IMG/VR virus record: IMGVR_UViG_3300024252_000004
Coordinates: 62,001 to 126,000 of that record
Reading direction: 5' to 3' (one strand)
Length of the DNA stretch: 64,000 nucleotides
The translations under genes were made by a program, and so were the position numbers. This document shows, piece after piece, positions 1 through 64,000 of the stretch. The notes under the pieces were generated by a model, which saw nothing but the letters and a program-made list of their open reading frames with translations, searched no databases and was not told where the DNA came from. Each line of letters begins with the position of its first letter. Positions within the stretch are counted from its first letter, which is position 1.

Positions 1-1
1 A

Positions 2-157
2 GGATGGAAGTGGACTGACTTTAAGGAAACCTATAACAGGTTGAAATGCAGAGCCAACATGGATGAACGAAATTTGACTCAAGCAGAACATGCAGAAGAG
101 ATGGGCTGGGTAAAAATATATGATGCCGGGCAAAGGCTATACAGGAAGAAATTATGA
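2..157 (+). CDS. 3' end of a phage protein truncated by the window start (...GWKWTDFKETYNRLKCRA...GWVKIYDAGQRLYRKKL*)
   Basis: Open frame from nt 2 to TGA at 155-157, overlapping the next ATG (ATGA). Hand-translated; not in the ORF track. Confidence 0.5.
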   Translation, partial: GWKWTDFKETYNRLKCRANMDERNLTQAEHAEEMGWVKIYDAGQRLYRKKL

Positions 158-1071
158 GCAGACTTAAAATTATGGATTTTTACGTGCATCAGGGTCATCA
201 ATACGAGTTCTTCAAAGGTAAGCATGACTTTTACCTATCAGGCTGCAACTCTCTACCGCCAGATTGGAATGCCGATCATAGGCCCACTCACGAAAACATG
301 ACATTCATTGATGAAAGGGATGCGTTACTCAATCATAATTTTGATGTAATTATGGTTCGTTCGCCATTGAATGCAAAACGATATGAAGCATTTCATAAGA
401 GGGGAGCTACAGGTATTGCGGTAGTTCAGACAACAGATCCTTTTCCGATCCCTGGGTGGGTTCCTTTCGTTGTGTGGAACTCTGAGGACGTAATGCGTCG
501 CTGGAAAGGCAGATTTCCAAAGAAGCAACACTTCTATATTCCTCATGGATTCGATCCAGACGAGTTTCGGGACTTATCTCTTGAGAGGATTGGTCCGGCA
601 TTAAGTGTGTGCAATGCATTCCGACAAAGGGCAGGATTCCTTGGTTATGATCTATGGAAATATCTTAGCAAAAGAAGTAAGTGTAAGATATACGGACATG
701 GTAACGAGAAGATGCGGCTCGACATCAGAGAGTGCGACAATTTTGAAGAGCTAATAAACGTGTATAATACACATAAGCTATACCTGAATACAACTCTTCA
801 CTCTGCAATGCCAAGAGCGAGGGCTGAAGCAATGATGTGCGGCATGCCATTGGTCACAACAGATAATTATGACATTGGAAAATATGTAGAGAATAAAAAG
901 GATTGTATCCTTACAAATGATAGAAACAAGATGCTTAAAGGAATCAATAAACTTCTTAAGTCCGAAGAGATGAGGGCGGAGTATGGTTCGCGTTCCAGAG
1001 AGATTGCGATAAAGCATTTTCATATCGATACTTACTTGGACAGATGGGACGAAGTTTTTAAGAGGGCCTAA
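154..1071 (+). CDS. GT-B glycosyltransferase (GT4-like)
   Basis: IPHGFD and C-terminal SAMPRARAEAMMCGMPLVTT donor-binding-type motif. Confidence 0.75.
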   Translation: MSRLKIMDFYVHQGHQYEFFKGKHDFYLSGCNSLPPDWNADHRPTHENMTFIDERDALLNHNFDVIMVRSPLNAKRYEAFHKRGATGIAVVQTTDPFPIPGWVPFVVWNSEDVMRRWKGRFPKKQHFYIPHGFDPDEFRDLSLERIGPALSVCNAFRQRAGFLGYDLWKYLSKRSKCKIYGHGNEKMRLDIRECDNFEELINVYNTHKLYLNTTLHSAMPRARAEAMMCGMPLVTTDNYDIGKYVENKKDCILTNDRNKMLKGINKLLKSEEMRAEYGSRSREIAIKHFHIDTYLDRWDEVFKRA

Positions 1072-1072
1072 G

Positions 1073-2077
1073 ATGAAGATTCTATATATTGACAATAGGG
1101 TATATGGGCATAACTCAGATCTGCACATAAAGTTTTTTCAGTATATGGAGAAGCGAAAGTATCATTCGATTTATGCCTACGGAGAGCATATGCCTCTCTA
1201 TTTCAAAAGAAGCTACGTACCTAAACGAGACAATGTAGCTAAAGATTTTGATAAGCTTCTTAAGAAAGTTAGACCCGATATCATTTTGACATATAACTGC
1301 AATGGTTCGAGCTACGAGATTGGATTAGATAACGTAGCTCAATTCAAATGGATTGCTCCGACTTTATCAAAGGTAGACATTCCTAAGTTTCATATAACTA
1401 CAGATTATTGTAGGTCTGGGTTCAGGAAAGAACAGGCGAAGTGGTTTGAGGATGTTAATTACACGGCAGCATTCTTCAGGCATAAGGTGGCATTGGATCA
1501 TCCGATTGAGGTGCCTGCATTTTGGTTGCCATTTTCTGTTGACCGAAGACTTTACCAAAGAAATTCTCAGATAAATGTTTCAAGGAAAAAACCAAAGGTA
1601 GGGTTCCTTGGGGCGGCACACAATTCTTCCAAGAAGCTGTATGCGAATAGGATTGCGGCATTTGACATGCTTGAGGAGAAAGATATGCTGGTTACATCCG
1701 CAGTCACCAATCCGATCAAAGGAACTCGAAAGATGTATTTCGGGGAGCAGTATGTTAGATTTTGGACAAGGAATATGTTTGGGCTAACATGTGGTGGAAC
1801 ATGTAATTTTATGACGGCAAAGTATTTTCAGATTCCGGCAGCGTATAGTATGCTCGTGTGCTCTCCGACAGAGGGTTTGGAAATTTTCCCTAAGGACACC
1901 TACATTACTTATGATCGAAAGAATATTGAGCAGTTGCACAAAGATCTTATTTGGCATATCAACAATTACTCAATTACAAAACAGAAGATAAGGACCTTGA
2001 ACAATTATGTCATGTTGAATCATAATCATGACATCAGAATTAAAAGGTTCACAAAAAGGATTAAGAAGCTCATATGA
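1073..2077 (+). CDS. GT-B glycosyltransferase (CgeB/Glyco_trans_1_2-like)
   Basis: WLPFSVD, VGFLG, KYFQIPAAYSMLV, NHNHDIR resemble CgeB-family motifs. Confidence 0.62.
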   Translation: MKILYIDNRVYGHNSDLHIKFFQYMEKRKYHSIYAYGEHMPLYFKRSYVPKRDNVAKDFDKLLKKVRPDIILTYNCNGSSYEIGLDNVAQFKWIAPTLSKVDIPKFHITTDYCRSGFRKEQAKWFEDVNYTAAFFRHKVALDHPIEVPAFWLPFSVDRRLYQRNSQINVSRKKPKVGFLGAAHNSSKKLYANRIAAFDMLEEKDMLVTSAVTNPIKGTRKMYFGEQYVRFWTRNMFGLTCGGTCNFMTAKYFQIPAAYSMLVCSPTEGLEIFPKDTYITYDRKNIEQLHKDLIWHINNYSITKQKIRTLNNYVMLNHNHDIRIKRFTKRIKKLI

Positions 2078-3027
2078 AAATCTTATTTTACTCTTCCCCT
2101 TACCAGTATTATCTGGAGAACTTAACTCCATTGGTCGAGGCAGCAAAGGAACGTGGACACAAAGTCTATACCAGATTTGCATTAAAGGAAGAGAAGAACA
2201 TCCGGAAGCTATTACCTGATGGAGAAGAGACTCATACCATCCACGATCTTATCGAGAAGAGAATGGTGGATGCAGTCGTTCTTGTTCAGCCATGGTGGTA
2301 TGCGGACAAGGAGGTTGCCGGAGCTTGCAACAAATATAATGTTCCATTCTACATAGTAGATCATGCTCCACCTATGATGCCGTACACTGAGGCTTCTGGA
2401 AAAAAGAGTCATCTGTATAGGGCTCGACTTTATAATGCAAGAGCATTCTTTGCTTATGGTGCAGCTACAAAGCAGGTGATGAGAAAAAGGGGCTGCAAGG
2501 AAAAAATTGTAGTCACTGGTTCTCCAAGGGTGGAGGCTATGCTTGAAAGGTATAAGGGTTTTGAGCAGAAGAAGGATTTTAAAGCATTTGTTCTGTATGA
2601 TACATCCCATAGGATGGAAGATAAATCTTTGATTAAAGAGGTCAATAAGCTTCGTAAAGATCTTGGAGCGGATTGGCAGATTTTTATCAAAAGGCATGCT
2701 CGAAGCCCTGATAATTTTAGGAAGATATCAGGAATTGGGTCACTTGAGGGGCCAGAAGAACAGATAGTTTTCTTTGCCGATATGGTGGGATTTACTTTTC
2801 CGTCCTCTGCGATGATTTTGCCAGCCATTGTTGACAAAGATATGGTGGCGCTATATGATAAACATTATTGCACAGAAGCTGTAGGGTATTTCAGAAAGTA
2901 TCAAGAGGCTATTCCGAATAGAAAAGGAAAGAGGGTTAGTACTTACAAAGAATTCATTACAGATAATTATCACACAAGAGGCTCGCCAACTAAAACCATT
3001 TTAGATTACATTGAGGGGAAGACATGA
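2074..3027 (+). CDS. GT-B-fold surface carbohydrate enzyme (glycerophosphotransferase/ulosonate transferase-like)
   Basis: IVVTGSPRVE motif, IKRH, located directly upstream of the neuB/neuA/kds genes. Confidence 0.5.
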   Translation: MKILFYSSPYQYYLENLTPLVEAAKERGHKVYTRFALKEEKNIRKLLPDGEETHTIHDLIEKRMVDAVVLVQPWWYADKEVAGACNKYNVPFYIVDHAPPMMPYTEASGKKSHLYRARLYNARAFFAYGAATKQVMRKRGCKEKIVVTGSPRVEAMLERYKGFEQKKDFKAFVLYDTSHRMEDKSLIKEVNKLRKDLGADWQIFIKRHARSPDNFRKISGIGSLEGPEEQIVFFADMVGFTFPSSAMILPAIVDKDMVALYDKHYCTEAVGYFRKYQEAIPNRKGKRVSTYKEFITDNYHTRGSPTKTILDYIEGKT

Positions 3028-3347
3028 AGATAGCATTCGATTTAGACCATACAGTTTTAACACAGGGATCACCCGATAACAATTACGCAGACTCAGCAGT
3101 CAAACCAGGCATGGTAGAGTTTGTGAATTCTTTTCATGATAAGGGTCACGAGATTTACTTCTTCACTGCAAGGCATTTTAAGCACCATGTATATACTGAC
3201 GAATTCCTACGAGCAGCAGGGTTCAAATTTCATGGGCTATACCTCAACAAGATTTCAGTACATCTCTTTGTGGATGACAGGGGTTTCCGTTGGGAAGATG
3301 GCAAAGAGCAGGAGCTTGTAGAACTAGTGGAGAGTATGGATGAGTGA
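3024..3347 (+). CDS. Small HAD-family phosphatase (capsule-biosynthesis phosphatase type)
   Basis: MKIAFDLDHTV (DxDxT), FFTAR, FVDDRG motifs. Confidence 0.72.
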   Translation: MKIAFDLDHTVLTQGSPDNNYADSAVKPGMVEFVNSFHDKGHEIYFFTARHFKHHVYTDEFLRAAGFKFHGLYLNKISVHLFVDDRGFRWEDGKEQELVELVESMDE

Positions 3348-3540
3348 ATCAGTCACATACATCAAGGCGCAGTGTTGCAATGAAGATTGTTATGCGATTG
3401 ATAATGAGGAGCCATGCTGGGGAGATACACAAGCCATCGATGAAGAATATTACGGTGATGACGATTACTATTGGGTCCATGCTTGCGAAGGTCATCAGGA
3501 CAAATATCATGGCGGAGACTACATAGAGGAGGAGCAATGA
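3340..3540 (+). CDS. Small acidic Cys/His-rich hypothetical protein
   Basis: 66-aa ORF overlapping both neighbours; CCNEDC, CWG, HACEGH. Confidence 0.5.
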   Translation: MSESVTYIKAQCCNEDCYAIDNEEPCWGDTQAIDEEYYGDDDYYWVHACEGHQDKYHGGDYIEEEQ

Positions 3541-4379
3541 GAGTTATTGCAGAGGTCGGATGCAACCATAAAGGTGACATTGAAATTGCGAAAGAGCACA
3601 TGCGTATTGCGAAAGAAGTCTGTAATGCTGACGTTGTCAAGTTTCAGAAGAGAACGAACCGAGAACTACTCTCCGAAGAGGAATTTGACGCGCCTCATCC
3701 TGTTCCATATAATTCTTATGGAGCTACCTATGGCGAGCATAGAGAGTTTTTAGAGTTCAGCATGGATCAGCATATGGAGCTTATGAGATATGCGGAAGAG
3801 TTGGGGATTGATTATTCTGCATCAGTGTGGGATATGACATCCACGAAACAATTGGTTAAGTTAAACCCCAGTCTTATCAAGATACCATCGCCAAGAAATA
3901 CTCAGTATGAAATGCTCGAATACTTGGTCAAGAATTATGCAGGGGAGATTCATCTTTCGCTTGGCATGACAACTCGCAAAGAGGAGGTTCGTATAATGAA
4001 AGTGCTGGACCCTGTTCGTGAAAGAGTCGTGTTGTACGCCTGCACTTCAGGTTATCCGGTAGACTTCAAGGATGTATGTCTTTATGAAGTTAAAAGATTA
4101 AAGGAGACATGGGGCAATGCAGTTTTGGGAATTGGTTTTTCTGGTCATCATCTTGGAATCGCCGTCGATATGGGCGCAATTACACTTGGCGCAACAGTAT
4201 TGGAAAGGCACTTCACTCTCGATAGAACGTGGAAGGGAACTGATCACGCTGCTTCGTTGGAGCCTGATGGGTTACGGCGATTAGTCCGAGACTCTAAAGC
4301 AATGACGCAAGCACTGACTTATAAGAATCAGCAGATTCTTGAGGTAGAGCAGGTGCAAAGGGATAAGTTTAAAAAATGA
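3537..4379 (+). CDS. neuB: Nonulosonic acid (NeuB/Kdn-9-P type) synthase, short form without C-terminal SAF domain
   Basis: IAEVGCNHKGD, VKFQKR, ACTSGYP, GFSGH, LERHFTLDR; start moved to ATG 3537 behind GGAGGAG. Confidence 0.9.
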   Translation: MRVIAEVGCNHKGDIEIAKEHMRIAKEVCNADVVKFQKRTNRELLSEEEFDAPHPVPYNSYGATYGEHREFLEFSMDQHMELMRYAEELGIDYSASVWDMTSTKQLVKLNPSLIKIPSPRNTQYEMLEYLVKNYAGEIHLSLGMTTRKEEVRIMKVLDPVRERVVLYACTSGYPVDFKDVCLYEVKRLKETWGNAVLGIGFSGHHLGIAVDMGAITLGATVLERHFTLDRTWKGTDHAASLEPDGLRRLVRDSKAMTQALTYKNQQILEVEQVQRDKFKK

Positions 4380-5053
4380 AAACAGTAGCGGTTTTATTAG
4401 CCAGAGGTGGGAGCAAAGAGATTCCAAGGAAAAATTTGATCGATGTGTGCGGTCAGCCTTTAATTTCTTATGGTATCGGTGCGGCTGTATTTGCCGGACT
4501 TGAGACATGGGTGAGTACCGACGATGAAGAAATTGCTGCGGTTTCCAAAGAGTGGGGAGCTAAAGTATTGATGCGACCAGCGGAGTTGGCAACAGATACC
4601 TCTCAGTCAGAGGACGCTTTGCTACACTTTGCTGAAAATGTTGAGTTCGATAGGTTGGTGTTCATTCAGCCAACCTCGCCGCTCCTGAAGCTACGCCACA
4701 TTAAAGAGGGCCTTAGATTAATGGAACAATATGATTCTGTATTCTCAGGGAATATAGATCACTGGACTCCCAAGTGGGGAGATGTAAATTATCGGAAAAA
4801 TTCAGCTATAGAGAAAAGACTTCTTCCAATCAGTTGGAAATTAGATAATCGACCAAGAAGGCAAGATGCTGCTGGCGGTGTTTATACAGAGAATGGAGCT
4901 TTTTACATTACTTCTAAAGAAAGATTGATGGAGTCAGAGTGCCGTTACTCAGGCAATATCGGTTGTTATGAGATGCTACAGTCGGAAAGTTTCCAAGTGG
5001 ACTCCTATGACGATCTAAGAATAATCGAAGCTATATTGGGAAGATCCAGATAA
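4376..5053 (+). CDS. neuA: Acylneuraminate/nonulosonate cytidylyltransferase
   Basis: ARGGSKEIPRKN, VSTDD, QPTSP, ENGAFY, QVDSYDD. Confidence 0.88.
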   Translation: MKTVAVLLARGGSKEIPRKNLIDVCGQPLISYGIGAAVFAGLETWVSTDDEEIAAVSKEWGAKVLMRPAELATDTSQSEDALLHFAENVEFDRLVFIQPTSPLLKLRHIKEGLRLMEQYDSVFSGNIDHWTPKWGDVNYRKNSAIEKRLLPISWKLDNRPRRQDAAGGVYTENGAFYITSKERLMESECRYSGNIGCYEMLQSESFQVDSYDDLRIIEAILGRSR

Positions 5054-5067
5054 TCGGAGGATGAACT

Positions 5068-5847
5068 GTGAGTAATTTAACATTGATAGCCGGCCCTTGT
5101 GCTGTAGAGAATGAGGAGACTCCATTCCTTGTGGCAAATACTGTAAAGGAAATTTGCGACAGACTTGGTGGAATCGACTTTATCTTTAAGGCTTCTTGGA
5201 AGAAGGCCAACCGAACACGATTGGATTCCTTCACGGGAATTGACAGACAGGATGCTCTTGATATTCTCAAGAGAGTGCGTGATGAACTTGGACTTCCAGT
5301 TATCACAGATATCCACGAGAGTCATGAGGCTGCATTGGTTGCGGACTACGTAACTCATTTGCAGATACCAGCTTTCTTATGCAGGCAGACAGATTTGCTT
5401 ATGGCAGCAGGAGCTACAGGGTTGCCGGTTGGGGTCAAGAAAGGACAATTTGTTTCTCCGGAAATGATGCAACATGCTGTGACTAAGATTAAGGCCGGTG
5501 GTGGATCAGACGTATTCCTTATGGAGAGAGGCACAACTTTCGGTTATAAGAATCTTGTAGTTGACTTTACCTCCTTACCAAAGATGAGAGAGTACGCTCC
5601 TGTATTTTTGGACTGTACTCATTGCCTGCAAGAGCCGAACCAAGCTCATGGAGTTACTGGTGGCAATCCTGCAATGATTGGGCATATGGTTAATGCGGCT
5701 GTTGCGGTTGGTGTAGATGGCTTATTTATCGAGACTCACCCAGACCCTGCTTCGGCAGGAAGTGACTCAGCAACGCAGTTGCAGCTTGACCAGCTTGAGA
5801 GAATTCTTGAGAGGGCAATGAGAGTTAGAGAAGCGGCGAGTTCATAA
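5068..5847 (+). CDS. kdsA: KDO-8-phosphate synthase
   Basis: IAGPCAVE, KASWKKANRT, QIPAFLCRQTDL, KKGQF, ERGTTFGY, ETHPDP. Confidence 0.95.
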   Translation: MSNLTLIAGPCAVENEETPFLVANTVKEICDRLGGIDFIFKASWKKANRTRLDSFTGIDRQDALDILKRVRDELGLPVITDIHESHEAALVADYVTHLQIPAFLCRQTDLLMAAGATGLPVGVKKGQFVSPEMMQHAVTKIKAGGGSDVFLMERGTTFGYKNLVVDFTSLPKMREYAPVFLDCTHCLQEPNQAHGVTGGNPAMIGHMVNAAVAVGVDGLFIETHPDPASAGSDSATQLQLDQLERILERAMRVREAASS

Positions 5848-6647
5848 TGGGTCGTAAGAAAAAAGTATTGGGAGTTATCCCTGCAAGGTATGGCTCCAAT
5901 AGATTGCCAGGTAAGCCACTGGCTGACATAGCAGGTAAGCCTATGATTCAATGGGTATATGAAAGGGCTATGTCTGCGGAACTTGATGGATTAGTTGTAG
6001 CTACAGATGATCAAAGGATTGTGGACGTAGTTAAGGCTTTCGGTGGCGATGTCGTAATGACATCTATGGATCATGTATCTGGCACCGCAAGAATGTGTGA
6101 AGTTGAAGGTATGAAAAGATTTGAGGACTACGACTACTTCATTAATATCCAAGGCGACCAGCCATTGATCGAAGAGTATACCATCAGGATGCTGTCGCTT
6201 AATCTTGTCAATTTCAAGCCAAATGAAATGGCGGTGCTGACGCTTGTGGCATCTCTTAAGAAAGACGAGATAAATAATCCTTCCGTTGCTAAGGTTGTTA
6301 CCGATAAAAATGGAAGAGCGTTATACTTTAGTCGTTCAGCAATTCCTTATACAAGGGAGGGAGATAGCGTCTCCCATTTCTATACAGATTTTCTTAGTAA
6401 GAAGAGTCCTTATCTTAAGCATCTTGGCGTTTATGGTTTTACAAAGAAGACTATCGATAAGGTTAGGGGATTGGAGACTTCTTATTTGGAGGAGACTGAG
6501 AAGCTTGAACAATTAACTTGGCTTTACGAAGGCATTCCTGTTTATACAGCTTTTGGTACGGATGTAAATAAGATATCGGTAGATACCCAAGAGGATCTCG
6601 ATAGGGTCAGGAAGATTGTGGAGAAGCGGGAAAAAGTGCGGTCATGA
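5847..6647 (+). CDS. kdsB: CMP-Kdo synthetase
   Basis: IPARYGSNRLPGKPLA, NIQGDQP, ALYFSRSAIP, HLGVYGF, EKLEQL, SVDTQED. Confidence 0.95.
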   Translation: MGRKKKVLGVIPARYGSNRLPGKPLADIAGKPMIQWVYERAMSAELDGLVVATDDQRIVDVVKAFGGDVVMTSMDHVSGTARMCEVEGMKRFEDYDYFINIQGDQPLIEEYTIRMLSLNLVNFKPNEMAVLTLVASLKKDEINNPSVAKVVTDKNGRALYFSRSAIPYTREGDSVSHFYTDFLSKKSPYLKHLGVYGFTKKTIDKVRGLETSYLEETEKLEQLTWLYEGIPVYTAFGTDVNKISVDTQEDLDRVRKIVEKREKVRS

Positions 6648-6703
6648 TTTATAGAATAAAAGATATAGAATTTTATCAGAAAGTAACAGGATGAAACAAA
6701 GTA

Positions 6704-7288
6704 ATGAAAACAGCGCAAGAGATAATTCAGGAAGAGATTAAGGCACTTCAGGCGATACCTTTAACCGGTATCCAAGAAGCTGTTGACGCCATCGTGGCCT
6801 GCGAAGGTAAAATTGTCTTTACAGGTATGGGAAAGGCTGGCTTAATTGCACGAAAAATTGCAGCGACCTTTGCCTCAACAGGAACGCCAGCATTTTATAT
6901 GCATCCTTGCGAGGCGCAGCATGGCGATCTGGGAATGATCGGGAAAGGCGATATGATACTGGCATTCTCGAACTCAGGTAGGACGAGAGAAGTTGTTGAG
7001 ACCGTCTCTCTTGCTAAGATTTTAGTTGACGGCATGAAACTAGTTACAGTAACATCCAACAGGGCTGCTGAGCTTGCATTAATCTCCGATGTGGTAATCG
7101 AGACAGGAGGATATCCTGAGGTGTGCCCACTTGGAATGGCGCCTACTTGCTCAACAACAGCGATGCTTGTTATCGGAGATGTTCTATCTATGATGGTAAT
7201 GGAAGCTAAGGAATTCTCAATTGAGGAGTATTCTAAAAGGCATCATGGCGGCTATCTTGGACAGAAATCAAGAGGAGAAGTTAAATGA
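6704..7288 (+). CDS. kdsD: Arabinose-5-phosphate isomerase, SIS domain only (no CBS pair)
   Basis: TGMGKAGLIARKIAATFASTGTP, EAQHGDLG, SNSGRT, APTCSTT, RHHGGYLG. Confidence 0.88.
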   Translation: MKTAQEIIQEEIKALQAIPLTGIQEAVDAIVACEGKIVFTGMGKAGLIARKIAATFASTGTPAFYMHPCEAQHGDLGMIGKGDMILAFSNSGRTREVVETVSLAKILVDGMKLVTVTSNRAAELALISDVVIETGGYPEVCPLGMAPTCSTTAMLVIGDVLSMMVMEAKEFSIEEYSKRHHGGYLGQKSRGEVK

Positions 7289-8091
7289 GATCAGTAGTTA
7301 ATCAAGATGGAAAGAAAGTAAGAAGACTTGATACAATTTATATCGGGTACGATAGCAGGGAGCATGAAGCAGTTGAGGTTTTAATTGATTCAATTGAGCG
7401 TCATGCATCAAGACCTCTTAACATTGTGACCTTGAATCAGATGGGCCTTCGTAAAGCGGGACTATACACAAGGGCGCCTCATCTGGATTCTACAGTTTGG
7501 GCCTCAAATCCTTTTGGGCACATGCATGACAGAATGGATGGCAAGCCATATTCTACAGAGTTTAGTTTCTCAAGGTTCCTTGTACCATTCCTGAATCAGC
7601 GTGAGGGATTCGCACTATTCATGGACTGCGATATGTATTTCAGAAGTGACCCTTGTGAGATTTTTGATAATTTCGCAACAGAAGATGCACCAGCAATTCA
7701 GTGTGTTCAGCACGAGTATGAGCATGGTGGAAATCTTAAGTTAAAACTATACGGATGTCCGCAGACTTTCTACAGGAGAAAGAATTGGTCCAGTGTAATG
7801 CTTTGGAACTGTGGACACGCAGGTCACGATAACCTTACAGTTGGAGATGTTAATATGAAGTCCGGAACATGGCTTCATAATTTCAAGTGGCTGGAGGATC
7901 AGGACATTGGTGCTCTACCTGAAGAGTGGAACTGGCTTGACGGTCACTCTCCAGAAGATTTGGAGCCAAAGAATGTTCATTTCACTACTGGCGGACCATG
8001 GTTTGATACTTGGATTGCTGAAAGATTTACAGATCTTCAATACTCTAACGAATGGGTTGAGTTGCGAAAAAACCTAAGTAATAAGAAATGA
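7285..8091 (+). CDS. GT-A glycosyltransferase (GT8-like, common in phage glycan loci)
   Basis: IYIGYDSRE, STEFSFSRFLVP, FMDCDM (DxD), KNWSSVML, WNWL, HFTTGGPWF. Confidence 0.75.
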   Translation: MRSVVNQDGKKVRRLDTIYIGYDSREHEAVEVLIDSIERHASRPLNIVTLNQMGLRKAGLYTRAPHLDSTVWASNPFGHMHDRMDGKPYSTEFSFSRFLVPFLNQREGFALFMDCDMYFRSDPCEIFDNFATEDAPAIQCVQHEYEHGGNLKLKLYGCPQTFYRRKNWSSVMLWNCGHAGHDNLTVGDVNMKSGTWLHNFKWLEDQDIGALPEEWNWLDGHSPEDLEPKNVHFTTGGPWFDTWIAERFTDLQYSNEWVELRKNLSNKK

Positions 8092-8849
8092 AGAAAGTTA
8101 TTTTAACAAATCCTTTAAAGAGCAAAAAGCTTTTTAAAAAACAGGCACGAGCTTTATCGAAAGAATACAAGTATCTATTTTTAAACGCAACTAAGGACGA
8201 GGTTTTTTTTCAAAAGAAAAAAAGGAAAATGTTTGGTTCTTTGCTTGTTCCGGATGGTGATAGTCATTTTCCCAAGGCTCACGATAGATATCAATATGCC
8301 ACCTTTCTGCTTGCAACCATTTATTTGAAAGAAAAAAGAGTGGCGGTAGACGTTGGGGCTCATGTTGGTTTCATGTCAAGAGCAATGTCCGAAATATTCA
8401 ACACAACAATTTCTATCGAGCCAGATCAAAGAAATTATCAGTGCCTTCAGCTTAACTGCCCCAAAGTTCTTCACATCAATGAGGCTGTAGGAACAGGTAA
8501 GGAAACCGGTTCAATAGTCTCTCATATAGAGAATACCGGCATGAATTATTTTGAAGAAGGCAGTGATGGTATGCAGACTTGCAGGATTGACGATTTGATA
8601 GAAGAAACAGATCAGGTTGATCTAATCAAATTCGATATCCAAGGTTTTGAGTATAAGGCTCTACTTGGAGCAGCAAAGACTATTGAAAAATGGATGCCTA
8701 TATTAATAGTGGAAGTTTCTATGGGTAATGGAGAATTTCATGATATAGAAGAAATACGAGAATTGTTATTTAATTTAGGATATGTAGAAGAGCTGAAATT
8801 TGGAAAGGATTGCCTGTATGTTCCGAAAGGAAAATCATTAAGGATATAA
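8088..8849 (+). CDS. FkbM-family SAM methyltransferase
   Basis: VDVGAHVG, SIEP, LIKFDIQGFEYKALLGA. Confidence 0.82.
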   Translation: MKKVILTNPLKSKKLFKKQARALSKEYKYLFLNATKDEVFFQKKKRKMFGSLLVPDGDSHFPKAHDRYQYATFLLATIYLKEKRVAVDVGAHVGFMSRAMSEIFNTTISIEPDQRNYQCLQLNCPKVLHINEAVGTGKETGSIVSHIENTGMNYFEEGSDGMQTCRIDDLIEETDQVDLIKFDIQGFEYKALLGAAKTIEKWMPILIVEVSMGNGEFHDIEEIRELLFNLGYVEELKFGKDCLYVPKGKSLRI

Positions 8850-8850
8850 A

Positions 8851-9789
8851 GTGAAGAAGACAAGGATTGACATAGTTTATGCTAAAAGAAAATCGACTGC
8901 AATAGATAGTATTCCTTGGGTTGAGGGACTTTCAGAATATCTGAAAATCGATCCTGAGATTACAGTATCTTGCGCTCTTGATGGAACACCTGAAGCAGAT
9001 TTAATTATATCTCCAATGGGAACTGGGCATAACCACTCAAAAAGCTCTCGTGCCCTTAGTGATGTCATTAAGAATTCATCTTGCCCTAAGCTTATCGTGA
9101 CTAAAGGAATATTCTCCGGATGGGGGAATATGACAATGACTTTTTCGTATATTGATAGCGGAGGACACATCAATCTTTTTCCAAAAAAAAGGATGATGCA
9201 ACCGGAACATATTAGAAGATTGATAAAGAGAAAACCTACAGGTTTCTCCATACAGCCATGGAAAAGAAATGGGGACTATTTTCTCTTTTGTGCTCAGAAT
9301 AGTCGCCCTCCATATTTCTCATATTATTATAACATAAGTTACAATACTTGGGCGTATAATTGTATACAGCATTTGTTAAAGAAGACAGATGAAAAGATTA
9401 TATATAGATTCCATCCAAGGAAATATCACCAGAATGAGAATTTGAGGTTCGGCAAAAGATTAACAGAATTATCTGATAGGATAGAAGTCTCTCCGTTTGA
9501 AAAGTCATTACAAGATGATTTTGAAGGAGCGAAGAAGGTGTTTACCTACAACTCTGGCGTTGCGATCAAATCAGTTTTCGCAGGAATCCCAACAGTGGTA
9601 GGGTGCAGATATTTTACAGGTCCAACAGCAGTGGTTGGATACGAAAATTTCAAAAAAAATTTAAGGCCGAATAGAACCGAATGGTTTTACAGACTAGCTC
9701 ATACAACTTGGTCCAACAAGGAAGTTCTTGATGGAAAAGCAAACTCATATATTTATGAGCTTGGAATGAAAAAAGATTTTAAAAGGTAA
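8851..9789 (+). CDS. KpsS/KpsC-like (Capsule_synth) GT-B protein, paralogue 1
   Basis: YRFHP...SLQDDFEGAKKVFTYNSGVAIKSVFAGIP C-terminal pattern shared with paralogues. Confidence 0.6.
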   Translation: MKKTRIDIVYAKRKSTAIDSIPWVEGLSEYLKIDPEITVSCALDGTPEADLIISPMGTGHNHSKSSRALSDVIKNSSCPKLIVTKGIFSGWGNMTMTFSYIDSGGHINLFPKKRMMQPEHIRRLIKRKPTGFSIQPWKRNGDYFLFCAQNSRPPYFSYYYNISYNTWAYNCIQHLLKKTDEKIIYRFHPRKYHQNENLRFGKRLTELSDRIEVSPFEKSLQDDFEGAKKVFTYNSGVAIKSVFAGIPTVVGCRYFTGPTAVVGYENFKKNLRPNRTEWFYRLAHTTWSNKEVLDGKANSYIYELGMKKDFKR

Positions 9790-9792
9790 ATC

Positions 9793-10401
9793 ATGGCAAA
9801 TAGATATGGAAATGTAACTAAAACTATCGCAGAATACGAGCCCCTTACTATCTGTGAGATTGGAACCTTCAGTGGGAGAAGAGCAATCTCTATGCTATTG
9901 GCGGCCCTTAAGTATAATAACGGTGTAAGCTATATAGGATACGATTTATTCGAAGAAGCTTCCGATGAAACTGATACTGAAGAATTCAACGGTAAAACTA
10001 CGAGAACAGAGGTGAGTAAGGTTAAAGAAGTCATCGAGAATAAGGTAACAAGAAAAGTTCGAAAAAATAAGAATGGAGACTTCGAGGTTGAACTTGTTAA
10101 AGGCAATACAAATGATGTTCTGCGTAAAGGGAAATATGATTTTGTATATATTGATGGAGGGCATCACATAGATACTATTAGACACGACTATTCCAAAGTC
10201 AGGCGCAGTAAGGTAATCATTTTTGATGACTATTATGATTGCGATGACAAAGATCTTCTTGCAAAAAGAACAGAGAAATTTGGATGCAATAATCTTATCC
10301 ATGAGCTTATGGAAGATCAGGAACTTCAAGTTTCTATCATGCCACTTTATGATACAAGCGGCGAATTCTATACCAAGCAGGTTTTGGTTATAAGAAAGTG
10401 A
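9793..10401 (+). CDS. Class I SAM methyltransferase (Methyltransf_24-like)
   Basis: EIGTFSG, GYDLF, DFVYIDGGH, IIFDDY. Confidence 0.78.
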   Translation: MANRYGNVTKTIAEYEPLTICEIGTFSGRRAISMLLAALKYNNGVSYIGYDLFEEASDETDTEEFNGKTTRTEVSKVKEVIENKVTRKVRKNKNGDFEVELVKGNTNDVLRKGKYDFVYIDGGHHIDTIRHDYSKVRRSKVIIFDDYYDCDDKDLLAKRTEKFGCNNLIHELMEDQELQVSIMPLYDTSGEFYTKQVLVIRK

Positions 10402-11297
10402 AAATCATCCTTTACAAGAGAAGAAAGAAGGAGCCGATGATTGATATCATTTATCCTATGCTGATGGAATCGATGTCCTCTCTTGAGAAGGATTTTCAGG
10501 TCAAATACGAGGATGAATACGAAGTCTCCGACATAGCTATTACTTATGGATTACACAAATACGCTACTAAAGGCGGAAGAGTAAGGAAAGCTATTTTTGA
10601 TGGGCAAGAGAAAGCCGGCAAAGATATGCTGATTATGGAGCGAGGGTTTCTAAAGCGTAGCGATTATTTTTCGCTTGGATTTAGCAACGTAAATGGTAGA
10701 GCTGAATTCTATAACCACAAAAGTCCATCAGATAGGTACAAGGAGCTAGGCATAGAACTATCCCCCTGGCGCGTTAAGGAAGACGGAATTATTCTATTAT
10801 GTGGCCAAGTAGCCTGGGACACCAATGTTCAGCACATCAATTATACAAAAGAGAAAAGTAAGAGTAAGATGATTAAAGGTTATCTTAATTGGCTTAGAGA
10901 TACTGCAATTTATTTGTCAGAAACTTACGACAAAGATGTTATTTTCAGACCTCATCCTTTATTCGCAAAGCCAAGTCTTTACAAAGAGGCTTTAGCTGGA
11001 GTTAATATAGGTTGGTCCGACAGGTCATTGGAGAAAGATCTTAAGGATTCTTATGTATGCGTTGCTTTTAATTCGAATACCTTAGTTGACGCAGCAATTA
11101 TGGGTGTACCGATTGTAGCTTTCGATAGAGGTTCTATGGCTTATCCTATTTCCAACAATATGAAAAAACTAAATAAATTGAAGCTCTACAAAAGAGAGCA
11201 ACTCCTTTTTGATATAGCATACTCTCAGTGGAATTCAAATGAAATTCTCAAAGGAATTCCATGGCAGAGGCTTAAGAAATCAAGGTATGACTCCTAA
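10398..11297 (+). CDS. KpsS/KpsC-like (Capsule_synth) GT-B protein, paralogue 2
   Basis: IMERGF, CGQVAWD, FRPHP, AFNSNTLVDAAIMGVP, IAYSQW. Confidence 0.65.
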   Translation: MKIILYKRRKKEPMIDIIYPMLMESMSSLEKDFQVKYEDEYEVSDIAITYGLHKYATKGGRVRKAIFDGQEKAGKDMLIMERGFLKRSDYFSLGFSNVNGRAEFYNHKSPSDRYKELGIELSPWRVKEDGIILLCGQVAWDTNVQHINYTKEKSKSKMIKGYLNWLRDTAIYLSETYDKDVIFRPHPLFAKPSLYKEALAGVNIGWSDRSLEKDLKDSYVCVAFNSNTLVDAAIMGVPIVAFDRGSMAYPISNNMKKLNKLKLYKREQLLFDIAYSQWNSNEILKGIPWQRLKKSRYDS

Positions 11298-12314
11298 TCT
11301 GCGAGCTTTTTTCTTAGAGTAATCTCCATTATCATTTAGCCGACTACGGAATCGATCCCATACGATTCCGTTTTTCATTTCATCACAGTTCCAACAGCTA
11401 TAAGCTAAGTTGTACAGCCACTGATCTCTATTTGGAAATTTTGGTGTAAGGATTTTGCTATAATTATGATTGGCAACAGGATATGTTAAACAGTCTTTGT
11501 TATCGGTAAAGATTGGGACGCCATTGATGACCGCCACAATAGTTGACGAAGATGTCATAGTAATGCAGGCGATAGCGCGCTCTGTTTCCTCAAGCATTGT
11601 GGTATTGTTAATAATTGATGGATGTCTGCCTATAATTCCTCCAGAGAACGTTATATTATTAACTCCGAGAAATTTTTTCCAGTGTCTTGATCTGTGAGTG
11701 ATTTCATCTCCACCTGGATGAAACCTGAGTCTAATCGGGAAATCGGTTTTCATTCTAATTTCTTTGATAGTATTTCTCAGCCATTTGTCTGCGTCATAAT
11801 TTCGAGTAGACCATCCGCGACCACGTTTATTGTCACTATTAAGACATATGAGAATATGATCACCTTCTTTACGATAGGGTTTTAGTACAATATTTTTCTC
11901 TTTACTAATTTTATCCCAACGATCTGATGGAGAGCCTTCATTAAAGTAGTAACCATCGCTTGGATACACAGAAGTATGAGAGACTCTAAGGTAATGAAGT
12001 GGATCAATTTGATTTTTCGGAAGATTGGTGCCGGCATATTTTAGCGGATCAGCATCAATGAATATACATTTTTTGCCGCGCGCCAAGTGAGCTTTAAATA
12101 CTTTTTTTCGCACACTTTGGGTATACCCAAGATTTTGCCCATAAAAGCCAAAGATAAGAGCGATGTCGCAGTTTCTATATTCTGGTTTATTTACGATAAT
12201 TGCTCTATCTTCAGACTTCCTAACACCTTCTGCAAAGCTATGCAAAATTCGTCTTTTTGAGTCAGTGGATGAGTTACCAACCGTTTCTAAAAAAATCCCA
12301 ACTTTCAGTCTCAC
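11280..12314 (-). CDS. KpsS/KpsC-like (Capsule_synth) GT-B protein, paralogue 3 (inverted)
   Basis: LRFHP, TSSSTIVAVINGVP, LAYSCW; GTG start behind GGAG. Confidence 0.65.
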   Translation of the reverse strand: MRLKVGIFLETVGNSSTDSKRRILHSFAEGVRKSEDRAIIVNKPEYRNCDIALIFGFYGQNLGYTQSVRKKVFKAHLARGKKCIFIDADPLKYAGTNLPKNQIDPLHYLRVSHTSVYPSDGYYFNEGSPSDRWDKISKEKNIVLKPYRKEGDHILICLNSDNKRGRGWSTRNYDADKWLRNTIKEIRMKTDFPIRLRFHPGGDEITHRSRHWKKFLGVNNITFSGGIIGRHPSIINNTTMLEETERAIACITMTSSSTIVAVINGVPIFTDNKDCLTYPVANHNYSKILTPKFPNRDQWLYNLAYSCWNCDEMKNGIVWDRFRSRLNDNGDYSKKKARRLGVIP

Positions 12315-12349
12315 GTTAATTCTCCGTCAGTCTCACGTTAATTCTCCGT
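12306..12349. repeat. Perfect 22-bp tandem duplication (CAGTCTCACGTTAATTCTCCGT x2) covering the RBS and start of the minus-strand gene
   Basis: Read directly at 12306-12327 and 12328-12349. Confidence 0.9.
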
Positions 12350-12352
12350 CGC

Positions 12353-12360
12353 TACTATTA
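12353..12360 (+). promoter_or_regulatory. Candidate phage promoter motif TACTATTA
   Basis: 32 nt upstream of ATG 12393 in a divergent intergenic region; a TATAAATA is also present at 12369-12376. Confidence 0.4.
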
Positions 12361-12392
12361 TACTTTTATATAAATATAAGGAAGCCTACCTA

Positions 12393-13148
12393 ATGAGAAA
12401 CATATTATTAACATTTAGTGACTCATACATTGAAAATGCAAAGGCTATGCTATCATCCATATATACTCACTCCAAAAATATTAGGCTAATTTTGTATATA
12501 ATCAACGCTTCTGAAGAAAACAGGAAGAGCCTTGAAGAGGAGTTTGAGCTGCTTAGAGCATTGCGTAATGACATACTCATAGAAGAGAATTATATATTCA
12601 AAGATTTGGATGAGTCAATCAATAAGAGACATAAGACTAAAGAATACAGCGAGCTAATGGCTTACTCTGCGAACTTAAGATTCTTAGTAATATACAAATT
12701 GCTAAAGTCAAGAGAGCTTTTAGATTTGATTTATTTGGATACTGATTCTATTTTAAATAAGGATATCGAATTGTTTTATGAAGATGTTAAGGGCTACGAT
12801 ATTGCTTTCCGACTAAGGGAAGGCGCAAGTAAAACTAAAGGGGCACTAAGTGGTGTATTGTATTTTAAGAATTCAGATAAAATTCTTGAATTTACAAAGA
12901 CCTTAAAAAAGGAAGTCTCAAAGGCCGGAGTTCTTAAGTGGTATTCGGATCAGATAGCGCTAAGAGGAACTTTTTATAAAAACAGAGAGTTTGTCAATCA
13001 TTATCAGCTTTTAGATAAACATATAGATTGGATGTTAAATGATGACAGTATAATCTGGGTTGGAAAAGGTGCGTTCAAAGATTTTGAAAAGTACGTCGAG
13101 GTAAAGGAATGTTATCTTGAGAAATATCAAGAATTAATTAAGGAGTAA
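12393..13148 (+). CDS. GT-A/nucleotide-diphospho-sugar transferase-like protein
   Basis: YSANLRF, YLDTDS (DxD), SGVLYF, WYSDQ. Confidence 0.6.
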   Translation: MRNILLTFSDSYIENAKAMLSSIYTHSKNIRLILYIINASEENRKSLEEEFELLRALRNDILIEENYIFKDLDESINKRHKTKEYSELMAYSANLRFLVIYKLLKSRELLDLIYLDTDSILNKDIELFYEDVKGYDIAFRLREGASKTKGALSGVLYFKNSDKILEFTKTLKKEVSKAGVLKWYSDQIALRGTFYKNREFVNHYQLLDKHIDWMLNDDSIIWVGKGAFKDFEKYVEVKECYLEKYQELIKE

Positions 13149-13149
13149 A

Positions 13150-13920
13150 GTGTCTATTTTATATATCACATCTTTTAGTGGTCATCTCTATAATCTAACA
13201 GGAAAGAGGCTTATTGAGACCTTTAAGAAAACCAAAACAGAAGGTGACCTTTTTTGTTACGTAGAAGGTATGGACACTTCTTTAATCAATGGCAAAAATA
13301 TTACAGTTGAAGACATGAGCGATAATAGGTTCTATAGAAGATGGTTCGAAGCAAATCTTGATATTATACCTGAAAAATTTGGTGGCAAAGCTACAAAGGA
13401 AAGTAGTTTTCAGGCATTTAAGACTCCAAACTATAGAACTGCGCAGTGGACTAAGAAGATTGCAACAATGAAGTACGCCATGGAAAATTATACGGACCAA
13501 TATGATTACTTTATGTGGGTAGATTGCGATTGCTTTTTTACAAATACGTTTACTGAGCAAGATTTAGTTAAAGCACTTCAAGGAAAGTCATTCGGCTATC
13601 ATCTCGGCAGGGACCGTACCAAGAAAAGGATGGGCGTAGAGACAGGGCTTCTTGGGTTTAAGAACGATAAGTACTCTAAGAAGGCATTATCCAAATGGAT
13701 TAAGAAGTATAATGGTGCTGGATTTAAACAGCACGAATGGTGGAACGATGCACACATGTTTTTTTATGTTCTTGATGCAAACCCTAAGCTTAAGGAGAAA
13801 GGTATAGATTTAGTAACTGATTATGGAGACACAGGTAGGTCAAAATCACACGTCATTATGAGAGGAGACCTTGGTAACTTTTTTGATCATCAAAAAGGAT
13901 ACCACAAACGAAACCTATGA
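13150..13920 (+). CDS. GT-A-like glycosyltransferase
   Basis: WVDCDC (DxD), VETGLLGF, EWWNDA, FDHQKG. Confidence 0.6.
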   Translation: MSILYITSFSGHLYNLTGKRLIETFKKTKTEGDLFCYVEGMDTSLINGKNITVEDMSDNRFYRRWFEANLDIIPEKFGGKATKESSFQAFKTPNYRTAQWTKKIATMKYAMENYTDQYDYFMWVDCDCFFTNTFTEQDLVKALQGKSFGYHLGRDRTKKRMGVETGLLGFKNDKYSKKALSKWIKKYNGAGFKQHEWWNDAHMFFYVLDANPKLKEKGIDLVTDYGDTGRSKSHVIMRGDLGNFFDHQKGYHKRNL

Positions 13921-14729
13921 AATTTTCCGTAAAACATGATAGCGGTTTTAAAGGCGGAATCAGAGATGAGATAAGGGCTTTAAAACCGAGGGTAGTTAAA
14001 AAATTCTCAGACATTAGAGATGATTATCTTTTTGTAAATGGGATGAAAGAAATGATCTCGATCAAAAGGCATACAGGTGGTTTTCCGCAGAACTATATTT
14101 TTGTAGACTCAGGTTATCTTGGTAATTTCAGAGATAAAGTCAAATATACAAGAATGATTCCAAATGCAATGCATCCGCCAGACTACGACGTTCCTCGTGG
14201 AGAAATATTTTCGTTTCTAAGGGGATATGACAAATATTATGAGACGGAGTATCTTAAGATGCTGGAGAATCAGTATGACTACAGTGCATATAATGGCGCC
14301 ATTATTATTCCTCCATCAAGGAAGTATTGTTTTCTTGAAGAGATAGATCCAGTAAGATGGGCTCAGGTTGTTGAATATGTAGAATATTCTTCCTATTTTG
14401 ACTCTTTCTATGTGAGAAAGAAATCTAAAGATAGAGAGGAGCGTATGTTACACAATCCTATCTATAATGATATGAGCGAAAAATCTGCTTTGATTTGTCA
14501 TAGTAGCATTGCTTCGGTAGATGCTCTTCTATATGGAATGCCATTTATTGATTTAGGAGCCGGCCCCCTTGTTCACATGTCTTCAAATAAAAAGAGTTTA
14601 TCGAGAAATAAGTTTCATAGCCAGGAGCAGATAGTCGATGCTCTCAATAAGCTGCTATTTTACCAATGCGTTCCGTTTACTTTTAAAAAGAAGTTACTTG
14701 AGATTATGCATTTTTATGAGTGCCTTTAA
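13917..14729 (+). CDS. Divergent KpsS-like GT-B protein, paralogue 4
   Basis: FVDSGYL, HSSIASVDALLYGMP, LLFYQ pattern like the other paralogues. Confidence 0.5.
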   Translation: MKFSVKHDSGFKGGIRDEIRALKPRVVKKFSDIRDDYLFVNGMKEMISIKRHTGGFPQNYIFVDSGYLGNFRDKVKYTRMIPNAMHPPDYDVPRGEIFSFLRGYDKYYETEYLKMLENQYDYSAYNGAIIIPPSRKYCFLEEIDPVRWAQVVEYVEYSSYFDSFYVRKKSKDREERMLHNPIYNDMSEKSALICHSSIASVDALLYGMPFIDLGAGPLVHMSSNKKSLSRNKFHSQEQIVDALNKLLFYQCVPFTFKKKLLEIMHFYECL

Positions 14730-15467
14730 GGCCGCTCCACTTGTAAGCTCTTCACGACTGAACTGATTATACATAAGATTTTTGATCCATTCTGTTCTGT
14801 CTGGACGGATAAGTTTTTCAACATTCGAGAGCTTTTGTGCTGATACGAATTTGCTGGCAGCTTCGCCAAGTACGATTGCGGGTGTGCCATGGAAAATAGC
14901 TTCTGTAGCAGCATTGCTGTTATAAGCAACAATACAATGTGCATTTTTAGCGGCATTAACTAAGGATTTTGAACCTTCGTATCTATCTCGAACTATTGGT
15001 CTCGCCCTAATAAGGATGTCCCTATTCGAATATTCCCTGAGTTCGGTAACAGTAGACTCCAGCCATTTTTTGTTATCAAACCCCCAATACCTGCCGGCCT
15101 TTGCGCATGGAGGGACAACAAGAATGTAATCTCCGTTTTTTTTCCAAGATTTAGGCTTAATTTTGATACCTCTACGCCATGAGCTAAAGTCTCTCATCCT
15201 CTCCATTTGAAAAGAATTATAACATACTCGCATCCATTGCTTCTTTCCGTCATCAATAATGTATCCCCTATCGATAAAGAAGTAAGGAATTCCGTAAGCC
15301 TCAAGTTTTATGATTAGCTTCATTCTTCCGAAGCCGGTAAAGGCAACGGTATATCCTTTCTTTTTTAGCTTTACTAAATCTTGTTTGTGTATGTTTGTGA
15401 TGGGAGCATTGGCTCCTTCTGCGAATTCACGAGTGAATCTCGTATCGTCATGGCAAATCAATTTCAT
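14694..15467 (-). CDS. KpsS-like GT-B protein, paralogue 5 (inverted)
   Basis: FIDRGY, VVPP, AYNSNAATEAIFHGTP, LMYNQF. Confidence 0.6.
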   Translation of the reverse strand: MKLICHDDTRFTREFAEGANAPITNIHKQDLVKLKKKGYTVAFTGFGRMKLIIKLEAYGIPYFFIDRGYIIDDGKKQWMRVCYNSFQMERMRDFSSWRRGIKIKPKSWKKNGDYILVVPPCAKAGRYWGFDNKKWLESTVTELREYSNRDILIRARPIVRDRYEGSKSLVNAAKNAHCIVAYNSNAATEAIFHGTPAIVLGEAASKFVSAQKLSNVEKLIRPDRTEWIKNLMYNQFSREELTSGAALKALIKMHNLK

Positions 15468-16252
15468 TAGGTTATCCTATGGTATTTAGTTAAAAAGTCT
15501 ATAGCTTCACCGTTTGACAGTTCGTCAACAGTGAATTGGTTACAGAATAAGTTTTTCAACCAAAGCTCTCTATCAGGATAGCAAAGGCTCTCTATGTCTG
15601 AGAGGTCTGTCCTGGCAACAAATTTGCTTGCGGCATCTCCAAGGACGATTGCTGGAACCCCACTAAAGATAGCCTCAGTTGCTGCATTGCTATTATACAC
15701 AACGATGCAGTGAGCATCTTCAAGTGCAGCTAACAATGATGTATCTCCATGATACCTTGCGATTTTATTATCAGGCTTGTACCTTATGATCACTTCTCTA
15801 TCGGAGTTTTTATCAAGATATTTAACAACTCTATTTAGCCATTTATCTTTATCAAATTTATAGAACTCGCTGGTCTTTTTACTTGGAGGACACACCACAA
15901 TTTTAGAGCCCCCTTTTCTCCATGGCTCGGGAGTTACAGGTGAGACGTTTCTCCATCCTTTAATATCTCTCATCTCATTCATCTGAAGGGAGTTGTAGGA
16001 TACACGTATCCAAAATTTTCTTTCCCCAAAAATATAAGCCCTGTCGAGAAAGAAGTATGGAATGCCAAGCTCTTCAAATTTTGATATAAGTTTAAGTCTT
16101 CCAAGTCCCGTAACTACGGCAGTATAACCAGAGCTTTTGATTGCTCTTAAATCCTGTTCGTATAAGTTCATAAGCGGAGCCTTAGCTCCGAACGAGAAAT
16201 GACTTGAGAATTTTTTGTCATCATGGCATATAATCTTCATTCGTTCACCCAT
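15467..16252 (-). CDS. KpsS-like GT-B protein, paralogue 6 (inverted; tandem duplicate of paralogue 5; start may be 16240)
   Basis: MKIICHDD vs MKLICHDD, FLDRAY, VYNSNAATEAIFSGVP, LFCNQF. Confidence 0.6.
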   Translation of the reverse strand: MGERMKIICHDDKKFSSHFSFGAKAPLMNLYEQDLRAIKSSGYTAVVTGLGRLKLISKFEELGIPYFFLDRAYIFGERKFWIRVSYNSLQMNEMRDIKGWRNVSPVTPEPWRKGGSKIVVCPPSKKTSEFYKFDKDKWLNRVVKYLDKNSDREVIIRYKPDNKIARYHGDTSLLAALEDAHCIVVYNSNAATEAIFSGVPAIVLGDAASKFVARTDLSDIESLCYPDRELWLKNLFCNQFTVDELSNGEAIDFLTKYHRIT

Positions 16253-16266
16253 ACTAATTATTTCGA

Positions 16267-16274
16267 TATTAATA
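16267..16274. promoter_or_regulatory. Palindromic TATTAATA in a divergent intergenic region (candidate bidirectional promoter)
   Basis: 24 nt from + start 16299 and 26 nt from - start 16240. Confidence 0.35.
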
Positions 16275-16298
16275 TGAGATGTAACATAGCTGAAGGAA

Positions 16299-16916
16299 AT
16301 GAGGCGGCAATTGATAATCAGTCATAAATATAAATTGATTTTCGTTAAGACTAAAAAAACATCAGGTTCTACTCTGGAGTTTCTGTTGTCAAGCAGGCTT
16401 GGGCCGAAAGATATCTGCACCGGTTCCGAACGTGATGGGACATCGAAAGTTAATACAAACATATCTAACGGGCACATGAATCTGTCAAAGATTAAGAAGA
16501 TTTTTCCAAAGGAATTCGAGAACTACTATAAATTTTCAATAGAACGAAATCCTTGGGACAAAGTTGTTAGTTCATATTTTTGGCATAACAAAGTGAAACC
16601 AGAGAAGTATGCTGGTATGGATTTCACAAAGTACATGATAGCAGCTAAGGGGCTTCCGGTCGGTTGGAAAATATACACTATTGGTGGAGAGATAGCAGCA
16701 GATAAAGTTTTTTTTTATGAAAACTTAAATGAAATGTATAATGAGCTTAATAGGCAATTTGATTTACAGATAACTCCCGAAGAAATCCGAGACACCAGAA
16801 AGAAATCTGGTATCAGAAAAGTTGGACATTATTCTGAGCTGCACAACGAAGAAACAATAGAAATAGTTAAAAAGCGCTTTGCAGATGAAATCAAAGCTTT
16901 CAGCTATACTTACTGA
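16299..16916 (+). CDS. Sulfotransferase family 2 protein
   Basis: IFVKTKKTSGST (5'-PSB loop), ERNPWDKVVSSY (3'-PB). Confidence 0.8.
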   Translation: MRRQLIISHKYKLIFVKTKKTSGSTLEFLLSSRLGPKDICTGSERDGTSKVNTNISNGHMNLSKIKKIFPKEFENYYKFSIERNPWDKVVSSYFWHNKVKPEKYAGMDFTKYMIAAKGLPVGWKIYTIGGEIAADKVFFYENLNEMYNELNRQFDLQITPEEIRDTRKKSGIRKVGHYSELHNEETIEIVKKRFADEIKAFSYTY

Positions 16917-16924
16917 GGAAATAT

Positions 16925-17560
16925 ATGAAACATGTTGGCGGACACGAAGGCAAAACTTGGATAGATTATGGTGCCTTAAAAGCTTTGGTAGATAGATTTC
17001 AAAATGCCAAAACATTTATTGATATAGGTTGCGGTCCAGGCAAACAGGTTGAGGTGGCGAAGGCTTTGGGGCTATCTGCTATTGGGGTCGATGGAGATCC
17101 TGAGATGACAAAGTTGAAGCATGTTAATCTTTTTGATTTTTCTAAGAAAAAAGCAGCTAAAGATGATCTGCCATTTCTTCCGAAAAGAAAATATTTCGAC
17201 ATTGGGTGGTCAACAGAATTTCTCGAACATATTGATGAGAAATACATTGAGAATTTTATGCCATTATTTGCTTTGTGCAAAGTTGTGGTCATAACTCATG
17301 CAACTCCGGGTCAAAAAGGGCATCATCATGTCAATGAACAATTATTTCCTTATTGGAAAGATATATTTCATAGTTATGGCTTAAATGAAGATAAAGAACT
17401 CACAAAGCTTCTTCGGATTAAATCAACAATGAAACAGAAAAAGATTAACCACTTTGTAAAGTATAAGAAAGACGGTACACCAAAGGTTAAAAGGATCAAG
17501 TCATCCTTCATGGTAAAATCAGGAAGAGTATTTATAAACACAAAGTTAAAGGAGCTATGA
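16925..17560 (+). CDS. Class I SAM methyltransferase
   Basis: IDIGCGPG, GVDG, STEFLEHI, HATPGQKGHHHVNEQ. Confidence 0.75.
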   Translation: MKHVGGHEGKTWIDYGALKALVDRFQNAKTFIDIGCGPGKQVEVAKALGLSAIGVDGDPEMTKLKHVNLFDFSKKKAAKDDLPFLPKRKYFDIGWSTEFLEHIDEKYIENFMPLFALCKVVVITHATPGQKGHHHVNEQLFPYWKDIFHSYGLNEDKELTKLLRIKSTMKQKKINHFVKYKKDGTPKVKRIKSSFMVKSGRVFINTKLKEL

Positions 17561-18531
17561 TGCTTAGAGCAGTTGTAACAGGTGCCGGCCAGGACTCGTC
17601 CTATTTGGCAGACCTTCTTCTTGAGAAGGGATATGAAGTTTTGGTGTTTACTCGCCGTCGTTCTGTTAATAATGAGAACGAAAATCTTAAACATATTATC
17701 GATCATCCTAACCTAACGGTGATGCATGGAGACATTACAGACCCAACTTTCGTCGGAAGAATTCTGCACGATTTCAAACCGCATGAGTATTACGGTCTTG
17801 CGGCACAGTCCCATGTAGGATACTCCTTTAAAGATCCTGTTCATACATTTGACGTAACAGGTAGGGCAGTTGTTATGCAGCTTGATCTCATTAGAGAGTT
17901 CAGCCCCGCAACCCGTTTCTATAATGCTGCTACCTCTGAACTGTTCGGTGGCCTTCATGTTCCTGATACGGGTTATACAGAGGAGTCTCCGTTCTATCCA
18001 CGCTCACCATATGCAGTGGCAAAGGCCGCAGGATTCTATGCCACAAGGAATTATAGAGAGGCGTACGGTCTGTTTGCCTGTTCAGGAATTCTATTCAATC
18101 ATTCCTCGCCAAGAAGAGGGCATGATTTTGCCACAAGAAAGATGACCCGAGGTATCGCAAAGGTGAAGCTTGGAATGGAAGAGCATTTGAGGATGGGCAA
18201 CCTTGAGCCGTATAGAGATGAGGGTCATGCAAAAGATTATGTCAAGGCTCAGTGGCTTATGTTGCAGCAGGAAGAGCCAGATGATTTCGTAATTGCCACT
18301 GGTTATGGGGCAAGCATAGAGGATATGTTTAAGTATATATGTGACCTTGCAGGTTTGAAATTTGAGGATGTATACAGATCAGACCCCAGATTCATGAGGC
18401 CATCGGATGTTCCGTTCCTTAGAGGCGATCCTTCAAAGGCAAAGACCGTTCTTGGATGGGAGCCTGAGTACGATTGGCAGAAACTTCTTAAGGAAATGTA
18501 TGAAGCGGATTTGGCCGAGTTAGATGTTTAA
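17557..18531 (+). CDS. gmd: GDP-mannose 4,6-dehydratase
   Basis: GQDSSYLA, AAQSHV, ATSELFG, PRSPYAVAK, GILFNHSSPRRG, FATRK. Confidence 0.95.
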   Translation: MMLRAVVTGAGQDSSYLADLLLEKGYEVLVFTRRRSVNNENENLKHIIDHPNLTVMHGDITDPTFVGRILHDFKPHEYYGLAAQSHVGYSFKDPVHTFDVTGRAVVMQLDLIREFSPATRFYNAATSELFGGLHVPDTGYTEESPFYPRSPYAVAKAAGFYATRNYREAYGLFACSGILFNHSSPRRGHDFATRKMTRGIAKVKLGMEEHLRMGNLEPYRDEGHAKDYVKAQWLMLQQEEPDDFVIATGYGASIEDMFKYICDLAGLKFEDVYRSDPRFMRPSDVPFLRGDPSKAKTVLGWEPEYDWQKLLKEMYEADLAELDV

Positions 18532-19162
18532 GAAGCTTTTAAAACGAAACGATTTTGATTATTGTATAGTAGGAAATTCGCCATGCGAAGTTGGCCAGAA
18601 AAATGGTGAGAAGATTGATTCTCACAAGTTAATCTTCAGGTTCAATGATTTCTCGTTGGACCAAGGTTTTCAGGAGGATTATGGCTCCAAGGTAAATATA
18701 TGGATCCGAGGAACTAACGATAAACTGGTTTACACAATGGAACAGAAGAAGGAATTATTAGAAGATTTAGATCTCATTATCCTTCGCGCCAAAGATGATA
18801 GAAATAAGAAGTTTAGAGACTACTGCAAGACTAACGGTATAAAATATTACGTGCTTCCGCTTGAAAATGAGCTGGAGCTTACGAAGGACCTTGGGCGATG
18901 CCCAAGCACAGGTCTTCTTTTGCTCTATAGCATCAAGAAGGTTACGGGTGGCTTGGACCGAAGCAGAGTTTATGGATTTTCTTTTTGCAGAGAGAATAGA
19001 AGCAAAAGAAAAACCGGTGGTCAGATTCATTACTACAACAAAGATGATCTTGTAAATCCTGTTACCGGAAAGGTAGAGAGCATTAAGAATACTTTCCTCA
19101 TCTCAAAGCATGATTGGGGGAGGGAAGAAATATATTTTAGGAACAAGATACTGAGAGGTTGA
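18524..19162 (+). CDS. GT29-family sialyltransferase-like protein
   Basis: Sialylmotif L (CIVGNS...IDSHKLIFRFN...EDYGSK), S (PSTGLLLL...VYGF), HYY and VS-like HDWGRE. Confidence 0.8.
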   Translation: MFKKLLKRNDFDYCIVGNSPCEVGQKNGEKIDSHKLIFRFNDFSLDQGFQEDYGSKVNIWIRGTNDKLVYTMEQKKELLEDLDLIILRAKDDRNKKFRDYCKTNGIKYYVLPLENELELTKDLGRCPSTGLLLLYSIKKVTGGLDRSRVYGFSFCRENRSKRKTGGQIHYYNKDDLVNPVTGKVESIKNTFLISKHDWGREEIYFRNKILRG

Positions 19163-19163
19163 A

Positions 19164-20015
19164 ATGAGTGAAGAAGCTGAAACAAAAGAAGAGTTTGTGC
19201 CTGTAAAGATCGGTGTCATTGGGATGGGATTTGTTGGAGGATCCGTTTTTGAATTTTTTTCGAAAGCAGGAGAACTTATGTATTCCTATGATAAGAAAGA
19301 ACTCTGGACTATACCAGGAGGCGAAGGGGAATTTGCAAGTAACAAATTTGAGGATTTAATTCCTACAGACTTTGTATTTATATGTCTGCCTACACCTTAC
19401 ATTGAAGGGTTCGGCTTTGACTATACAGCGCTGCATGAGAATTTCCTGAAGTTGGCACAAGCAAAGTACCAGGGAATCGTCGTCGTCAAAAGCACCATGG
19501 AGCCAGGAACTTTGAGAGCTTTAGCTGATAAGTATAAGTTAGCAATGGTTCATAACCCGGAATTTCTTACTGCAAGAACTGCGGTTGAAGATTTTGCCAA
19601 CCAGAAGCATGTAGTCGTTGGAGGCTTTGAGTTCTCCGTATGCCAAAAGGTTGTAGCTCTATATCAGAGACATTTCGAGGCACAGTATACGATTTGTGAT
19701 GCTGAACAAGCAGAGTTGATGAAGCTATTCTGTAACAACTTCTATGCAGTAAAGGTTCAATTGTTCAATGAGTTTGCTTTGACCTGCAAAAGAATGGGCG
19801 TTAAATATGAAGATGTGAGAAGCACTATGCTTAGAAACGGCTGGATTAATCCTATGCACACTGATGTGCCGGGACCAGACGGGCAATTTAGTTATGGAGG
19901 GGCATGTTTCCCCAAGGACACCAATGCTTTGCGAGACTTTATGAAACGTCACGGCGTTCCTTGCGAAGTTCTTGAGGCATGTATTAGTGAACGAAATAAG
20001 ATGAGGAAAGATTAA
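19164..20015 (+). CDS. ugd: UDP-glucose/GDP-mannose dehydrogenase family protein (short form)
   Basis: IGMGFVG, CLPTP, KST, NPEFL, GGACFPKD. Confidence 0.85.
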   Translation: MSEEAETKEEFVPVKIGVIGMGFVGGSVFEFFSKAGELMYSYDKKELWTIPGGEGEFASNKFEDLIPTDFVFICLPTPYIEGFGFDYTALHENFLKLAQAKYQGIVVVKSTMEPGTLRALADKYKLAMVHNPEFLTARTAVEDFANQKHVVVGGFEFSVCQKVVALYQRHFEAQYTICDAEQAELMKLFCNNFYAVKVQLFNEFALTCKRMGVKYEDVRSTMLRNGWINPMHTDVPGPDGQFSYGGACFPKDTNALRDFMKRHGVPCEVLEACISERNKMRKD

Positions 20016-20017
20016 AT

Positions 20018-20995
20018 ATGAATTATGAATACACAAGAGCCCTGGTAACAGGGGGAGCCGGATTTATAGGAAGTCACCTTGTTGACAGATTGTTAAGCGA
20101 TGGCTTAGAGGTTTGTGTAGTTGACAACTATAATTCTGGAGATAAAGAAAACATTAAAGATCACTTCAAGAACTCAAACTGTATGATAGAAAATCAGGGT
20201 ATTGAAGGAGAAGGGTTACATGATATTTTCAGAGTGTTTAGACCGGAGATGGTATTTCATCTTGCAGCTATCCCTGGGGTATATCAGTCAGTGCTTGAGC
20301 CGGCGAAGACAGCCGAGGTAAATCTTGTTGGCACTGCCAATGTTCTTGCTATGGCAGAAAAATTTGAGACAAAGAGAGTGTTATTCGCCTCTTCGTCTTC
20401 TGTTTATGGCGGTAAAGCAGAAATGCCAACAAGCGAAGCGTCTCTGCTTATGCCTAAGTCACCATATGCTTTGCAGAAGTATATTGGTGAAGAATATTGC
20501 AGGTATTACTCAAAGAATACATCAGTTGATACAGTAGCTCTAAGGCTATTCAATGTCTTTGGGCCCAGACAGAAAGGCAACTCGGCATACTCTGCTGTTA
20601 TCGCAGCATTTTTAGAAGCAAAGAAGAAGGGCTTTAGCGCCAATGTATATGGTGATGGAGAACAGACCAGAGACTTCTGTTATGTGGATAATGTTGTGGA
20701 GGCATTTATTCAGGCAAGCCAGCATAACTCACGATTCAATGGCGAAGGGTTCAATATAGCTTTCGGAGAAAGGACTTCGGTTAATGATCTTTTAGATATG
20801 ATTGGAGTCGAAGAGTACGATACTTATGACGATAGGCCGGGAGATGTAAAGGATTCTTGGGCATCTTTCGATAAGGCAAAATCTTGGTTCGGCTACAGTC
20901 CAAAAGTTTCTGTGCTACGTGGATTAGAGCTAACTGCACAGTGGTATTTGGGGGATGCATATGAGGTCGGAAAGAAGAAATCTAAAAGAGATTAG
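20018..20995 (+). CDS. NAD-dependent nucleotide-sugar epimerase/dehydratase
   Basis: TGGAGFIGSHL, HLAA, SSSSVYG, YALQK (YxxxK), NVFGP, RDFCYV. Confidence 0.9.
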   Translation: MNYEYTRALVTGGAGFIGSHLVDRLLSDGLEVCVVDNYNSGDKENIKDHFKNSNCMIENQGIEGEGLHDIFRVFRPEMVFHLAAIPGVYQSVLEPAKTAEVNLVGTANVLAMAEKFETKRVLFASSSSVYGGKAEMPTSEASLLMPKSPYALQKYIGEEYCRYYSKNTSVDTVALRLFNVFGPRQKGNSAYSAVIAAFLEAKKKGFSANVYGDGEQTRDFCYVDNVVEAFIQASQHNSRFNGEGFNIAFGERTSVNDLLDMIGVEEYDTYDDRPGDVKDSWASFDKAKSWFGYSPKVSVLRGLELTAQWYLGDAYEVGKKKSKRD

Positions 20996-21725
20996 GTTAA
21001 CTGCCATGATGCGCTCTGGTCATCATGGAATAATCAATTGGCTGATACCTCACTTTGAGGGATATGTTCTTCACAGAAATGACATTATGGAATTTGCAGC
21101 AAGAAGCAAACCTACTATTGATGAGGAATGGGGTATGCCGGACGAGATCCGGTCTTGCTACATTATCAATTTCGAAGAGCTATTGCCGTCACAAGTTTCC
21201 ACCCTTTATAAGCGATACAAAAATAGACTGATGGACGGGCATAGCGAAGAGGTTTTTAATGGACATGTAATACGTGATCCTTTTAATATGTTTGCGAGCC
21301 GCCGTAAATTATCTATAAAGCTTGAAAGAGAAAATCGAAACACCAACCGAGTTGGAAAGGTAGGATGGATCGATGACAAAGCGCTATCTTTGTGGAAAGA
21401 GTATGCCAAAGGTTATCTGAATCCAGAGCCAAATGATATTTGGATCAATTTTAATGAATGGTATCTAAGTAAGGAATACAGACGTTCTGTATCTGAGGCT
21501 TTTGGTATCGATTTTACAGACGTAGGTTTGAATATAGTTTCAAGTCATGGTTATGGTAGCTCTTTTGAGGGCACAAGTTATGATAAGCAAGCACAGTTCA
21601 TGCCAGTGTTAGAACGGTATAAAACAATGACAAGAGATTCGATTTATATGGATGCAATGAAGGATCCTGAAATTAGAGATCTTTACTCCCAAATCTGGGG
21701 AGAAATTCCAAAGGAGTTAAGATGA
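20955..21725 (+). CDS. Sulfotransferase-like protein
   Basis: MRSGHHGIINW, RDPFNMFASR, LWKEYA, FNEW, GYGSSF. Confidence 0.6.
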   Translation: MHMRSERRNLKEIRLTAMMRSGHHGIINWLIPHFEGYVLHRNDIMEFAARSKPTIDEEWGMPDEIRSCYIINFEELLPSQVSTLYKRYKNRLMDGHSEEVFNGHVIRDPFNMFASRRKLSIKLERENRNTNRVGKVGWIDDKALSLWKEYAKGYLNPEPNDIWINFNEWYLSKEYRRSVSEAFGIDFTDVGLNIVSSHGYGSSFEGTSYDKQAQFMPVLERYKTMTRDSIYMDAMKDPEIRDLYSQIWGEIPKELR

Positions 21726-22753
21726 GCGGTGATCAAAGAGATTTTTATGAAGAAGCGAAGAAGCTGGTTGCAGATTTGTTAAAGAAAAAAGAGTTAACAA
21801 CGGATGGCGAGCAAAAAATAGTTTCCGAAATGGCTGAGAATCTTGAAATAGAAAAGGATTTAGAAGTCCGAGCCGCAGAGCTTAGTGACGCAGCAAAAGA
21901 ATTGGACGAACCAAAGGCGTCAGAGAAGGCAAGGGCAGAGAAAATAGAATGCACCTGTACTCATGACCACTCAGAGGATCAGGAATGTTTTTGCATCAAA
22001 GATTGTCTTGTTCACTTTCCAAAAGAAAGTGATGTCCAGGCCGTTGCTAAAGACTTAACTCCTGAGCAGATTGAGGAAATGGAAGCTAAAAGAAAGTCAC
22101 TCGAAGAAGAACAGCTTAAGTTTAAATCACAAGAACGTCTTGAAACACAGGAACGACACAGATTAGAGTCTCTTCAGGCGGAAAAAACTTGGGCAAAAGA
22201 GAATCGCAAAGAAATCATTAATTCATTTGGCACAGGTGAGTTGGATGATATTCTATACAAGATTTCGAATAAAGGGCTTAGCGGCTTGACAGAGATTGAG
22301 CGTCTTGAGTGGCTTGGTGCTCGGTGCCGACATTCGATATATCCTCCAGTGGAAGGAAGAGAGGTCCGCCCACTCTCTATTGGAAAAAAGTATAGGCTTG
22401 CAAAGCAACACAGGACCACAAAGGTGACCGGATTTTTCAAGGGTTGCATTCCATTAGCAAGAAGAACAGGAGCTAATGAGCGTGTGTATCCAAAAAACTC
22501 TACGGCTATGAGAAGAGTCGAACTAGAAATGGGCTCAGTTCTTTCCGATCCCGACAGAGGACATATCAAATTATCTGATTTGGAAGAGGGTAAGGTAAAG
22601 CTCCCCGTACTTCTGAAGAGCGCAACTCGTGAACAGATTGCGGTAAGACTTCTTGAAATTGAGAGGGAAGAGCAGTTGGAATTAATTGAGGGAATTGACA
22701 ACACAATTGATTCTCTCAAGGTTCTTAAAAGCGAGCTTAAGTCCGAAGAGTAA
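21722..22753 (+). CDS. Hypothetical protein (charged/coiled-coil N-terminus, CxC...CxC patch)
   Basis: 343-aa ORF, ATGA-coupled; no recognised family. Confidence 0.65.
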   Translation: MSGDQRDFYEEAKKLVADLLKKKELTTDGEQKIVSEMAENLEIEKDLEVRAAELSDAAKELDEPKASEKARAEKIECTCTHDHSEDQECFCIKDCLVHFPKESDVQAVAKDLTPEQIEEMEAKRKSLEEEQLKFKSQERLETQERHRLESLQAEKTWAKENRKEIINSFGTGELDDILYKISNKGLSGLTEIERLEWLGARCRHSIYPPVEGREVRPLSIGKKYRLAKQHRTTKVTGFFKGCIPLARRTGANERVYPKNSTAMRRVELEMGSVLSDPDRGHIKLSDLEEGKVKLPVLLKSATREQIAVRLLEIEREEQLELIEGIDNTIDSLKVLKSELKSEE

Positions 22754-22801
22754 TCCGCAGCGTAGATAGTGGTTGCAGGCGGAAGCGCCGTTGGAGAACA
22801 A

Positions 22802-23383
22802 ATGAAGGACAAGCATATCCAGATAAGAATCGAGCAGTGCCTTGCGTTAGCAAAGGCTTCTAATTGCCCAAGGCTAAAGGTGGGGGCACTGCTGCTTGAC
22901 CCGGTCAGAAACGTTGTATTGATGGATGGATATAATGGCGGTCCTCGTAATGGTGGCAAACTATGCGGTGGCAGTCGTTGCGTCAGGGACGAAGAAAATA
23001 TTGCTTCAGGTACAAAGATTGAGCAAGGCTGTCATCATGCAGAAATGAATCTCATTTGTAATGCGGCTGCCAACGGAGTAAGAACAGGAGGGGCGTGGCT
23101 AATATTAACCTGTGAGCCCTGCCCTTTGTGCGCCAAATTAATCCACCATGCAGGCATCCAAAAGGTCATTGTTATTGATGGGGGTTTTCGCGGTGATAAC
23201 GGCGTGAAATATCTATTAAAACATGGGGTTAAGGTTGAGGGTCGAAATGGCCCATTAGATCCTAGAGTTAAAATTAAGGAAAAAATACAATGTTCAAAAA
23301 AGATGGCGAAGTCAAAGTCTACAAAGATAGCAAGGAAGTTAGCCCAAAAGTTGCTGACGAAACTCCTGAGCGATACACAGTAG
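22802..23383 (+). CDS. dCMP deaminase
   Basis: KVGALL, GYNG, HAEMN, PCPLCAK; start moved to ATG 22802. Confidence 0.85.
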   Translation: MKDKHIQIRIEQCLALAKASNCPRLKVGALLLDPVRNVVLMDGYNGGPRNGGKLCGGSRCVRDEENIASGTKIEQGCHHAEMNLICNAAANGVRTGGAWLILTCEPCPLCAKLIHHAGIQKVIVIDGGFRGDNGVKYLLKHGVKVEGRNGPLDPRVKIKEKIQCSKKMAKSKSTKIARKLAQKLLTKLLSDTQ

Positions 23384-23484
23384 ATGACTTAGTAGAAGAT
23401 GTTAACAAGTTTAAGAAGATCTTAGATGAGTCCCTGAAGGATCCTGATCTGAAAATAGAAGCACATAGTACTGAGGAGAAGTAA
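23290..23484 (+). CDS. Small hypothetical protein
   Basis: AAGGA upstream; stop abuts thioredoxin ATG; overlaps the deaminase tail by 94 nt. Confidence 0.45.
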   Translation: MFKKDGEVKVYKDSKEVSPKVADETPERYTVDDLVEDVNKFKKILDESLKDPDLKIEAHSTEEK

Positions 23485-23796
23485 ATGTCTGTAGTGAATG
23501 TAACCTCTGAGGATTTTCAGAGTGAGGTCCTTGACCACGAAGGCGAAACTGTATTTGTTGATTTTTGGGCAACGTGGTGTGGTCCTTGCAGGATGGTAGC
23601 TCCAGTTTATCAGGCTTTGTCTGAGCAGGTTGCTGATGCTAAATTTGTCAAGGTAGATATTGAGGAGAACCAAGAGCTTGCAATGAGATTTAATGTCAAA
23701 AGCATTCCGATGTTTTTAGCATTTAGAAATGGTGAAATTGTAGACTCAATGGTTGGTTCAAAAAACGTTGACTCCTTCGTAGATGATAATCTGTAA
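23485..23796 (+). CDS. trxA: Thioredoxin
   Basis: VDFWATWCGPCR, SIP. Confidence 0.95.
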   Translation: MSVVNVTSEDFQSEVLDHEGETVFVDFWATWCGPCRMVAPVYQALSEQVADAKFVKVDIEENQELAMRFNVKSIPMFLAFRNGEIVDSMVGSKNVDSFVDDNL

Positions 23797-23799
23797 GCT

Positions 23800-24414
23800 A
23801 TGCATAAATGGATAAAGCAATGGACCGACATATTGGATTTTTGGGGACTTGAAAAAGAAGCTGAGGATTTGCTTGGCGACTCCGTATATGTTTATTCTGC
23901 AATACCAAATTGGGCAGAAGATTCTGTAAGGCAGAGCGGATTACTTAGCGGTAAATTAATTGCTAAGGACAAAGAGCTTTTGACTAAAATTCATCCAGAC
24001 GAAAAGGATAGAGAGCATTGGTTAAAAAGAATGGATGATCCATCTTTTGCAATAACTTATCAAGGGCCAAATGTTTTTTTCACTGTGCCTCCAAAAAGTT
24101 TATCTGAGCACCCTGTGAATAAGAATGATATGAAGATTTTGAAGATCAACCTGTCATCTTTGATTAATGATATTCCGGAGACAAAGCTTCATGGCCTTGA
24201 GCTTATACCTTATGAAACTGATGAAGAGTACGAATCGAACAAGAAAGATATCGATCGGCCAATAAGTTTTGAAGAGGCAGTAGAGTTATCCGAGGGAACA
24301 GAGGATGAGCAGTGGGCCGAGTATACTGGAGGGGGATTTTTTGCGGGAAATGTTCCGCATGCTGTAGTAATAACTCCTAATGGAAAAATCGATAGCAAAT
24401 ATATTGAGGTCTGA
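23800..24414 (+). CDS. Protein with conserved N-terminal leader; possible ADP-ribosyltransferase-like fold
   Basis: Leader MHKWIKQWTDILDFWGLEKEAEDL; YVYS...VRQSGLLS, VFFT and GKIDSKYI loosely resemble ART/DarT-like strands. Confidence 0.55.
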   Translation: MHKWIKQWTDILDFWGLEKEAEDLLGDSVYVYSAIPNWAEDSVRQSGLLSGKLIAKDKELLTKIHPDEKDREHWLKRMDDPSFAITYQGPNVFFTVPPKSLSEHPVNKNDMKILKINLSSLINDIPETKLHGLELIPYETDEEYESNKKDIDRPISFEEAVELSEGTEDEQWAEYTGGGFFAGNVPHAVVITPNGKIDSKYIEV

Positions 24415-25935
24415 ATGGGGTTAACTTTAAGCTCATACCAAAAGGCAATTATTGATGCCGTAAAGAATACTGATGATTGTCTTTCTATTCAGGCAGTAGC
24501 GGGATCTGGAAAGACCTATACTTTGTTAGAATGCATGAAGCATATTAATACATATAATGCTATCTTCATTGCATTCAATAAATCAATTGCGGACGAGCTT
24601 GCATCCAAGGTCCCAGCAAATTTTGCAGCAAGAACATTTCACTCAATTTGCTTTGAAGCATGGAGAAACTTCTGCGACGACAGAAGATTAAAAGTTGACG
24701 AAGACAAAGTCTGGTCAATCATTTGGAAACTCTTTGAAGAGGACGATGTAAAAACTTACGGGTATTTCATAAAGCAATTGGTCGGTCTTGCTAAGAATAT
24801 GGGGATTGGTACCGACTTGCTTCCTGATACATTAGATGCCTGGAACGAACTTGTTGACCGCCATGATCTCAGAATCCCCTCGGCAAGAGGCGATCAAACT
24901 GTTGGAATCCTATACGCACGGAAGGTGTTGGTAGAATCTTCAAAAGCACGATATGTAATCGATTTTGATGATATGCTATACCTTCCTTTGCTTTATGGGG
25001 CAACATTCAGAAGATTTGATATCATATTTATTGATGAGGCACAGGATTTGTCATCCATTCAACATGCCCTCCTTGAGTCTATGTTAAATGCAGATGGAAG
25101 ACTCATTGCTGTTGGTGATGAGCATCAGGCTATCTATGGATTTCGCGGTGCAGACTCCGAATCAATGGGAAAACTGGCAGATGATTTTGACTGTGTTAAA
25201 TTTCCTCTCAGCGTTACATATAGATGTGATAAAGCGATTGTAGAACACGCAAAGCAATGGGTCCCTCATATTGAGCCAAGGAAGTACGCTGGTGATGGCA
25301 TCGTAGAAGAGCTTGCAGAGTTCTCAGTTAATACTTTTGACGATGGCGACGTTGTCATCTGTAGAAACTCGGCACCATTAATCTCATTGGCATATGGGTT
25401 CATTAGGAGGGGGCGCAGGGTTAAGATGCTAGGGAGAGATATTGGCGAAGGGCTAATTCTCCTTATCGATAAGATGAGGACCGAGGACATTGATGAGCTT
25501 GAAGTTAAGCTTGAGAAATGGTATACGAGAGAAATGGAGAAGGCTCGTAAGAGAAGCAATGAGTCTCTTATGATTTCTGTTGAAGACAAGTATCAGTGTA
25601 TCAATATTTTCATTCAAAATTTAGATGAGGACTACAGGACAGTGGATGATCTTTGCTACGAGATTGCAAGGATCTTTAAGGAAACCGACGAGTCCATGTT
25701 AACCTTATGCACAGGTCACAAATCAAAGGGCCTTGAGTGGGAACATGTTTTCTGGCTTGAGAGGGGATTGATACCTTCTGCGTATGCTACCAAGGAGTGG
25801 ATGCTGCGCCAAGAGGATAATTTGGCATACGTCATCACGACGAGAGCCAAGCATCATTTGTCTTTCATTAGTCAGTCAGGATGGGTTCATGGCGAAAAAT
25901 ATATAGAAGAGAAAGATACTAATAATGAAGAATGA
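24415..25935 (+). CDS. UvrD/Rep-like SF1 helicase
   Basis: AVAGSGKT, AFNK, IDEAQD, VGDEHQAIYGFRGA, TYRC, HKSKGLEW, YVITTRAK. Confidence 0.9.
   Translation: MGLTLSSYQKAIIDAVKNTDDCLSIQAVAGSGKTYTLLECMKHINTYNAIFIAFNKSIADELASKVPANFAARTFHSICFEAWRNFCDDRRLKVDEDKVWSIIWKLFEEDDVKTYGYFIKQLVGLAKNMGIGTDLLPDTLDAWNELVDRHDLRIPSARGDQTVGILYARKVLVESSKARYVIDFDDMLYLPLLYGATFRRFDIIFIDEAQDLSSIQHALLESMLNADGRLIAVGDEHQAIYGFRGADSESMGKLADDFDCVKFPLSVTYRCDKAIVEHAKQWVPHIEPRKYAGDGIVEELAEFSVNTFDDGDVVICRNSAPLISLAYGFIRRGRRVKMLGRDIGEGLILLIDKMRTEDIDELEVKLEKWYTREMEKARKRSNESLMISVEDKYQCINIFIQNLDEDYRTVDDLCYEIARIFKETDESMLTLCTGHKSKGLEWEHVFWLERGLIPSAYATKEWMLRQEDNLAYVITTRAKHHLSFISQSGWVHGEKYIEEKDTNNEE
25917..25924 (+). promoter_or_regulatory. 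Candidate phage promoter motif TACTAATA
   Basis: 31 nt upstream of ATG 25956. Confidence 0.4.
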
Positions 25936-25955
25936 TTTGAATATCTGGAGTTATC

Positions 25956-27530
25956 ATGATGAGTCAGTTATCCTCATTAATATCATTATTATCAAAACTT
26001 GGATTTAATAGCGAGTCTGATTATATCCGAAAGTTTTCTATAGACTATAGCCAAGTCAAAGAGAGGCTTTATTCTAAAAAATTTGAAAAAGCTATTAAGA
26101 AGTATTTTTTTGGAAATGATTTAAGAGTTATACCGGAAGACTTTTGGGATGAGAGTTCTCAAGAGTATTCTGATTTTATGAAAATTTATCAAGATATAGC
26201 AGGAGCTTTAGAGTGGGCAATACCTTCTGATATAACTGAGCAGGACAGGGCCCATGCTCTCAATTGGGTTATTACGGTTTTTGTTAGAGACCCAGACAAA
26301 CATAATCCCCAGATACTTGGAACAAGCATTTTAAGCGAAGTAAGAAGTTCTTTGGAAACTTTTTTTCAGATAAAAGAGCAAGGTTTTGAGGGAATACTTC
26401 AAGAGCCTGATATCTATCAGTACCAGGATTATATAAGTTTTGTTCGTGCCGTCGAAAATGTCTCATACACATATAAAAAGCTTCTTGAAGAAAGGATTTC
26501 GACAAAGGATGTTGCCGGCGGAATGAATAAGATTTTTGAAGATGAAGAATATGAGGTTTACATTCCGACGAATAAAGCAGCAGCATGTCACTTAGGAAAA
26601 GGGACGGAGTGGTGTACGGCGGCTCCTGGCTTGAGCTATTACGAAGATTATCATAGTCCTGATGACCCACTGATTATCTTCATGCATAAAGCTGACGAAA
26701 AGCAGAGGGTTCAGTTTAGCTTTGGTTCTAAACAGTTTATGGATGTAAATGATGAAGATATTCCTTACCAGCTATTAACGAAACTAACCAGCAAGCTTCT
26801 CAATGGAGAAACTGTACCTGATAATGTAAAGAAGCTTGCAAAAGAATATGATGACAGCCACCTTAAGACATCTCCAGAAAATCTTCAATTAAATTCGGAT
26901 GATGTAAGCAAAGGATTTGGTGATTCCGAATCAGCTCATGTTATGTCCGAGAATCTGCATCTTTATTACGAAGAAAGAGAGGATGACCCTTATGATTTAA
27001 GGGGCAAAGCATTTACGGAGGGGGTAAAGAAAAGGTTTGATAGTTTTCAACATGATACGGATAAGGATAGGTTTTTCCGAAATATTATACAAATAGTAAA
27101 TGAAAATATTTACAAAGGGGTTACGAAATCATGGGCCTCTCGCAAAGTATTGGGCGCCTTTATTCATGAGGCAGATTCCGATATAGATTTCACGATTTCT
27201 CAATATACAAATGACTCAGACATAGTCGAAACCTTAGTCGAAAGATATAAATCCGACGCCCTCTCTGAATCGGGGTATTTGGGGGATATATATTCTGAGC
27301 TTGTACATAGAAATACCTCTTGGTCACGAAAGCCTAGGATTCTGATGAAAATATTTGAAAATATTTTAAAAAGTAATGTTAAATGGCAAGGTGCGTGGAG
27401 CTTCATGTCAAGAGCTATTAAGAAAATAAGCAAAGATTATGTACAGAAGCATATTGAAAAGTTCAAGGCAGATCCTGATGTGAATCCTGAAAATCTCAAT
27501 ATTGCCATTGAAGGCATACAACTTTTGTAA
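25956..27530 (+). CDS. Large phage protein with conserved N-terminal leader and PcfJ-like central segment
   Basis: Leader MMSQLSSLISLLSKLGFNSESDYI; AACHLGKGTEWCTAA...YYEDY...PLIIF. Confidence 0.65.
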   Translation: MMSQLSSLISLLSKLGFNSESDYIRKFSIDYSQVKERLYSKKFEKAIKKYFFGNDLRVIPEDFWDESSQEYSDFMKIYQDIAGALEWAIPSDITEQDRAHALNWVITVFVRDPDKHNPQILGTSILSEVRSSLETFFQIKEQGFEGILQEPDIYQYQDYISFVRAVENVSYTYKKLLEERISTKDVAGGMNKIFEDEEYEVYIPTNKAAACHLGKGTEWCTAAPGLSYYEDYHSPDDPLIIFMHKADEKQRVQFSFGSKQFMDVNDEDIPYQLLTKLTSKLLNGETVPDNVKKLAKEYDDSHLKTSPENLQLNSDDVSKGFGDSESAHVMSENLHLYYEEREDDPYDLRGKAFTEGVKKRFDSFQHDTDKDRFFRNIIQIVNENIYKGVTKSWASRKVLGAFIHEADSDIDFTISQYTNDSDIVETLVERYKSDALSESGYLGDIYSELVHRNTSWSRKPRILMKIFENILKSNVKWQGAWSFMSRAIKKISKDYVQKHIEKFKADPDVNPENLNIAIEGIQLL

Positions 27531-27611
27531 TCGAAAACATATTAAAATAATGAATTAGATGAGAGTTATTGTGCCGATAATGCATATGCTCAAGATGAAA
27601 TGTGAGGCTGT

Positions 27612-28508
27612 ATGGAAAAGATGAAAGTAATATGGGAGATGGAGACGGGTGATCCTGATGATTACCTAACTCTTTTGTTTTTAATTGGTCACCCGAAGGT
27701 TGATCTCATAGGTGTGAATGTAAATCCAGGTAGTTGGGATCAAGTGTCAGTAGTTAAGCAGGCATTTAAAAAGTTCGGAGTGCAGAACGTACCGGTCGGA
27801 GCCCATCTTGATGAGGATGATACGACAAGCAGAGTGTCTGGTTGGCATTACAAAACAGTAGATTTAGATAGGACGAGAGTAGCCCCAGACATGAATGGTG
27901 CTGAGCTATTAGATTCCTTGTATGCCGAAGACGTAACATTGATTACGGGAAGCCCGCTCAAGAACGTGGGCAAATTTTTGCGGGAGTTTGCGCCAAGAAA
28001 ACTTGGCAGAATAATCGTGCAGGGTGGTTTCGCAGGAGAAGGAGTAGTTCCTTCTGCTCTCCAGCTTGAGAAGTTTTCGGGCAAAACGCATGTGCCCACT
28101 TATAATTTGAATGGCGATCCGAAATCGGCTTTGCTGGTTGTTGACTCTCCATATTTTTCAGAGAAGAAATTCGTATCTAAGAATGTATGTCATGGTGTAT
28201 ACTTTGATGACGAGATTAAGCGGTCTATGTATTCCAAGTTACACAAGATTAACAAGGGACATGGTCGCGAGAACCTCCTACTTCGCAGGTATCTTAACAC
28301 GTTTGTATATAACTGCCGAGATGGCAAAAAGCTTCACGATCCATTGGCGGCAGCATGTGCAATTGATACATCGGTTGGCACATGGGCTAAGGTTGATTTG
28401 TATAGACGAAAAGGACAGTGGGGAGCTATTTTGAATCCTGAGTCCAAACTTGAGATTATCATAGATTATGATAGGCCGAGATTTATTGAGGTTTTAAACG
28501 GAGGATGA
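27612..28508 (+). CDS. Inosine/uridine-preferring nucleoside hydrolase family protein
   Basis: ETGDPDD Asp cluster, TGSPLKN, QGGF, YNLNGDP, LHDPLAA. Confidence 0.8.
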   Translation: MEKMKVIWEMETGDPDDYLTLLFLIGHPKVDLIGVNVNPGSWDQVSVVKQAFKKFGVQNVPVGAHLDEDDTTSRVSGWHYKTVDLDRTRVAPDMNGAELLDSLYAEDVTLITGSPLKNVGKFLREFAPRKLGRIIVQGGFAGEGVVPSALQLEKFSGKTHVPTYNLNGDPKSALLVVDSPYFSEKKFVSKNVCHGVYFDDEIKRSMYSKLHKINKGHGRENLLLRRYLNTFVYNCRDGKKLHDPLAAACAIDTSVGTWAKVDLYRRKGQWGAILNPESKLEIIIDYDRPRFIEVLNGG

Positions 28509-28828
28509 TTAGGGTGCAAGAATTTTGTCATTTTTTTTCCGAAGATATCGGAGTAAGTTTATCTCAGAAATATGAGGCGGAACACATTTGTTCCCCATAC
28601 TATGGGAGTTCGTGTGGGGAAGCTGTAGTTTATAAGCTGAAAGATGTGGAGTACCCAAGAGTTACTCCGAAGTTTGAGTTTCAAACAAAGCCTGAAGTTG
28701 AAGAGCTTAGAAGTATGGCTACAGATTTCTATAAAAAAATTGGAGCTTATCCCTTTTTATTTGTTCTTATATCAAGTGACGAACCTAATCCAAGATATGC
28801 CATAATTATGACTGGAGGTGGCACATGA
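28505..28828 (+). CDS. Hypothetical protein
   Basis: 107-aa ORF, ATGA-coupled to upstream gene. Confidence 0.55.
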   Translation: MIRVQEFCHFFSEDIGVSLSQKYEAEHICSPYYGSSCGEAVVYKLKDVEYPRVTPKFEFQTKPEVEELRSMATDFYKKIGAYPFLFVLISSDEPNPRYAIIMTGGGT

Positions 28829-28874
28829 AGCAAGGTGACAAAGTTATTTTCAAGATGAAAAATAGAGGGGAAAG

Positions 28875-29534
28875 ATGGAAATTGAAAGAGTGCCAATTAG
28901 AGTTATCGGAGCAAGAGATCCAAGGGAAAAAAAGGCTATCAACACGACCTCATCCTGCAAAGGTATAGGGCGTAGCTTCAGTCCGTTTATTCTTGGGCCA
29001 GTGAGCCTATATCCTGGGGCAGTTGCAGCTCAGGCATTAAACGTGGAGAATGCTTGGCAGTTCTCTAAGGTGTATAAATGTCATACAGATGACAATGGAG
29101 ATCCAACAGATGAATATTTTGAGTGGGCTAAAAAGGGCTGGCGTGACACTCGCGCTCATCGTTACCCTATGGGAAAAGGAGCCATCCCAGAATACTCGTG
29201 GTGGAACGGAAAGAAGCTTGGATACATTGAGGCCAGAAAGCGGATATATTTCCCCCTATATGCCGCAGCGGTAATAAGAACAAAAGCTTTCAACCTTCTA
29301 AAGGAAGGCTACAATGCTGGAAGACAGATTACCTTATGGGATTATGATGGTTACAACCATCTTGCCCTGGATATGACACTGAAAGATGTTATTAATAATC
29401 CGAGTAGACCTATGGGGCACGCCTTTGTGTTGGCGGCCTTAATTCAAGATGAATTCAAGAGGGTCTCTGATGGACAAACGAATAGCGAGCCTGTACAAAG
29501 CATTGAAGAAGATAGGTTTCAAGAAAGAAGCTGA
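28875..29534 (+). CDS. DUF6939-like protein (possibly NADAR-related)
   Basis: INTTS, FSPFILGP, VENAWQFSKVY, YIEARKRIY, HAFVLA. Confidence 0.62.
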   Translation: MEIERVPIRVIGARDPREKKAINTTSSCKGIGRSFSPFILGPVSLYPGAVAAQALNVENAWQFSKVYKCHTDDNGDPTDEYFEWAKKGWRDTRAHRYPMGKGAIPEYSWWNGKKLGYIEARKRIYFPLYAAAVIRTKAFNLLKEGYNAGRQITLWDYDGYNHLALDMTLKDVINNPSRPMGHAFVLAALIQDEFKRVSDGQTNSEPVQSIEEDRFQERS

Positions 29535-30285
29535 GCAGATTTTAAAGCTTAGCGAAGAAGATGACATCTTCACGATCTCCCCTGAGATGAAAAGATTAAG
29601 GGATTCTGGTAGATATGAGATAACCCGAGAAGATGATGACGATATAGAATCTTATAGGGTTTCTCCATCAGGTGTCTCTGGTTGGCCTGAGCAGTTTCAA
29701 TACATGAGACATCCGGACTCAGGCGAGATGATCCCGAGGCGCTCTTTTCGATACAACTCTGATATGTCCGAGGTATACGAAGAGGAAGACGAATTTGGTA
29801 TAACTTCAAGGACAAGGCTTAAGGACGGTTGGATCGAGAAGCTGCCCGAAGAAGGACCATTAATGTATAGGGGCATGTCTTATGAGGAATGGATGTTCAT
29901 TCAGGAGACAGGCAGGATAGAATCTCTTGGCGATTATAACCTTGGCGATGAGCAGATAGGATTGACTTATTTTTCAACGGAGCCAGACTCAGCAGCTCAT
30001 TATGCTCATGGGTTTGCACCATCCGAATACAAGGCAACGCCGGATAAACCAGCCTACGTCATTGGTGTACCAAGGCAAGAAGGTGAGCCCGTCGCAGGAG
30101 TGGGTGAACATGAGGTTGGAGTTCGTGGCCCCGTAGATGCATCCTTAATTGAAGAGGTATGGATTGGTATGCCATATTTTGCTACCACCAATGGAAGGGT
30201 AGACGTAATTGACGATTATCGAGGAAGACGATCCGGTTCTCGTTATCTACCATCAGTAAGCGTAGCATGGAAGAGGGTCAAATAA
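29470..30285 (+). CDS. Putative R-S-E clade ADP-ribosyltransferase with conserved N-terminal leader
   Basis: Leader MDKRIASLYKALKKIGFKKEAEQI; LMYRGMS (R), TYFST (S), GEHEVGV (ExE); start moved to ATG 29470. Confidence 0.7.
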   Translation: MDKRIASLYKALKKIGFKKEAEQILKLSEEDDIFTISPEMKRLRDSGRYEITREDDDDIESYRVSPSGVSGWPEQFQYMRHPDSGEMIPRRSFRYNSDMSEVYEEEDEFGITSRTRLKDGWIEKLPEEGPLMYRGMSYEEWMFIQETGRIESLGDYNLGDEQIGLTYFSTEPDSAAHYAHGFAPSEYKATPDKPAYVIGVPRQEGEPVAGVGEHEVGVRGPVDASLIEEVWIGMPYFATTNGRVDVIDDYRGRRSGSRYLPSVSVAWKRVK

Positions 30286-30303
30286 CCTGATAATGGAAGG
30301 CAG

Positions 30304-31260
30304 ATGGAAGTTACATTTTTGACATTTAATTACGGCACAGCGGGACGATACGTAAACGGTCCCGGCATGTGTTTACATAATTTAGTAACCTACCTTAGAG
30401 ACTCAGCTTACACAGTTAATGTCTTTTCTGTTTTAGACTCTCCTTACGAAGGAGTTGCAGGGGTATCATCTATAAATAGAGTTAAGAAAGCAATTGATAG
30501 GTCAGACATCGTCCATCATTGGAGCGGACTCAATAAGAGTTTTTCATCTCTTTGTGCATACGCAAAGAAAAAGAATAAAGCGGTGCTTATCGGCCCCAAC
30601 CTTATAGACACTGTTGATTTTAAAAATGAGCAAGAGTACTTATCCAGAACCAAATATGATAAAATCTTGGTACCTAATTATAGACTGAAATACAAAGTTG
30701 CAAAAGAGCATGGCATCCCTTTGAATAAAATAGAAAAGTTCGTTGTGGGTCCAGATGCTGAATTATGGAAACCAGTTCTGGATGAAGAAAGGGAAGAATT
30801 CATACTATGGAAAGGTAACGGAAAGCAGTATGTTAAAGATGTGAAGTTCGGAATTGAGATAGCTAAAAGGTTAAAGGGAAAATATAAGTTTGAGTTTATG
30901 GGGCATCCAAAGCCTTATGTTTATGAGGCTCACATTGAAAAGGCCAAAAAAGCTAAGCTCTTCATATGCACTTCACTAAGTGAAACGATGGGTCTTGCTC
31001 TGTGGGAACAACATATGGCTGGAGTCCCATCTGTTGTTCATCCAAAGATATATATGCCTGGAATCAATTATACAACAGGCATCATAACTAATAGAACCAT
31101 TGAGGACTATGTGCAGGCTATTGATGAGATTATGTCAGATGATGTTCTGCATAAAAAGTTATCTTATGGAGCAAGTCGGCTCGCACACAAGGCATTCTCC
31201 GATGTGGAAATTGTACAGGAATATAACATAATTATGTATGGAGTTATAAATGCAAGTTAG
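30304..31260 (+). CDS. GT-B glycosyltransferase (GT4-like)
   Basis: FICTSLSETMGLALWEQHMAGVPSV motif. Confidence 0.68.
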   Translation: MEVTFLTFNYGTAGRYVNGPGMCLHNLVTYLRDSAYTVNVFSVLDSPYEGVAGVSSINRVKKAIDRSDIVHHWSGLNKSFSSLCAYAKKKNKAVLIGPNLIDTVDFKNEQEYLSRTKYDKILVPNYRLKYKVAKEHGIPLNKIEKFVVGPDAELWKPVLDEEREEFILWKGNGKQYVKDVKFGIEIAKRLKGKYKFEFMGHPKPYVYEAHIEKAKKAKLFICTSLSETMGLALWEQHMAGVPSVVHPKIYMPGINYTTGIITNRTIEDYVQAIDEIMSDDVLHKKLSYGASRLAHKAFSDVEIVQEYNIIMYGVINAS

Positions 31261-31912
31261 CGTAATCATTCCATTTAAAGATCCGAGTCCTAATCAGCTT
31301 CATAAAGCAATTCGTTCAGTAAGAAGCCAAACTCTTAAGGCTCATGAGATTATTCTGATTGACGATGGCTCAACGAAGATCGACTATACTTTTGGTAGAG
31401 ATATGAAACTGGTCAAGCTTGATGAGAATATGGGCCCTTCTGCTGCGAGAAATGCTGGAATAAAAAAATCTACAGGGCAGCTAATTAGCTTTCTTGACGC
31501 CGATGACTTTTGGCTGCCCAAGAAGCTTGAGCTTTCCGTCAAAGAATTCGAAAAGAGTCCCGACATTGGAATGACCTGTGGCAACTACAGATGGATGATA
31601 AATAACAAATTGTCCGGTCGTTTGTTCTATCGGACCGCACCAAGGATCACCTTTGAGACTTTAAAGAAGATTAACTATGTCGCCTCAGGTTCGGTAACTG
31701 TACGCAGAGATGTGCTTGATGACGTAGGAATGTTTAATGAGAAGTATTGGGTAGGGGAGGACTACGAACTGTGGTTAAGAATTGCAAGAAAATATCCTGT
31801 CAAATTCATCAACAAAGAACTCTATACCTACAGGAGAAATGACGGAGCAGAATCTCTATCTGTGAGAAAAGATATAGGCGACAAGGTTTTCAACATAAAG
31901 GATTTTAAATGA
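31250..31912 (+). CDS. GT2 glycosyltransferase
   Basis: VSVIIP, IDDGS, GPSAARN, FLDADD, EDYELWLR. Confidence 0.9.
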   Translation: MQVSVIIPFKDPSPNQLHKAIRSVRSQTLKAHEIILIDDGSTKIDYTFGRDMKLVKLDENMGPSAARNAGIKKSTGQLISFLDADDFWLPKKLELSVKEFEKSPDIGMTCGNYRWMINNKLSGRLFYRTAPRITFETLKKINYVASGSVTVRRDVLDDVGMFNEKYWVGEDYELWLRIARKYPVKFINKELYTYRRNDGAESLSVRKDIGDKVFNIKDFK

Positions 31913-32907
31913 GACGATACCTTATCAAGACCTACTGCTACGAATCCGGACTTTTCTATTTGTCTAAAAATCTTGGAGATAAGCTACTGTCCGAAGGGCA
32001 CGTTGTAGTCTACGCTCCTAAGGCTAAGTATATTTTGGATGGAAGAGTCTATAGGAGAGTTTATCCCAGCCAGAAGAACCCAGATGAGTTTAAGCGCGAT
32101 ATCATCCTGCCATTCACGGCAAAGCGTCCTGTTAGCTACCTGATGCACAACGCAATCATTAAATATAAGATTGATACAGTCATTTCTTTTGAGACTCTTA
32201 TGGAGAAAGGGCAATGGGTGGCAAAGATTAAAGCACGAGACAAGGTTAAGATGATTGATGTTCCGATGGTTGAATGGGTAACTCCTTCATATGTCAAGAA
32301 CGGGTCTTACGATGTGTTCGATGAGATTTGGTGCCTAACTGATTTAACTAAGCAGGTATTTGACATGCCCAAAGCCAAACGGGTAAACTTTGACCTTGTA
32401 GACCGGAGCATTTTTTATCCGCCGGAATCCAAGCAGAACGATATAGTCACATTCTATCATGCAGGAAGTCTGAATCCAGACCATAGCACAAAGAATACGG
32501 ACTTGGTTGTGGCTGCTTTTAACAGGTTTCTTAGGGTAAATAATCCCAAGGCAAAGCTTATATTCACTGGCTCAACAGAGCGTATTGCTATTGATAACCA
32601 TACTAATATTTTACATATAGATAGGGTACTTAATAGGAACGAAATCGGTAAAATATATAGAGAAGCTGATGTCGTATTGGCACCTTCTCAAAAGGAGGGG
32701 CTGGGTTTGAGTTTATATGAGGCCCAAGCTTGCGGTTGCAAAATCATTACCACAGATGCTGCACCGATGAACGAAGTTGAAGCAGACTACCTATGCAGAG
32801 TAGATAAGCTAAAAAGGGACAGGGGATTTATCCCATTGGCCTTTGTTAACGAAGACGAAATATATAATCAAATCAAACAAGCGTATGAGGATATCATCAA
32901 TGGCTAA
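31909..32907 (+). CDS. GT4-like glycosyltransferase
   Basis: APSQKEGLGLSLYEAQACGCKIITTD. Confidence 0.78.
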   Translation: MRRYLIKTYCYESGLFYLSKNLGDKLLSEGHVVVYAPKAKYILDGRVYRRVYPSQKNPDEFKRDIILPFTAKRPVSYLMHNAIIKYKIDTVISFETLMEKGQWVAKIKARDKVKMIDVPMVEWVTPSYVKNGSYDVFDEIWCLTDLTKQVFDMPKAKRVNFDLVDRSIFYPPESKQNDIVTFYHAGSLNPDHSTKNTDLVVAAFNRFLRVNNPKAKLIFTGSTERIAIDNHTNILHIDRVLNRNEIGKIYREADVVLAPSQKEGLGLSLYEAQACGCKIITTDAAPMNEVEADYLCRVDKLKRDRGFIPLAFVNEDEIYNQIKQAYEDIING

Positions 32908-34342
32908 ATACAAAGTAAGCGTAAGTGAAAAAGACGCAGCAGTAAAACCAAAGTCCGAACAAGATGTCGCAAATGAAAACGCAGCACTTATGGACGCATT
33001 CGAAACACCGGCCGAAACACCGGCCGAAACACCGGCTGAGGTGGCACCAGAGCCGGAGCGTAAGCTCGATCCGGACATTCTGGCGAGGCTTAAGGCGAAG
33101 AAAACAAAAGTAAAAAAGGAGGAACCTGTGCCTGAATTAGTTGAAGAGCAAGAGGTTAGCATTAATATTGGAGTTGTAGGAGTTGGACAGGCTGGTTCCC
33201 GTCTTGCTGAGCAGTTTCACAAGTTAGGGTATGACGTAGGCGTCATCAATACATCCGCACAGGATCTTAGGTTCGTTGACGTGCTTCCAACCCAGAAGCT
33301 ATTGCTTGAGGGAAGCCTTGGTGGTACAGGTAAGGACCTCGATCTCGGCCGAGAAATCTTCTCTGATAACACAGAGGTATGTGCTCAGTTCATTGATAGG
33401 ATTGCAGAAGGAAATGACATGCTTTTCCTTGCAATGTCTGGTGGAGGAGGTACTGGCTCAAGCTCCGTTGATACAATGGTTGAGCTTTGCTATTCGACCG
33501 GCATGCCTCTTGGGCTTATCTTCGTGCTTCCAAAAGCGACTGAAGATGCTCAGTCTAAGAAGAACTCCATTGAGACTCTTGCAAAGCTTGCAAGAATGAC
33601 AGCAGACGATAAGGTGTCTTGTTTGGTCGTAGCAGATAACGCACGTATCGAGCAGATCTATGGCGGGCTTGGTCAGTCTCAGTTCTGGAGCACGGCTAAC
33701 AACGCAATCGTTGAGCCTATCCACTTGTTCAACAGCCTTACTTCTCAGGCATCCAAGTACACCTCTATGGACCCGTCCGACTTTGGTAAGGTAATTTCTT
33801 GCGGTGACTGCTCGGTGTATGGAATGGTTGAAGTTGAAGATTACATGGATGAGGTTGGCATTGCAGAAGCAATGATGGACTCTCTTAATAGCAACATGCT
33901 CGCAGAAGGATTCGATCTTGCACAGACCAGAACCGGTGGCGTTATCATCGTAGGTTCTGAGGAAGCATTAGAGAACCTTCCGGCAATCAACATTGATTAT
34001 GCGTTCCACGTTATCTCTGAGCAGACTGAGGATGCCAACATCTATCGAGGCGTTTATGCGCAGGAGGGTGTTGAGAATGTAAGGGTATATACTTGGTTTG
34101 CAGGACTTGGTCTTCCTCAGGATAGAATCGAGAATCTTAAGAAGGAAAGCAAGGACGCGACTGCTGCTGCGGCAGCTAAGGAAGGAAAGAGAGCTTCCGC
34201 AATGACTCTTGACCTTGAAGAGAACAAGGTATCTTCCGTTAAGGATGAGATTCACAGAAAGATTCGAGGCAAGAAGTCTGGCTTTGGTAAGCTACAAGGT
34301 GGCACAAGGCGTTCTTTGATTGACCGAAGAAGAAAGAGATAA
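32900..34342 (+). CDS. Tubulin/FtsZ-family GTPase (phage TubZ/PhuZ-like)
   Basis: VGVGQAGSRLA, INTS..D, GGTGKD, SGGGGTGSS tubulin signature, DPSDF; start moved to ATG 32900 behind GAGG. Confidence 0.9.
   Translation: MAKYKVSVSEKDAAVKPKSEQDVANENAALMDAFETPAETPAETPAEVAPEPERKLDPDILARLKAKKTKVKKEEPVPELVEEQEVSINIGVVGVGQAGSRLAEQFHKLGYDVGVINTSAQDLRFVDVLPTQKLLLEGSLGGTGKDLDLGREIFSDNTEVCAQFIDRIAEGNDMLFLAMSGGGGTGSSSVDTMVELCYSTGMPLGLIFVLPKATEDAQSKKNSIETLAKLARMTADDKVSCLVVADNARIEQIYGGLGQSQFWSTANNAIVEPIHLFNSLTSQASKYTSMDPSDFGKVISCGDCSVYGMVEVEDYMDEVGIAEAMMDSLNSNMLAEGFDLAQTRTGGVIIVGSEEALENLPAINIDYAFHVISEQTEDANIYRGVYAQEGVENVRVYTWFAGLGLPQDRIENLKKESKDATAAAAAKEGKRASAMTLDLEENKVSSVKDEIHRKIRGKKSGFGKLQGGTRRSLIDRRRKR
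33002..33037 (+). repeat. 12-bp tandem repeat x3 (GAAACACCGGCC, encodes ETPA) in the tubulin N-terminal extension
   Basis: Read directly; third copy ends GCT. Confidence 0.85.
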
Positions 34343-34352
34343 TCTTCAAATG

Positions 34353-34378
34353 AAAAGGCCCCTTTCGGGGCCTTTTTT
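34353..34378. terminator. Bidirectional intrinsic terminator between convergent genes
   Basis: AAAA-GGCCCC-TTTC-GGGGCC-TTTTTT. Confidence 0.85.
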
Positions 34379-34379
34379 G

Positions 34380-34847
34380 TTACTTGAGTTTTGATTTTGC
34401 CGCAAGTATAAGTGCTTTGGTTTGTTCTTCTTCAGGGTCTCCACCGATAGCCAAAAGAAGCAGCTCTAAACTTTCTTTATTTGCAAGTCCTTTGCCGATA
34501 ATTGCACATGAAAGGCGAGTTGTTGCATCAATTTTTGCACCAGCAAAATTTACGTTTTCCAAATTGCAGCACCTAAGGTCTGCACCTCTTAAATCTGTTT
34601 TTCTAAAATCTGAATTACTCAGATCACACTTTTTCAATCCGGCCATTCTGAGGTCAGCATTCGAAAAGTCAGAATCAGATAAATCTTTTTCAAGAAGGTT
34701 TATTTTCTTGGGAGCACTCAGGCACCATTTTTTAAAAACAATAGAGTCCTTTGCTATGGGATTCTGAGGATCGACGGGGTCCGGTGGCCTTCCGGCGCCA
34801 AGAAGAGCTTTTTTATGATCTTTGATTAATTTTTCTATATTCATCAT
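34380..34847 (-). CDS. Pentapeptide-repeat protein
   Basis: DLSDS DFSNA DLRMA GLKKC DLSNS DFRKT DLRGA DLRCC NLENV NFAGA. Confidence 0.85.
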   Translation of the reverse strand: MMNIEKLIKDHKKALLGAGRPPDPVDPQNPIAKDSIVFKKWCLSAPKKINLLEKDLSDSDFSNADLRMAGLKKCDLSNSDFRKTDLRGADLRCCNLENVNFAGAKIDATTRLSCAIIGKGLANKESLELLLLAIGGDPEEEQTKALILAAKSKLK

Positions 34848-34853
34848 CTATCC

Positions 34854-36806
34854 TTATGCTGGTGCTGCGGTAGTCCGCGCCCTAATGTTTTGCAAAGCAC
34901 CTGAGGATCCGGCAGGTAGAGTTTCCGCCGCCCAGGTAATACCATCTGTAGAGGCAATGCATTCAGTATTTGTACCTACTGCTACAAATTCACCAGCTCC
35001 AGCATCCCACTGAACTTGGTTTAGAGTTTCTGATGTTCCTGAAGTTCGTGAGGTCCACGCTACACTGGTCGGATCGGTAGTGGTGTAAATGACTCCACTA
35101 ACACCAACTGCGACCCATAAACTCCCGTCAGGCTTGCACGCTACACCATAGAAATTGGTAGAAGCATAAGCGACAGTTGTATCCCAGGTAGTGCCCTCAT
35201 TAGATGAGAAACCCATGACTCCCCAGGTTGAAGACGAACCAACGCAAACCAGCGTAGTGCCATCCGTACACATCTTTCGTGGGAAACCCTGCGTCCATCC
35301 CCCCAGGACACGTTCGGTCCAAGTTCCGCTTGGGGCACCATCACAAGTAGACAAATGTGGCTGTCCGTTACCGCTGTTCCAGTGCCATCCGCAAACAACT
35401 ATCCGGCCACTTGCAAAAGAGATATAATCATCTGGTATTGAATAGTTGTTACCACTCCAATCCCCACCGCTGTTGAATCGCATAGTAGAGAAGCTGCTGA
35501 AGTTGCCATCAGTTAGTACGTCAGCAATAGCTTTGTAAGTGCCTCTGCCGTTGTTGTGGCCAAACAACACATATCCATTTACATCATCAACATAAGTGGT
35601 TTGTGCAGCGTAACTGGTGCCGCCAATGTTTGTATTGCCGTTCCACGTCGGAGTCACAATATCCGTTGACTGGAGCGTGTCTGCATTAGTAGTCTGATCA
35701 AATCTGCACAACATTACCAAGAAATTGTCTGTGTCCTCACTGATATCAATATCCAGAAGGTTTTGCCCACTCCAAACAAGATCCACTTCCCATGAACCAC
35801 CAGCGTGACGATAGTAAACGTATCCATCATCGCTGACAATCATGAGCAGCGTGCTCGTGTCAGGAGTAATTACAACCTGAACTGTGCTCGTTGTATATCC
35901 TAATCCGCCTTCGTTATCAACAGATAGAGTGAACTCGTACTCTCCTCCAGCGCCAGAACCACCACCTGCGCTGAGATTTGTAGCTGCGGCTATCGAAACA
36001 GTTCCATCTGATCCTCCGCTTAGGGAGAAGCTTGCGGCATCTGAACCTCCAAGTGTCGCTCCACTTGAGTCTGTAGGGCCTCTAAAGTCTATTGAGCCAG
36101 CACCCCATCCGCTTGTTGCATTAGACACATTCGTAGTATTTATTGACTGCGTGTCATCATCGGGATCCAAAGCTCCTCCGCCACTTGCTGCTGCAATGCT
36201 AACAGTGTGAACGGATACAGATAATACTTCATTTCCGGTATTCCTTGCTTGCAGTACTAAGGCGAATGAATCGCCATCAGCATGTCCGCTGAAAGTATAA
36301 GCTCCTAATCCGGAGCCACCAGCAATTGCCGTTGAACCCACAAGGTTTAATATTATCGCGTTATAATTATCTATTCTGTTATCTGAGTCTGTAAATGCAG
36401 AGAATGTCTTTGAGGATGGTGAGCCTCCAGAGCTAACATCTTCATTCGTTGGAGCAGCAGAGCTTACAATTGCATCAGCAGGATCAACGCTAACAGTATG
36501 CGCAGCAGATGCCAAAACCTCATTCGAAGAGTTCCTTGCTTGTAAGAATAATACAAACGAGTCACCGTCAGAATAGCTACTGAAGCTATAAGGGCCTAGC
36601 CCTGAACCTGATACTCCAGAGGAGCCTACCAGATTTGAAATTACAGCATTATAGTTGTCAATTAGACTGTCGGTATCTGTGAAAGCAGAGAATGTTTTTC
36701 CGCTTGGAGTACCGCCTGTGGATACATCCTCATTCGTTGGGGATGGCGCGACAACAACAGCGCCACCTCCACCACCTGTTGAAGAGATTCCTCTTAGTTT
36801 AGCCAT
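34854..36806 (-). CDS. Putative virion fibre/adhesin: two ~96-aa repeats, cadherin-like segment, C-terminal beta-propeller-like region
   Basis: PTNEDVS...DNYNA...LQARN...HTVS twice; G/S/T-rich; repeated W-T/S motifs (TWTER, TTWDT, AWTSR, ITWAA). Confidence 0.65.
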   Translation of the reverse strand: MAKLRGISSTGGGGGAVVVAPSPTNEDVSTGGTPSGKTFSAFTDTDSLIDNYNAVISNLVGSSGVSGSGLGPYSFSSYSDGDSFVLFLQARNSSNEVLASAAHTVSVDPADAIVSSAAPTNEDVSSGGSPSSKTFSAFTDSDNRIDNYNAIILNLVGSTAIAGGSGLGAYTFSGHADGDSFALVLQARNTGNEVLSVSVHTVSIAAASGGGALDPDDDTQSINTTNVSNATSGWGAGSIDFRGPTDSSGATLGGSDAASFSLSGGSDGTVSIAAATNLSAGGGSGAGGEYEFTLSVDNEGGLGYTTSTVQVVITPDTSTLLMIVSDDGYVYYRHAGGSWEVDLVWSGQNLLDIDISEDTDNFLVMLCRFDQTTNADTLQSTDIVTPTWNGNTNIGGTSYAAQTTYVDDVNGYVLFGHNNGRGTYKAIADVLTDGNFSSFSTMRFNSGGDWSGNNYSIPDDYISFASGRIVVCGWHWNSGNGQPHLSTCDGAPSGTWTERVLGGWTQGFPRKMCTDGTTLVCVGSSSTWGVMGFSSNEGTTWDTTVAYASTNFYGVACKPDGSLWVAVGVSGVIYTTTDPTSVAWTSRTSGTSETLNQVQWDAGAGEFVAVGTNTECIASTDGITWAAETLPAGSSGALQNIRARTTAAPA

Positions 36807-36836
36807 AACATTACTCCTTTACAAATATAATAGAAG

Positions 36837-36844
36837 TAATAGTA
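36837..36844 (-). promoter_or_regulatory. Candidate phage promoter motif TACTATTA (minus strand)
   Basis: 30 nt upstream of start 36806. Confidence 0.4.
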
Positions 36845-36915
36845 AGTTTGAAGTTGCGAGCTAATTTGATTTTTGCGTATGAATTTAGTAGGCGATAGAA
36901 AATTCTTCGGCAAAT

Positions 36916-37422
36916 ATGGAGGTTGGTAAAATGATTTGGGTAATGATTCAAGTAGTGATAGCGTGGTATTATGGACACTTTGCAGAATGGGCACTTCACC
37001 AATTTTTACACGAACATGGAACCAAAAAAAAGAGCTTATTTTCTTTTCATTTCAGAGAGCATCATGCTATCTGTCGAAGAAACGAAAACGCAGACCCAGG
37101 ATATAAGTCTTGTAAGAATACTGTTAGATGGAACAGGATAGGAAAAGAGGTTACCGCTTTACTTCTTCTTGTGGTAGTTCATGCTCCGCTTCTGGCATTT
37201 GCCCCGTGGTTTGTTCTTACTGTTTGGGCTTCAGCTCTACATTATTACTACATTCACAGAAAAAGTCATGTTGATGTCGAATGGGGCAAAAAGCATTTGC
37301 CATGGCACCACGATCATCACATGGGAAAGAATCAGCATTTGAACTGGGGAGTTAGGTCAGATATGTTTGATAGACTCTTCGGAACAAGAAAAAAGTATCT
37401 GGAAGAAGAATCTAACGAGTAA
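36916..37422 (+). CDS. Fatty acid hydroxylase/sterol desaturase superfamily membrane protein
   Basis: His boxes EWALHQFLH, HFREHH, YIHRKSH, WHHDHH, NWGV; hydrophobic segments. Confidence 0.8.
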   Translation: MEVGKMIWVMIQVVIAWYYGHFAEWALHQFLHEHGTKKKSLFSFHFREHHAICRRNENADPGYKSCKNTVRWNRIGKEVTALLLLVVVHAPLLAFAPWFVLTVWASALHYYYIHRKSHVDVEWGKKHLPWHHDHHMGKNQHLNWGVRSDMFDRLFGTRKKYLEEESNE

Positions 37423-37461
37423 TGCTAATTTCGTATAATAAACTGAAAGGTACGGTTTATT

Positions 37462-38913
37462 ATGACGAAAATTATTGTAGGAAATAACAGATGCAAACTG
37501 ATGTCATTGCAAGATGATGAGATTCTGCGAGAGCTTGATACTCGTCTTTCTTACATGGTGCAAGGTTTTCAGTTTATGAATGTCCGCAACAATTGGGATG
37601 GGCGGCATAGGCTTCTCGATAGGAAGGGATTCTTTCCTGTCGGGATGTTGCCTACAGTTGAGTCTATCTTGAGGAAAAATGGTCATCCGTATCAGATAGT
37701 AGACAACAGACCACCATTAAATTATCAAAACAAAATGGTTATCAATCCGAAATCTGGTTTTGAACATAGAGACTATCAGGTAGAGCTTATTGATGCTGCA
37801 TGGAAACACAAAGGTGGCATCGTTCGTGCGGCTACCGGAGCGGGAAAAACCTTTTGCATTGCCAGCATAGCAGCTAAGTTCGGAGTTAAGACAATTGTAT
37901 ATGTAATTGGCATCGAACTACTGTATCAGATGAAGGGAACTTTTATGAAAGCATATCCTCATTTGAATGTGGGTATGGTTGGTGATGGAAATTGTGACAT
38001 CGGCGATATTACGATTATGACAATCTGGAGTGCAGCGGCAGCTTTCAATCAGAAAGTCAAGTTGACCGATTCTGATCTAACTAACGACTCGGCTCGTAAG
38101 AATAAAAACCTGAACAAAGCATTAGTTCAGAAGGCAGTTAAAGATGCGGAGCTATTCATTCTTGATGAGTGTCAGTACGCAGCATCTCAGACTGTGCAAT
38201 TTTTGGACAGAGTATCTGTGAATGCAAGACACAGGTTCCTTTTGTCAGGAACTCCATGGAGGGAGTCTGGTGACGATCTTCTTATCGAAGCAGTAGGTGG
38301 CCCAAAGTTTTTTGATATGTCTGCTACAAAGCTTATTAATGCAGGTTGGCTGGTAAAGCCAGAGATTCACTTTATCAATGTGCCTTTGAAAAGAGGCATC
38401 GGGAAAAAGTACCATGAGGTCTATGAGAACTTCATTGTAGAAAATGAAGATAGGAATGGTAGGATTATAGCTGCAACTAAGAAGCTTGTCGCAAGTGGAA
38501 AGAAATGTTTGATTCTTGTAACTAAGCTTAGTCATGGCAAAAAGCTTTTAGGAATGTTAGAGCAAGACCTTAGAGTAGCATCTCTGGACGGAAGCAATAA
38601 AACTGTAGATAGATTAGCAGCAATCAAGAGTATGCAAGATGGTGATCTTGATGTGCTTGTAGCATCAAAGATTTTCGATCAGGGTATTGATATTCCTCAG
38701 CTTGATGCATTGATTCTCGCTGGCTCTGGTAAGTCAAGCGCAAGAGCATTACAGAGGATTGGGCGAGTCATTAGAAATTATCCTGGGAAAGAGAAGGCTA
38801 TCGTGGTTGATTTCTACGATAACTGCAAATTCCTTAGGGAGCATTCTAAAGCAAGGCTTAAGGTTTACAAAACCGAACCAGGATTTCAGATTAAGATGCC
38901 GAGAAAGAAATGA
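37462..38913 (+). CDS. SF2 helicase (UvsW/Res-III-like)
   Basis: AATGAGKT, ILDECQ, LSGTP, IFDQGIDIP, QRIGRVIR. Confidence 0.9.
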   Translation: MTKIIVGNNRCKLMSLQDDEILRELDTRLSYMVQGFQFMNVRNNWDGRHRLLDRKGFFPVGMLPTVESILRKNGHPYQIVDNRPPLNYQNKMVINPKSGFEHRDYQVELIDAAWKHKGGIVRAATGAGKTFCIASIAAKFGVKTIVYVIGIELLYQMKGTFMKAYPHLNVGMVGDGNCDIGDITIMTIWSAAAAFNQKVKLTDSDLTNDSARKNKNLNKALVQKAVKDAELFILDECQYAASQTVQFLDRVSVNARHRFLLSGTPWRESGDDLLIEAVGGPKFFDMSATKLINAGWLVKPEIHFINVPLKRGIGKKYHEVYENFIVENEDRNGRIIAATKKLVASGKKCLILVTKLSHGKKLLGMLEQDLRVASLDGSNKTVDRLAAIKSMQDGDLDVLVASKIFDQGIDIPQLDALILAGSGKSSARALQRIGRVIRNYPGKEKAIVVDFYDNCKFLREHSKARLKVYKTEPGFQIKMPRKK

Positions 38914-39671
38914 TCAATTCGATAATTAGGGGAGATTGTTTCGAGGTAATGAAAAGGATTGAAGATGGCACCATAGATATTACGGTGACATCTCCACCTT
39001 ACAATGTAGACTTAGGTAATAACAAATACCGAAAGGCCGGCTATGATATCTACAAAGATAACAAGGAGCACAATGAATATTTGGAATGGCTTAGCGGGAT
39101 ATTTGAGTTAGTTTATAAGAAGACTAAAGCAGGAGGGCGAATTGCTATCAATGTTAATGATGGTAAAAATGGCGCTATCCCAACTTCTTCAGACATAATT
39201 CAGTTTATGACGAAAGACATTGGGTGGACTCCGATGGCTCATATTATCTGGAATAAAAACACAACCTCCAATAGGGCAGCATGGGGCAGTTGGCTGTCTC
39301 CTTCTTGCCCTTCCTTTCCTACTACCTTTGAAAGGATTCTGGTATTTGCCAAGGAGTCAAAGAAATTATCTTACAAGGGTGAGACAGATTTGGAAAGAGA
39401 TGAGTTTATTAAATGGGCTAACTCTATTTGGACCTTTGCTCCTGAGAAGAAAATGAAACGGTACGGACATAACGCGATGTTCCCCGAGGAGCTACCGAAG
39501 AGATTAATAAAGATGCTTTCTTGGAAAGGGGCATTAGTTCTTGATCCATTCGTTGGCGTAGGAACTACTTGCGTGGCTGCAAAGAAGCTCGGTCGAGATT
39601 ACATAGGCGTAGAAATCTCAGAAGATTATGCAGAGGAAGCACGCAAACGGATCGAGGCTATCGGCTGCTAA
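38910..39671 (+). CDS. Orphan DNA methyltransferase (N4-C/N6-A, beta class)
   Basis: VTSPPYN, HNAMFPEEL, VLDPFVGVGTT. Confidence 0.9.
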   Translation: MINSIIRGDCFEVMKRIEDGTIDITVTSPPYNVDLGNNKYRKAGYDIYKDNKEHNEYLEWLSGIFELVYKKTKAGGRIAINVNDGKNGAIPTSSDIIQFMTKDIGWTPMAHIIWNKNTTSNRAAWGSWLSPSCPSFPTTFERILVFAKESKKLSYKGETDLERDEFIKWANSIWTFAPEKKMKRYGHNAMFPEELPKRLIKMLSWKGALVLDPFVGVGTTCVAAKKLGRDYIGVEISEDYAEEARKRIEAIGC

Positions 39672-39687
39672 TAATGCAGGATTAACC

Positions 39688-40134
39688 ATGGAAGTTTACG
39701 GAAGAAAGAAACGTGGCCAGAGGCCATTCATATTGAGAATTCATTCCGAGCTTGTATCAACGGAGATGTTTCGTCAGGTAACAGACCATGGTGGTAATCG
39801 TTGTTATAGGTTAGTTGGAACACCATTTAGGTTATTGGTAAAAGGAAACGCGAAATCCTATGCAGATTTGTCTTGGCAAATTGATGATAGTTCTAAGCAG
39901 GCCAAGCTGATGATTAAGAACTCTGGAAAGATTATTCTGAGGAAGCCTTTTAGAGTTAAAAGATCGAATCCGAGAGCAGCGGTTGAGCCGAAGCGAACTA
40001 ACTTCATTGACATTCACCCGATTGAATTTCGTCAGATGTTTATGGACATATTTGATGACGTTCCGGATTACATGCAAGAAGGATTTGTTTGCAATATGCA
40101 CATTTTCTCTCCTGACCTTATCGAGGATGAGTAG
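39688..40134 (+). CDS. Hypothetical protein
   Basis: In-operon ORF; likely start ATG 39688. Confidence 0.55.
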   Translation: MEVYGRKKRGQRPFILRIHSELVSTEMFRQVTDHGGNRCYRLVGTPFRLLVKGNAKSYADLSWQIDDSSKQAKLMIKNSGKIILRKPFRVKRSNPRAAVEPKRTNFIDIHPIEFRQMFMDIFDDVPDYMQEGFVCNMHIFSPDLIEDE

Positions 40135-40172
40135 AGTTCTGTAACTCTATATATGAAATTGTTGGAGAAATA

Positions 40173-40499
40173 TTGAGCAATGAAAAGAAAGTGGCATCGA
40201 GAAGCTTATTCGGCACCTCCGATTTGATCAAAGAACTGCAAAAGAATCCTGCCTATTCTCGCACAGAGAGGTGCCGCTATAATAGAGGTTACCAGCGCAT
40301 AGTTTTTGCAGAAAGGGTCAGCGTAGATATACCCAGGAGGGCATCCGAGATTGAGGCCGGCATTTGGTATTATCGCCATGAGGGCTCATGGATGGCCACC
40401 TCCGATCCGAAGGGTTTCATTGAGGGAAACCTTTTTGAATCAGAAGGTTTAACTGAAGACGAGCAATATGGGTTTCTTTTGCTGATTGCAATGCTGTAA
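40173..40499 (+). CDS. Hypothetical protein
   Basis: TTG start behind GGAG. Confidence 0.55.
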   Translation: MSNEKKVASRSLFGTSDLIKELQKNPAYSRTERCRYNRGYQRIVFAERVSVDIPRRASEIEAGIWYYRHEGSWMATSDPKGFIEGNLFESEGLTEDEQYGFLLLIAML

Positions 40500-40509
40500 C
40501 GGAGTAGTG

Positions 40510-41112
40510 ATGAACGAAGCTGAATTTTATGAAAACATTCCAGAGTGGATCTCTAAAGATAAGGAGACCTGGAATCATATCACATACCTTGCATACTTTT
40601 GTCATAAGTACGAAAAGGTTAACGGAGTTAAGTTCCGACTTGTAAGAGGACGTAAAGGTCCAACTATGGGTAAGGAGGCTGGAGATTTCGCTAAGCTATT
40701 CAGGATACTTGCCCCAGAGAACTATAAAGATTTGGGTGCGAAAGCTAAGAAGGCGGCTCGTTCGGAGATTAATTGGAAGGTATACAATTATATCAATTGG
40801 GTATTCGACTACAAGTTCCGAATGAAAATGGGTTCTGTTAACGGCACAAGGTTATTTCACATATCCTCTTTGATCGTAGAGTTCGAGAGGATGTACAATG
40901 TTCATCAGAACAGAAAGAAGGCAACGGACAAAATGGCGCAACTCATCACTTGGTGCATGGAGAACCATCCGCAAGTTTTAGATATGCATCAGATGGCTGA
41001 GCCGAAAGATTTATCAATGCTTAAAGCGTACATGGAGTCCTATGCTATCCTTGGTGGAGAGCCGGAGGGCAGAGTGATTGCCAAAGCAAGAGAAATAGGG
41101 ATAGAATTCTAA
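40510..41112 (+). CDS. Hypothetical protein in the replication module
   Basis: GGAG RBS, ATG 40510; coupled to the next gene. Confidence 0.65.
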   Translation: MNEAEFYENIPEWISKDKETWNHITYLAYFCHKYEKVNGVKFRLVRGRKGPTMGKEAGDFAKLFRILAPENYKDLGAKAKKAARSEINWKVYNYINWVFDYKFRMKMGSVNGTRLFHISSLIVEFERMYNVHQNRKKATDKMAQLITWCMENHPQVLDMHQMAEPKDLSMLKAYMESYAILGGEPEGRVIAKAREIGIEF

Positions 41113-41738
41113 TGTTAAAAAGACTTATCAGAAAGCTCTTAACCTCAAGGGACAGGATGCACTACATCGGCAGAACATACATATTCATTACTGATGGTGG
41201 ATGGGAAGTGTCCGGAAGAATTATAGAGTTCAGTGACGCAAGTATTTTGATTGAGACGGAAGGCAGAGTGATTAAGCTGGATCGTTCAAAGATTATTGGT
41301 GAGACCGCGATGGGCCTTGCAAATGCACAGCTTCAGCCATTAGTCCCGGCCTCTGCGCCGAGGTACGATATAAGGGAGGCGGCTGCGATGCCGCTGCCGG
41401 CAGTCGCCAAGGCCAAGCTCGGCCCGGGACCCGCAGCCACCGATTTGCAGGAGAGGCTCGGAGAAGCAACGGTGGAAGCTGTAGAGTTAAGAGAGGAGCT
41501 TGGGATTACAGAGACTCTTTCTGACGAAAGAAAGCAGGCAAGAACCAGAGAGAGAAAAACCTCTGGTTCGATTATTCCTGAGCACATGCTTTTACCAGAA
41601 GATGGAGAAGAGGCTGAGCAGCCAGAATTCGAAACTGAAGACTTGGAGTCTTCTAAAGAAATAAGCATAGGCGATCTCTCGGCAAGCTTTGGAGTTGATT
41701 TTCGAAAAAATATAAGAGGTCAATTTGACGAAGGATAA
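41112..41738 (+). CDS. Hypothetical protein with possible Sm/Hfq-like N-terminal domain and acidic tail
   Basis: IFITDGGWEVSGRIIEFSDASILIETEGRVIKLDRSKI resembles Sm1/Sm2 strands. Confidence 0.5.
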   Translation: MLKRLIRKLLTSRDRMHYIGRTYIFITDGGWEVSGRIIEFSDASILIETEGRVIKLDRSKIIGETAMGLANAQLQPLVPASAPRYDIREAAAMPLPAVAKAKLGPGPAATDLQERLGEATVEAVELREELGITETLSDERKQARTRERKTSGSIIPEHMLLPEDGEEAEQPEFETEDLESSKEISIGDLSASFGVDFRKNIRGQFDEG

Positions 41739-41740
41739 AT

Positions 41741-42406
41741 ATGGTACCTACCAAGAAAATGGAGAGGCTGGCGAACAACGTTAGAAAAAGTTGTGAGTGC
41801 AGCGGGACGGGATGTAGTAAGTGTGCAGGCAAGGTCAGCAGAATGAGAGGCTATGCAAAGGCCGGAATCCCGGTTGTATATTGGAAACTTCCATTCAAGA
41901 ACTTTGAAGGCGATCCGAGATTTGGGGATAGCGTTAGGGTTATTTTGAAAGACATGGACAACTTCTACGATGAAGGCAAATCATATGCATTCATTGGAAA
42001 CCTCGGCACAGGTAAGAGTTATGCAGCATGCTGTATCTTGAAGTCTGCTGTTGTTGCAGGTTACGATTGTCACTACTCTCAGATGGCAGAAATTGTAAAC
42101 AATTTGTTGTCTGGACGAGATACGAAGGGTTACTTAACGGACCTATTAGAATATGATGTTTTGGTTATTGATGAGTTTGATCCTCGTTGGGTATTTCCTT
42201 CGGAGAAGGTCGAAAGGATTTTCGGCTCAAATTTAGAGTACATTCTGAGGACAAGATTTCAAAATGGCATGCCGACAATTGTTTGTTCGAATGCGGCCGA
42301 CATTGATGAGGTTCTTTCAAATGATTTCGCGAAGGCATTCGCTTCTCTTAGAAATATGTACATGACGGTATATGTCGTCACAGGAAAAGATTTTAGAAAA
42401 AGGTGA
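41741..42406 (+). CDS. DnaC/IstB-like ATPase (helicase loader)
   Basis: CECSGTGC, GNLGTGKS Walker A, LVIDE Walker B, TIVCSN; adjacent to DnaB. Confidence 0.85.
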   Translation: MVPTKKMERLANNVRKSCECSGTGCSKCAGKVSRMRGYAKAGIPVVYWKLPFKNFEGDPRFGDSVRVILKDMDNFYDEGKSYAFIGNLGTGKSYAACCILKSAVVAGYDCHYSQMAEIVNNLLSGRDTKGYLTDLLEYDVLVIDEFDPRWVFPSEKVERIFGSNLEYILRTRFQNGMPTIVCSNAADIDEVLSNDFAKAFASLRNMYMTVYVVTGKDFRKR

Positions 42407-42409
42407 TAA

Positions 42410-43771
42410 ATGGATATAGCTGATAAGAAAGTTCTTAGCTGGATGCTTAAAGGTTCCGCAGAACTTAACCGAGTTTCAAGAGTTGTTGATCTAAAGCTGC
42501 TGAAAGAGGCTATGCTTCCACAATACAAGCCCACCTTTGAGAGGGTTTTAGAATATTACTCAAGGTATAAAGCTCCGCCAACTTATGATATCCTTATCGA
42601 GACTTCCACGGATATTGAGGAGCTTCCGGTAATTAAGATCCTACAGGAGACAGATTGCCCAGAAGGCGAAGTAGAGTATTATGTTGATAAGATTAAAGAT
42701 CGATATAACGCTTTTCTGATCAAGAAGGTAATTGAGGACACACAGCTCGCAAGTGAAGACGCAGAGCTTGATGATATCAATGATAACTTCAGAAGGATTG
42801 TATCTAAGGTTGAGAGGCTCAAGAAGGGTTCTGTTTTTTCTGAAGGTAGACTTTCTGAAACTGTGCAGGATCGTGTTGATACATATGAGTACACGAAAGA
42901 GAATCCGAATATGGTGGCAGGTGTTCTTTCTGGATACAGAGAGATTGATGATTATACTTTTGGTATTAGAAACTCAGAGTTCCTGGTTGTCGTAGGCGCA
43001 TCGTCATCTGGTAAGAGCATGCTCATGCTGAACATGGCAATCAATTCGTGGCTTGGATCAAATAAGCCAGACCAGTATCTTGGGCAAGACCTTATTGATG
43101 ACGGGAAAAATGTTGTATACGTTTCTCTTGAAATGAGTAAGTCTCAGCTTGAGGCAAGAGTCGATGCCAATTTGGCACAGATTAGACATAAGGCGCTTAG
43201 TCGAGGTTATTTATCTGAAAACGAAGTGGGTCGTTGGGAGCGCTCTCTTGATTTCCAGAAGATTTACCATAAAAACTTCTACATCATTGATATGCCGAGA
43301 GGCTCAAGGACAATGGATATTGAGGCAAGACTAGAATCTGTATCCGCAGAATTCACGATTGATCTATTATGCATTGACTACCTTGGTATCATGAAGCCAA
43401 ACACAGATTTCGGTCAAGATTGGCTTGAGGTTGGTCATGTTGCGGCAGATGTTCATGAATTGTGTAGAAAGAAGGACTTACCTGTCATTTCTGCTGCACA
43501 GAAGAAAGCTAAGGATAAAAAGGCCAAGAAATCGTTTAATGATGTTGAGGAAATCGGACGCAGTAAAATGATTGGAGATAACTCCAATATTGTGTTGATC
43601 ATCGAATCAAGAGATGAAGAGCATCTTCATGAGGATATGCCGGTACATATTGCAAAGAACAGGGATGGTGCAAAGGGAGTTGTCTACCTCGAAAAGGAAT
43701 TTGAAAAATCGAGAATTAACAATTATCCCGAAGACTGGGTTAAAGATGACGGCGAAGAAAATGAAGTTTAA
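42410..43771 (+). CDS. dnaB: DnaB-like replicative helicase
   Basis: GASSSGKS, VSLEM, CIDYL, SAAQ, IAKNRDG. Confidence 0.9.
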   Translation: MDIADKKVLSWMLKGSAELNRVSRVVDLKLLKEAMLPQYKPTFERVLEYYSRYKAPPTYDILIETSTDIEELPVIKILQETDCPEGEVEYYVDKIKDRYNAFLIKKVIEDTQLASEDAELDDINDNFRRIVSKVERLKKGSVFSEGRLSETVQDRVDTYEYTKENPNMVAGVLSGYREIDDYTFGIRNSEFLVVVGASSSGKSMLMLNMAINSWLGSNKPDQYLGQDLIDDGKNVVYVSLEMSKSQLEARVDANLAQIRHKALSRGYLSENEVGRWERSLDFQKIYHKNFYIIDMPRGSRTMDIEARLESVSAEFTIDLLCIDYLGIMKPNTDFGQDWLEVGHVAADVHELCRKKDLPVISAAQKKAKDKKAKKSFNDVEEIGRSKMIGDNSNIVLIIESRDEEHLHEDMPVHIAKNRDGAKGVVYLEKEFEKSRINNYPEDWVKDDGEENEV

Positions 43772-44054
43772 TTACAAAGCTTTAAAAGCTTTTGATTTTA
43801 TTCACCTACGTTCGAAGAACTGGGGAGCAATCGATTGTGTTGTGATAAAAAACAGTCGAAAAAAAATTACATTTTTAGCAACTGAGCCTTACGAGGACTC
43901 TGATGTTATGGATTTCAGATATTTCACAATGATAGACAAATATGAAGACCTCGAAGGCTTTTTCTTCAAGGAAGTAGAAGACATTTTCATGTTGCTCGGA
44001 AAAACTGATGATCGTATCCTCAGCATGCAATATAGGATATTGGACAATGAGTGA
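43761..44054 (+). CDS. Hypothetical protein
   Basis: Likely start ATG 43761 overlapping the DnaB end. Confidence 0.5.
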   Translation: MKFNYKALKAFDFIHLRSKNWGAIDCVVIKNSRKKITFLATEPYEDSDVMDFRYFTMIDKYEDLEGFFFKEVEDIFMLLGKTDDRILSMQYRILDNE

Positions 44055-44250
44055 AAAAGTTGTAGGAAGAATCAGGAGCGTCACATATTGTGAAGAAGAG
44101 GATGTTCTCGACTTCACAATAAGAGTGACTGACCCCAAGTTTAAGAAGAAGTTACTTAGAGATCTATCTCTTGCCGGTAAGATTAAGCTTGAGGGTGACA
44201 AAATTGTCTATATAGGCGATGAGAATGAGGAGAAAGATGCCGGTATATAA
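44047..44250 (+). CDS. Small hypothetical protein
   Basis: Likely start ATG 44047; coupled in operon. Confidence 0.55.
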   Translation: MSEKVVGRIRSVTYCEEEDVLDFTIRVTDPKFKKKLLRDLSLAGKIKLEGDKIVYIGDENEEKDAGI

Positions 44251-44527
44251 TTTCGTATGTGACAAGTGTGAAGCAGTATCCACTGAAGTTATGAGCATAT
44301 CAAGCTTCATGAAACAGCGGAGCAATCCTGAGGAGTGTTGTGAGTGTTCCGAAGGAAAAGTCTTGGTTTCCTTATCCCCTCCTACGGGCAGGATAGAGAA
44401 AAGGAAAGAAGATATTATACAAGAGATAGAGGACGAAGTACGAGAAATCGTAAAAAAGGTACGTGAGGGTGACGAAGCAGCCATCGAGGATGTGTACGGA
44501 CACCGCGAGAACCCATACAAAAAATGA
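44237..44527 (+). CDS. FmdB-family zinc-ribbon protein
   Basis: MPVYNFVCDKC...CCEC; GAGGAG RBS. Confidence 0.8.
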   Translation: MPVYNFVCDKCEAVSTEVMSISSFMKQRSNPEECCECSEGKVLVSLSPPTGRIEKRKEDIIQEIEDEVREIVKKVREGDEAAIEDVYGHRENPYKK

Positions 44528-46455
44528 CTAACGGAGAACAGATGACATCAGCAGATTCATTACTTGAGCTTGTAAGTTCCCACATGGAGCAGAGTAAGCA
44601 GGAAGCATGGGAAGGTACCCTTGGAGAGTACTTAAAGATGGTGGTCGATGACCCATCTATTCACATGGGAGCACACGAACGAGTTCTTAGAATGATTGAG
44701 AGCCATGGTTTTGAGACGGACGAAGAAGATGAGGTAACTCAGTATAATTTCTTCAAAGATGACCTATTCGGTGTGCAGGATCAGATCGAAGAGTTTATGA
44801 AGTACCTTAGGGCTGCCGCAGCAGGCAGTGAAGTCGGTCGTAGAATCCTTCTTGTATACGGACCAACATCATCCGGCAAGTCCCAACTGGCCATCCTTTT
44901 GAAGAGAGGGCTTGAGGCTTTCTCCAAGACAGAGGACGGTGCATTATACGCATTCTCCGATTCGCCGATGAACGAAGATCCAATGACGGCAATCCCTATG
45001 GAGCTTAGAGGTAGGCTGCGTGAGGAGTATGGTATTCGCGTCCAGGGAGAACTATCTCCCTACATGGAGGCTATTCTTAAAGAGAAGTATGGTGGAAACA
45101 TCATGGAGCTACCGGTTCGTAGGATTTTCATCTCCGAAAGGGCAAGAAACTGCATTGGTACTTTCGTACCTTCCGATAAGAAGAGTCAGGATATCTCTGA
45201 GCTTGTTGGCTCCATTGATCTTAGTAAGATTGGTAAGTACGGCACAGAGTCTGACCCAAGAGCTTACAAGTTCGATGGCGAACTCATGGTTGCTAACCGT
45301 GGCATGATGGAATTTGTTGAGATGCTCAAGGTTGATCAGAAGTTCCTTTACGTTCTTCTCACCCTTGCTCAGGAAAAGAACATCAAGACCGGAAGGTTCC
45401 CGCTTATCTATGCGGACGAATTTGTTCTCGCTCACACTAACGAGACTGAGTACAAGAGATTCCTTGGGAAAGATGAGATGGAGGCACTCCATGATAGAAC
45501 TATTGTTCTACGATTCCCATACAACCTCAGTGTCAATGAGGAAGTAAGGATTTACGAGAAGCTCATTCGTCAGGCGAATTTCAAGGGTGTTCACATTGCA
45601 CCACATACGTTAAGGTGCGCAGCAATGTTCTCTATCCTTTCGAGACTAATTGAATCTGACCACCAGGGGCTTAGCACTCTGAACAAGATGAGACTATACA
45701 ACGGTGATGAGGTTGATGGATTCTCTAAGCACGAAGTACCTAAGTTCAAGGGAGAATTCAAAGATGAAGGAATGGTTGGAGTATCTCCACGATACGTTAT
45801 CAACAGAATCTCTTCCATCCTTGCTTCTGGCAAGAAGGGTTACATCACTCCGGTTGATATCGTAAGATCCCTTAGAGATGGGCTTGAATCTAACCCTAAG
45901 GTTGACGAGAAAGAACAGAACAGATTAGAGGGTATCCTTACTGCTGTAATTGAAGAATACACCAAGATGGCAATGAACGATGTTCAGAAGGCATTCTTCG
46001 TTAACTTCGAGAGCGAGATCGAAAACCTTCTCAAGAACTACCTTGACCATGTTGAGGCATACCTTGACGGTCATATGCTTGAGGATGAGTGGGGCAATGA
46101 TGTTCAGCCAGATGAGAGACTCATGAGAAGCGTCGAAGAGAAGATTAGAATCTCCGACTCTGGCAAGAGATCTTTCAGGCAGGAAGTGTATCGTAAGATG
46201 CTTCGTTCGGCAAGAGATAACGATGGTACCCTTTCCTACAAGGAGCACCCAAGACTCAAGGAAGCGCTTGAGAAGCAGCTTTTTGACGAGAGACGTGACG
46301 TTATCAGAATCACTGTTAGTTCCAGAAACCCAGATGAGGAAGAGCTTAAGAAGATCAATGTTGTCATCGAGACCCTTGCGGACCATCACGGTTACACTGT
46401 CGGAAGTGCCAACGAATTGCTTAGATACGTTAGCTCACTTATGGCAAGAAACTAA
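44524..46455 (+). CDS. prkA: PrkA/YeaG-family AAA+ protein
   Basis: DDLFG, YGPTSSGKS, IGTFVPSDKKSQD, DPRAY, ANRGMMEFVEMLK, HIAPH, GVSPRY. Confidence 0.93.
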   Translation: MTNGEQMTSADSLLELVSSHMEQSKQEAWEGTLGEYLKMVVDDPSIHMGAHERVLRMIESHGFETDEEDEVTQYNFFKDDLFGVQDQIEEFMKYLRAAAAGSEVGRRILLVYGPTSSGKSQLAILLKRGLEAFSKTEDGALYAFSDSPMNEDPMTAIPMELRGRLREEYGIRVQGELSPYMEAILKEKYGGNIMELPVRRIFISERARNCIGTFVPSDKKSQDISELVGSIDLSKIGKYGTESDPRAYKFDGELMVANRGMMEFVEMLKVDQKFLYVLLTLAQEKNIKTGRFPLIYADEFVLAHTNETEYKRFLGKDEMEALHDRTIVLRFPYNLSVNEEVRIYEKLIRQANFKGVHIAPHTLRCAAMFSILSRLIESDHQGLSTLNKMRLYNGDEVDGFSKHEVPKFKGEFKDEGMVGVSPRYVINRISSILASGKKGYITPVDIVRSLRDGLESNPKVDEKEQNRLEGILTAVIEEYTKMAMNDVQKAFFVNFESEIENLLKNYLDHVEAYLDGHMLEDEWGNDVQPDERLMRSVEEKIRISDSGKRSFRQEVYRKMLRSARDNDGTLSYKEHPRLKEALEKQLFDERRDVIRITVSSRNPDEEELKKINVVIETLADHHGYTVGSANELLRYVSSLMARN

Positions 46456-46808
46456 TGTTCTTCGGCATCATGAAGAATGAGGTTACCTCGGCGCCAGTAG
46501 AGGCGCTGAGGGAAGCCCTTACCGATGAGTTTGGTGACGACATTAGATTTTCTCAAGGTGTTCTGCTTGTTGCTTGCTCATTAGAGTTTGCGGCGAATCC
46601 CATGAGGACCAGAATCGTGTATGCAAAAGATCCTGATGGTGAGTTTGACGCGATGGTTAAAGAGGCTGTTGAGCGGATTATGTTTGAAGTGAAAAGCTCA
46701 GAGACAGATCTTTCTGATTATGAATTCTCGCTTTCTTGTTTGCCGTGTGAAGAGGCAGATTCCCTTTCGATTGGATTCGTACTTTGGGTTAATGGATGTT
46801 GTAAGTAA
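46455..46808 (+). CDS. Hypothetical protein
   Basis: TAATG-coupled to PrkA. Confidence 0.55.
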   Translation: MFFGIMKNEVTSAPVEALREALTDEFGDDIRFSQGVLLVACSLEFAANPMRTRIVYAKDPDGEFDAMVKEAVERIMFEVKSSETDLSDYEFSLSCLPCEEADSLSIGFVLWVNGCCK

Positions 46809-46820
46809 CATGGGAAGATT

Positions 46821-47171
46821 ATGAATATATTGAAAATATATGCTATGATAAAACAAAGGCTGGAGAATTTAAAACTTTCCGAGGATTTCTTTACGCTTGA
46901 TAATGTTCCTTTGGAGGCGCTCCCTATATATCTAGGGCAAAGTTTCAATGGATATAGTAATGAGGATGGAAGCTTTTCTTTCCAAAATAGCTTCATTGAT
47001 ATCATAGAACTTGGGCAACCATTTAGTACAGATGAAACCGAAGAGGAGACTGTGAATCGTTTGGTATCTTTTCTCAAAGAGTACCGTGCAGAACTTGGGC
47101 AAGACCCGTTTCAGTTGGTTATATCTGTTAAAGATACGAAAGATTGTTACGGAATCTTAGCTGTACATTAA
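46821..47171 (+). CDS. Hypothetical protein
   Basis: 116-aa in-operon ORF. Confidence 0.55.
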   Translation: MNILKIYAMIKQRLENLKLSEDFFTLDNVPLEALPIYLGQSFNGYSNEDGSFSFQNSFIDIIELGQPFSTDETEEETVNRLVSFLKEYRAELGQDPFQLVISVKDTKDCYGILAVH

Positions 47172-47184
47172 ACCAGGAGAAGTA

Positions 47185-47295
47185 ATGACTATTATAATTA
47201 ATTATGGAAAAAGTACATTTATAGAGTCTGATGCTTATGAAGATGAAAATCAAAACCATGATACAATAAGAATAGTGTCTGGTATGGAGGAGTAA
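47185..47295 (+). CDS. 36-aa small protein (MTIIINYGKSTFIESDAYEDENQNHDTIRIVSGMEE)
   Basis: Hand-translated; GGAG RBS upstream; fills the gap before YeaH; not in the ORF track. Confidence 0.45.
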   Translation: MTIIINYGKSTFIESDAYEDENQNHDTIRIVSGMEE

Positions 47296-47296
47296 A

Positions 47297-48466
47297 ATGT
47301 CTGATAGTCTTTCTGATATTTGGAAACTGAAGAAACGTGGTAAAAGAGATTCTGATCGACATGAAGAGCTTGTCAAAAGAGCAATCAGAAAGCATGGGCG
47401 AGACGTAATCACAGAGTATAACATCATTCGTTCTTCAGGCTCCAAGAAAGTTAAGATTCCTGTAAGGTTTCTTGATAAGCATACGTTCAAATATGGAAAA
47501 TGGAAAGATGACTCTCAGGTTGGTCAAGGTCAGGACGTAGTCCCCGGAAAAAACTATGAAGTTAAGAAGGGACAAGCTGCTCCTGGCGGCCCAGGAGACC
47601 AAGAGGGCGAGAGAATTTTTGAAGCTGAAATCTCTGTAGATGAGTTGGTCAACATGCTAATGGAAGAGTTAAATCTTCCATGGATGGAGCCAAACAAGTC
47701 CAGTCAGATTGAAGTAGTTCATGAAGAAGTTTCGTCAATCGATAGAAAGGGAATCTTCCCAAATCTTGACATCAAAAGAACTCTCCTTCAGAACATCAAA
47801 AGGAATGCTGCGCTTGGAAATCCACACGTTGGAGATTTTCATAACGAAGACCTCAGATATAAGGTGTGGGAAGAGGAGACTGAGTACGTCTCAAATGCTG
47901 CGGTCTATATCATGATGGATAGATCTGGCTCTATGGATGACAAGAAGACCTATATTGCTAAGAGCTTCTACTTCTGGATGGTTCAGTTTCTAAAAAGACG
48001 TTATCAAAATGTTGAGTTAATCTTCATTGCTCATGATACAACTGCATTTGAAACTACAGAAGAAGAGTTCTTTACGATTTCGGCAAGCGGTGGAACTAAG
48101 TGCAGTTCTGCATTCAAGTTCGCTCTTGATCATATCAAGAATAACCATCCGCCAGATGATTGGAACAATTACGTTTTTGAGTTCAGCGATGGCGACAACT
48201 GGATGCAGGATAACAGAGAGTGCGTAGGTCTTGTAAGGGAGCTATTGCCTTTATGCACTGCAATCGGGTATGGTGAAATTGTGCCGGACGAGCAAGCGGA
48301 GCTACCTTGGTTCAAGGAAGAAGATAAGCTTTACAACGTGTTCAATAATGAGATTTCAAGAACGCGATTTGTATCCTTAAGAGTTAACTCTAAAGATGGC
48401 GTTTTCGATGCTCTAAAGCAATTCTTTAACGTTAATGGTGTGTCAAAAAAGGCTGAAAAGAAATGA
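47297..48466 (+). CDS. yeaH: YeaH/YhbH-family (DUF444) vWA protein
   Basis: RDSDRH, PGDQEG, EDLRY, MMDRSGSM, FIAHDT, GGTKCSSA, EFSDGDNW. Confidence 0.93.
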   Translation: MSDSLSDIWKLKKRGKRDSDRHEELVKRAIRKHGRDVITEYNIIRSSGSKKVKIPVRFLDKHTFKYGKWKDDSQVGQGQDVVPGKNYEVKKGQAAPGGPGDQEGERIFEAEISVDELVNMLMEELNLPWMEPNKSSQIEVVHEEVSSIDRKGIFPNLDIKRTLLQNIKRNAALGNPHVGDFHNEDLRYKVWEEETEYVSNAAVYIMMDRSGSMDDKKTYIAKSFYFWMVQFLKRRYQNVELIFIAHDTTAFETTEEEFFTISASGGTKCSSAFKFALDHIKNNHPPDDWNNYVFEFSDGDNWMQDNRECVGLVRELLPLCTAIGYGEIVPDEQAELPWFKEEDKLYNVFNNEISRTRFVSLRVNSKDGVFDALKQFFNVNGVSKKAEKK

Positions 48467-51036
48467 AAAAAAGATTAATCGAAGTAGACAAATGGTGTCA
48501 GAAGAAGTGTGATGAGATGGGCGTAGATTATTTTCCAATCAATTGGGAAGTTGTGCCTGAAGAGGTCATGCTTGAGGTAATGAGCTATGGTCTTCCGACC
48601 AGAGCACGACACTGGACATACGGTCAGAGTTACAAATACCAGAAGCTTAATGGTGAAATGGGTATGTCAAAGGTTTACGAGCTAATCCTTAACAACAATC
48701 CATCTTATGCTTTCCTTCTTGATACCAACCCTGACATTGCACAGATTATGGTCATCGCTCACTGTGTCCATGAGGATGCTAAAATTATTACTTTGGATGG
48801 AGTAAAGCCCATCTCTGAAGTAAAAAAGGGCGATAAAGTATTTACACATAAAGGTAGAATTTCTACTGTTAACTGGTGTAAAGAGACTGCAAGAAAAAAA
48901 GAAATTACTGAATTGAAAGTAAGGGGTTCCGATGAGGTTTATAGGTTTACATCTGATCATAAGATTTATGTAGAAACTGATGTTGGCCCATCTTGGGTAA
49001 AAGTTTCTGAAATAAGGGAAGATGATAGAATCATTTACCCTAAGGCTTCTCAGAACGAGGAGTCTGCTCTCGAAGAGATTTTAATTGAAATCGAAAATAT
49101 TCAGAGTAATGATAGGCTGTTTAGGAAAAAAGCTTTCCATGAAAGCAATGGATATACTTTAAAATTAAATGAAGAATCCGGAAGGATGATCGGGCTATAT
49201 ATTGCTGAAGGCTATCTTAGCGGAACACAAGTTCATTTTGCGATGCACAAGGATGAAGACGATTATCATGCAGCAATTTCAAATGCAATTAATCAGTTAT
49301 CTCCGAAACTTCCTGTACATGTATCCAAAAGAGAGCGTGATAATTCTGGCATTGTTCATTTTTCTGACAAATGGATTGGAAAATGGCTTGAAGAAAGCTG
49401 TGGGAAAGGTTGTGAGAACAAGAAGATACCTGATTTTGTATTTGCAAACAATGTTCCTCTTGAGTTTAAAAAGGGAATTGTAAGAGGGCTTTTCGAAGGT
49501 GATGGTTATTTTGATAATGAAAATAGAAGCTCTTCTTTTTCTACCACAAGCGATCTGCTTGCAAATCAGTTAAAATTTCTTCTGAATTCATTTGGAATTT
49601 TTTCATCTATTTCTTCAAGAAACAGGAAATCTTTTGATATAAAGGGGGAAAGAAAAACTTCTTATGAATTGGTTTTAAGTGGCGAAGACAACTTGGAGTT
49701 ATATAACATAGTTGGATATGAGACTGAATATGCTCCGACCAGAACTTGGTCTTTCTCTGCAAAGAAAGATGAATATATAGCTGGACAAATCGAATGGGTT
49801 CGCTCATTCTCTACAGAAAAGATTCAAAGTTTTTGGGACATGGAAGTGGAAGGAGATCATAGCTTTGCGCTATATGGCGGAATTGTAGCTCATAACTGTT
49901 ACGGACACAGCGCATTCTTCAAGAATAACTACCTATTCAAGCAGACAGACAGGAAGATGGTTTACCATGCTGCTGAACGTGCTGCAAGAATCGAAGGCTA
50001 TATTGAGAGGTATGGTTTAGAAAGAGTTGAACGCATCATGGATATTGGTCTCTCCGTTGAGAAGAATATTGATTGGCATAAAGGTTTATTCCGTGAGAAA
50101 TACCCTGGCAGAAGAAAGGTGGTCAAGAGTCGTAAGATTGGTGAATTCGAAGATGTACTTGGAATCAAAAGTCCAGAGAGAAAAGAGGTAACGGTTAACA
50201 CGAAGTTCCCACCTGCAAAAGAGATTGATATCAACTGGTTCTTGATGACTTACTCTTCTAAGCTTGAAGATTGGGAGCGTGATGTCCTCTCTATTATCCG
50301 AGAAGAATCCTTTTACTTCTACCCTCAGTACATCACAAAGATTATGAACGAAGGCTTTGCAAGCTATATTCATGCAGAACTCATGTATGTCATGGGCGAG
50401 GAGATGCTTTCCGCAGCAGAGTATATTGATTTCGTTAAGATTCATGAGAGAGTTGTTCAGCCAGGACGTGATCCATTCAATATGAACCCATACTTCTTAG
50501 GCTTTACGATTTTCAACGACATTAAGAAAAGATGGGATGAGCTATACGAGAAAGGTGAGTCAACCATTACAGGTTTTCAGAAGATTCTTGAGGTATGCGA
50601 GGAAGAAGATGATGTATCATTCTTGAACATCTACCTCACTCAGGAGATTGTTGATGAGCTTAAGATGTTCACCTATGTTCAGAGAAGGGACCCGAGAAGT
50701 AAAAACCAATACGTTCAGGTTCAGAGCAATAAGGTTAAGGACATTGTTGAGTCAATGACCAGCAAGCTTCATAACTACAGAGTTCCTATGATTGCGATTA
50801 CTAACGTAACATCTATGAGTCTTGAGCTTGAGCATGGAAGCCCAGAGATTGGAACGATTGCTTATAAGCATCTTCCAAAGGTTATGGAGTATCTATATGA
50901 GGCATGGGGCAATGTGATTGACCTGAAGACGTGGGACACGTCAGGCAATCCATTCCACTTCACTTTCGATGAGGAAGGTTTCAGTGATGTCGATCCAGAA
51001 AAAGGTCTCACAATTATTAGAAGGAAACAAAAGTAA
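48463..51036 (+). CDS. spoVR: SpoVR/YcgB-family protein containing an intein
   Basis: GLPTRARHW, YELILN, AH|CYGHSAFFKNN after splicing, TKIMNEGFASY, NPYFLGF. Confidence 0.92.
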   Translation: MKKRLIEVDKWCQKKCDEMGVDYFPINWEVVPEEVMLEVMSYGLPTRARHWTYGQSYKYQKLNGEMGMSKVYELILNNNPSYAFLLDTNPDIAQIMVIAHCVHEDAKIITLDGVKPISEVKKGDKVFTHKGRISTVNWCKETARKKEITELKVRGSDEVYRFTSDHKIYVETDVGPSWVKVSEIREDDRIIYPKASQNEESALEEILIEIENIQSNDRLFRKKAFHESNGYTLKLNEESGRMIGLYIAEGYLSGTQVHFAMHKDEDDYHAAISNAINQLSPKLPVHVSKRERDNSGIVHFSDKWIGKWLEESCGKGCENKKIPDFVFANNVPLEFKKGIVRGLFEGDGYFDNENRSSSFSTTSDLLANQLKFLLNSFGIFSSISSRNRKSFDIKGERKTSYELVLSGEDNLELYNIVGYETEYAPTRTWSFSAKKDEYIAGQIEWVRSFSTEKIQSFWDMEVEGDHSFALYGGIVAHNCYGHSAFFKNNYLFKQTDRKMVYHAAERAARIEGYIERYGLERVERIMDIGLSVEKNIDWHKGLFREKYPGRRKVVKSRKIGEFEDVLGIKSPERKEVTVNTKFPPAKEIDINWFLMTYSSKLEDWERDVLSIIREESFYFYPQYITKIMNEGFASYIHAELMYVMGEEMLSAAEYIDFVKIHERVVQPGRDPFNMNPYFLGFTIFNDIKKRWDELYEKGESTITGFQKILEVCEEEDDVSFLNIYLTQEIVDELKMFTYVQRRDPRSKNQYVQVQSNKVKDIVESMTSKLHNYRVPMIAITNVTSMSLELEHGSPEIGTIAYKHLPKVMEYLYEAWGNVIDLKTWDTSGNPFHFTFDEEGFSDVDPEKGLTIIRRKQK
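48763..49896 (+). mobile_element. Intein (378 aa) with LAGLIDADG homing endonuclease in SpoVR
   Basis: Starts CVHEDAKII, ends IVAHN followed by Cys; IGLYIAEG and RGLFEGDG blocks. Confidence 0.92.
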
Positions 51037-51539
51037 TGACTGAACCTGTTGTAGATTTTGCATATCAATTATCCGTATCGCGTGAACGAATTGAGAAAAG
51101 AGTTTTTCAGAACCTCCGCAATATCTCAGAAGAGCTATTGATGAAGGATGAATTCGTAGGATCCCTTATTGTATTTGGAGTTTTTAAAACCCAAGTCGAC
51201 GGGATGAGACAATTCGGAGGAAGCAAGCTTGAAAAATACATCAATGTTGTTGGTGCTCACGAAGAGGAGTTCATTAACATGGTGCGGAGTGGTGATGATG
51301 GAGCAATTGTTATCAGCGATAGTGGGCAGATACTAGGATCTGGTATATATTTAACCGTGGACGATCCCACCTTAGACATCCCCGAGGGGGCAGGCACCAG
51401 ACATATCTCTGCTGCCTCATTCTCCAAGCGGGATGATATATTAGCTACCTTTACATTGTCCGAAGAGACGCGCATCGTGCGAAAATGGAAAGACGGTGCT
51501 GTGAACGAACAGTTCGATCCTTCAGACGATCAAGAGTAG
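51036..51539 (+). CDS. Stand-alone diadenylate cyclase (DAC/DisA_N) domain protein
   Basis: DDGAIVI (DGA), GAGTRHISAA (RHR-like), LSEET motifs. Confidence 0.82.
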   Translation: MTEPVVDFAYQLSVSRERIEKRVFQNLRNISEELLMKDEFVGSLIVFGVFKTQVDGMRQFGGSKLEKYINVVGAHEEEFINMVRSGDDGAIVISDSGQILGSGIYLTVDDPTLDIPEGAGTRHISAASFSKRDDILATFTLSEETRIVRKWKDGAVNEQFDPSDDQE

Positions 51540-51562
51540 TTGACCTTATTTTTAAGGAAAGG

Positions 51563-51586
51563 GCCGCCCAAGTTGGGTGGCTTTTT
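51563..51586 (+). terminator. Intrinsic terminator after the DAC gene
   Basis: GCCGCCCA-AGT-TGGGTGGC followed by TTTTT. Confidence 0.7.
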
Positions 51587-51806
51587 CAACTTTTATTAGA
51601 GAAGAATAGTCAGATTTGTAGAGACAAAAACATATCCAAATTGTTTGATTCGCAAAAAGATTTGGATTTGAATATATGAAAACAGATTCCTTAAAGGGCC
51701 TTGCAACCAGCTTTTCATATACCCAAACTCTATTAATCTTGGCAGTGTAAGTGCTACAATGAGCACGATACCAATGAGAATTTTATGATGTAGGAGTACT
51801 GTTTTA

Positions 51807-54800
51807 ATGTTTATTCAAAATATCTCTCAAGAAGTATGGGGCGGAGAAGCTGGTAAGTATAGGCTTCGTGATTCCGAAGGACAACCCATCGATCTAACAC
51901 CTGAAGACACCTGTTTGAGAGTCGCAAAAGGGTTAGCATCACTTGAGCCAAAACCAGAAGAATGGGAAGTTGAGTTTTCCAGAATTCTATTAGAAGGTAA
52001 GTTCGCAGGTGGCGGACGTATTATGGCCAATGTCGGCGCTGGCGACCTCAAGCGAGACGCCAGCCCGATTAACTGTACGGTGCTCAGGCAGATCCCTGAC
52101 TCGATGGATGGCATCATGCAGACCGCCAAAGAATCTGCGATGACACTGCGCACAGGCGCTGGTGTGGGCTATGATTTCAGCCCAATTAGGCCAAGCGGCG
52201 CGTATGTATTTGGCGCAGGAGCAGAGACTTCTGGCGTCATTTCTTTTATGAAAATCTTCGATGCAACGTGCAGCACAGTTATGAGCGGCGGTGGCAGACG
52301 TGGAGCCCAAATGGGTTGCCTCGACATTCAGCATCCAGAGATTGAGAATTTCATCACTTGTAAAAGAGAAGATGGCGTTCTTAGATATTTTAACTTATCT
52401 GTTTTAATCACAGATGCTTTCATGACGGCTGTTAGAGATGATGCCATGTGGAAGCTATGGTTCTGGGAGCGTTGCGAGAAATGTGACATAGAGGAAATTG
52501 GTGCAGATGAGGTTGCAGTGATGAAAGCTGGAGATATCCCTTTCAGATATCCTGAATACGATTACTTCAGTTATGCAGCAGATCACACTGAAGTCCTTAG
52601 CGGTAACTGCGAAGTAGGAACTATCTTTAAGAAGAGAGTATTCAAGGTGCTTAGAGCCGTTGAACTCTTTGATAAGATTATGACATCAACATACAATTTC
52701 GCCGAGCCTGGATTCATTCTTATCGATAGGGTGAACAGAGATAATATCCTTTGGTTCTGTGAAGTTATTAGAGCTACGAATCCATGTGTACCTTCTGATA
52801 CCTGGGTTCATACAGAAGAAGGCCCGAAGCAGGTTTCCGATCTTATAGGTCAAGAATGCACCTTGATGGTGAACGGAAAGCCATATCAATCAGAAGGATT
52901 TTTTAAAACCGGATATAAATCGGTTTTGAATTTAGAAACCAAAGAAGGCTTCAAATTAAGATTAACTCCTAATCATAAAGTTATGGTAGTAAGCTCCAAT
53001 AATGGTGATAAAATTATTTCCAATTGGAAAGAAGCAGGCGAAATTGAGATTGGTGATAAAGTTATTCTTCATGATCATAGTGATTCTGCTTACTGGTTAG
53101 GAACAGACAAAATGAATGGAGTCTACTCTGTAGATCAGGGATACCTGATGGGGCTACTCGTTGGGGACGGAACGCTGAAGAAAGATTCTGCTATCCTGTC
53201 CGTTTGGAGTTCTGACAATGAAAATGGTTATGAGTCTATTATGTCTCGTGTAAATATGTCGATAAGACACCTTAAGAAAAGAGCAGATTTTAAGGGTTGG
53301 CACAAAATAGCTGGCCGAAATGAGTATAGGCTTAAGTTGTCTGGAATAAGAGATTTGGCGCATGAATTTGGAATGAGCAATCAAAACAAGTTTATTACTC
53401 CTAAAATGGAGAAAGCATCTCATGCCTTTTCTGCCGGGTTCTTAAGGGGGCTTTTTGATGCAGATGGCTCGGTCCAAGGCGATCAAAGCAAAGGAGTTTC
53501 TGTAAGGCTTGCTCAAAGTAACTTAGAGACCTTGGAAGCTGTGCAAAGAATGCTTCTTAGATTTGGAATCGTATCTAAGATTTACAAATTCAGGCGAGAA
53601 AGTGGAGAGTCACTTTTGCCTAACGGGAAAGGTGGAAAGAAACTTTATAAGACAAAAGCTCAGCACGAATTAGTTATTAGCAAAAGTAATTTAAAAACTT
53701 TTGAGAGATTGATTGGCTTTGCTGATGACACTAAGCATTCTAAATTAGTAAACTTATTAAGTGACTACAAAAGAGAATTAAACAAAGAAAGTTACGCAGT
53801 AACGATATCATCAATTAGTGACGGAGGCATTTGCGACGTTTATGACGTACAGGTTCCAGGTATAAACGCTTTTGATGCAAACGGCATTTATGTTCATAAT
53901 TGTGGCGAACAGCCTTTACCTGCCAATGCAAGTTGCCTATTGGCTTCAATGATTTTAGCTCCATATGTGATGAATAAATTTGCGGATGATTCCTTTTTTG
54001 ATTGGGAGGCTTTCGAAGTAGATATTGCTGTCGCTACAAGGATGATGGACAACGTTGTTGAGATCAACAACCTGCCTCTGCCTGAAATGAGAGAGCAGAT
54101 TCTCCAGAAGAGAAGGCATGGCTTAGGCTTCACAGGTCTTGGCACTGTATTTAACATGCTCGGCATGTCTTATGGTGATGATGCTTCTCAGGCGTTCGCA
54201 GATAAGATTGCATACACGATTGCAAAAGTATCTCTATTTATGAACATGGAGCTTGCGCAAGAGAAAGGACATGCTCCCATTTTCGACACGATAGTGTCCA
54301 GACAGAACGCTATTGATTCAGGATATATGAAGAGGTTGTTATCAACCTTTGATGACGATTTAAGGCATGGATTAGAGCAGGAGATTCTTGAGCATGGTCT
54401 CAGATTCTCTCACGCTACCAGCATTGCACCAACAGGAACCATGAGTTTAACTTGGGGTAACAACTGTAGCAATGGTGTTGAGCCGAGCTTCACTGATGAG
54501 TACGCAAGAAACTTCAGGCAGCATGGAAAGAAGACGAAGGTTCAGGAAATCGTAAGAAGTCTTGAATACCATCTATGGATAGAGATGTATGGTGACAGAG
54601 AGCTACCAAGTCATTGGAGGGTTTCCAATGACCTATCTGTCGAAGATCATATCAACATCCAGGCAAAGATTCAGAAGTGGGTTGACTCTGCCGTATCTAA
54701 GACGGCAAATGTTCCTACTGATTACCCATTCGAGGATTTCAAAAAGATCTACATGATGGGATGGGAGAAGGGGCTTAAGGGCATCACCACCTTCAGGTAT

Positions 54801-54989
54801 AATCCTGAGGCGTTTTCAGGTGTCCTTGTTCGCAAAGAGGATCTCGAAAATACGAAATACGTTTTCATCCTCGCAGATAATGAAGAAATAACAGTATCCG
54901 GAAGTGATACAATTGAGTACGATGGTGAGCTTCACAATGCGGCCAATTTGTTTGATGCGCTGAAAGAAGGCATGTATGGGGATATGTAA
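51807..54989 (+). CDS. nrdJ: Class II (B12-dependent) ribonucleotide reductase NrdJa with intein
   Basis: GGRIMAN, INC, GGRRGAQM, EPG, TNP|CGEQPL, RHGLGFTG, IAPTGT, KGITTFR. Confidence 0.93.
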   Translation: MFIQNISQEVWGGEAGKYRLRDSEGQPIDLTPEDTCLRVAKGLASLEPKPEEWEVEFSRILLEGKFAGGGRIMANVGAGDLKRDASPINCTVLRQIPDSMDGIMQTAKESAMTLRTGAGVGYDFSPIRPSGAYVFGAGAETSGVISFMKIFDATCSTVMSGGGRRGAQMGCLDIQHPEIENFITCKREDGVLRYFNLSVLITDAFMTAVRDDAMWKLWFWERCEKCDIEEIGADEVAVMKAGDIPFRYPEYDYFSYAADHTEVLSGNCEVGTIFKKRVFKVLRAVELFDKIMTSTYNFAEPGFILIDRVNRDNILWFCEVIRATNPCVPSDTWVHTEEGPKQVSDLIGQECTLMVNGKPYQSEGFFKTGYKSVLNLETKEGFKLRLTPNHKVMVVSSNNGDKIISNWKEAGEIEIGDKVILHDHSDSAYWLGTDKMNGVYSVDQGYLMGLLVGDGTLKKDSAILSVWSSDNENGYESIMSRVNMSIRHLKKRADFKGWHKIAGRNEYRLKLSGIRDLAHEFGMSNQNKFITPKMEKASHAFSAGFLRGLFDADGSVQGDQSKGVSVRLAQSNLETLEAVQRMLLRFGIVSKIYKFRRESGESLLPNGKGGKKLYKTKAQHELVISKSNLKTFERLIGFADDTKHSKLVNLLSDYKRELNKESYAVTISSISDGGICDVYDVQVPGINAFDANGIYVHNCGEQPLPANASCLLASMILAPYVMNKFADDSFFDWEAFEVDIAVATRMMDNVVEINNLPLPEMREQILQKRRHGLGFTGLGTVFNMLGMSYGDDASQAFADKIAYTIAKVSLFMNMELAQEKGHAPIFDTIVSRQNAIDSGYMKRLLSTFDDDLRHGLEQEILEHGLRFSHATSIAPTGTMSLTWGNNCSNGVEPSFTDEYARNFRQHGKKTKVQEIVRSLEYHLWIEMYGDRELPSHWRVSNDLSVEDHINIQAKIQKWVDSAVSKTANVPTDYPFEDFKKIYMMGWEKGLKGITTFRYNPEAFSGVLVRKEDLENTKYVFILADNEEITVSGSDTIEYDGELHNAANLFDALKEGMYGDM
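52785..53900 (+). mobile_element. Intein (372 aa) with LAGLIDADG endonuclease at the RNR NP-C-GEQ active-site cysteine
   Basis: Starts CVPSDTWV, ends IYVHN followed by Cys; GLLVGDG and RGLFDADG blocks. Confidence 0.93.
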
Positions 54990-55606
54990 TGCAGACAGTT
55001 AAGATTGAAAAGAAAATTGTAGGTTGGAGAGTTAAAGGTCTAAGTGAGTCTGATCAAGAGAAGATCAGGGATAGTCAGGCTCCTAAGAGACCGTTAGGTT
55101 TAAAGTGTGAAATACATAGGGCGACAATCAAGGGTGAAGACTGGACCATCTTGATTGGACTACTTCATGAGAGACCTTATGAAGTAATTGGTGGACTCTC
55201 AAGTAATATTGAGATCCCCAAGAAATATAAATTTGGTACTTTGCTAAAAAACCCGAGAAAAAGCGTTAATGCAAGATACGACCTTAGATTTGGAGAGGAG
55301 GGCAGCGAAATCTTAATCAAAGATGTGGTTTCGGTATTCGACAATCCAAATAATGGGTCTTTGACAAGGATGGTATCGATGTGCTTAAGGCACGGTGTTC
55401 CTATTCAATACATGGCCGAACAATTAAAGAAAGATAAGTATTCTGATATGTTTTCCTTTTCGGCTGTAGTTTCTCGGGTATTAAAGAAGTATATCGAAGA
55501 CGGCGCGGACGGCGGCGGCAAGTGTGATGATTGTCAATCACCAAACCTAATTTATGCAGGTGGATGCCCGGTCTGTCAAGATTGCGGCTATAGTAAGTGT
55601 GGATAA
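54989..55606 (+). CDS. NrdJb-like (TSCPD domain plus C-terminal zinc ribbon) RNR subunit
   Basis: RPYEV, LTRMVSMCLRHG, CDDC...GGCPVCQDCGYSKCG; coupled to NrdJa. Confidence 0.85.
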   Translation: MQTVKIEKKIVGWRVKGLSESDQEKIRDSQAPKRPLGLKCEIHRATIKGEDWTILIGLLHERPYEVIGGLSSNIEIPKKYKFGTLLKNPRKSVNARYDLRFGEEGSEILIKDVVSVFDNPNNGSLTRMVSMCLRHGVPIQYMAEQLKKDKYSDMFSFSAVVSRVLKKYIEDGADGGGKCDDCQSPNLIYAGGCPVCQDCGYSKCG

Positions 55607-55948
55607 ATGGAAATTACTCTTTTAGTGAACAGGTTTAATTATCAAGAAGATATAGATGAGCTTAGAGATTCTTGGCTTGAAGATATTCTTATGTATCTTG
55701 AATTGAACCCTGTTGAACTAAAAGAGATGTTGCCTCATGTTTTTGTAGATTTGTTGTATAGTATGAACTTAGATATTGTTGACTACCCGAGTCTGGGGGC
55801 AATGGCGGTTGTGTACGAAGGAGACCTAATAGGTGAGTGGGCTGGCCCAGAACTCACGTTAAAGAAAGATAAAGAAACAGGTGAGCTATATTATGAGGTT
55901 CTAATCCAACAATGGTCTATTTTGGATGAAGAAATCGACATGAGCTAA
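55607..55948 (+). CDS. Hypothetical acidic protein
   Basis: 113-aa ORF adjacent to the NrdJb stop. Confidence 0.6.
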   Translation: MEITLLVNRFNYQEDIDELRDSWLEDILMYLELNPVELKEMLPHVFVDLLYSMNLDIVDYPSLGAMAVVYEGDLIGEWAGPELTLKKDKETGELYYEVLIQQWSILDEEIDMS

Positions 55949-55987
55949 CCGAATAACAACAACATATAAAAAACAGGATAAGCTTTA

Positions 55988-57289
55988 ATGCTAGAAAATC
56001 ATCCTTTAGAGAAAAGAATTAACTACGTTCTTGATACATCTGCGTTAATCTCAAACCCCAAGCTATTAGAACAGTTTGAATCTTGCACACACCTCATTCC
56101 GATGGAAGTGCTACAAGAACTTGACAACCTAAAAACACGATCTGATCATGTTGGAAAAAATGCACGTTACGTGAATAGATTCCTTGATCAGCTTCGACAG
56201 CAAGGTAGTCTGTTTGAAGGCGTCATCGTAGACGAAGGAGTGACCGTAAAGGTCGTTTCTAAGCACGATGCTCTGCTCCCAATCTTTGAGGACACTGTAG
56301 ATAATAGAATTATTTCAACAGCGTTTCACCTCTCTGAAAAGATTGATGTTGTATGCCTCTCAAATGATATCGCATTCCGAGTGAAATGTGATGCAATCGG
56401 TTTAAAAGCCGAATCAGTAGACGCTGATGCTGTAAAGGTTACAGATTCTGGTTACACAGGCTTTACTGAGCTTGAAGTTTCAAATGAGATAATCGAAGCA
56501 TTCTATGAAGATGGTTACCTCGATTTTGAAGATGTAGAATTCTTTCCTAACCAGGGAGTTCTGTTAGTTGCTCCGGGGTCCACCGCTCTGTGCGTTGCTA
56601 ACGGCTGCAATACTCTTGACAAATTAGAATACACGAAAGGGCGCAAGTTTAATGTTGAAGGAGTTACTCCTCGCAACAAAGAGCAGACTATCGCCCTCGA
56701 ATTGCTTCTTGACCCAGATATTCCTTTGGTAACTCTGAACGGTATTGCTGGCTGTGGTAAAACCTTGCTTGCAATTGCGTCTGCCATGTCGCAGCATAAG
56801 CAGGGATTGTATAAGAAGATTATCATTTCCAGACCGATTGAAAGTACGAGTAACGATATTGGTTTCCTGCCCGGTACGAAAGAAGAGAAGATGGCGCCTT
56901 GGGTTCAGCCGATTTTTGACAACCTTGAAGTGTTGTACAGAAAGAAGGGTCTTCATTACATCGAATTGATGATGCAGAAAGGCCACCTTGAGATTGAGGC
57001 AATCTCTCACATTAGAGGACGAAGCCTACCCGACACCATCTTTATTGTTGACGAGGCACAGAACATTACGAGGCATGAGGCGAAGGCCCTCTTGACAAGA
57101 ATGGGTGAGAGATCCAAAATCGTTCTTATTGGCGATCTTGATCAAATTGACTCACCTAAGCTCAGTCATAAAAATTCTGGCTTAAGCGTTATCATTGAGG
57201 CATTCAAGGATACAGAGCTTGCAGGTCACGTCAAATTACTCAAGGGAGAACGTAGCGCACTTGCTACTTACGCAGCGACAGTACTTTAA
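55988..57289 (+). CDS. phoH: PIN-PhoH (PhoH2/YlaK-like) protein
   Basis: VLDTSAL, ELDNLK, DNRI (PIN); GIAGCGKT, GFLPG, IRGRS, VDEAQN, GDLDQID. Confidence 0.92.
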   Translation: MLENHPLEKRINYVLDTSALISNPKLLEQFESCTHLIPMEVLQELDNLKTRSDHVGKNARYVNRFLDQLRQQGSLFEGVIVDEGVTVKVVSKHDALLPIFEDTVDNRIISTAFHLSEKIDVVCLSNDIAFRVKCDAIGLKAESVDADAVKVTDSGYTGFTELEVSNEIIEAFYEDGYLDFEDVEFFPNQGVLLVAPGSTALCVANGCNTLDKLEYTKGRKFNVEGVTPRNKEQTIALELLLDPDIPLVTLNGIAGCGKTLLAIASAMSQHKQGLYKKIIISRPIESTSNDIGFLPGTKEEKMAPWVQPIFDNLEVLYRKKGLHYIELMMQKGHLEIEAISHIRGRSLPDTIFIVDEAQNITRHEAKALLTRMGERSKIVLIGDLDQIDSPKLSHKNSGLSVIIEAFKDTELAGHVKLLKGERSALATYAATVL

Positions 57290-57298
57290 GGAGATTCT

Positions 57299-57493
57299 AT
57301 GAGCGAAGAGAAGAGAGTTCCACTTTACATTCATGATGACTTCGACCCAGAGCTACAAAGGCGATGGGAAGAAGAGCAGAAATTAAAGAAAGAAGTCCCG
57401 GTTAGTCGATACAGGTCAAATACTGATGACCCACTTGTTGTTGACCTTACCATTGATTTTAATGATGGAAATGTCGATTTTACTTTGAATTAG
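57299..57493 (+). CDS. Small hypothetical protein
   Basis: AAGGAG RBS, 64 aa. Confidence 0.6.
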   Translation: MSEEKRVPLYIHDDFDPELQRRWEEEQKLKKEVPVSRYRSNTDDPLVVDLTIDFNDGNVDFTLN

Positions 57494-57499
57494 AATCCT

Positions 57500-57507
57500 T
57501 ACTAATA
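57500..57507 (+). promoter_or_regulatory. Candidate phage promoter motif TACTAATA
   Basis: 28 nt upstream of the lysozyme ATG. Confidence 0.4.
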
Positions 57508-57516
57508 AAGCAGGTT

Positions 57517-57536
57517 TGTCGTAGGAGTCTGCGACA
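57517..57536 (+). promoter_or_regulatory. RNA hairpin occluding the lysozyme RBS and start
   Basis: TGTCGTAG-GAGT-CTGCGACA: 8-bp stem with one G-U pair; SD AGGAG in stem/loop; last base is the A of ATG. Confidence 0.55.
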
Positions 57537-58222
57537 TGAACCAGAAGATTCAAAAACTTGCAAAGCTATTAGCTCATCTTGGCCACTCGAAAGAGGCGGC
57601 TGAGGTGGGCTTCTTTGCGTTGGCACAAGAGGTTTATAAGATTCAGTCAGGTGATAATCCGTGGTCGTTGTCTGGTGGAGATGCAAAATATCATCAGATG
57701 ATTATGGACGCCAACCCTAAGGTTAATTGGAATAAGCTACAGATTGGTCAAGAGATCACTTTGCCAGCGAAGCCAAGCTATCCGAACAAGGGCATGCAGC
57801 CGTCCCGGTCAGCTTATGACATCATTAAGTCTCATGAAAAGCTGAAGCTTAGAGCTTACAATGACGGATTCGGTAATATGACTATTGGGTATGGTCATGT
57901 AATTAAGAAAGGGGAATCATTCTCTTCTATCTCAGAGCCTAAAGCGAAGCAGTTGCTTGTCAGCGATGCTACCGCTGCTGCCAAAGCTATTCAGCAGCTT
58001 GTCACTTCAAAGTTAAATCAGAATCAATTTGATGGACTTACCAGTTTGATCTTCAATATAGGAAGAGGGAACTTTGCAAGATCATCTATGCTTAAGAAGC
58101 TTAACTCTGGAGATTTTCAGGGAGCTGCAAGAGAGTTTGTATCTTTCAACAATGCTGGCGGAAAAGAGAATGCTCATTTGACAGGAAGAAGAAAAACCGA
58201 GGCCGCCCTATTTGTGAGCTAA
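57536..58222 (+). CDS. Leader + LysM + GH24 phage lysozyme
   Basis: Leader MNQKIQKLAKLLAHLGHSKEAAEV; YKIQSGDNPW...LQIGQEITLP (LysM); HEKLKLRAYNDGFGNMTIGYGH, NQNQFD, RRKTEAALF. Confidence 0.9.
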   Translation: MNQKIQKLAKLLAHLGHSKEAAEVGFFALAQEVYKIQSGDNPWSLSGGDAKYHQMIMDANPKVNWNKLQIGQEITLPAKPSYPNKGMQPSRSAYDIIKSHEKLKLRAYNDGFGNMTIGYGHVIKKGESFSSISEPKAKQLLVSDATAAAKAIQQLVTSKLNQNQFDGLTSLIFNIGRGNFARSSMLKKLNSGDFQGAAREFVSFNNAGGKENAHLTGRRKTEAALFVS

Positions 58223-58223
58223 A

Positions 58224-58418
58224 ATGAAATTAAAACTGGATGATAAAAGTTACATCGAGATAAAAGAAGATAAACTAAAGAACAAGGCACGCATTTCTAT
58301 CAAGACTAAATCTGATAAGAAGTCTATCATCGTGACTGCTGAGCTTGAAGAAGAGCAGGTAGTTAAGTTGATAGCGGAGCTTATATCTATTAAGGCGGGA
58401 CTATATGGCCGAGCATGA
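58224..58418 (+). CDS. Small hypothetical protein
   Basis: 64-aa ORF directly after lysozyme. Confidence 0.55.
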   Translation: MKLKLDDKSYIEIKEDKLKNKARISIKTKSDKKSIIVTAELEEEQVVKLIAELISIKAGLYGRA

Positions 58419-58719
58419 TATCAAATATGAGAAGACAATCACCGAAGCTGTAGAGGAGATCAATGAAAGAAAGACCTCCGGCAAAAAGGTGCATCCCTTA
58501 ACGGAAGAGGGCATGAAGGCTATTGATGTGGCGAACATGATAGTGGGAACCATCATGAAAAGAAACCAACCTGATGTTAGTTTCTTCAAGGTTTACATGA
58601 ATAGCACGAATGACAGGTTGGGTAAAATGTCAGGCAAGAAAAAAGCGGCCAACGAGGGCCGCAAATCTCTTAGAAGGAAGCGTTCAAATCGTGTAAACGA
58701 TAGTAAGGACTCCTCCTGA
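58405..58719 (+). CDS. Hypothetical basic protein
   Basis: 104-aa ORF overlapping the upstream stop. Confidence 0.55.
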   Translation: MAEHDIKYEKTITEAVEEINERKTSGKKVHPLTEEGMKAIDVANMIVGTIMKRNQPDVSFFKVYMNSTNDRLGKMSGKKKAANEGRKSLRRKRSNRVNDSKDSS

Positions 58720-59595
58720 ATCTGGAATGTCCGTAAGAACGACAGCGTTTCTATTTTCGTCGTATCTCCAGTGATCATATTCAGTAGAGTTGCTTCCATC
58801 TTCGCTTAAGAACACTTTAAGCTTATCAATCTGAAGAGGAAGGTGATCAAGGTGCCATACCTCATTAAGGGTTGGCAAGTGCTCCTTAGGTCTATCAAGA
58901 ACGGCAGACCAATCTTCATCACAAAGATCTACGACAGTTTCTGATACATCAAGGTATCCTACGCCCAACTGAGCAGAGTCACAACGATTACCTTCATAGG
59001 TAGCAACGATTGCCGACTCGGTAACCTCAAAGGGGCCTGATTTTACAAGGTCCATTAGGGTGTTGTATTCTGTTGGAGAGACAGAGGACTGGTCGGGTTC
59101 ATCGCTGATGTATACAATAAGGAGATCAGCTTCTTCTCTTTCAAAACCAGAGTTATCCCACGCTACAGTCTCAAGAGCACTGTCGAGCCCTGCCTCTCTG
59201 TAATGATTTTCAAGAAGAGAGGTCAAAGACATAAGCTTCAGGAGAGCATCAGGATCGTTGTAATCAACCCAGCCATAGATTTCTCCAGCGGAGTCGGTAG
59301 ATTTGATTCCTACTCTCCACTTGAGGTCAGTGAATTCGGGACCAATAAGGATACTATATATCTCTGGCATAGTTGCAGCTAAGGTTTCCCAGTCATCACT
59401 CATTGAACCTGATTCGTCAACGATGAATAGAATATCTACTGCTTGATCATAGACCACACCAGTTTGAACAATAGGTTCTCCGTAGATGCTTACGTCTTCA
59501 GTGTAATTGGCTACAACGCCAATGTCTGAAGAGCAAGAGGTTAGTGTCATTGCTGCACATAGTGCTAATCCATATAGCTTTAGTTTGCCGAACAT
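58684..59595 (-). CDS. vWA (MIDAS) domain lipoprotein
   Basis: Lipobox-like MTLTSC; DILFIVDESGSMS; VYISDEPDQS. Confidence 0.8.
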   Translation of the reverse strand: MFGKLKLYGLALCAAMTLTSCSSDIGVVANYTEDVSIYGEPIVQTGVVYDQAVDILFIVDESGSMSDDWETLAATMPEIYSILIGPEFTDLKWRVGIKSTDSAGEIYGWVDYNDPDALLKLMSLTSLLENHYREAGLDSALETVAWDNSGFEREEADLLIVYISDEPDQSSVSPTEYNTLMDLVKSGPFEVTESAIVATYEGNRCDSAQLGVGYLDVSETVVDLCDEDWSAVLDRPKEHLPTLNEVWHLDHLPLQIDKLKVFLSEDGSNSTEYDHWRYDENRNAVVLTDIPDSGGVLTIVYTI

Positions 59596-59607
59596 ATTAA
59601 CTCCGTA

Positions 59608-60462
59608 TCATTTTATGTTGTTTCGCTCAAGAAATATCAAAATGTCAGGCATTCCGATTCCTAACCCTCCGTATGAGAACATGACAGAGTTTTGACCAAC
59701 TCTATCTCTCACCGAAGAAGCAAAGGAAATACCAACAAGTTCTCCTCTTTTGTTGTAGATGGGACTACCACTATGTCCCGGTTGTAACATTTCGGATACC
59801 ATAAGGGCACCCTGTTCTCCTTCACCTAAACTGCCTAACTGAGAACGAGGAACATATCCCGAAAAGAATGTTTCCAAAATGATTGGTGCATTAGAATTAG
59901 GTGCTCCAACGATGTACAGTTTTTCAGCAACATCTAATTTTGTGTCTTTATCGATTTTAACTATTGGGTGCGAGCCATCTGCTTTTAATAGACACAAATC
60001 GTTAGCAGGATCTTTATCCACGACAGTCATCTGCATGTCTGGTTTTCCATCATATCTGAACGAAGCCTGAGAGTCATTTAACTTTTCCCCTACAAAAGTA
60101 ATACCCAAAATAGGCATGCTACAAATATGGTCATTTGATAAAAAGTAAGTTTCATCTGCTTTTTTATCATAAGCGATGCCAAAGGCAGTGCCACTACTCT
60201 GCACCTGTGAGCCGCTCAATGTATAGATGACCACAACAGGCTCCACCATTCTTTTGTAGTTTTTCTTAACAGACACTTCTTCAGTTTTGCTATCTGAGGA
60301 GTAAAGTTCGGCTATTGGCCTATCGTTCACCATGATCATGTTTTGGGGACTTGCTACGAAGTAACATAGTAGTGTCAGTGCCAAAAACAGAGCGAGGAAT
60401 TTTGCGTTTTTCAATTTGATTCCTTTATATTTTTTCCACGTTTTCTTATTCGGTATGTTCAA
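59608..60462 (-). CDS. Membrane-anchored trypsin-like serine protease
   Basis: N-terminal hydrophobic helix; triad SNDHIC (H), ANDLC (D), PGHSGSP (S). Confidence 0.85.
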   Translation of the reverse strand: MNIPNKKTWKKYKGIKLKNAKFLALFLALTLLCYFVASPQNMIMVNDRPIAELYSSDSKTEEVSVKKNYKRMVEPVVVIYTLSGSQVQSSGTAFGIAYDKKADETYFLSNDHICSMPILGITFVGEKLNDSQASFRYDGKPDMQMTVVDKDPANDLCLLKADGSHPIVKIDKDTKLDVAEKLYIVGAPNSNAPIILETFFSGYVPRSQLGSLGEGEQGALMVSEMLQPGHSGSPIYNKRGELVGISFASSVRDRVGQNSVMFSYGGLGIGMPDILIFLERNNIK

Positions 60463-60523
60463 AGGGGGTTACTTGTAAATACAGGCTCCCCAAAGTAGGA
60501 TGATTATTAATAAAAAGTACAAC

Positions 60524-60531
60524 TGCTAATA
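60524..60531 (+). promoter_or_regulatory. Variant promoter motif TGCTAATA
   Basis: 31 nt upstream of ATG 60563. Confidence 0.3.
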
Positions 60532-60562
60532 TTTGGTGTACATTTGATTGGAGGTTTTAATC

Positions 60563-60703
60563 ATGGGATGTGGCTGTGCCAAAAGAAAGAAAGCAAACCA
60601 GAAAACAAGAGTTCGAAACCCGTCTTCGAAGTCAAGGGCAAAAGGTTTGCCTATCATTACAATCAAACGCAATAAGAAAATTGTAACCAAAAAGAGTAAG
60701 TAA
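60563..60703 (+). CDS. 46-aa highly basic protein starting MGCGC
   Basis: GGAGG RBS; MGCGCAKRKKANQKTRVRNPSSKSRAKGLPIITIKRNKKIVTKKSK; hand-translated, not in the ORF track. Confidence 0.7.
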   Translation: MGCGCAKRKKANQKTRVRNPSSKSRAKGLPIITIKRNKKIVTKKSK

Positions 60704-60712
60704 GAGGTCTGA

Positions 60713-61873
60713 ATGTCAGATTATAGCATTTATCCAGAAGCATTAGATGGGTACTCTCAGTTACCTCTTGCTGTAGACTTGGTCACGCCTGTTGAAGCAA
60801 AGAGTGTCAACAGATTGCGTAGTGCAATTGTGAACATTGAGGCTGAGCTTGGTGTTGAGCCAAGTGGAAATTTTGCAGACGTAGTTGGCAGACTTGAAAG
60901 CATCGAAGAAAGCATAGGTGTATTGGAGTCTGAAGAATCGGATGACTTAGTCGTCGGGGTCGATGTTCAGGCTTATGACGCCACACTTACCGGCATTGCA
61001 TCTTTGGGTACCGCAGCAGATAAAATGCTTTACACCACCGCAGCAGATACATGGGCTGAGACCTCAGTGACTTCAGCAGGAAGAGCAATCTTAGATGACA
61101 CAAATTCAGCCGCACAAAGAGTGACATTAGGTTTACAAATAGGCTCAGATGTTCAGGCTTATGATGCTACACTTACAAGTCTTACATCTTTGGGTACCGC
61201 AGCAGATAAAATGCTTTACACCACCGCAATAGATACATGGGCCGAAACCTCAGTGACCTCAGCAGGAAGGGCTATCTTGGACGATGCAAACTCTGCCGCT
61301 CAAAGAGTGACGTTGGGTTTGCAAATTGGTACAGATGTCCAGGCACAGAGTGTCAACCTTCAGGACGTTTCAGATTTAACTCTTGTTAAGGGACAAGTCT
61401 TGGTATCTGATGGCTCTGACTTATTGGCATTGTCAGTAGGTACTAATGGTCAAACACTAATTGCTGACAGTTCAGACTCTGAAGGTGTTGTATGGGGAAG
61501 AAACAGGACGTGGACTCATCATATGGATTGGCCAGAAGGAACTGCTCAAGCAAATAATACGATTAATTATTTTGGATGGGCACCATTTGGGTGCAGGCTT
61601 GATAAGCTAACAGTTGTTATGGTCAGCCTGAATACTCAAGGAACATTTACTCTTTCTTTAAATAATCAAGCTACAGTAGCCTCAATGTTATCTGGTTCAA
61701 GTTATAATATGAATGGGTTATCTGCGGCTACCGTAACATCGATTCCGTTGTCAGGAACTGATGCAAATCTTGCTCTCGCCGAAAATGGTGGATGGCAGTT
61801 AAGCCTTGTAAGCAATGATGCCAACTTCGATGGAAGCGGAATATACATCCAGTTACATTTTGAGGAGATCTGA
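60713..61873 (+). CDS. Tail-fibre-like virion protein with 62-aa internal repeats
   Basis: DVQAYDATLT...TSAGRAILDD...QRVTLGL repeats; GQVLVSDG/GQTLIADS; N-terminal module shared with 63686. Confidence 0.75.
   Translation: MSDYSIYPEALDGYSQLPLAVDLVTPVEAKSVNRLRSAIVNIEAELGVEPSGNFADVVGRLESIEESIGVLESEESDDLVVGVDVQAYDATLTGIASLGTAADKMLYTTAADTWAETSVTSAGRAILDDTNSAAQRVTLGLQIGSDVQAYDATLTSLTSLGTAADKMLYTTAIDTWAETSVTSAGRAILDDANSAAQRVTLGLQIGTDVQAQSVNLQDVSDLTLVKGQVLVSDGSDLLALSVGTNGQTLIADSSDSEGVVWGRNRTWTHHMDWPEGTAQANNTINYFGWAPFGCRLDKLTVVMVSLNTQGTFTLSLNNQATVASMLSGSSYNMNGLSAATVTSIPLSGTDANLALAENGGWQLSLVSNDANFDGSGIYIQLHFEEI
60962..61333 (+). repeat. 186-bp tandem repeat x2 (plus start of a third) inside the fibre gene
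   Basis: GATGT(T/C)CAGGC at 60962, 61148 and 61334. Confidence 0.88.
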
Positions 61874-62562
61874 TGGCTACTTATAATTCTCCAGAGCATG
61901 CACGCTCCGCTTCATCCTCAAGCGGTATAAGCTGGACAACTCAAGACCTAAATACTTTTGCTCTAAATGATCCGGCAGGTTTAATAAGCTCGGCAACTTG
62001 GAGCACTACAAGCAGTATGACTCCAGTTACAGGAACTCAGGGAGCAATAGATGCTGGACGTGATGGCATATGGTTAGCAAAAGCTGTAGAAAGCGGAATA
62101 ACCTGGGCAGATTATAATGGCATCTTGGTAAGGATGACAGCTACAGAGTGGAGAGCAGGAACCGGAGTAGATACTCATGTTCTGGTTGGCTATTCTGACA
62201 CATTATTACAGTCAACAGGTGTAGGCTCTTTGGCTGGAATAAATTCATCTCCATCGGCTACCTCAATTAGAAGGGCAGCTACGATCTCGCCAGGAGGTTC
62301 TTTGGCTACGAGCAGTGCTAACTTTTCAACAAGCTCCTCTGTAACTACCACAGTATGGATTCCGTTTGGAAGTTCGGGGCCACTTGGTGCTCAGCCAACA
62401 GTTTATCTGGATAGCTCAACAACTGCGGCTGGAAGGAATAATACAAATCCGGTTTCGGTAAGCGATTTGAACTTAGTTATATCAATTGGTAATACAGGTT
62501 CATGGGCCAGTGCAGTAGGCATTACTGGATTCACAGTTGAAACTGCGCTCATAAATAGTTAA
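61873..62562 (+). CDS. S/T/G-rich putative virion protein
   Basis: Coupled to the fibre gene; composition typical of beta-rich structural proteins. Confidence 0.55.
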   Translation: MATYNSPEHARSASSSSGISWTTQDLNTFALNDPAGLISSATWSTTSSMTPVTGTQGAIDAGRDGIWLAKAVESGITWADYNGILVRMTATEWRAGTGVDTHVLVGYSDTLLQSTGVGSLAGINSSPSATSIRRAATISPGGSLATSSANFSTSSSVTTTVWIPFGSSGPLGAQPTVYLDSSTTAAGRNNTNPVSVSDLNLVISIGNTGSWASAVGITGFTVETALINS

Positions 62563-62568
62563 AATGAT

Positions 62569-63015
62569 ATGTCTGATTGGAATAGTCTAAGAAATTATCT
62601 TGTTAATTGGATTGAGAATAAAAAAGGTTATATAGTTCACTTCGCAACAGAAGGCGAACTAAATATCATTGACAGTGATTTTAATGAAATTGTCATTGAT
62701 GAAAGACTTTCTTATGAACTTCAGACCTATGTATTGCTGCATGAGTGTGGACATATCCTTACATGGGAAAATGGAATGTTCTTAAGCCTTGAAAAGAAAG
62801 CAAGCAGACATAAGGCCGCAACTTTTAAAGAAAGAACTTTTACGGTTATAGAGGAAATAGAAGCGTGGAAGAGAGGATTATCTCTTGCCAAGAGACTTAA
62901 CATCCCAGTGGATGTGGTAAAATGGGAGGAGGAGATGGCATCCGCCATCGGGAAATATATAACATGGTCCATCAACCCGGAAGGGTACGAATCAATTGAT
63001 GGACCTAAGCCATAA
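62569..63015 (+). CDS. HExxH metallopeptidase-like protein (IrrE/ImmA-like)
   Basis: VLLHECGH, EEIEAW. Confidence 0.55.
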   Translation: MSDWNSLRNYLVNWIENKKGYIVHFATEGELNIIDSDFNEIVIDERLSYELQTYVLLHECGHILTWENGMFLSLEKKASRHKAATFKERTFTVIEEIEAWKRGLSLAKRLNIPVDVVKWEEEMASAIGKYITWSINPEGYESIDGPKP

Positions 63016-63033
63016 AACTGAGGAGAGCCGAAT

Positions 63034-63642
63034 ATGGGAATGACTAAAATTAAATTACTTGATGACAGAGCAGAGGTGCCTACCCGCGCTCATGAGTCCG
63101 ACACCGGATATGATCTTCGCATGATTGATGTAAAAACAATCACTGGAGATACAATTTATTTCAGAACTGGCATTGCAGTCCAACCGCCAGAGGGTCACTA
63201 TTTTGAGATTGTGCCCAGGAGTTCGCTTTCTAAACTCCCGCTCGCTCTTGCAAATTCTGTAGGGATTGTTGATGAGCATTACCGTGGAGAGATTCTTGTT
63301 GCAATCAAAGTGTTGCACTCGGAGCTTGGAAAAAACCTTGGCCGACAGGCATTCCCTGGAGGCATAATTACCATTTTTGATAAGAAGCCTCGCTCGCTCT
63401 ATGACGTAGCTAACCTTATTCTTTCTCAGAAGCCTGTGCTGACTCAGCTTATTCTCAAAGAAAGATTAAGCACTGATTTTGAAGAAGTAGCTGAGCTTGA
63501 AAAAACAGAAAGAGGCGATGGCGGATTTGGCAGCACTGATGGCAAGCCTGTAGTTAAGTCTACGAGGGCAGCTAGACCAACTCAGACTGTTACCAAGGCG
63601 AGCACTCGCAAAGGATTAGTAAGAAGATCTTCTGACGCCTGA
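63034..63642 (+). CDS. dut: Trimeric dUTPase with internal insertion
   Basis: DTGYDL, PRSS, GIVDEHYRGEI, TQLI, RGDGGFGSTD. Confidence 0.92.
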   Translation: MGMTKIKLLDDRAEVPTRAHESDTGYDLRMIDVKTITGDTIYFRTGIAVQPPEGHYFEIVPRSSLSKLPLALANSVGIVDEHYRGEILVAIKVLHSELGKNLGRQAFPGGIITIFDKKPRSLYDVANLILSQKPVLTQLILKERLSTDFEEVAELEKTERGDGGFGSTDGKPVVKSTRAARPTQTVTKASTRKGLVRRSSDA

Positions 63643-63652
63643 AAAACTTACT

Positions 63653-63660
63653 TACTAATA
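63653..63660 (+). promoter_or_regulatory. Candidate phage promoter motif TACTAATA
   Basis: 25 nt upstream of ATG 63686. Confidence 0.4.
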
Positions 63661-63685
63661 AGCTGACCCTATTTAGAGGGTGATG

Positions 63686-64000
63686 ATGTCAGACTACAGT
63701 ATATATCCAAGCGCGCTTGATGGTTACTTACAATTACCATTAGCAGTAGACGGAACAACCGAAGTTGATGCGGCAAGTGTCAACCGGTTGCGTTCCGCTA
63801 TTGTTAATATTGAAAGTGAGCTTGGCACTGCGCCGAGCGGGGACTATGGGACAGTCTCTTCTCGGCTTTCTACATTTGAAACTCTTATTTTAGATTATGA
63901 TTATCACCTGACAGATGAGAGCAATCCCCATGCAACATCTTTGGCGAATCTGGTTGGTGGCACAATAACAGAACTAAATGATTTATTATCAGATGGCACA
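63686..64000 (+). CDS. 5' part of a second tail-fibre-like protein (runs off window)
   Basis: Hand-translated MSDYSIYPSALDGYLQLPLAVDGTTEVDAASVNRLRSAIVNIESELG...HLTDESNPH; GAGGG RBS. Confidence 0.8.
   Translation, partial: MSDYSIYPSALDGYLQLPLAVDGTTEVDAASVNRLRSAIVNIESELGTAPSGDYGTVSSRLSTFETLILDYDYHLTDESNPHATSLANLVGGTITELNDLLSDGT

What the first reader, a model, noticed from the sequence alone, without database searches (positions are those of the whole stretch)
44524..51586. Phage-encoded PrkA(YeaG)-YeaH-SpoVR(YcgB) triad coupled to a diadenylate cyclase
Seen: prkA, three small ORFs, yeaH, spoVR and a DAC gene are co-oriented, several junctions overlap by ATGA/TAATG, and a terminator follows DAC. 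Known: yeaG-yeaH-ycgB is a conserved bacterial AAA+/vWA/SpoVR trio tied to stress, stationary phase and sporulation (Bacillus prkA, yhbH, spoVR); it is normally chromosomal. Inference: the phage carries a complete dormancy/stress-control module linked to c-di-AMP signalling, possibly to steer host development or proteostasis during infection. The DAC association is not a standard arrangement to my knowledge.
Basis: partly seen in the sequence, partly recalled or inferred. Interest (0 to 1): 0.8.

Follow-up and report, generated by a model that had tools for sequence, protein, structure and literature searches.

The report
Jumbo-phage PrkA–YhbH–SpoVR module with diadenylate cyclase
A group of very large marine phages carries a complete bacterial stress-response gene trio (PrkA, YhbH/YeaH, SpoVR) followed directly by a small enzyme that should make the signalling molecule c-di-AMP; no such enzyme turned up in any phage catalogue or paper I could search, but nothing yet shows that the trio and the enzyme work together.

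Summary
Window 44219-51587 encodes, on the + strand with overlapping start and stop codons, a Zn-ribbon protein, PrkA, three small ORFs, YhbH/YeaH, SpoVR and a 167-aa DAC-domain protein, followed by a strong terminator.

- SpoVR is split by a 378-aa intein carrying a LAGLIDADG endonuclease, which looks able to splice.
- The small ORFs are specific to this genome.
- A conserved Zn-ribbon gene precedes prkA.

The window comes from a 395-kb IMG/VR contig found in many seawater metagenomes, and its gene content is phage-like.

The PrkA–YhbH–SpoVR–DAC order recurs in about 15 distinct relatives. Their contigs are 300-420 kb, with PrkA identity down to 57% and DAC identity down to 41%. These relatives form one PrkA clade, and the flanking DnaB, RNR and PhoH genes are just as conserved in position. 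The linkage is therefore one ancient event, not repeated evidence of coupling.

No DAC lies near the trio in 80 cellular loci, in about 25 other viral loci, or in Thermus phages.

The DAC has the CdaA/DacZ fold and keeps the DGA motif, the active-site Tyr and SEET. Its RHR motif reads RHI in every family member.

The trio in phages was already annotated (phiYS40, RsoM2USA, PHROGs). I found no phage DAC in GenBank phages, PHROGs, BFVD or the literature searched. The host and the mechanism remain inferred.

The parts
44219..44527 (+). FmdB-like CxxC..CxxC zinc-ribbon protein (102 aa as called; the start is probably M7 at 44237). Its stop overlaps the prkA start (ATGA).
   Evidence: Pfam Zn_ribbon_8 and NCBIfam TIGR02605, both weak. 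It is conserved directly upstream of prkA in every clade relative, at 24-75% identity. It is absent upstream of cellular prkA in 80 loci.
44524..46455 (+). PrkA/YeaG-family AAA+ protein (643 aa). Walker A motif GPTSSGKS at aa 113; invariant LAH(T)NE at aa 302.
   Evidence: PF08298 1.1e-110 and PF06798 2.7e-70; phrog_22605; PDB 9xip 'Serine protein kinase' E 5e-130; motifs.
46455..47295 (+). Three acidic small ORFs (117, 116 and 36 aa) filling the prkA|yeaH junction. They are specific to this genome.
   Evidence: No Pfam, PHROG, PADLOC or NCBIfam hit. No tblastn match in any other locus. One weak match only: o116 against a 130-aa ORF at the same junction in L039, E 6e-4. In relatives this junction is empty or holds unrelated ORFs.
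47297..48466 (+). YhbH/YeaH (DUF444) vWA-type protein (389 aa). MIDAS motif DRSGS at aa 208.
   Evidence: PF04285 1e-88. Best NCBIfam match is TIGR02877 spore_yhbH, 382 bits, below its cut-off of 468. phrog_19072.
48463..51036 (+). SpoVR/YcgB-family precursor (857 aa): N-extein 48463-48762, intein 48763-49896, C-extein 49897-51033.
   Evidence: PF04293 2.8e-94 in two stretches. Relatives without the intein are 460-480 aa and align continuously across the junction.
48763..49896 (+). Class-1 intein (378 aa) with a LAGLIDADG homing endonuclease, inserted inside the invariant SpoVR motif AH|V(I/L)GH.
   Evidence: Pfam Intein_splicing, LAGLIDADG_3 and Hint_2; TIGR01443 intein C-terminus. Read from the sequence: Cys1, a TxxH block (TSDH), two LAGLIDADG-type motifs, terminal HN and a +1 Cys.
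51036..51539 (+). Stand-alone minimal diadenylate-cyclase-domain protein (167 aa): an N-terminal helix followed by the DAC domain. Motifs: DGA at 88-90, Y105, TRH-I at 121-124, SEET at 142-145.
   Evidence: PF02457 44.2 bits against a cut-off of 27. AF2 model pLDDT 73; Foldseek top 50 hits are all CdaA/DacA/CdaM/DacM/DisA, probability 1.0. Best NCBIfam match is DacZ, E 3e-14. Family alignment A1.
51557..51587 (+). Intrinsic-terminator-like hairpin closing the block (14-bp stem, T-run).
   Evidence: sequence read. L138 has an equivalent hairpin of different sequence after its DAC gene. In L038, L039 and the P0136 contig a sigma-70-like gene follows the DAC gene instead.

Best explanation
This is a vertically inherited gene block of one clade of marine jumbo phages (contigs of 300-420 kb). 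It sits among replication and nucleotide-metabolism genes, in the order DnaC, DnaB, block, RNR, PhoH.

The block encodes two things.

(i) A complete PrkA–YhbH–SpoVR trio of the type seen in Bacillota, Chloroflexota and Acidobacteriota, plus a clade-specific Zn-ribbon protein. By analogy with B. subtilis PrkA (an ATP-dependent Lon-like protease) and with the cofitness of yeaG, yeaH and ycgB, I infer an ATP-driven protein-remodelling or proteolysis/signalling machine. In it the vWA protein would act as adaptor, and SpoVR, a His/Glu-rich orphan fold, as the third subunit.

(ii) A minimal DacZ-like diadenylate cyclase that lacks every regulatory domain. I expect it to dimerise and make c-di-AMP constitutively once expressed.

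The block is probably transcribed as one unit, given the overlapping start and stop codons and the terminator after the DAC gene. SpoVR would need protein splicing to become functional.

The likely outcome is that the phage installs its own starvation/proteostasis controller and also raises, or newly introduces, c-di-AMP in the infected cell. Together these would reset host stress, osmotic and K+ physiology during a long jumbo-phage infection.

Shown here: gene identities, intact motifs, the DAC fold, conservation across the clade, and a single origin of the linkage. Inferred: enzymatic activities, co-transcription, any joint action of the DAC and the trio, and the host.
For: - Identities and motifs.
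- Viral, recurrent genome. Phage-like neighbours (DnaB, DnaC, helicases, PhoH, lysozyme, TubZ-like, RNR with intein, dUTPase).
- PrkA–YhbH–SpoVR–DAC order in about 15 distinct relatives, with a spoVR→DAC gap of -37 to +77 nt in 14 of 15.
- The clade is monophyletic in the PrkA tree (SH-aLRT 100). Its nearest cellular PrkAs are Laceyella, Ktedonobacterales and Pyrinomonadaceae at 46-50% identity.
- DAC family invariants: D88, G89, Y105, G120-T121-R122-H123, S142, E143 (A90 and E144-T145 in at least 90% of members).
- In the DacM structure, the first Arg of RHR and the Asp and Gly of DGA contact the ATP ribose, and these are retained here.
- PrkA is an ATP-dependent protease (PMC9512850).
- Conserved cofitness of yeaG, yeaH and ycgB (10.1101/072470).
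- The trio entered phages more than once (Thermus phages, RsoM2USA and IMG/VR loci of YeaG type, and this clade), which argues that it is useful to phages.
Against: - No activity, expression or interaction data exist. No RNA run was listed.
- The DAC–trio adjacency is a single evolutionary event inside a collinear block. Insertions occur at every junction, including spoVR|DAC.
- The canonical RHR motif reads RHI in all family members. Only triple RHR→AAA mutants have been tested in the papers read, so cyclase competence is not assured.
- The host is unknown, so it is unknown whether the host uses c-di-AMP.
- SpoVR has no structural neighbour in the PDB, so its role is a guess.
- Capsid and terminase genes are not inside the 64-kb window.
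Confidence: 0.45

Rival explanations
1. The DAC works independently of the trio. It would be a host-takeover or counter-defence enzyme that floods the cell with c-di-AMP, for example to shut K+ and osmolyte uptake or to disturb nucleotide-based signalling. It sits beside spoVR only because the whole region is collinear in this clade.
For: - The linkage arose once, and the flanks are equally syntenic.
- Extra genes separate spoVR from the DAC gene in L057 and in the P0136 contig.
- In most relatives the DAC gene is followed directly by, or overlaps, a sigma-70-like gene rather than a terminator.
- The nearest cellular relative seen is a stand-alone archaeal-type DAC with no trio nearby.
- Cellular trios, Thermus-phage trios and YeaG-type viral trios all lack a DAC.
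Against: - Co-occurrence is 100% in both directions in every clade contig examined.
- The two genes overlap or abut in the window, L138, L139 and L047.
- There was no PADLOC hit, though that library holds bacterial defence systems, not phage counter-defence proteins.
Confidence: 0.35
2. The DAC-domain protein is not a c-di-AMP synthase. Because of the invariant RHR→RHI change, it would make a different nucleotide product, or act only as an ATP- or c-di-AMP-binding regulatory subunit or sponge.
For: RHI is invariant in 22 of 22 family members. The RHR motif is described as essential. Sequence similarity to characterised DACs is low, with PDB phmmer E 0.004 and about 20% identity.
Against: The residues reported to contact substrate are all kept: DGA Asp and Gly, the first Arg of RHR, and the active-site Tyr. 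The SEET motif is also kept; from my own recollection of CdaA structures, not checked in a paper here, it supplies the metal-binding Glu. Strong purifying conservation of these motifs fits catalysis. The mutants tested in the literature were triple alanine substitutions, not the third Arg alone.
Confidence: 0.12
3. The phage trio serves virion assembly or maturation, for example as an AAA+/vWA chaperone for head or tail proteins, and not host reprogramming.
For: In Thermus phages Lalka27b and phiYS40 the vWA–SpoVR–PrkA genes lie between the portal and minor-head genes and the terminase.
Against: In this clade the block lies among replication and nucleotide-metabolism genes (DnaC, DnaB, RNR, PhoH, dUTPase), not structural genes. 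The Thermus-phage copies are a separate, long-branched lineage.
Confidence: 0.08
4. The region is cellular DNA, either a mis-binned bacterial contig or an assembly chimera, and not phage-encoded.
For: No capsid or terminase gene lies inside the 64-kb window. The window also holds a large sugar-biosynthesis island that looks cellular.
Against: - The contig is an IMG/VR UViG of 395 kb.
- Relatives all fall in a 300-420 kb size class.
- The same sequence was assembled without differences from several seawater runs.
- The genes are dense, co-oriented and mostly ORFans, with phage lysozyme, PhoH, a TubZ-like protein, intein-bearing RNR and DnaB/DnaC, and no tRNA genes or Rfam RNA-family matches in the window.
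Confidence: 0.03

Closest known systems
Bacterial prkA–yhbH–spoVR (yeaG–yeaH–ycgB) operon
   Same: The same three Pfam families in the same order, with an intact Walker A motif and MIDAS motif. It is nearest to the Bacillota/Chloroflexota/Acidobacteriota subtype: PrkA 46-53% identity, and YhbH best matches TIGR02877.
   Different: Here it is phage-borne, preceded by a clade-specific Zn-ribbon gene, and followed by a DAC gene that 80 cellular loci lack. SpoVR is interrupted by an intein. NCBIfam equivalog cut-offs are not reached.
Phage copies of the trio: Thermus phages phiYS40, TMA, Lalka, MN1 and phiLo; Ralstonia jumbo phage RsoM2USA; PHROGs 22605, 19072 and 35217
   Same: Phage genomes encoding PrkA together with a vWA/DUF444 protein and SpoVR.
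   Different: These are separate lineages in the PrkA tree. In Thermus phages the gene order differs (vWA–SpoVR–PrkA) and the genes lie next to portal and terminase. None has a DAC within 7-10 kb, and tblastn with the DAC finds nothing in 50,697 GenBank phage records.
Diadenylate cyclases DacZ (archaeal), CdaA/DacA, CdaS, CdaM and DisA
   Same: The DAC fold (Foldseek probability 1.0, TM about 0.6), with the DGA motif, the active-site Tyr, the Arg-His of RHR and SEET all present. Best profile match is DacZ. Structural neighbours in the Atlas are DacZ-type DACs.
   Different: Only 167 aa long. It has no transmembrane helices (CdaA, CdaM), no HhH domain (DisA) and no DacZ N-terminal regulatory domain. 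The third residue of RHR is Ile in the whole family. It is encoded by a virus.
AAA+ ATPase / vWA-MIDAS partner systems (MoxR–vWA such as RavA–ViaA, CbbQ–CbbO, BchI–BchD); named from my own knowledge, not tested here
   Same: An AAA+ ATPase gene followed by a vWA/MIDAS-protein gene and a third, client-like component. This suggests an ATP-driven remodelling machine.
   Different: PrkA is a distinct AAA+ family with its own C-terminal domain and reported protease or kinase activities. No structural or sequence link to these systems was tested.
SpoVR-like intein of Chloroflexus aurantiacus J-10-fl (InBase)
   Same: An intein inside a SpoVR-family protein, mentioned in 10.1101/2025.01.02.630785. 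A Chloroflexota MAG (L064) also has inteins in SpoVR and PrkA.
   Different: The window's intein is in a phage copy, at the AH|V site. Relatives carry inteins at two other SpoVR sites and in PrkA. I did not establish the insertion site of the Chloroflexus intein.

Membership tests
PrkA/YeaG family (PF08298 + PF06798) | N-terminal PrkA-type AAA domain and C-terminal PrkA domain, both above Pfam gathering scores | tested here: met
   370.6 and 237.4 bits against cut-offs of 25.
PrkA/YeaG family (PF08298 + PF06798) | Walker A P-loop with the Lys needed for ATPase and protease activity (K108 in B. subtilis PrkA) | tested here: met
   GPTSSGKS at aa 113-120. G113, P114, K119 and S120 are invariant in alignment A2. 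The role of the Lys comes from PMC9512850.
PrkA/YeaG family (PF08298 + PF06798) | NCBIfam equivalog of E. coli YeaG (NF011999) | tested here: not met
   289 bits against a cut-off of 576. It is a family member, not an equivalog of YeaG.
PrkA/YeaG family (PF08298 + PF06798) | ATP-dependent protease or kinase activity | not testable with these tools
   Needs biochemistry.
YhbH/YeaH (DUF444, vWA-like) | DUF444 above the gathering score, with a MIDAS DxSxS motif | tested here: met
   298.7 bits against a cut-off of 27. DRSGS at aa 208. TIGR02877 scores 382 bits, below its equivalog cut-off of 468.
SpoVR/YcgB (PF04293) | SpoVR domain above the gathering score, with the family's invariant motifs AHVxGH..FF.NN and NEGxA..H | tested here: met
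   316.6 bits in two stretches. The motifs are present. The first is split by the intein and reads AH-CYGH after the predicted splicing.
Conserved three-gene operon prkA–yhbH–spoVR | The three genes adjacent and co-oriented | tested here: met
   This order is found in the window and in all clade relatives, though variable small ORFs or homing-endonuclease-like genes sit at the junctions.
Diadenylate cyclase (DAC/DisA_N, PF02457) | DAC domain above the gathering score, and the DAC fold | tested here: met
   44.2 bits against a cut-off of 27. Foldseek top 50 hits are all CdaA/DacA/CdaM/DacM/DisA, probability 1.0.
Diadenylate cyclase (DAC/DisA_N, PF02457) | DGA motif | tested here: met
   D88 and G89 are invariant and A90 is conserved in at least 90% of the 22 family members.
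Diadenylate cyclase (DAC/DisA_N, PF02457) | RHR motif | tested here: not met
   It reads R122-H123-I124 in all 22 members. The first Arg, the one reported to contact the ribose in DacM, is kept, and so is the His. The effect of losing the third Arg alone is not known from the papers read.
Diadenylate cyclase (DAC/DisA_N, PF02457) | SEET motif (the metal-binding Glu of CdaA, by my recollection) and the active-site Tyr | tested here: met
   S142, E143 and Y105 are invariant, and E144 and T145 are conserved in at least 90% of members. They align with the SEET and YL motifs of CdaA. The Tyr is reported as essential.
Diadenylate cyclase (DAC/DisA_N, PF02457) | Synthesis of c-di-AMP from ATP | not testable with these tools
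   Needs an enzyme assay.
DacZ subclass (NF041371) | Equivalog score, and an N-terminal DacZ regulatory domain before the DAC domain | tested here: not met
   52.9 bits against a cut-off of 430. The match covers only profile positions 121-268 of 270. The phage protein has just a helix of about 36 aa before the domain.
CdaA, DisA and CdaS subclasses | Three N-terminal transmembrane helices (CdaA), a C-terminal HhH DNA-binding domain (DisA), or two N-terminal autoinhibitory helices (CdaS) | tested here: not met
   The protein is 167 aa with a single charged N-terminal helix at aa 8-36 and nothing after the DAC domain. DisA NCBIfam scores 16 bits against 201.
Class-1 intein with LAGLIDADG homing endonuclease | Cys/Ser1, a TxxH block B, terminal His-Asn, a +1 Cys/Ser/Thr, and a LAGLIDADG domain | tested here: met
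   C101, TSDH...VAHN478 and C479. PF14890 scores 39.5 against 35.8, PF14528 scores 56.9 against 22.5, and TIGR01443 scores 18.8 against 15.6. Splicing itself was not tested.
Phage genome (Caudoviricetes, jumbo) | Capsid, portal and terminase genes on the contig | not tested
   Only 64 kb of the 395-kb contig was readable, and none of these genes lies in it. The support is indirect: IMG/VR membership, phage lysozyme, tail-fibre-like PHROG hits, PhoH, DnaB/DnaC, a TubZ-like protein, and the size class of the relatives.

The most novel reading that the evidence does not exclude
c-di-AMP made by the phage DAC is the dedicated input signal, or allosteric ligand, of the PrkA–YhbH–SpoVR machine in these phages. 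In that case the block would be a self-contained 'signal generator plus effector' cassette. It would also expose, for the first time, what kind of small-molecule cue controls this widespread but still unexplained bacterial trio.
Probability: 0.1. Interest if true: 0.85.

Novelty: new variant of a known kind. Interest (0 to 1): 0.6.

Why it matters
The PrkA/YeaG–YeaH–SpoVR/YcgB trio is found across many bacterial phyla and some archaea, and it has conserved cofitness, yet its biochemical function is unresolved. In addition, SpoVR's predicted fold has no counterpart in the PDB.

Phages appear to have captured the trio more than once, which suggests it controls something that matters for infection. 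A phage version that is compact and can be expressed in the laboratory gives a workable system for finding its substrates.

The DAC family described here (at least 192 proteins, all of those examined lying on jumbo-phage-like marine contigs) is the first virus-encoded diadenylate cyclase I could find in any catalogue or paper searched. If it is active, c-di-AMP would be one more second messenger that viruses make themselves. That bears on osmoregulation in infected marine bacteria and on nucleotide-based immunity.

The intein insertion points (AH|VxGH, GH|x and NEGFA| in SpoVR; LAH|(S/T)NE in PrkA) also mark the probable active-site motifs of these proteins.

Tried and rejected
- Megablast of the 7-kb block against 50,697 GenBank phages: no match.
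- tblastn of the DAC against the same set: no match.
- The DAC has no PHROG family, and BFVD holds no protein with the DAC fold.
- PADLOC defence models: nothing except the intein's homing endonuclease, so I dropped a defence-system reading of the trio.
- Rfam scan of the window, looking for a c-di-AMP (ydaO) riboswitch or any other RNA: no hits.
- RNA-seq runs holding the DAC/SpoVR region: none was listed, so expression and operon structure could not be checked.
- Laying contigs from four seawater runs found no intein-less allele and no joint.
- AF2 model of an intein-less SpoVR (pLDDT 89) against the PDB: no meaningful neighbour, best E 0.09 and TM at most 0.12. A sequence-profile search of the PDB also found nothing for SpoVR or YhbH.
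- The small ORFs o117, o116 and o36 have no family hits and no relatives. I treat them as ORFan fillers of a variable junction, not as parts of the module.
- Host identification failed. There are no tRNAs in the window, the helicase's closest cultured-phage relatives are only about 33% identical (Bacillus phage G), and the taxon labels in the Atlas are mixed.
- An apparent in-frame stop in the L006 prkA gene turned out to be a coordinate artefact upstream of the true start.
- Literature searches for a phage DAC, c-di-AMP with jumbo phages, PrkA with jumbo phages, and a paper for PDB 9xip returned nothing relevant.
- A caveat on the 'no DAC near cellular trios' test: it used an HMM built from the phage family (E ≤ 10 on a few thousand ORFs), and I had no canonical CdaA sequence for a positive control. 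From the 17-20 bits seen against PDB CdaA, such a gene should have been detected.

Full report
**What is there**

On the + strand between 44219 and 51587 lie eight tightly packed ORFs:
- a 102-aa FmdB-like Zn-ribbon protein, 44219-44527
- PrkA, 44524-46455, 643 aa
- three acidic small ORFs of 117, 116 and 36 aa, 46455-47295
- a DUF444/vWA protein, YhbH/YeaH, 47297-48466
- an 857-aa SpoVR-family ORF, 48463-51036
- a 167-aa DAC-domain protein, 51036-51539

The junctions Zn-ribbon|prkA and yeaH|spoVR overlap as ATGA. The junctions prkA|o117 and spoVR|DAC overlap as TAATG. A hairpin with a 14-bp stem and a T-run follows at 51557-51587. The Pfam assignments are unambiguous.

The genes look functional. 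PrkA has the Walker A motif GPTSSGKS and the invariant LAH(T)NE and GMMEFVEM motifs. YhbH has the MIDAS motif DRSGS.

SpoVR is nearly twice its normal length because a 378-aa intein sits at aa 101-478 (window 48763-49896). The junctions read ...MVIAH|C...VAHN|CYGH.... The intein has Cys1, a TxxH block, two LAGLIDADG-type motifs, a terminal His-Asn and a +1 Cys, so it looks competent to splice.

Relatives without the intein read AHV(I/L)GHxHFFKNN at this point. The intein therefore lies inside one of the most conserved SpoVR motifs.

The three small ORFs have no family hits and no counterparts in any related locus. In relatives this junction is empty, or holds unrelated ORFs or DUF7487 genes.

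The Zn-ribbon gene is conserved directly upstream of prkA throughout the clade. It was absent from all 80 cellular prkA loci examined.

**Origin of the DNA**

The window is identical to part of IMGVR_UViG_3300024252_000004, a 395,127-bp contig. At least 14 seawater metagenome runs hold more than 90% of the block's sampled words. Contigs from four of those runs cover 46000-51700 with no differences and no joints.

Phage-like genes in the window:
- DnaC-like loader and DnaB
- two further helicases
- a DNA methyltransferase and a dCMP deaminase
- an RNR large subunit carrying its own intein
- PhoH, a LysM-lysozyme and dUTPase
- a TubZ/PhuZ-like tubulin
- a protein with tail-fibre PHROG hits

Most of the remaining genes are co-oriented ORFans, and there are no tRNA genes and no Rfam RNA-family matches.

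The first 24 kb is a glycan-synthesis island that includes KdsA- and KdsB-like genes. I take this, as my own inference, to suggest a Gram-negative host. No capsid or terminase gene falls inside the 64 kb I could read, so the viral assignment rests on these indirect grounds and on IMG/VR.

**How widespread the arrangement is**

Three searches recovered about 15 distinct related genomes:
- a scan of IMG/VR with PrkA
- a scan of IMG/VR with a DAC alignment
- look-ups of DAC homologues

The longest contigs are 305-420 kb.

Wherever upstream sequence exists, the order is DnaB, two small ORFs, Zn-ribbon, PrkA, YhbH, SpoVR, DAC. Next comes a sigma-70-like gene in most relatives, though not in the window's subclade. 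RNR, PhoH and lysozyme follow.

PrkA identity to the window falls to 57% and DAC identity to 41%. The spoVR→DAC gap is -37 to +77 nt in 14 of 15 loci and 703 nt in L057. A more distant member, the P0136 contig, has two small ORFs between the two genes.

**Why this is still weak evidence of coupling**

In a PrkA tree of 108 sequences the DAC-bearing phages form one clade (SH-aLRT 100). Their nearest neighbours are a groundwater MAG contig, then Laceyella, Ktedonobacterales and Pyrinomonadaceae.

The other IMG/VR loci with the trio fall inside the proteobacterial YeaG-type clade, and the Thermus phages form a third, long branch. An HMM of the phage DAC family finds no DAC within 7-10 kb of prkA in any of these loci, nor in the 80 cellular loci.

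The DAC–trio adjacency therefore arose once. It has been inherited inside a block whose flanks are just as conserved in position. Mobile elements and ORFans have been inserted at every junction of the block. Conservation within one collinear clade counts as a single observation.

**The DAC**

The protein passes the Pfam threshold. Its best NCBIfam match is archaeal DacZ, far below the equivalog cut-off and covering only the catalytic part. An AF2 model (pLDDT 73) hits only CdaA, DacA, CdaM, DacM and DisA in the PDB, with probability 1.0.

In a 22-member family alignment, these features are invariant or conserved in at least 90% of members:
- the DGA motif
- the Tyr that stacks on adenine
- G-T-R-H
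- S-E-E-T

The third residue of the canonical RHR motif, however, is Ile in every member.

In the DacM structure the first Arg of RHR contacts the ribose. The only mutants in the papers I read are triple RHR→AAA substitutions. I therefore consider activity likely but unproven.

The protein has one charged N-terminal helix and no regulatory, membrane or DNA-binding domain.

The family has at least 192 members at 90% clustering. Only 17 representatives reach E ≤ 1e-30 at 50% clustering. One of the nearest hits outside the clade, and the only one whose context I examined, is a 175-aa stand-alone DAC on an archaeal-looking 599-kb contig with no trio nearby.

No DAC was found in GenBank phages, PHROGs or BFVD. 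No paper on a phage DAC turned up.

**The trio**

YeaG, YeaH and YcgB show strong, conserved cofitness in several bacteria (10.1101/072470). B. subtilis PrkA is an ATP-dependent Lon-like protease whose Walker A Lys is needed for sporulation (PMC9512850).

A close PrkA homologue now has solved structures, PDB 9xip, 9xiq and 9xir (E 5e-130). I found no accompanying paper.

An intein-less clade SpoVR gave a confident AF2 model (pLDDT 89) with no structural neighbour in the PDB. Its invariant residues are mostly His, Glu and Asn.

Inteins occupy three SpoVR sites (AH|V, GH|V and NEGFA|) and at least one PrkA site (LAH|(S/T)NE) in relatives and in a Chloroflexota MAG. This fits the known preference of inteins for active-site motifs. 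A SpoVR-like intein in Chloroflexus is on record.

**Most likely mechanism**

The block is a host-takeover cassette, probably co-transcribed. It provides the infected cell with two things. One is a phage-controlled AAA+/vWA/SpoVR remodelling or proteolysis system. The other is an unregulated c-di-AMP synthase. Together they would shift host starvation, proteostasis and osmotic/K+ physiology during a long jumbo-phage infection.

Joint action of the DAC and the trio is possible; I put it at about one in four. The leading rival is that the DAC acts on its own and is adjacent only by descent.

**Novelty and score**

The trio in phages is already annotated: phiYS40, RsoM2USA, and PHROGs 22605, 19072 and 35217. 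The DAC family, its fixed place next to the trio in a marine jumbo-phage clade, and the intein-split phage SpoVR are new as far as I could search.

I rate the finding a new variant of a known kind, with interest 0.6.

Noticed in passing
window 1-24000: A large glycan-biosynthesis island. It holds KdsA-like (5068-5847) and KdsB-like (5847-6647) genes, GDP-mannose 4,6-dehydratase (17557-18531), an epimerase (20018-20995), UDP-glucose dehydrogenase (19164-20015), GT2-, GT8- and GT29-like glycosyltransferases, a sulfotransferase (16299-16916) and a methyltransferase. This is unusual ballast for a phage. I take it to suggest a Gram-negative host.
   Followed up: partly
window 51807-54989: The ribonucleotide reductase large subunit (1060 aa) carries its own intein with an endonuclease, at about aa 328-698 (...ATNP|C ... 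VHN|C). The L038 orthologue (687 aa) has none. L139 and the P0136 contig also have RNR inteins.
   Followed up: partly
L045, L039, L050, L056, L064 and L111 (relatives): Inteins and insertions cluster in the trio:
- SpoVR at GH|V, four residues from the window's site (L045).
- SpoVR after NEGFA (L039, L050, L056, and Chloroflexota MAG L064).
- PrkA at LAH|(S/T)NE (L045).
- PrkA near residue 225 (L064, L111).
- DUF7487 genes inserted between prkA|yeaH and yeaH|spoVR in L039.
These sites mark the likely catalytic motifs.
   Followed up: partly
L138:8568-10001 (intein-less SpoVR of the closest distinct relative): The AF2 model has pLDDT 89 and pTM 0.85, but no PDB neighbour (best Foldseek E 0.09). 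SpoVR therefore appears to be a fold with no solved relative. Its invariant residues are His-, Glu- and Asn-rich: H50, E73, H100, H104, E252 and H259.
   Followed up: yes
window 32843-34342: A TubZ/PhuZ-like tubulin: Pfam Tubulin and TubZ-like_C, with a weak hit to the PhuZ PHROG. Such proteins are known from nucleus-forming jumbo phages. I did not look for a shell protein.
   Followed up: no
L038 10533-11084; L039 10555-11091; P0136 contig: In most clade members a sigma-70-like protein (regions 4, or 2 and 4) is encoded directly after, or overlapping, the DAC gene. The window's subclade (window and L139, probably L138) lacks it. The window and L139 have a 60-64-aa ORF in its place, and the window and L138 have a terminator-like hairpin after the DAC gene.
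   Followed up: partly
PDB 9xip, 9xiq and 9xir: Recently solved structures of a 692-aa 'Serine protein kinase' are close homologues of the phage PrkA (E 5e-130 over aa 27-642). No paper was found in the library.
   Followed up: partly
L140 8001-8528 (GCA_054040335.1, 599-kb contig): One of the nearest relatives of the phage DAC outside the clade, and the only one whose context I examined, is a 175-aa stand-alone DAC. It lies in an archaeal-looking neighbourhood (proteasome subunit, KH/beta-CASP nuclease, MutS/MutL) with no PrkA, YhbH or SpoVR nearby. This fits the DacZ-like profile match.
   Followed up: partly
L001 (Thermus phage Lalka27b) and L002 (phiYS40): In Thermus phages the trio is ordered vWA–SpoVR–(hypothetical)–PrkA. 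It lies between the portal and minor-head genes and the large terminase, a structural-gene context quite unlike the replication context in the marine clade.
   Followed up: no
window 58684-59595 and 59608-60462 (- strand): A pair of genes on the opposite strand encodes a weak vWA-domain protein and a trypsin-like peptidase. The pair is conserved at the same place in L038, L039 and L139.
   Followed up: no

What the first reader, a model, noticed from the sequence alone, without database searches (positions are those of the whole stretch)
51036..51539. Stand-alone phage diadenylate cyclase
Seen: 167-aa protein with DGA, GTRH(I)SAA and SEET motifs and no TM, HhH or other regulatory domain; the canonical RHR is RHI. 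Known: DAC/DisA_N domains make c-di-AMP, which controls K+/osmolyte homeostasis, cell wall and sporulation; cyclic dinucleotides also act in anti-phage signalling. Inference: an unregulated viral cyclase could change host c-di-AMP or produce a decoy nucleotide.
Basis: partly seen in the sequence, partly recalled or inferred. Interest (0 to 1): 0.7.

Follow-up and report, generated by a model that had tools for sequence, protein, structure and literature searches.

The report
Phage diadenylate cyclase in PrkA operon
A 395-kb uncultured marine jumbo phage carries a small, single-domain enzyme of the family that makes the bacterial signal c-di-AMP. It sits at the end of a phage copy of the PrkA-YeaH-SpoVR stress operon, an arrangement conserved across a whole phage lineage and not described in the papers I could search.

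Summary
Window 51036-51539 (+) is a 167-aa ORF with DGA, GTRHISAA and SEET motifs and no transmembrane or extra domain. It passes the Pfam DAC threshold (44 bits against 27), and all 50 best Foldseek matches of its model in the PDB are diadenylate cyclases.

The 'RHI' deviation is not a defect. It is invariant in 26 aligned relatives (48-76% identical), and DacZ-like cyclases also lack the third Arg.

The new point is the context. The gene is the last cistron of PrkA - two small ORFs - DUF444/YeaH - SpoVR (with an intein) - DAC, followed by a strong terminator hairpin. SpoVR-then-DAC on one strand is kept in every related contig that reaches far enough upstream, down to 41% DAC identity. These contigs are 300-420-kb seawater jumbo phages. 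Cultured phages that carry the PrkA trio (phiYS40, RsoM2USA) have no DAC. Two motif-based scans of 185,579 species genomes found no cellular member of this subfamily.

Best reading: an active minimal cyclase that makes c-di-AMP (or a close dinucleotide) in the infected cell, as part of a host-takeover cassette. An anti-defence decoy role is the main rival. The product, the host and the target are all untested. I class it as a new variant of a known kind, of moderate to high interest.

The parts
44524..46455 (+). PrkA/YeaG-type AAA+ 'serine protein kinase' (643 aa), first recognisable gene of the module
   Evidence: Pfam AAA_PrkA 1.1e-110 and PrkA 2.7e-70. Nearest ESM Atlas clusters are Pseudomonadota YeaG-type.
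46455..46808 (+). Small ORF (117 aa) of unknown function between PrkA and DUF444
   Evidence: ORF list. No Pfam match.
46821..47171 (+). Small ORF (116 aa) of unknown function between PrkA and DUF444
   Evidence: ORF list. No Pfam match.
47297..48466 (+). DUF444 / YeaH-like protein (389 aa)
   Evidence: Pfam DUF444 1e-88.
48463..51036 (+). SpoVR/YcgB-like protein (857 aa) interrupted by a LAGLIDADG intein (roughly nt 48766-49881)
   Evidence: Pfam SpoVR 2.8e-94 in two stretches, plus Intein_splicing, Hint_2 and LAGLIDADG_3. Intein-less orthologues of 460-480 aa occur in L004, L005 and others.
51021..51026 (+). Shine-Dalgarno-like GAAGGA, 9 nt upstream of the DAC start codon and inside the end of spoVR
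   Evidence: Read directly from the sequence.
51036..51539 (+). Minimal diadenylate cyclase (167 aa). Its ATG overlaps the spoVR stop codon (TAATG).
   Evidence: Pfam DAC 44.2 bits against a cut-off of 27. Foldseek top 50 PDB matches are all DACs. Motifs are invariant.
51297..51305 (+). DGA motif (D88-G89-A90)
   Evidence: Aligned to the DGA of solved CdaA chains. D88 and G89 are invariant and A90 is kept in at least 90% of 26 relatives.
51393..51407 (+). GTRHI motif (G120-I124), the counterpart of the canonical GTRHR
51459..51470 (+). SEET motif (S142-T145)
51557..51587 (+). Intrinsic-terminator-like hairpin (14 pairs, 7 G-C) plus a T-run, 18 nt after the DAC stop codon
   Evidence: It is the strongest of the 10 terminator-like sites found in 43500-52500.

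Best explanation
The ORF encodes a soluble, catalytically competent, minimal diadenylate cyclase of a clade found so far only on phage or phage-like contigs. It consists of a DacZ-like catalytic domain without the PK_C sensor domain, preceded by a conserved N-terminal motif and helix. It is transcribed and translationally coupled as the last gene of the phage's PrkA-YeaH-SpoVR operon. By inference, two copies condense two ATP into 3'3'-c-di-AMP (or a very similar cyclic dinucleotide) in the infected bacterium. Together with the PrkA/YeaH/SpoVR stress module, this signal would reprogram host stress, osmotic or starvation physiology for the phage's benefit. What is shown: domain identity, fold, conserved catalytic motifs, purifying selection, operon position and lineage-wide synteny. 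What is inferred: activity, the product, and any functional link to the PrkA module or to host targets.
For: - Family identity: Pfam DAC is over threshold. The best NCBIfam match is the C-terminal DAC half of DacZ, positions 121-268 of 270.
- Fold: all 50 best Foldseek PDB matches are DacM, CdaA or DisA, TM 0.5-0.6. AFDB and Atlas matches are also DAC.
- Catalytic motifs: D88, G89, T121, R122, H123, S142 and E143 are invariant, and A90 and E144 are kept in at least 90%, in 26 relatives of 48-76% identity. They align to the DGA / TRH / SEE of solved CdaA chains.
- The third Arg is dispensable in this branch: DacZ-like cyclases carry I/T/Y/V/M/N there. DacZ and CdaZ enzymes are reported active (PMC6741144). 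PanS, a minimal DAC with DGF/GGR motifs, is active and constitutive (10.64898/2026.08.10.743927).
- Selection: pS 0.76-0.92 against pN 0.14-0.32.
- Operon: the start codon overlaps the spoVR stop, an SD-like GAAGGA lies upstream, and a terminator follows.
- Synteny: PrkA-DUF444-SpoVR-DAC is in the same order and strand in every related locus that reaches far enough upstream, that is 17 IMG/VR loci plus JGI, NCBI and Logan contigs. This holds down to 41% DAC identity.
- Copy number: one DAC per genome in three further 94-100% complete 317-335-kb relatives.
Against: - No enzymatic data exist, and no RNA run could be listed.
- The host is unknown, so it is unknown whether it uses c-di-AMP.
- No c-di-AMP riboswitch, DarA/PstA or RCK_C receptor was found in the 395-kb phage genome.
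- The co-fold of SpoVR with DAC gave no answer.
- Related stand-alone DACs also occur in phage-like contigs without SpoVR, and PrkA-trio phages exist without a DAC. The two are therefore not obligate partners.
- In many relatives the next gene, a sigma-70-like factor, overlaps the DAC stop, so the association could simply reflect shared timing of expression.
- The structure model is only moderate (pLDDT 72).
Confidence: 0.5

Rival explanations
1. Anti-defence decoy supplier. The phage cyclase constitutively makes c-di-AMP or cUA to keep Panoptes/Panoptoo(PanDA)-type guard effectors switched off while the phage's own sponges or nucleases deplete immune nucleotides. Alternatively it jams host receptors of cyclic-dinucleotide immune signals.
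For: Bacterial minimal DACs of about 150 aa (PanS) constitutively make c-di-AMP or 3'3'-cUA, which represses the membrane effector PanE. Phage Acb4 sponges that bind c-di-AMP trigger that system, which is found mainly in Pseudomonadota (10.64898/2026.08.10.743927; PMC13640721). The phage protein is likewise a minimal DAC with no sensor domain. The phage's PrkA is most like Pseudomonadota YeaG (a lead only), and the two Pseudomonadota controls, E. coli and Caulobacter, have no DAC of their own. Another stand-alone DAC relative sits in a phage-like contig beside RNA-repair genes, which are typical counter-defence genes.
Against: The gene keeps a fixed place in a stress-module operon among replication and nucleotide-metabolism genes, not in a variable anti-defence region. 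No sponge was identified here. c-di-AMP can also activate immune effectors such as TIR-SAVED (10.1101/2025.06.19.660554), which would harm the phage. The PADLOC scan gave no match, but that library predates PanS.
Confidence: 0.2
2. The fold is the same but the product differs. The enzyme makes an asymmetric or non-adenine dinucleotide (for example 3'3'-cUA) or a linear pApA-like product that serves a phage-specific receptor.
For: PanS shows that DAC domains can make cUA by remodelling the lid loop between the DGA and RHR motifs (10.64898/2026.08.10.743927). In the HMMER alignment the phage lid is 2 residues longer than in B. subtilis CdaA. The residue before DGA and the third RHR residue differ from CdaA and DisA.
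Against: The lid length equals that of DacZ-like cyclases, with no gaps in the alignment, and that class is reported to make c-di-AMP (PMC6741144). The D-to-R spacing is 34 residues, against 37 reported for RePanS and 33 for TmDisA, so there is no large extension.
Confidence: 0.15
3. Non-catalytic nucleotide-binding subunit. The DAC domain has become an ATP or c-di-AMP sensor that regulates SpoVR, PrkA or the downstream sigma-like factor.
For: The gene is translationally coupled to spoVR. The canonical third Arg is lost. The conserved N-terminal motif (D7, Q11) lies outside the catalytic domain and could be a docking peptide.
Against: Every residue known to be needed for catalysis (D, G, T-R-H, S-E-E) is invariant or nearly so across deep divergence, which is unusual for a pseudoenzyme. 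The co-fold with SpoVR gave no support, though also no evidence against. Relatives exist without SpoVR.
Confidence: 0.07

Closest known systems
DacZ / CdaZ class diadenylate cyclases (Haloferax volcanii DacZ, Methanocaldococcus CdaZ and bacterial relatives)
   Same: This is the best-scoring curated model (NF041371, 53 bits, aligned to its DAC half and the linker helix). DGA-to-TRH spacing is the same and the third 'RHR' position is also non-Arg. Atlas structural neighbours carry DacZ_A or DacZ_P domains.
   Different: The protein lacks the N-terminal PK_C-like sensor domain of about 120 aa and scores far below the family cut-off of 430. In the tree, the short stand-alone DACs are separated from DacZ-like and fused DACs by a branch with SH-aLRT 99. 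It is encoded by a phage of bacteria rather than by an archaeon.
PanS / mDAC of the Panoptoo (PanDA) anti-phage system
   Same: Both are minimal, single-domain, soluble DACs of 150-170 aa with no sensor domain. PanS is constitutively active (10.64898/2026.08.10.743927; PMC13640721).
   Different: There is no 2TM-beta-barrel effector next to the phage gene; its neighbours are SpoVR and RNR or a sigma-like factor. It is phage-encoded, not in a bacterial defence island. It has GTRH where PanS has GGR. Direct sequence kinship was not tested because no PanS sequence was available to the tools.
CdaA/DacA, DisA, CdaS and CdaM (canonical bacterial DACs)
   Same: They share the catalytic fold and the DGA, TRH and SEE(T) motifs.
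   Different: The phage protein has none of their accessory parts: the three TM helices of CdaA, the HhH and linker domains of DisA, or the CdaS autoinhibitory helices. NCBIfam scores are 16 bits or less against cut-offs of 189-225. The third motif residue is Ile rather than Arg.
Phage-borne PrkA-DUF444-SpoVR trios (Thermus phages phiYS40 and TMA, Ralstonia jumbo phage RsoM2USA)
   Same: These are also phage copies of the conserved bacterial YeaG-YeaH-YcgB stress module (PMC8504454).
   Different: Those phages have no DAC domain anywhere in their genomes. Gene order differs in phiYS40. PrkA identity to them is only 27-36%.

Membership tests
DAC domain family (Pfam PF02457, DisA_N) | Profile match above the curated gathering score | tested here: met
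   44.2 bits against 27, residues 37-155 covering profile positions 8-118 of 119.
DAC domain family (Pfam PF02457, DisA_N) | DGA motif | tested here: met
   D88-G89-A90 aligns to the DGA of solved CdaA chains. D88 and G89 are invariant and A90 is kept in at least 90% of relatives.
DAC domain family (Pfam PF02457, DisA_N) | RHR motif (GTRHRAA) | tested here: inconclusive
   G120-T121-R122-H123 are invariant, but the third residue is Ile, also invariant. That position is non-Arg throughout DacZ-like relatives. Only the triple RHR-to-AAA mutant has been shown to be inactive (PMC3328451).
DAC domain family (Pfam PF02457, DisA_N) | SEE(T) acidic/Ser motif after the RHR strand | tested here: met
   S142-E143-E144-T145 aligns to SEET of CdaA. 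S142 and E143 are invariant.
DAC domain family (Pfam PF02457, DisA_N) | DAC fold | tested here: met
   AF2 model pLDDT 72. The top 50 Foldseek PDB hits are all DacM, CdaA or DisA, probability 1.00, TM 0.50-0.59. The Atlas model gives TM 0.75-0.84 to DAC clusters.
DAC domain family (Pfam PF02457, DisA_N) | Synthesis of c-di-AMP from ATP by a head-to-head dimer | not testable with these tools
   This needs expression, LC-MS and a determination of the oligomeric state.
DacZ/CdaZ class | N-terminal PK_C-like domain fused to the DAC domain; full-length match to NF041371 | tested here: not met
   Only positions 121-268 of 270 are matched, 53 bits against a cut-off of 430. The protein is 167 aa with about 36 residues before the DAC domain.
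PanS/mDAC of Panoptoo/PanDA | Operonic 2TM-beta-barrel (PanE) effector; location in a bacterial defence island | tested here: not met
   The neighbours are SpoVR upstream and RNR or a sigma-70-like gene downstream in all loci. The record is a 395-kb virus. PADLOC gave no match, but the library is from 2023.
CdaA/DacA | Three N-terminal transmembrane helices | tested here: not met
   Maximum 19-residue hydropathy is 1.22. There is no TIGR00159 match.
DisA | C-terminal linker and HhH DNA-binding domains (about 360 aa) | tested here: not met
   The protein is 167 aa. NF010009 scores 16 bits against a cut-off of 201, over the DAC part only.
PrkA-YeaH-SpoVR (YeaG-YeaH-YcgB) module (for the flanking genes) | Three adjacent genes with AAA_PrkA+PrkA, DUF444 and SpoVR domains | tested here: met
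   E-values are 1e-110, 1e-88 and 3e-94. The order is conserved in relatives.

The most novel reading that the evidence does not exclude
The phage cyclase is a counter-counter-defence. By making its own c-di-AMP or cUA, a jumbo phage that also depletes immune nucleotides keeps guard systems of the Panoptes/Panoptoo type silent, since their effectors are held off by a constitutive decoy dinucleotide. A second reading is equally unexcluded: c-di-AMP is the missing small-molecule ligand of the enigmatic PrkA-YeaH-SpoVR module, and the phage carries synthase and machine as one cassette.
Probability: 0.2. Interest if true: 0.85.

Novelty: new variant of a known kind. Interest (0 to 1): 0.62.

Why it matters
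c-di-AMP is an 'essential poison' that controls potassium, osmolytes, the cell wall and starvation responses. Since 2025-26 it is also known as a decoy signal in anti-phage guard systems. My full-text searches of the held paper library found no description of a virus-encoded diadenylate cyclase.

Here a whole lineage of abundant marine jumbo phages conserves one. It is always wired to the PrkA-YeaH-SpoVR module, whose biochemical role has been an open question for decades.

If the enzyme is active, it gives a directly testable handle on three questions:
- how large phages rewrite host second-messenger signalling;
- whether phages can neutralise decoy-nucleotide immunity;
- whether the PrkA module is connected to c-di-AMP.

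Tried and rejected
**Searches that led nowhere**
- Nearest phages: megablast and tblastn of the locus and the DAC against 50,697 GenBank phage records gave no match. DnaB is at most 26% identical to any cultured phage.
- Phage type: no T4 gp23, T4 portal or Terminase_6C Pfam match and no psbA. The phage type and host therefore stay unknown. 'Relatives' cannot be drawn for a virus record.
- Cellular origin: two motif-based scans of 185,579 species genomes found no relative of this subfamily. A broader alignment was too divergent to scan with.
- c-di-AMP partners in the phage genome: the whole 395 kb scanned with Rfam gave only tRNAs, one group I intron and a tmRNA, with no ydaO or other riboswitch. 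No DarA/PstA and no RCK_C.
- DHH-DHHA1 protein: one exists and is conserved in relatives. It belongs to a generic phage DHH family (phrog_4771), so I did not count it as a c-di-AMP phosphodiesterase.
- Physical coupling: the co-fold of intein-less SpoVR with its own DAC returned 'no answer'. It is evidence neither for nor against binding.
- Expression: no RNA run could be listed.
- P0124, a 313-aa apparent fusion, is TPR-like repeats joined to a truncated DAC and not a SpoVR-DAC fusion.

**Ideas rejected**
- 'RHI means inactive': contradicted by DacZ-like relatives, which also lack the third Arg.
- 'Archaeal virus': suggested by the DacZ likeness and the Atlas taxa, but contradicted by the tmRNA, the LysM-lysozyme and DnaB helicase and the sigma-70-like gene of relatives.
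- 'Chance ORF or passenger gene': contradicted by purifying selection and lineage-wide synteny.
Full report
**1. The observation**

Window 51036-51539 (+) is an ATG-initiated ORF of 167 aa. Its motifs are:
- DGA at residues 88-90;
- GTRHISAA at 120-127;
- SEET at 142-145.

There is no hydrophobic segment: the maximum 19-residue Kyte-Doolittle mean is 1.22. The only Pfam domain is DAC (PF02457), residues 37-155, E=1.7e-11, 44.2 bits against a gathering score of 27.

HMMER alignments to solved CdaA chains pair D88-G89-A90 with DGA, T121-R122-H123 with TRH, I124 with the third Arg, and S142-T145 with SEET.

An AlphaFold2 model built on 26 homologues has pLDDT 72 and pTM 0.73. All 50 best Foldseek PDB matches are diadenylate cyclases (DacM 7dg0, CdaA 6hvm/8c4j, DisA 4yxm/3c1y), with probability 1.00 and TM 0.50-0.59. 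AFDB clusters and the ESM Atlas give only DAC neighbours.

**2. It is a real, selected gene of a phage**

The window is bases 62001-126000 of a 395,127-bp IMG/VR virus record that CheckV rates 100% complete. The genome has 43.8% G+C, 44 tRNAs and a tmRNA.

Logan contigs of at least 20 seawater or marine DNA runs hold the locus.

A search of 5.8 billion proteins returned 192 homologues. All of the best 120 listed are 133-215 aa and carry only the DAC domain.

In an alignment of 26 homologues (48-76% identical), the following are invariant: D88, G89, G120, T121, R122, H123, I124, S142 and E143, plus the N-terminal D7, Q11, E20 and K21.

Against relatives, synonymous sites are saturated (pS 0.76-0.92) while pN is 0.14-0.32. 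This indicates strong purifying selection.

**3. 'RHI' is the norm for this branch, not a lesion**

The best curated model is DacZ (NF041371, 53 bits). It matches only the DAC half plus the linker helix, positions 121-268 of 270, far below the cut-off of 430. DisA and CdaS score 16 bits or less.

More distant representatives that do match DacZ over their full length (130-226 bits) read G[TAS]RH[I/T/Y/V/M/N] at the same columns, with the same spacing from DGA.

DacZ and CdaZ enzymes are reported to make c-di-AMP (PMC6741144). The only mutational evidence I could read for RHR is the triple AAA mutant of M. tuberculosis DisA (PMC3328451). PanS, which has DGF and GGR motifs, is active (10.64898/2026.08.10.743927).

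In a quick maximum-likelihood tree of 63 DAC sequences, the short stand-alone DACs fall on one side of a branch with SH-aLRT 99, and DacZ-like and fused DACs fall on the other. The SpoVR-linked phage sequences cluster together with support 92-98.

**4. The context**

Pfam annotation of the neighbours gives this order on the + strand:
- DnaB-like helicase, 42410-43771;
- PrkA, 44524-46455;
- two unannotated ORFs of 117 and 116 aa;
- DUF444/YeaH, 47297-48466;
- SpoVR, 48463-51036, split by a LAGLIDADG intein;
- the DAC, 51036-51539;
- class II ribonucleotide reductase (also with an intein), a TSCPD protein, PIN-PhoH and LysM-lysozyme.

The DAC start codon shares its A with the spoVR stop (TAATG), and GAAGGA lies 9 nt upstream. 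A hairpin of 14 pairs followed by a T-run lies 18 nt after the DAC stop. It is the strongest terminator-like site in the 9-kb region scanned. The DAC is therefore the last cistron of a prkA-yeaH-spoVR string.

**5. The arrangement is lineage-wide**

Seventeen IMG/VR loci, plus JGI, Logan and NCBI contigs of up to 405 kb, encode relatives of 44-100% identity. In every locus that extends far enough upstream, PrkA, DUF444, SpoVR and DAC follow each other on the same strand, usually after DnaB and before RNR, PhoH and lysozyme.

A representative at 41% identity (P0125, motif GTRHK) still lies downstream of SpoVR, separated by two small ORFs, and upstream of a sigma factor, RNR and PhoH.

Three further genomes of 317-335 kb, 94-100% complete, one of them with terminal repeats, have exactly one DAC each.

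In many relatives a small sigma-70-like gene overlaps the DAC stop. The window and its closest relative L005 lack that gene.

The association is not universal in either direction:
- Thermus phage phiYS40 and Ralstonia jumbo phage RsoM2USA carry the PrkA/DUF444/SpoVR trio but no DAC domain anywhere.
- Other stand-alone DAC relatives (35-42% identity) lie in phage-like contigs without SpoVR. One is beside a CCA-adding enzyme and an RNA ligase, another beside an amidase.
- A 268-aa relative sits next to an aconitase-family gene and looks cellular.

Two motif-based scans of one genome from each of 185,579 prokaryote species found no member of the phage subfamily. Those scans are limited to the patterns used. 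No GenBank phage record has a homologue at E<=1e-3.

**6. Host and partners**

The following point to a bacterial host despite the DacZ-like catalytic domain: a standard one-piece tmRNA, the sigma-70-like genes of relatives, LysM-lysozyme and DnaB. The PrkA is most like Pseudomonadota YeaG-type clusters in the Atlas, which is a lead only.

Among 14 control genomes, E. coli and Caulobacter lack DAC. SpoVR occurs in E. coli, B. subtilis, Thermus and Haloferax. The module and the cyclase therefore co-occur in some cells but not in all.

The phage genome holds no known c-di-AMP riboswitch, DarA or RCK_C domain. It does hold a conserved 294-aa DHH-DHHA1 phosphoesterase. This is the fold of small c-di-AMP/pApA hydrolases (my own knowledge), but the protein belongs to a generic phage family.

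A co-fold of SpoVR with DAC returned no answer. No RNA-seq run could be listed.

**7. Mechanism**

Shown:
- a DAC fold with all core catalytic residues;
- no sensor domain, but a conserved 36-residue N-terminal motif and helix;
- operon coupling to PrkA-YeaH-SpoVR;
- deep conservation.

Inferred: the protein dimerises, possibly through the N-terminal helix. It converts 2 ATP to 3'3'-c-di-AMP during the phase of infection in which replication and nucleotide-metabolism genes are expressed.

What that signal would do depends on the host:
- In a host that uses c-di-AMP, it would shut potassium and osmolyte uptake and alter envelope and starvation signalling (established roles of c-di-AMP).
- In a host without c-di-AMP, the targets would have to be phage proteins or immune receptors.

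The main rival is anti-defence use. In 2026, bacterial minimal DACs (PanS) were shown to make c-di-AMP or cUA constitutively. This holds a membrane effector off, and the system fires when phage sponges such as Acb4 remove the signal (10.64898/2026.08.10.743927; PMC13640721). A phage-made supply would blind such guards.

Against that rival stands the gene's fixed place in a stress-module operon. In addition, c-di-AMP can activate TIR-SAVED effectors (10.1101/2025.06.19.660554).

Two further rivals are a different product and a non-catalytic sensor role. Both are less likely, given the DacZ-like lid length and the invariant catalytic residues.

**8. Comparison and novelty**

The protein is a member of the DAC domain family. 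The HMM, fold, DGA, TRH and SEET tests are met; the third Arg is not met, but it is variable in the nearest class.

It is not a member of:
- DacZ/CdaZ (no PK_C domain);
- CdaA (no TM helices);
- DisA (no HhH domain);
- CdaS;
- PanS systems (no PanE partner, not in a defence island).

My full-text searches for phage-encoded diadenylate cyclases and for jumbo-phage PrkA/SpoVR plus a cyclase found no description of this. The two 2026 PanS preprints surveyed bacterial genomes and proteomes only. JGI's automatic name for the homologues is 'DisA with diadenylate cyclase activity'.

I therefore class it as a new variant of a known kind: a minimal DAC clade seen so far only in phages, with a new and conserved genomic partnership.

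**9. Verdict**

Interest is 0.62. My probability that the protein is an active cyclic-dinucleotide synthase is about 0.8. Confidence in the specific host-takeover-with-PrkA-module reading is 0.5.

Noticed in passing
window 48463-51036 and 51807-54989: Both SpoVR and the class II ribonucleotide reductase are interrupted by LAGLIDADG inteins. In relatives the SpoVR intein is present (828-884-aa proteins in L002, L011, L016, L022) or absent (460-480 aa). PrkA of L011 is 1009 aa, which suggests a further insertion.
   Followed up: partly
L026:1411-2295 (G000:C1 about 340816-341700, outside the window): A 294-aa DHH-DHHA1 phosphoesterase (phrog_4771) is conserved at 38-43% identity in three related near-complete jumbo phage genomes. 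It could hydrolyse c-di-AMP or pApA, but the family is generic in phages.
   Followed up: partly
window 154-23383: A long same-strand run of ORFs includes a group 1 glycosyltransferase, a NeuB-type nonulosonic acid synthase (3471-4379) and two GDP-mannose-dehydratase/epimerase paralogues (17557-18531, 20018-20995). This looks like a phage-encoded glycan or sialic-acid-like sugar biosynthesis cluster.
   Followed up: partly
window 32843-34342: A tubulin/FtsZ-family protein with a TubZ-like C-terminal domain (499 aa), the kind of cytoskeletal protein known from some jumbo phages.
   Followed up: no
G000:C1 159306-325615 (outside the window): There are 44 tRNA genes, among them a suppressor-like anticodon CTA that ARAGORN calls 'Pyl'. 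There is also a group I intron (L035:3270-3730) and a phage-encoded one-piece tmRNA (L041:1513-1915).
   Followed up: no
window 51036-51143 (DAC residues 1-36): The N-terminal stretch outside the DAC domain has invariant D7, Q11, E20 and K21 (consensus VDFS[FY]Q ... EK), although residues 1-15 are modelled with low confidence. It is unexplained and could be a docking or dimerisation element.
   Followed up: partly
L004:8533-9084; L002:8555-9091; L023:2389-3057: In most relatives a small sigma-70-like gene (regions 2 and 4) directly overlaps the DAC stop codon. It is missing in the window and in L005, where a terminator follows the DAC instead.
   Followed up: partly
window 58684-60462 (- strand): A VWA-domain protein and a trypsin-like serine peptidase lie on the opposite strand just downstream of the lysozyme. 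The peptidase is conserved at this position in relatives L002 and L004.
   Followed up: no
P0124 (metagenomic protein, 313 aa): TPR-like repeats are joined to the C-terminal 100 residues of a clade-type DAC. This is either a real fusion or an assembly chimera.
   Followed up: partly
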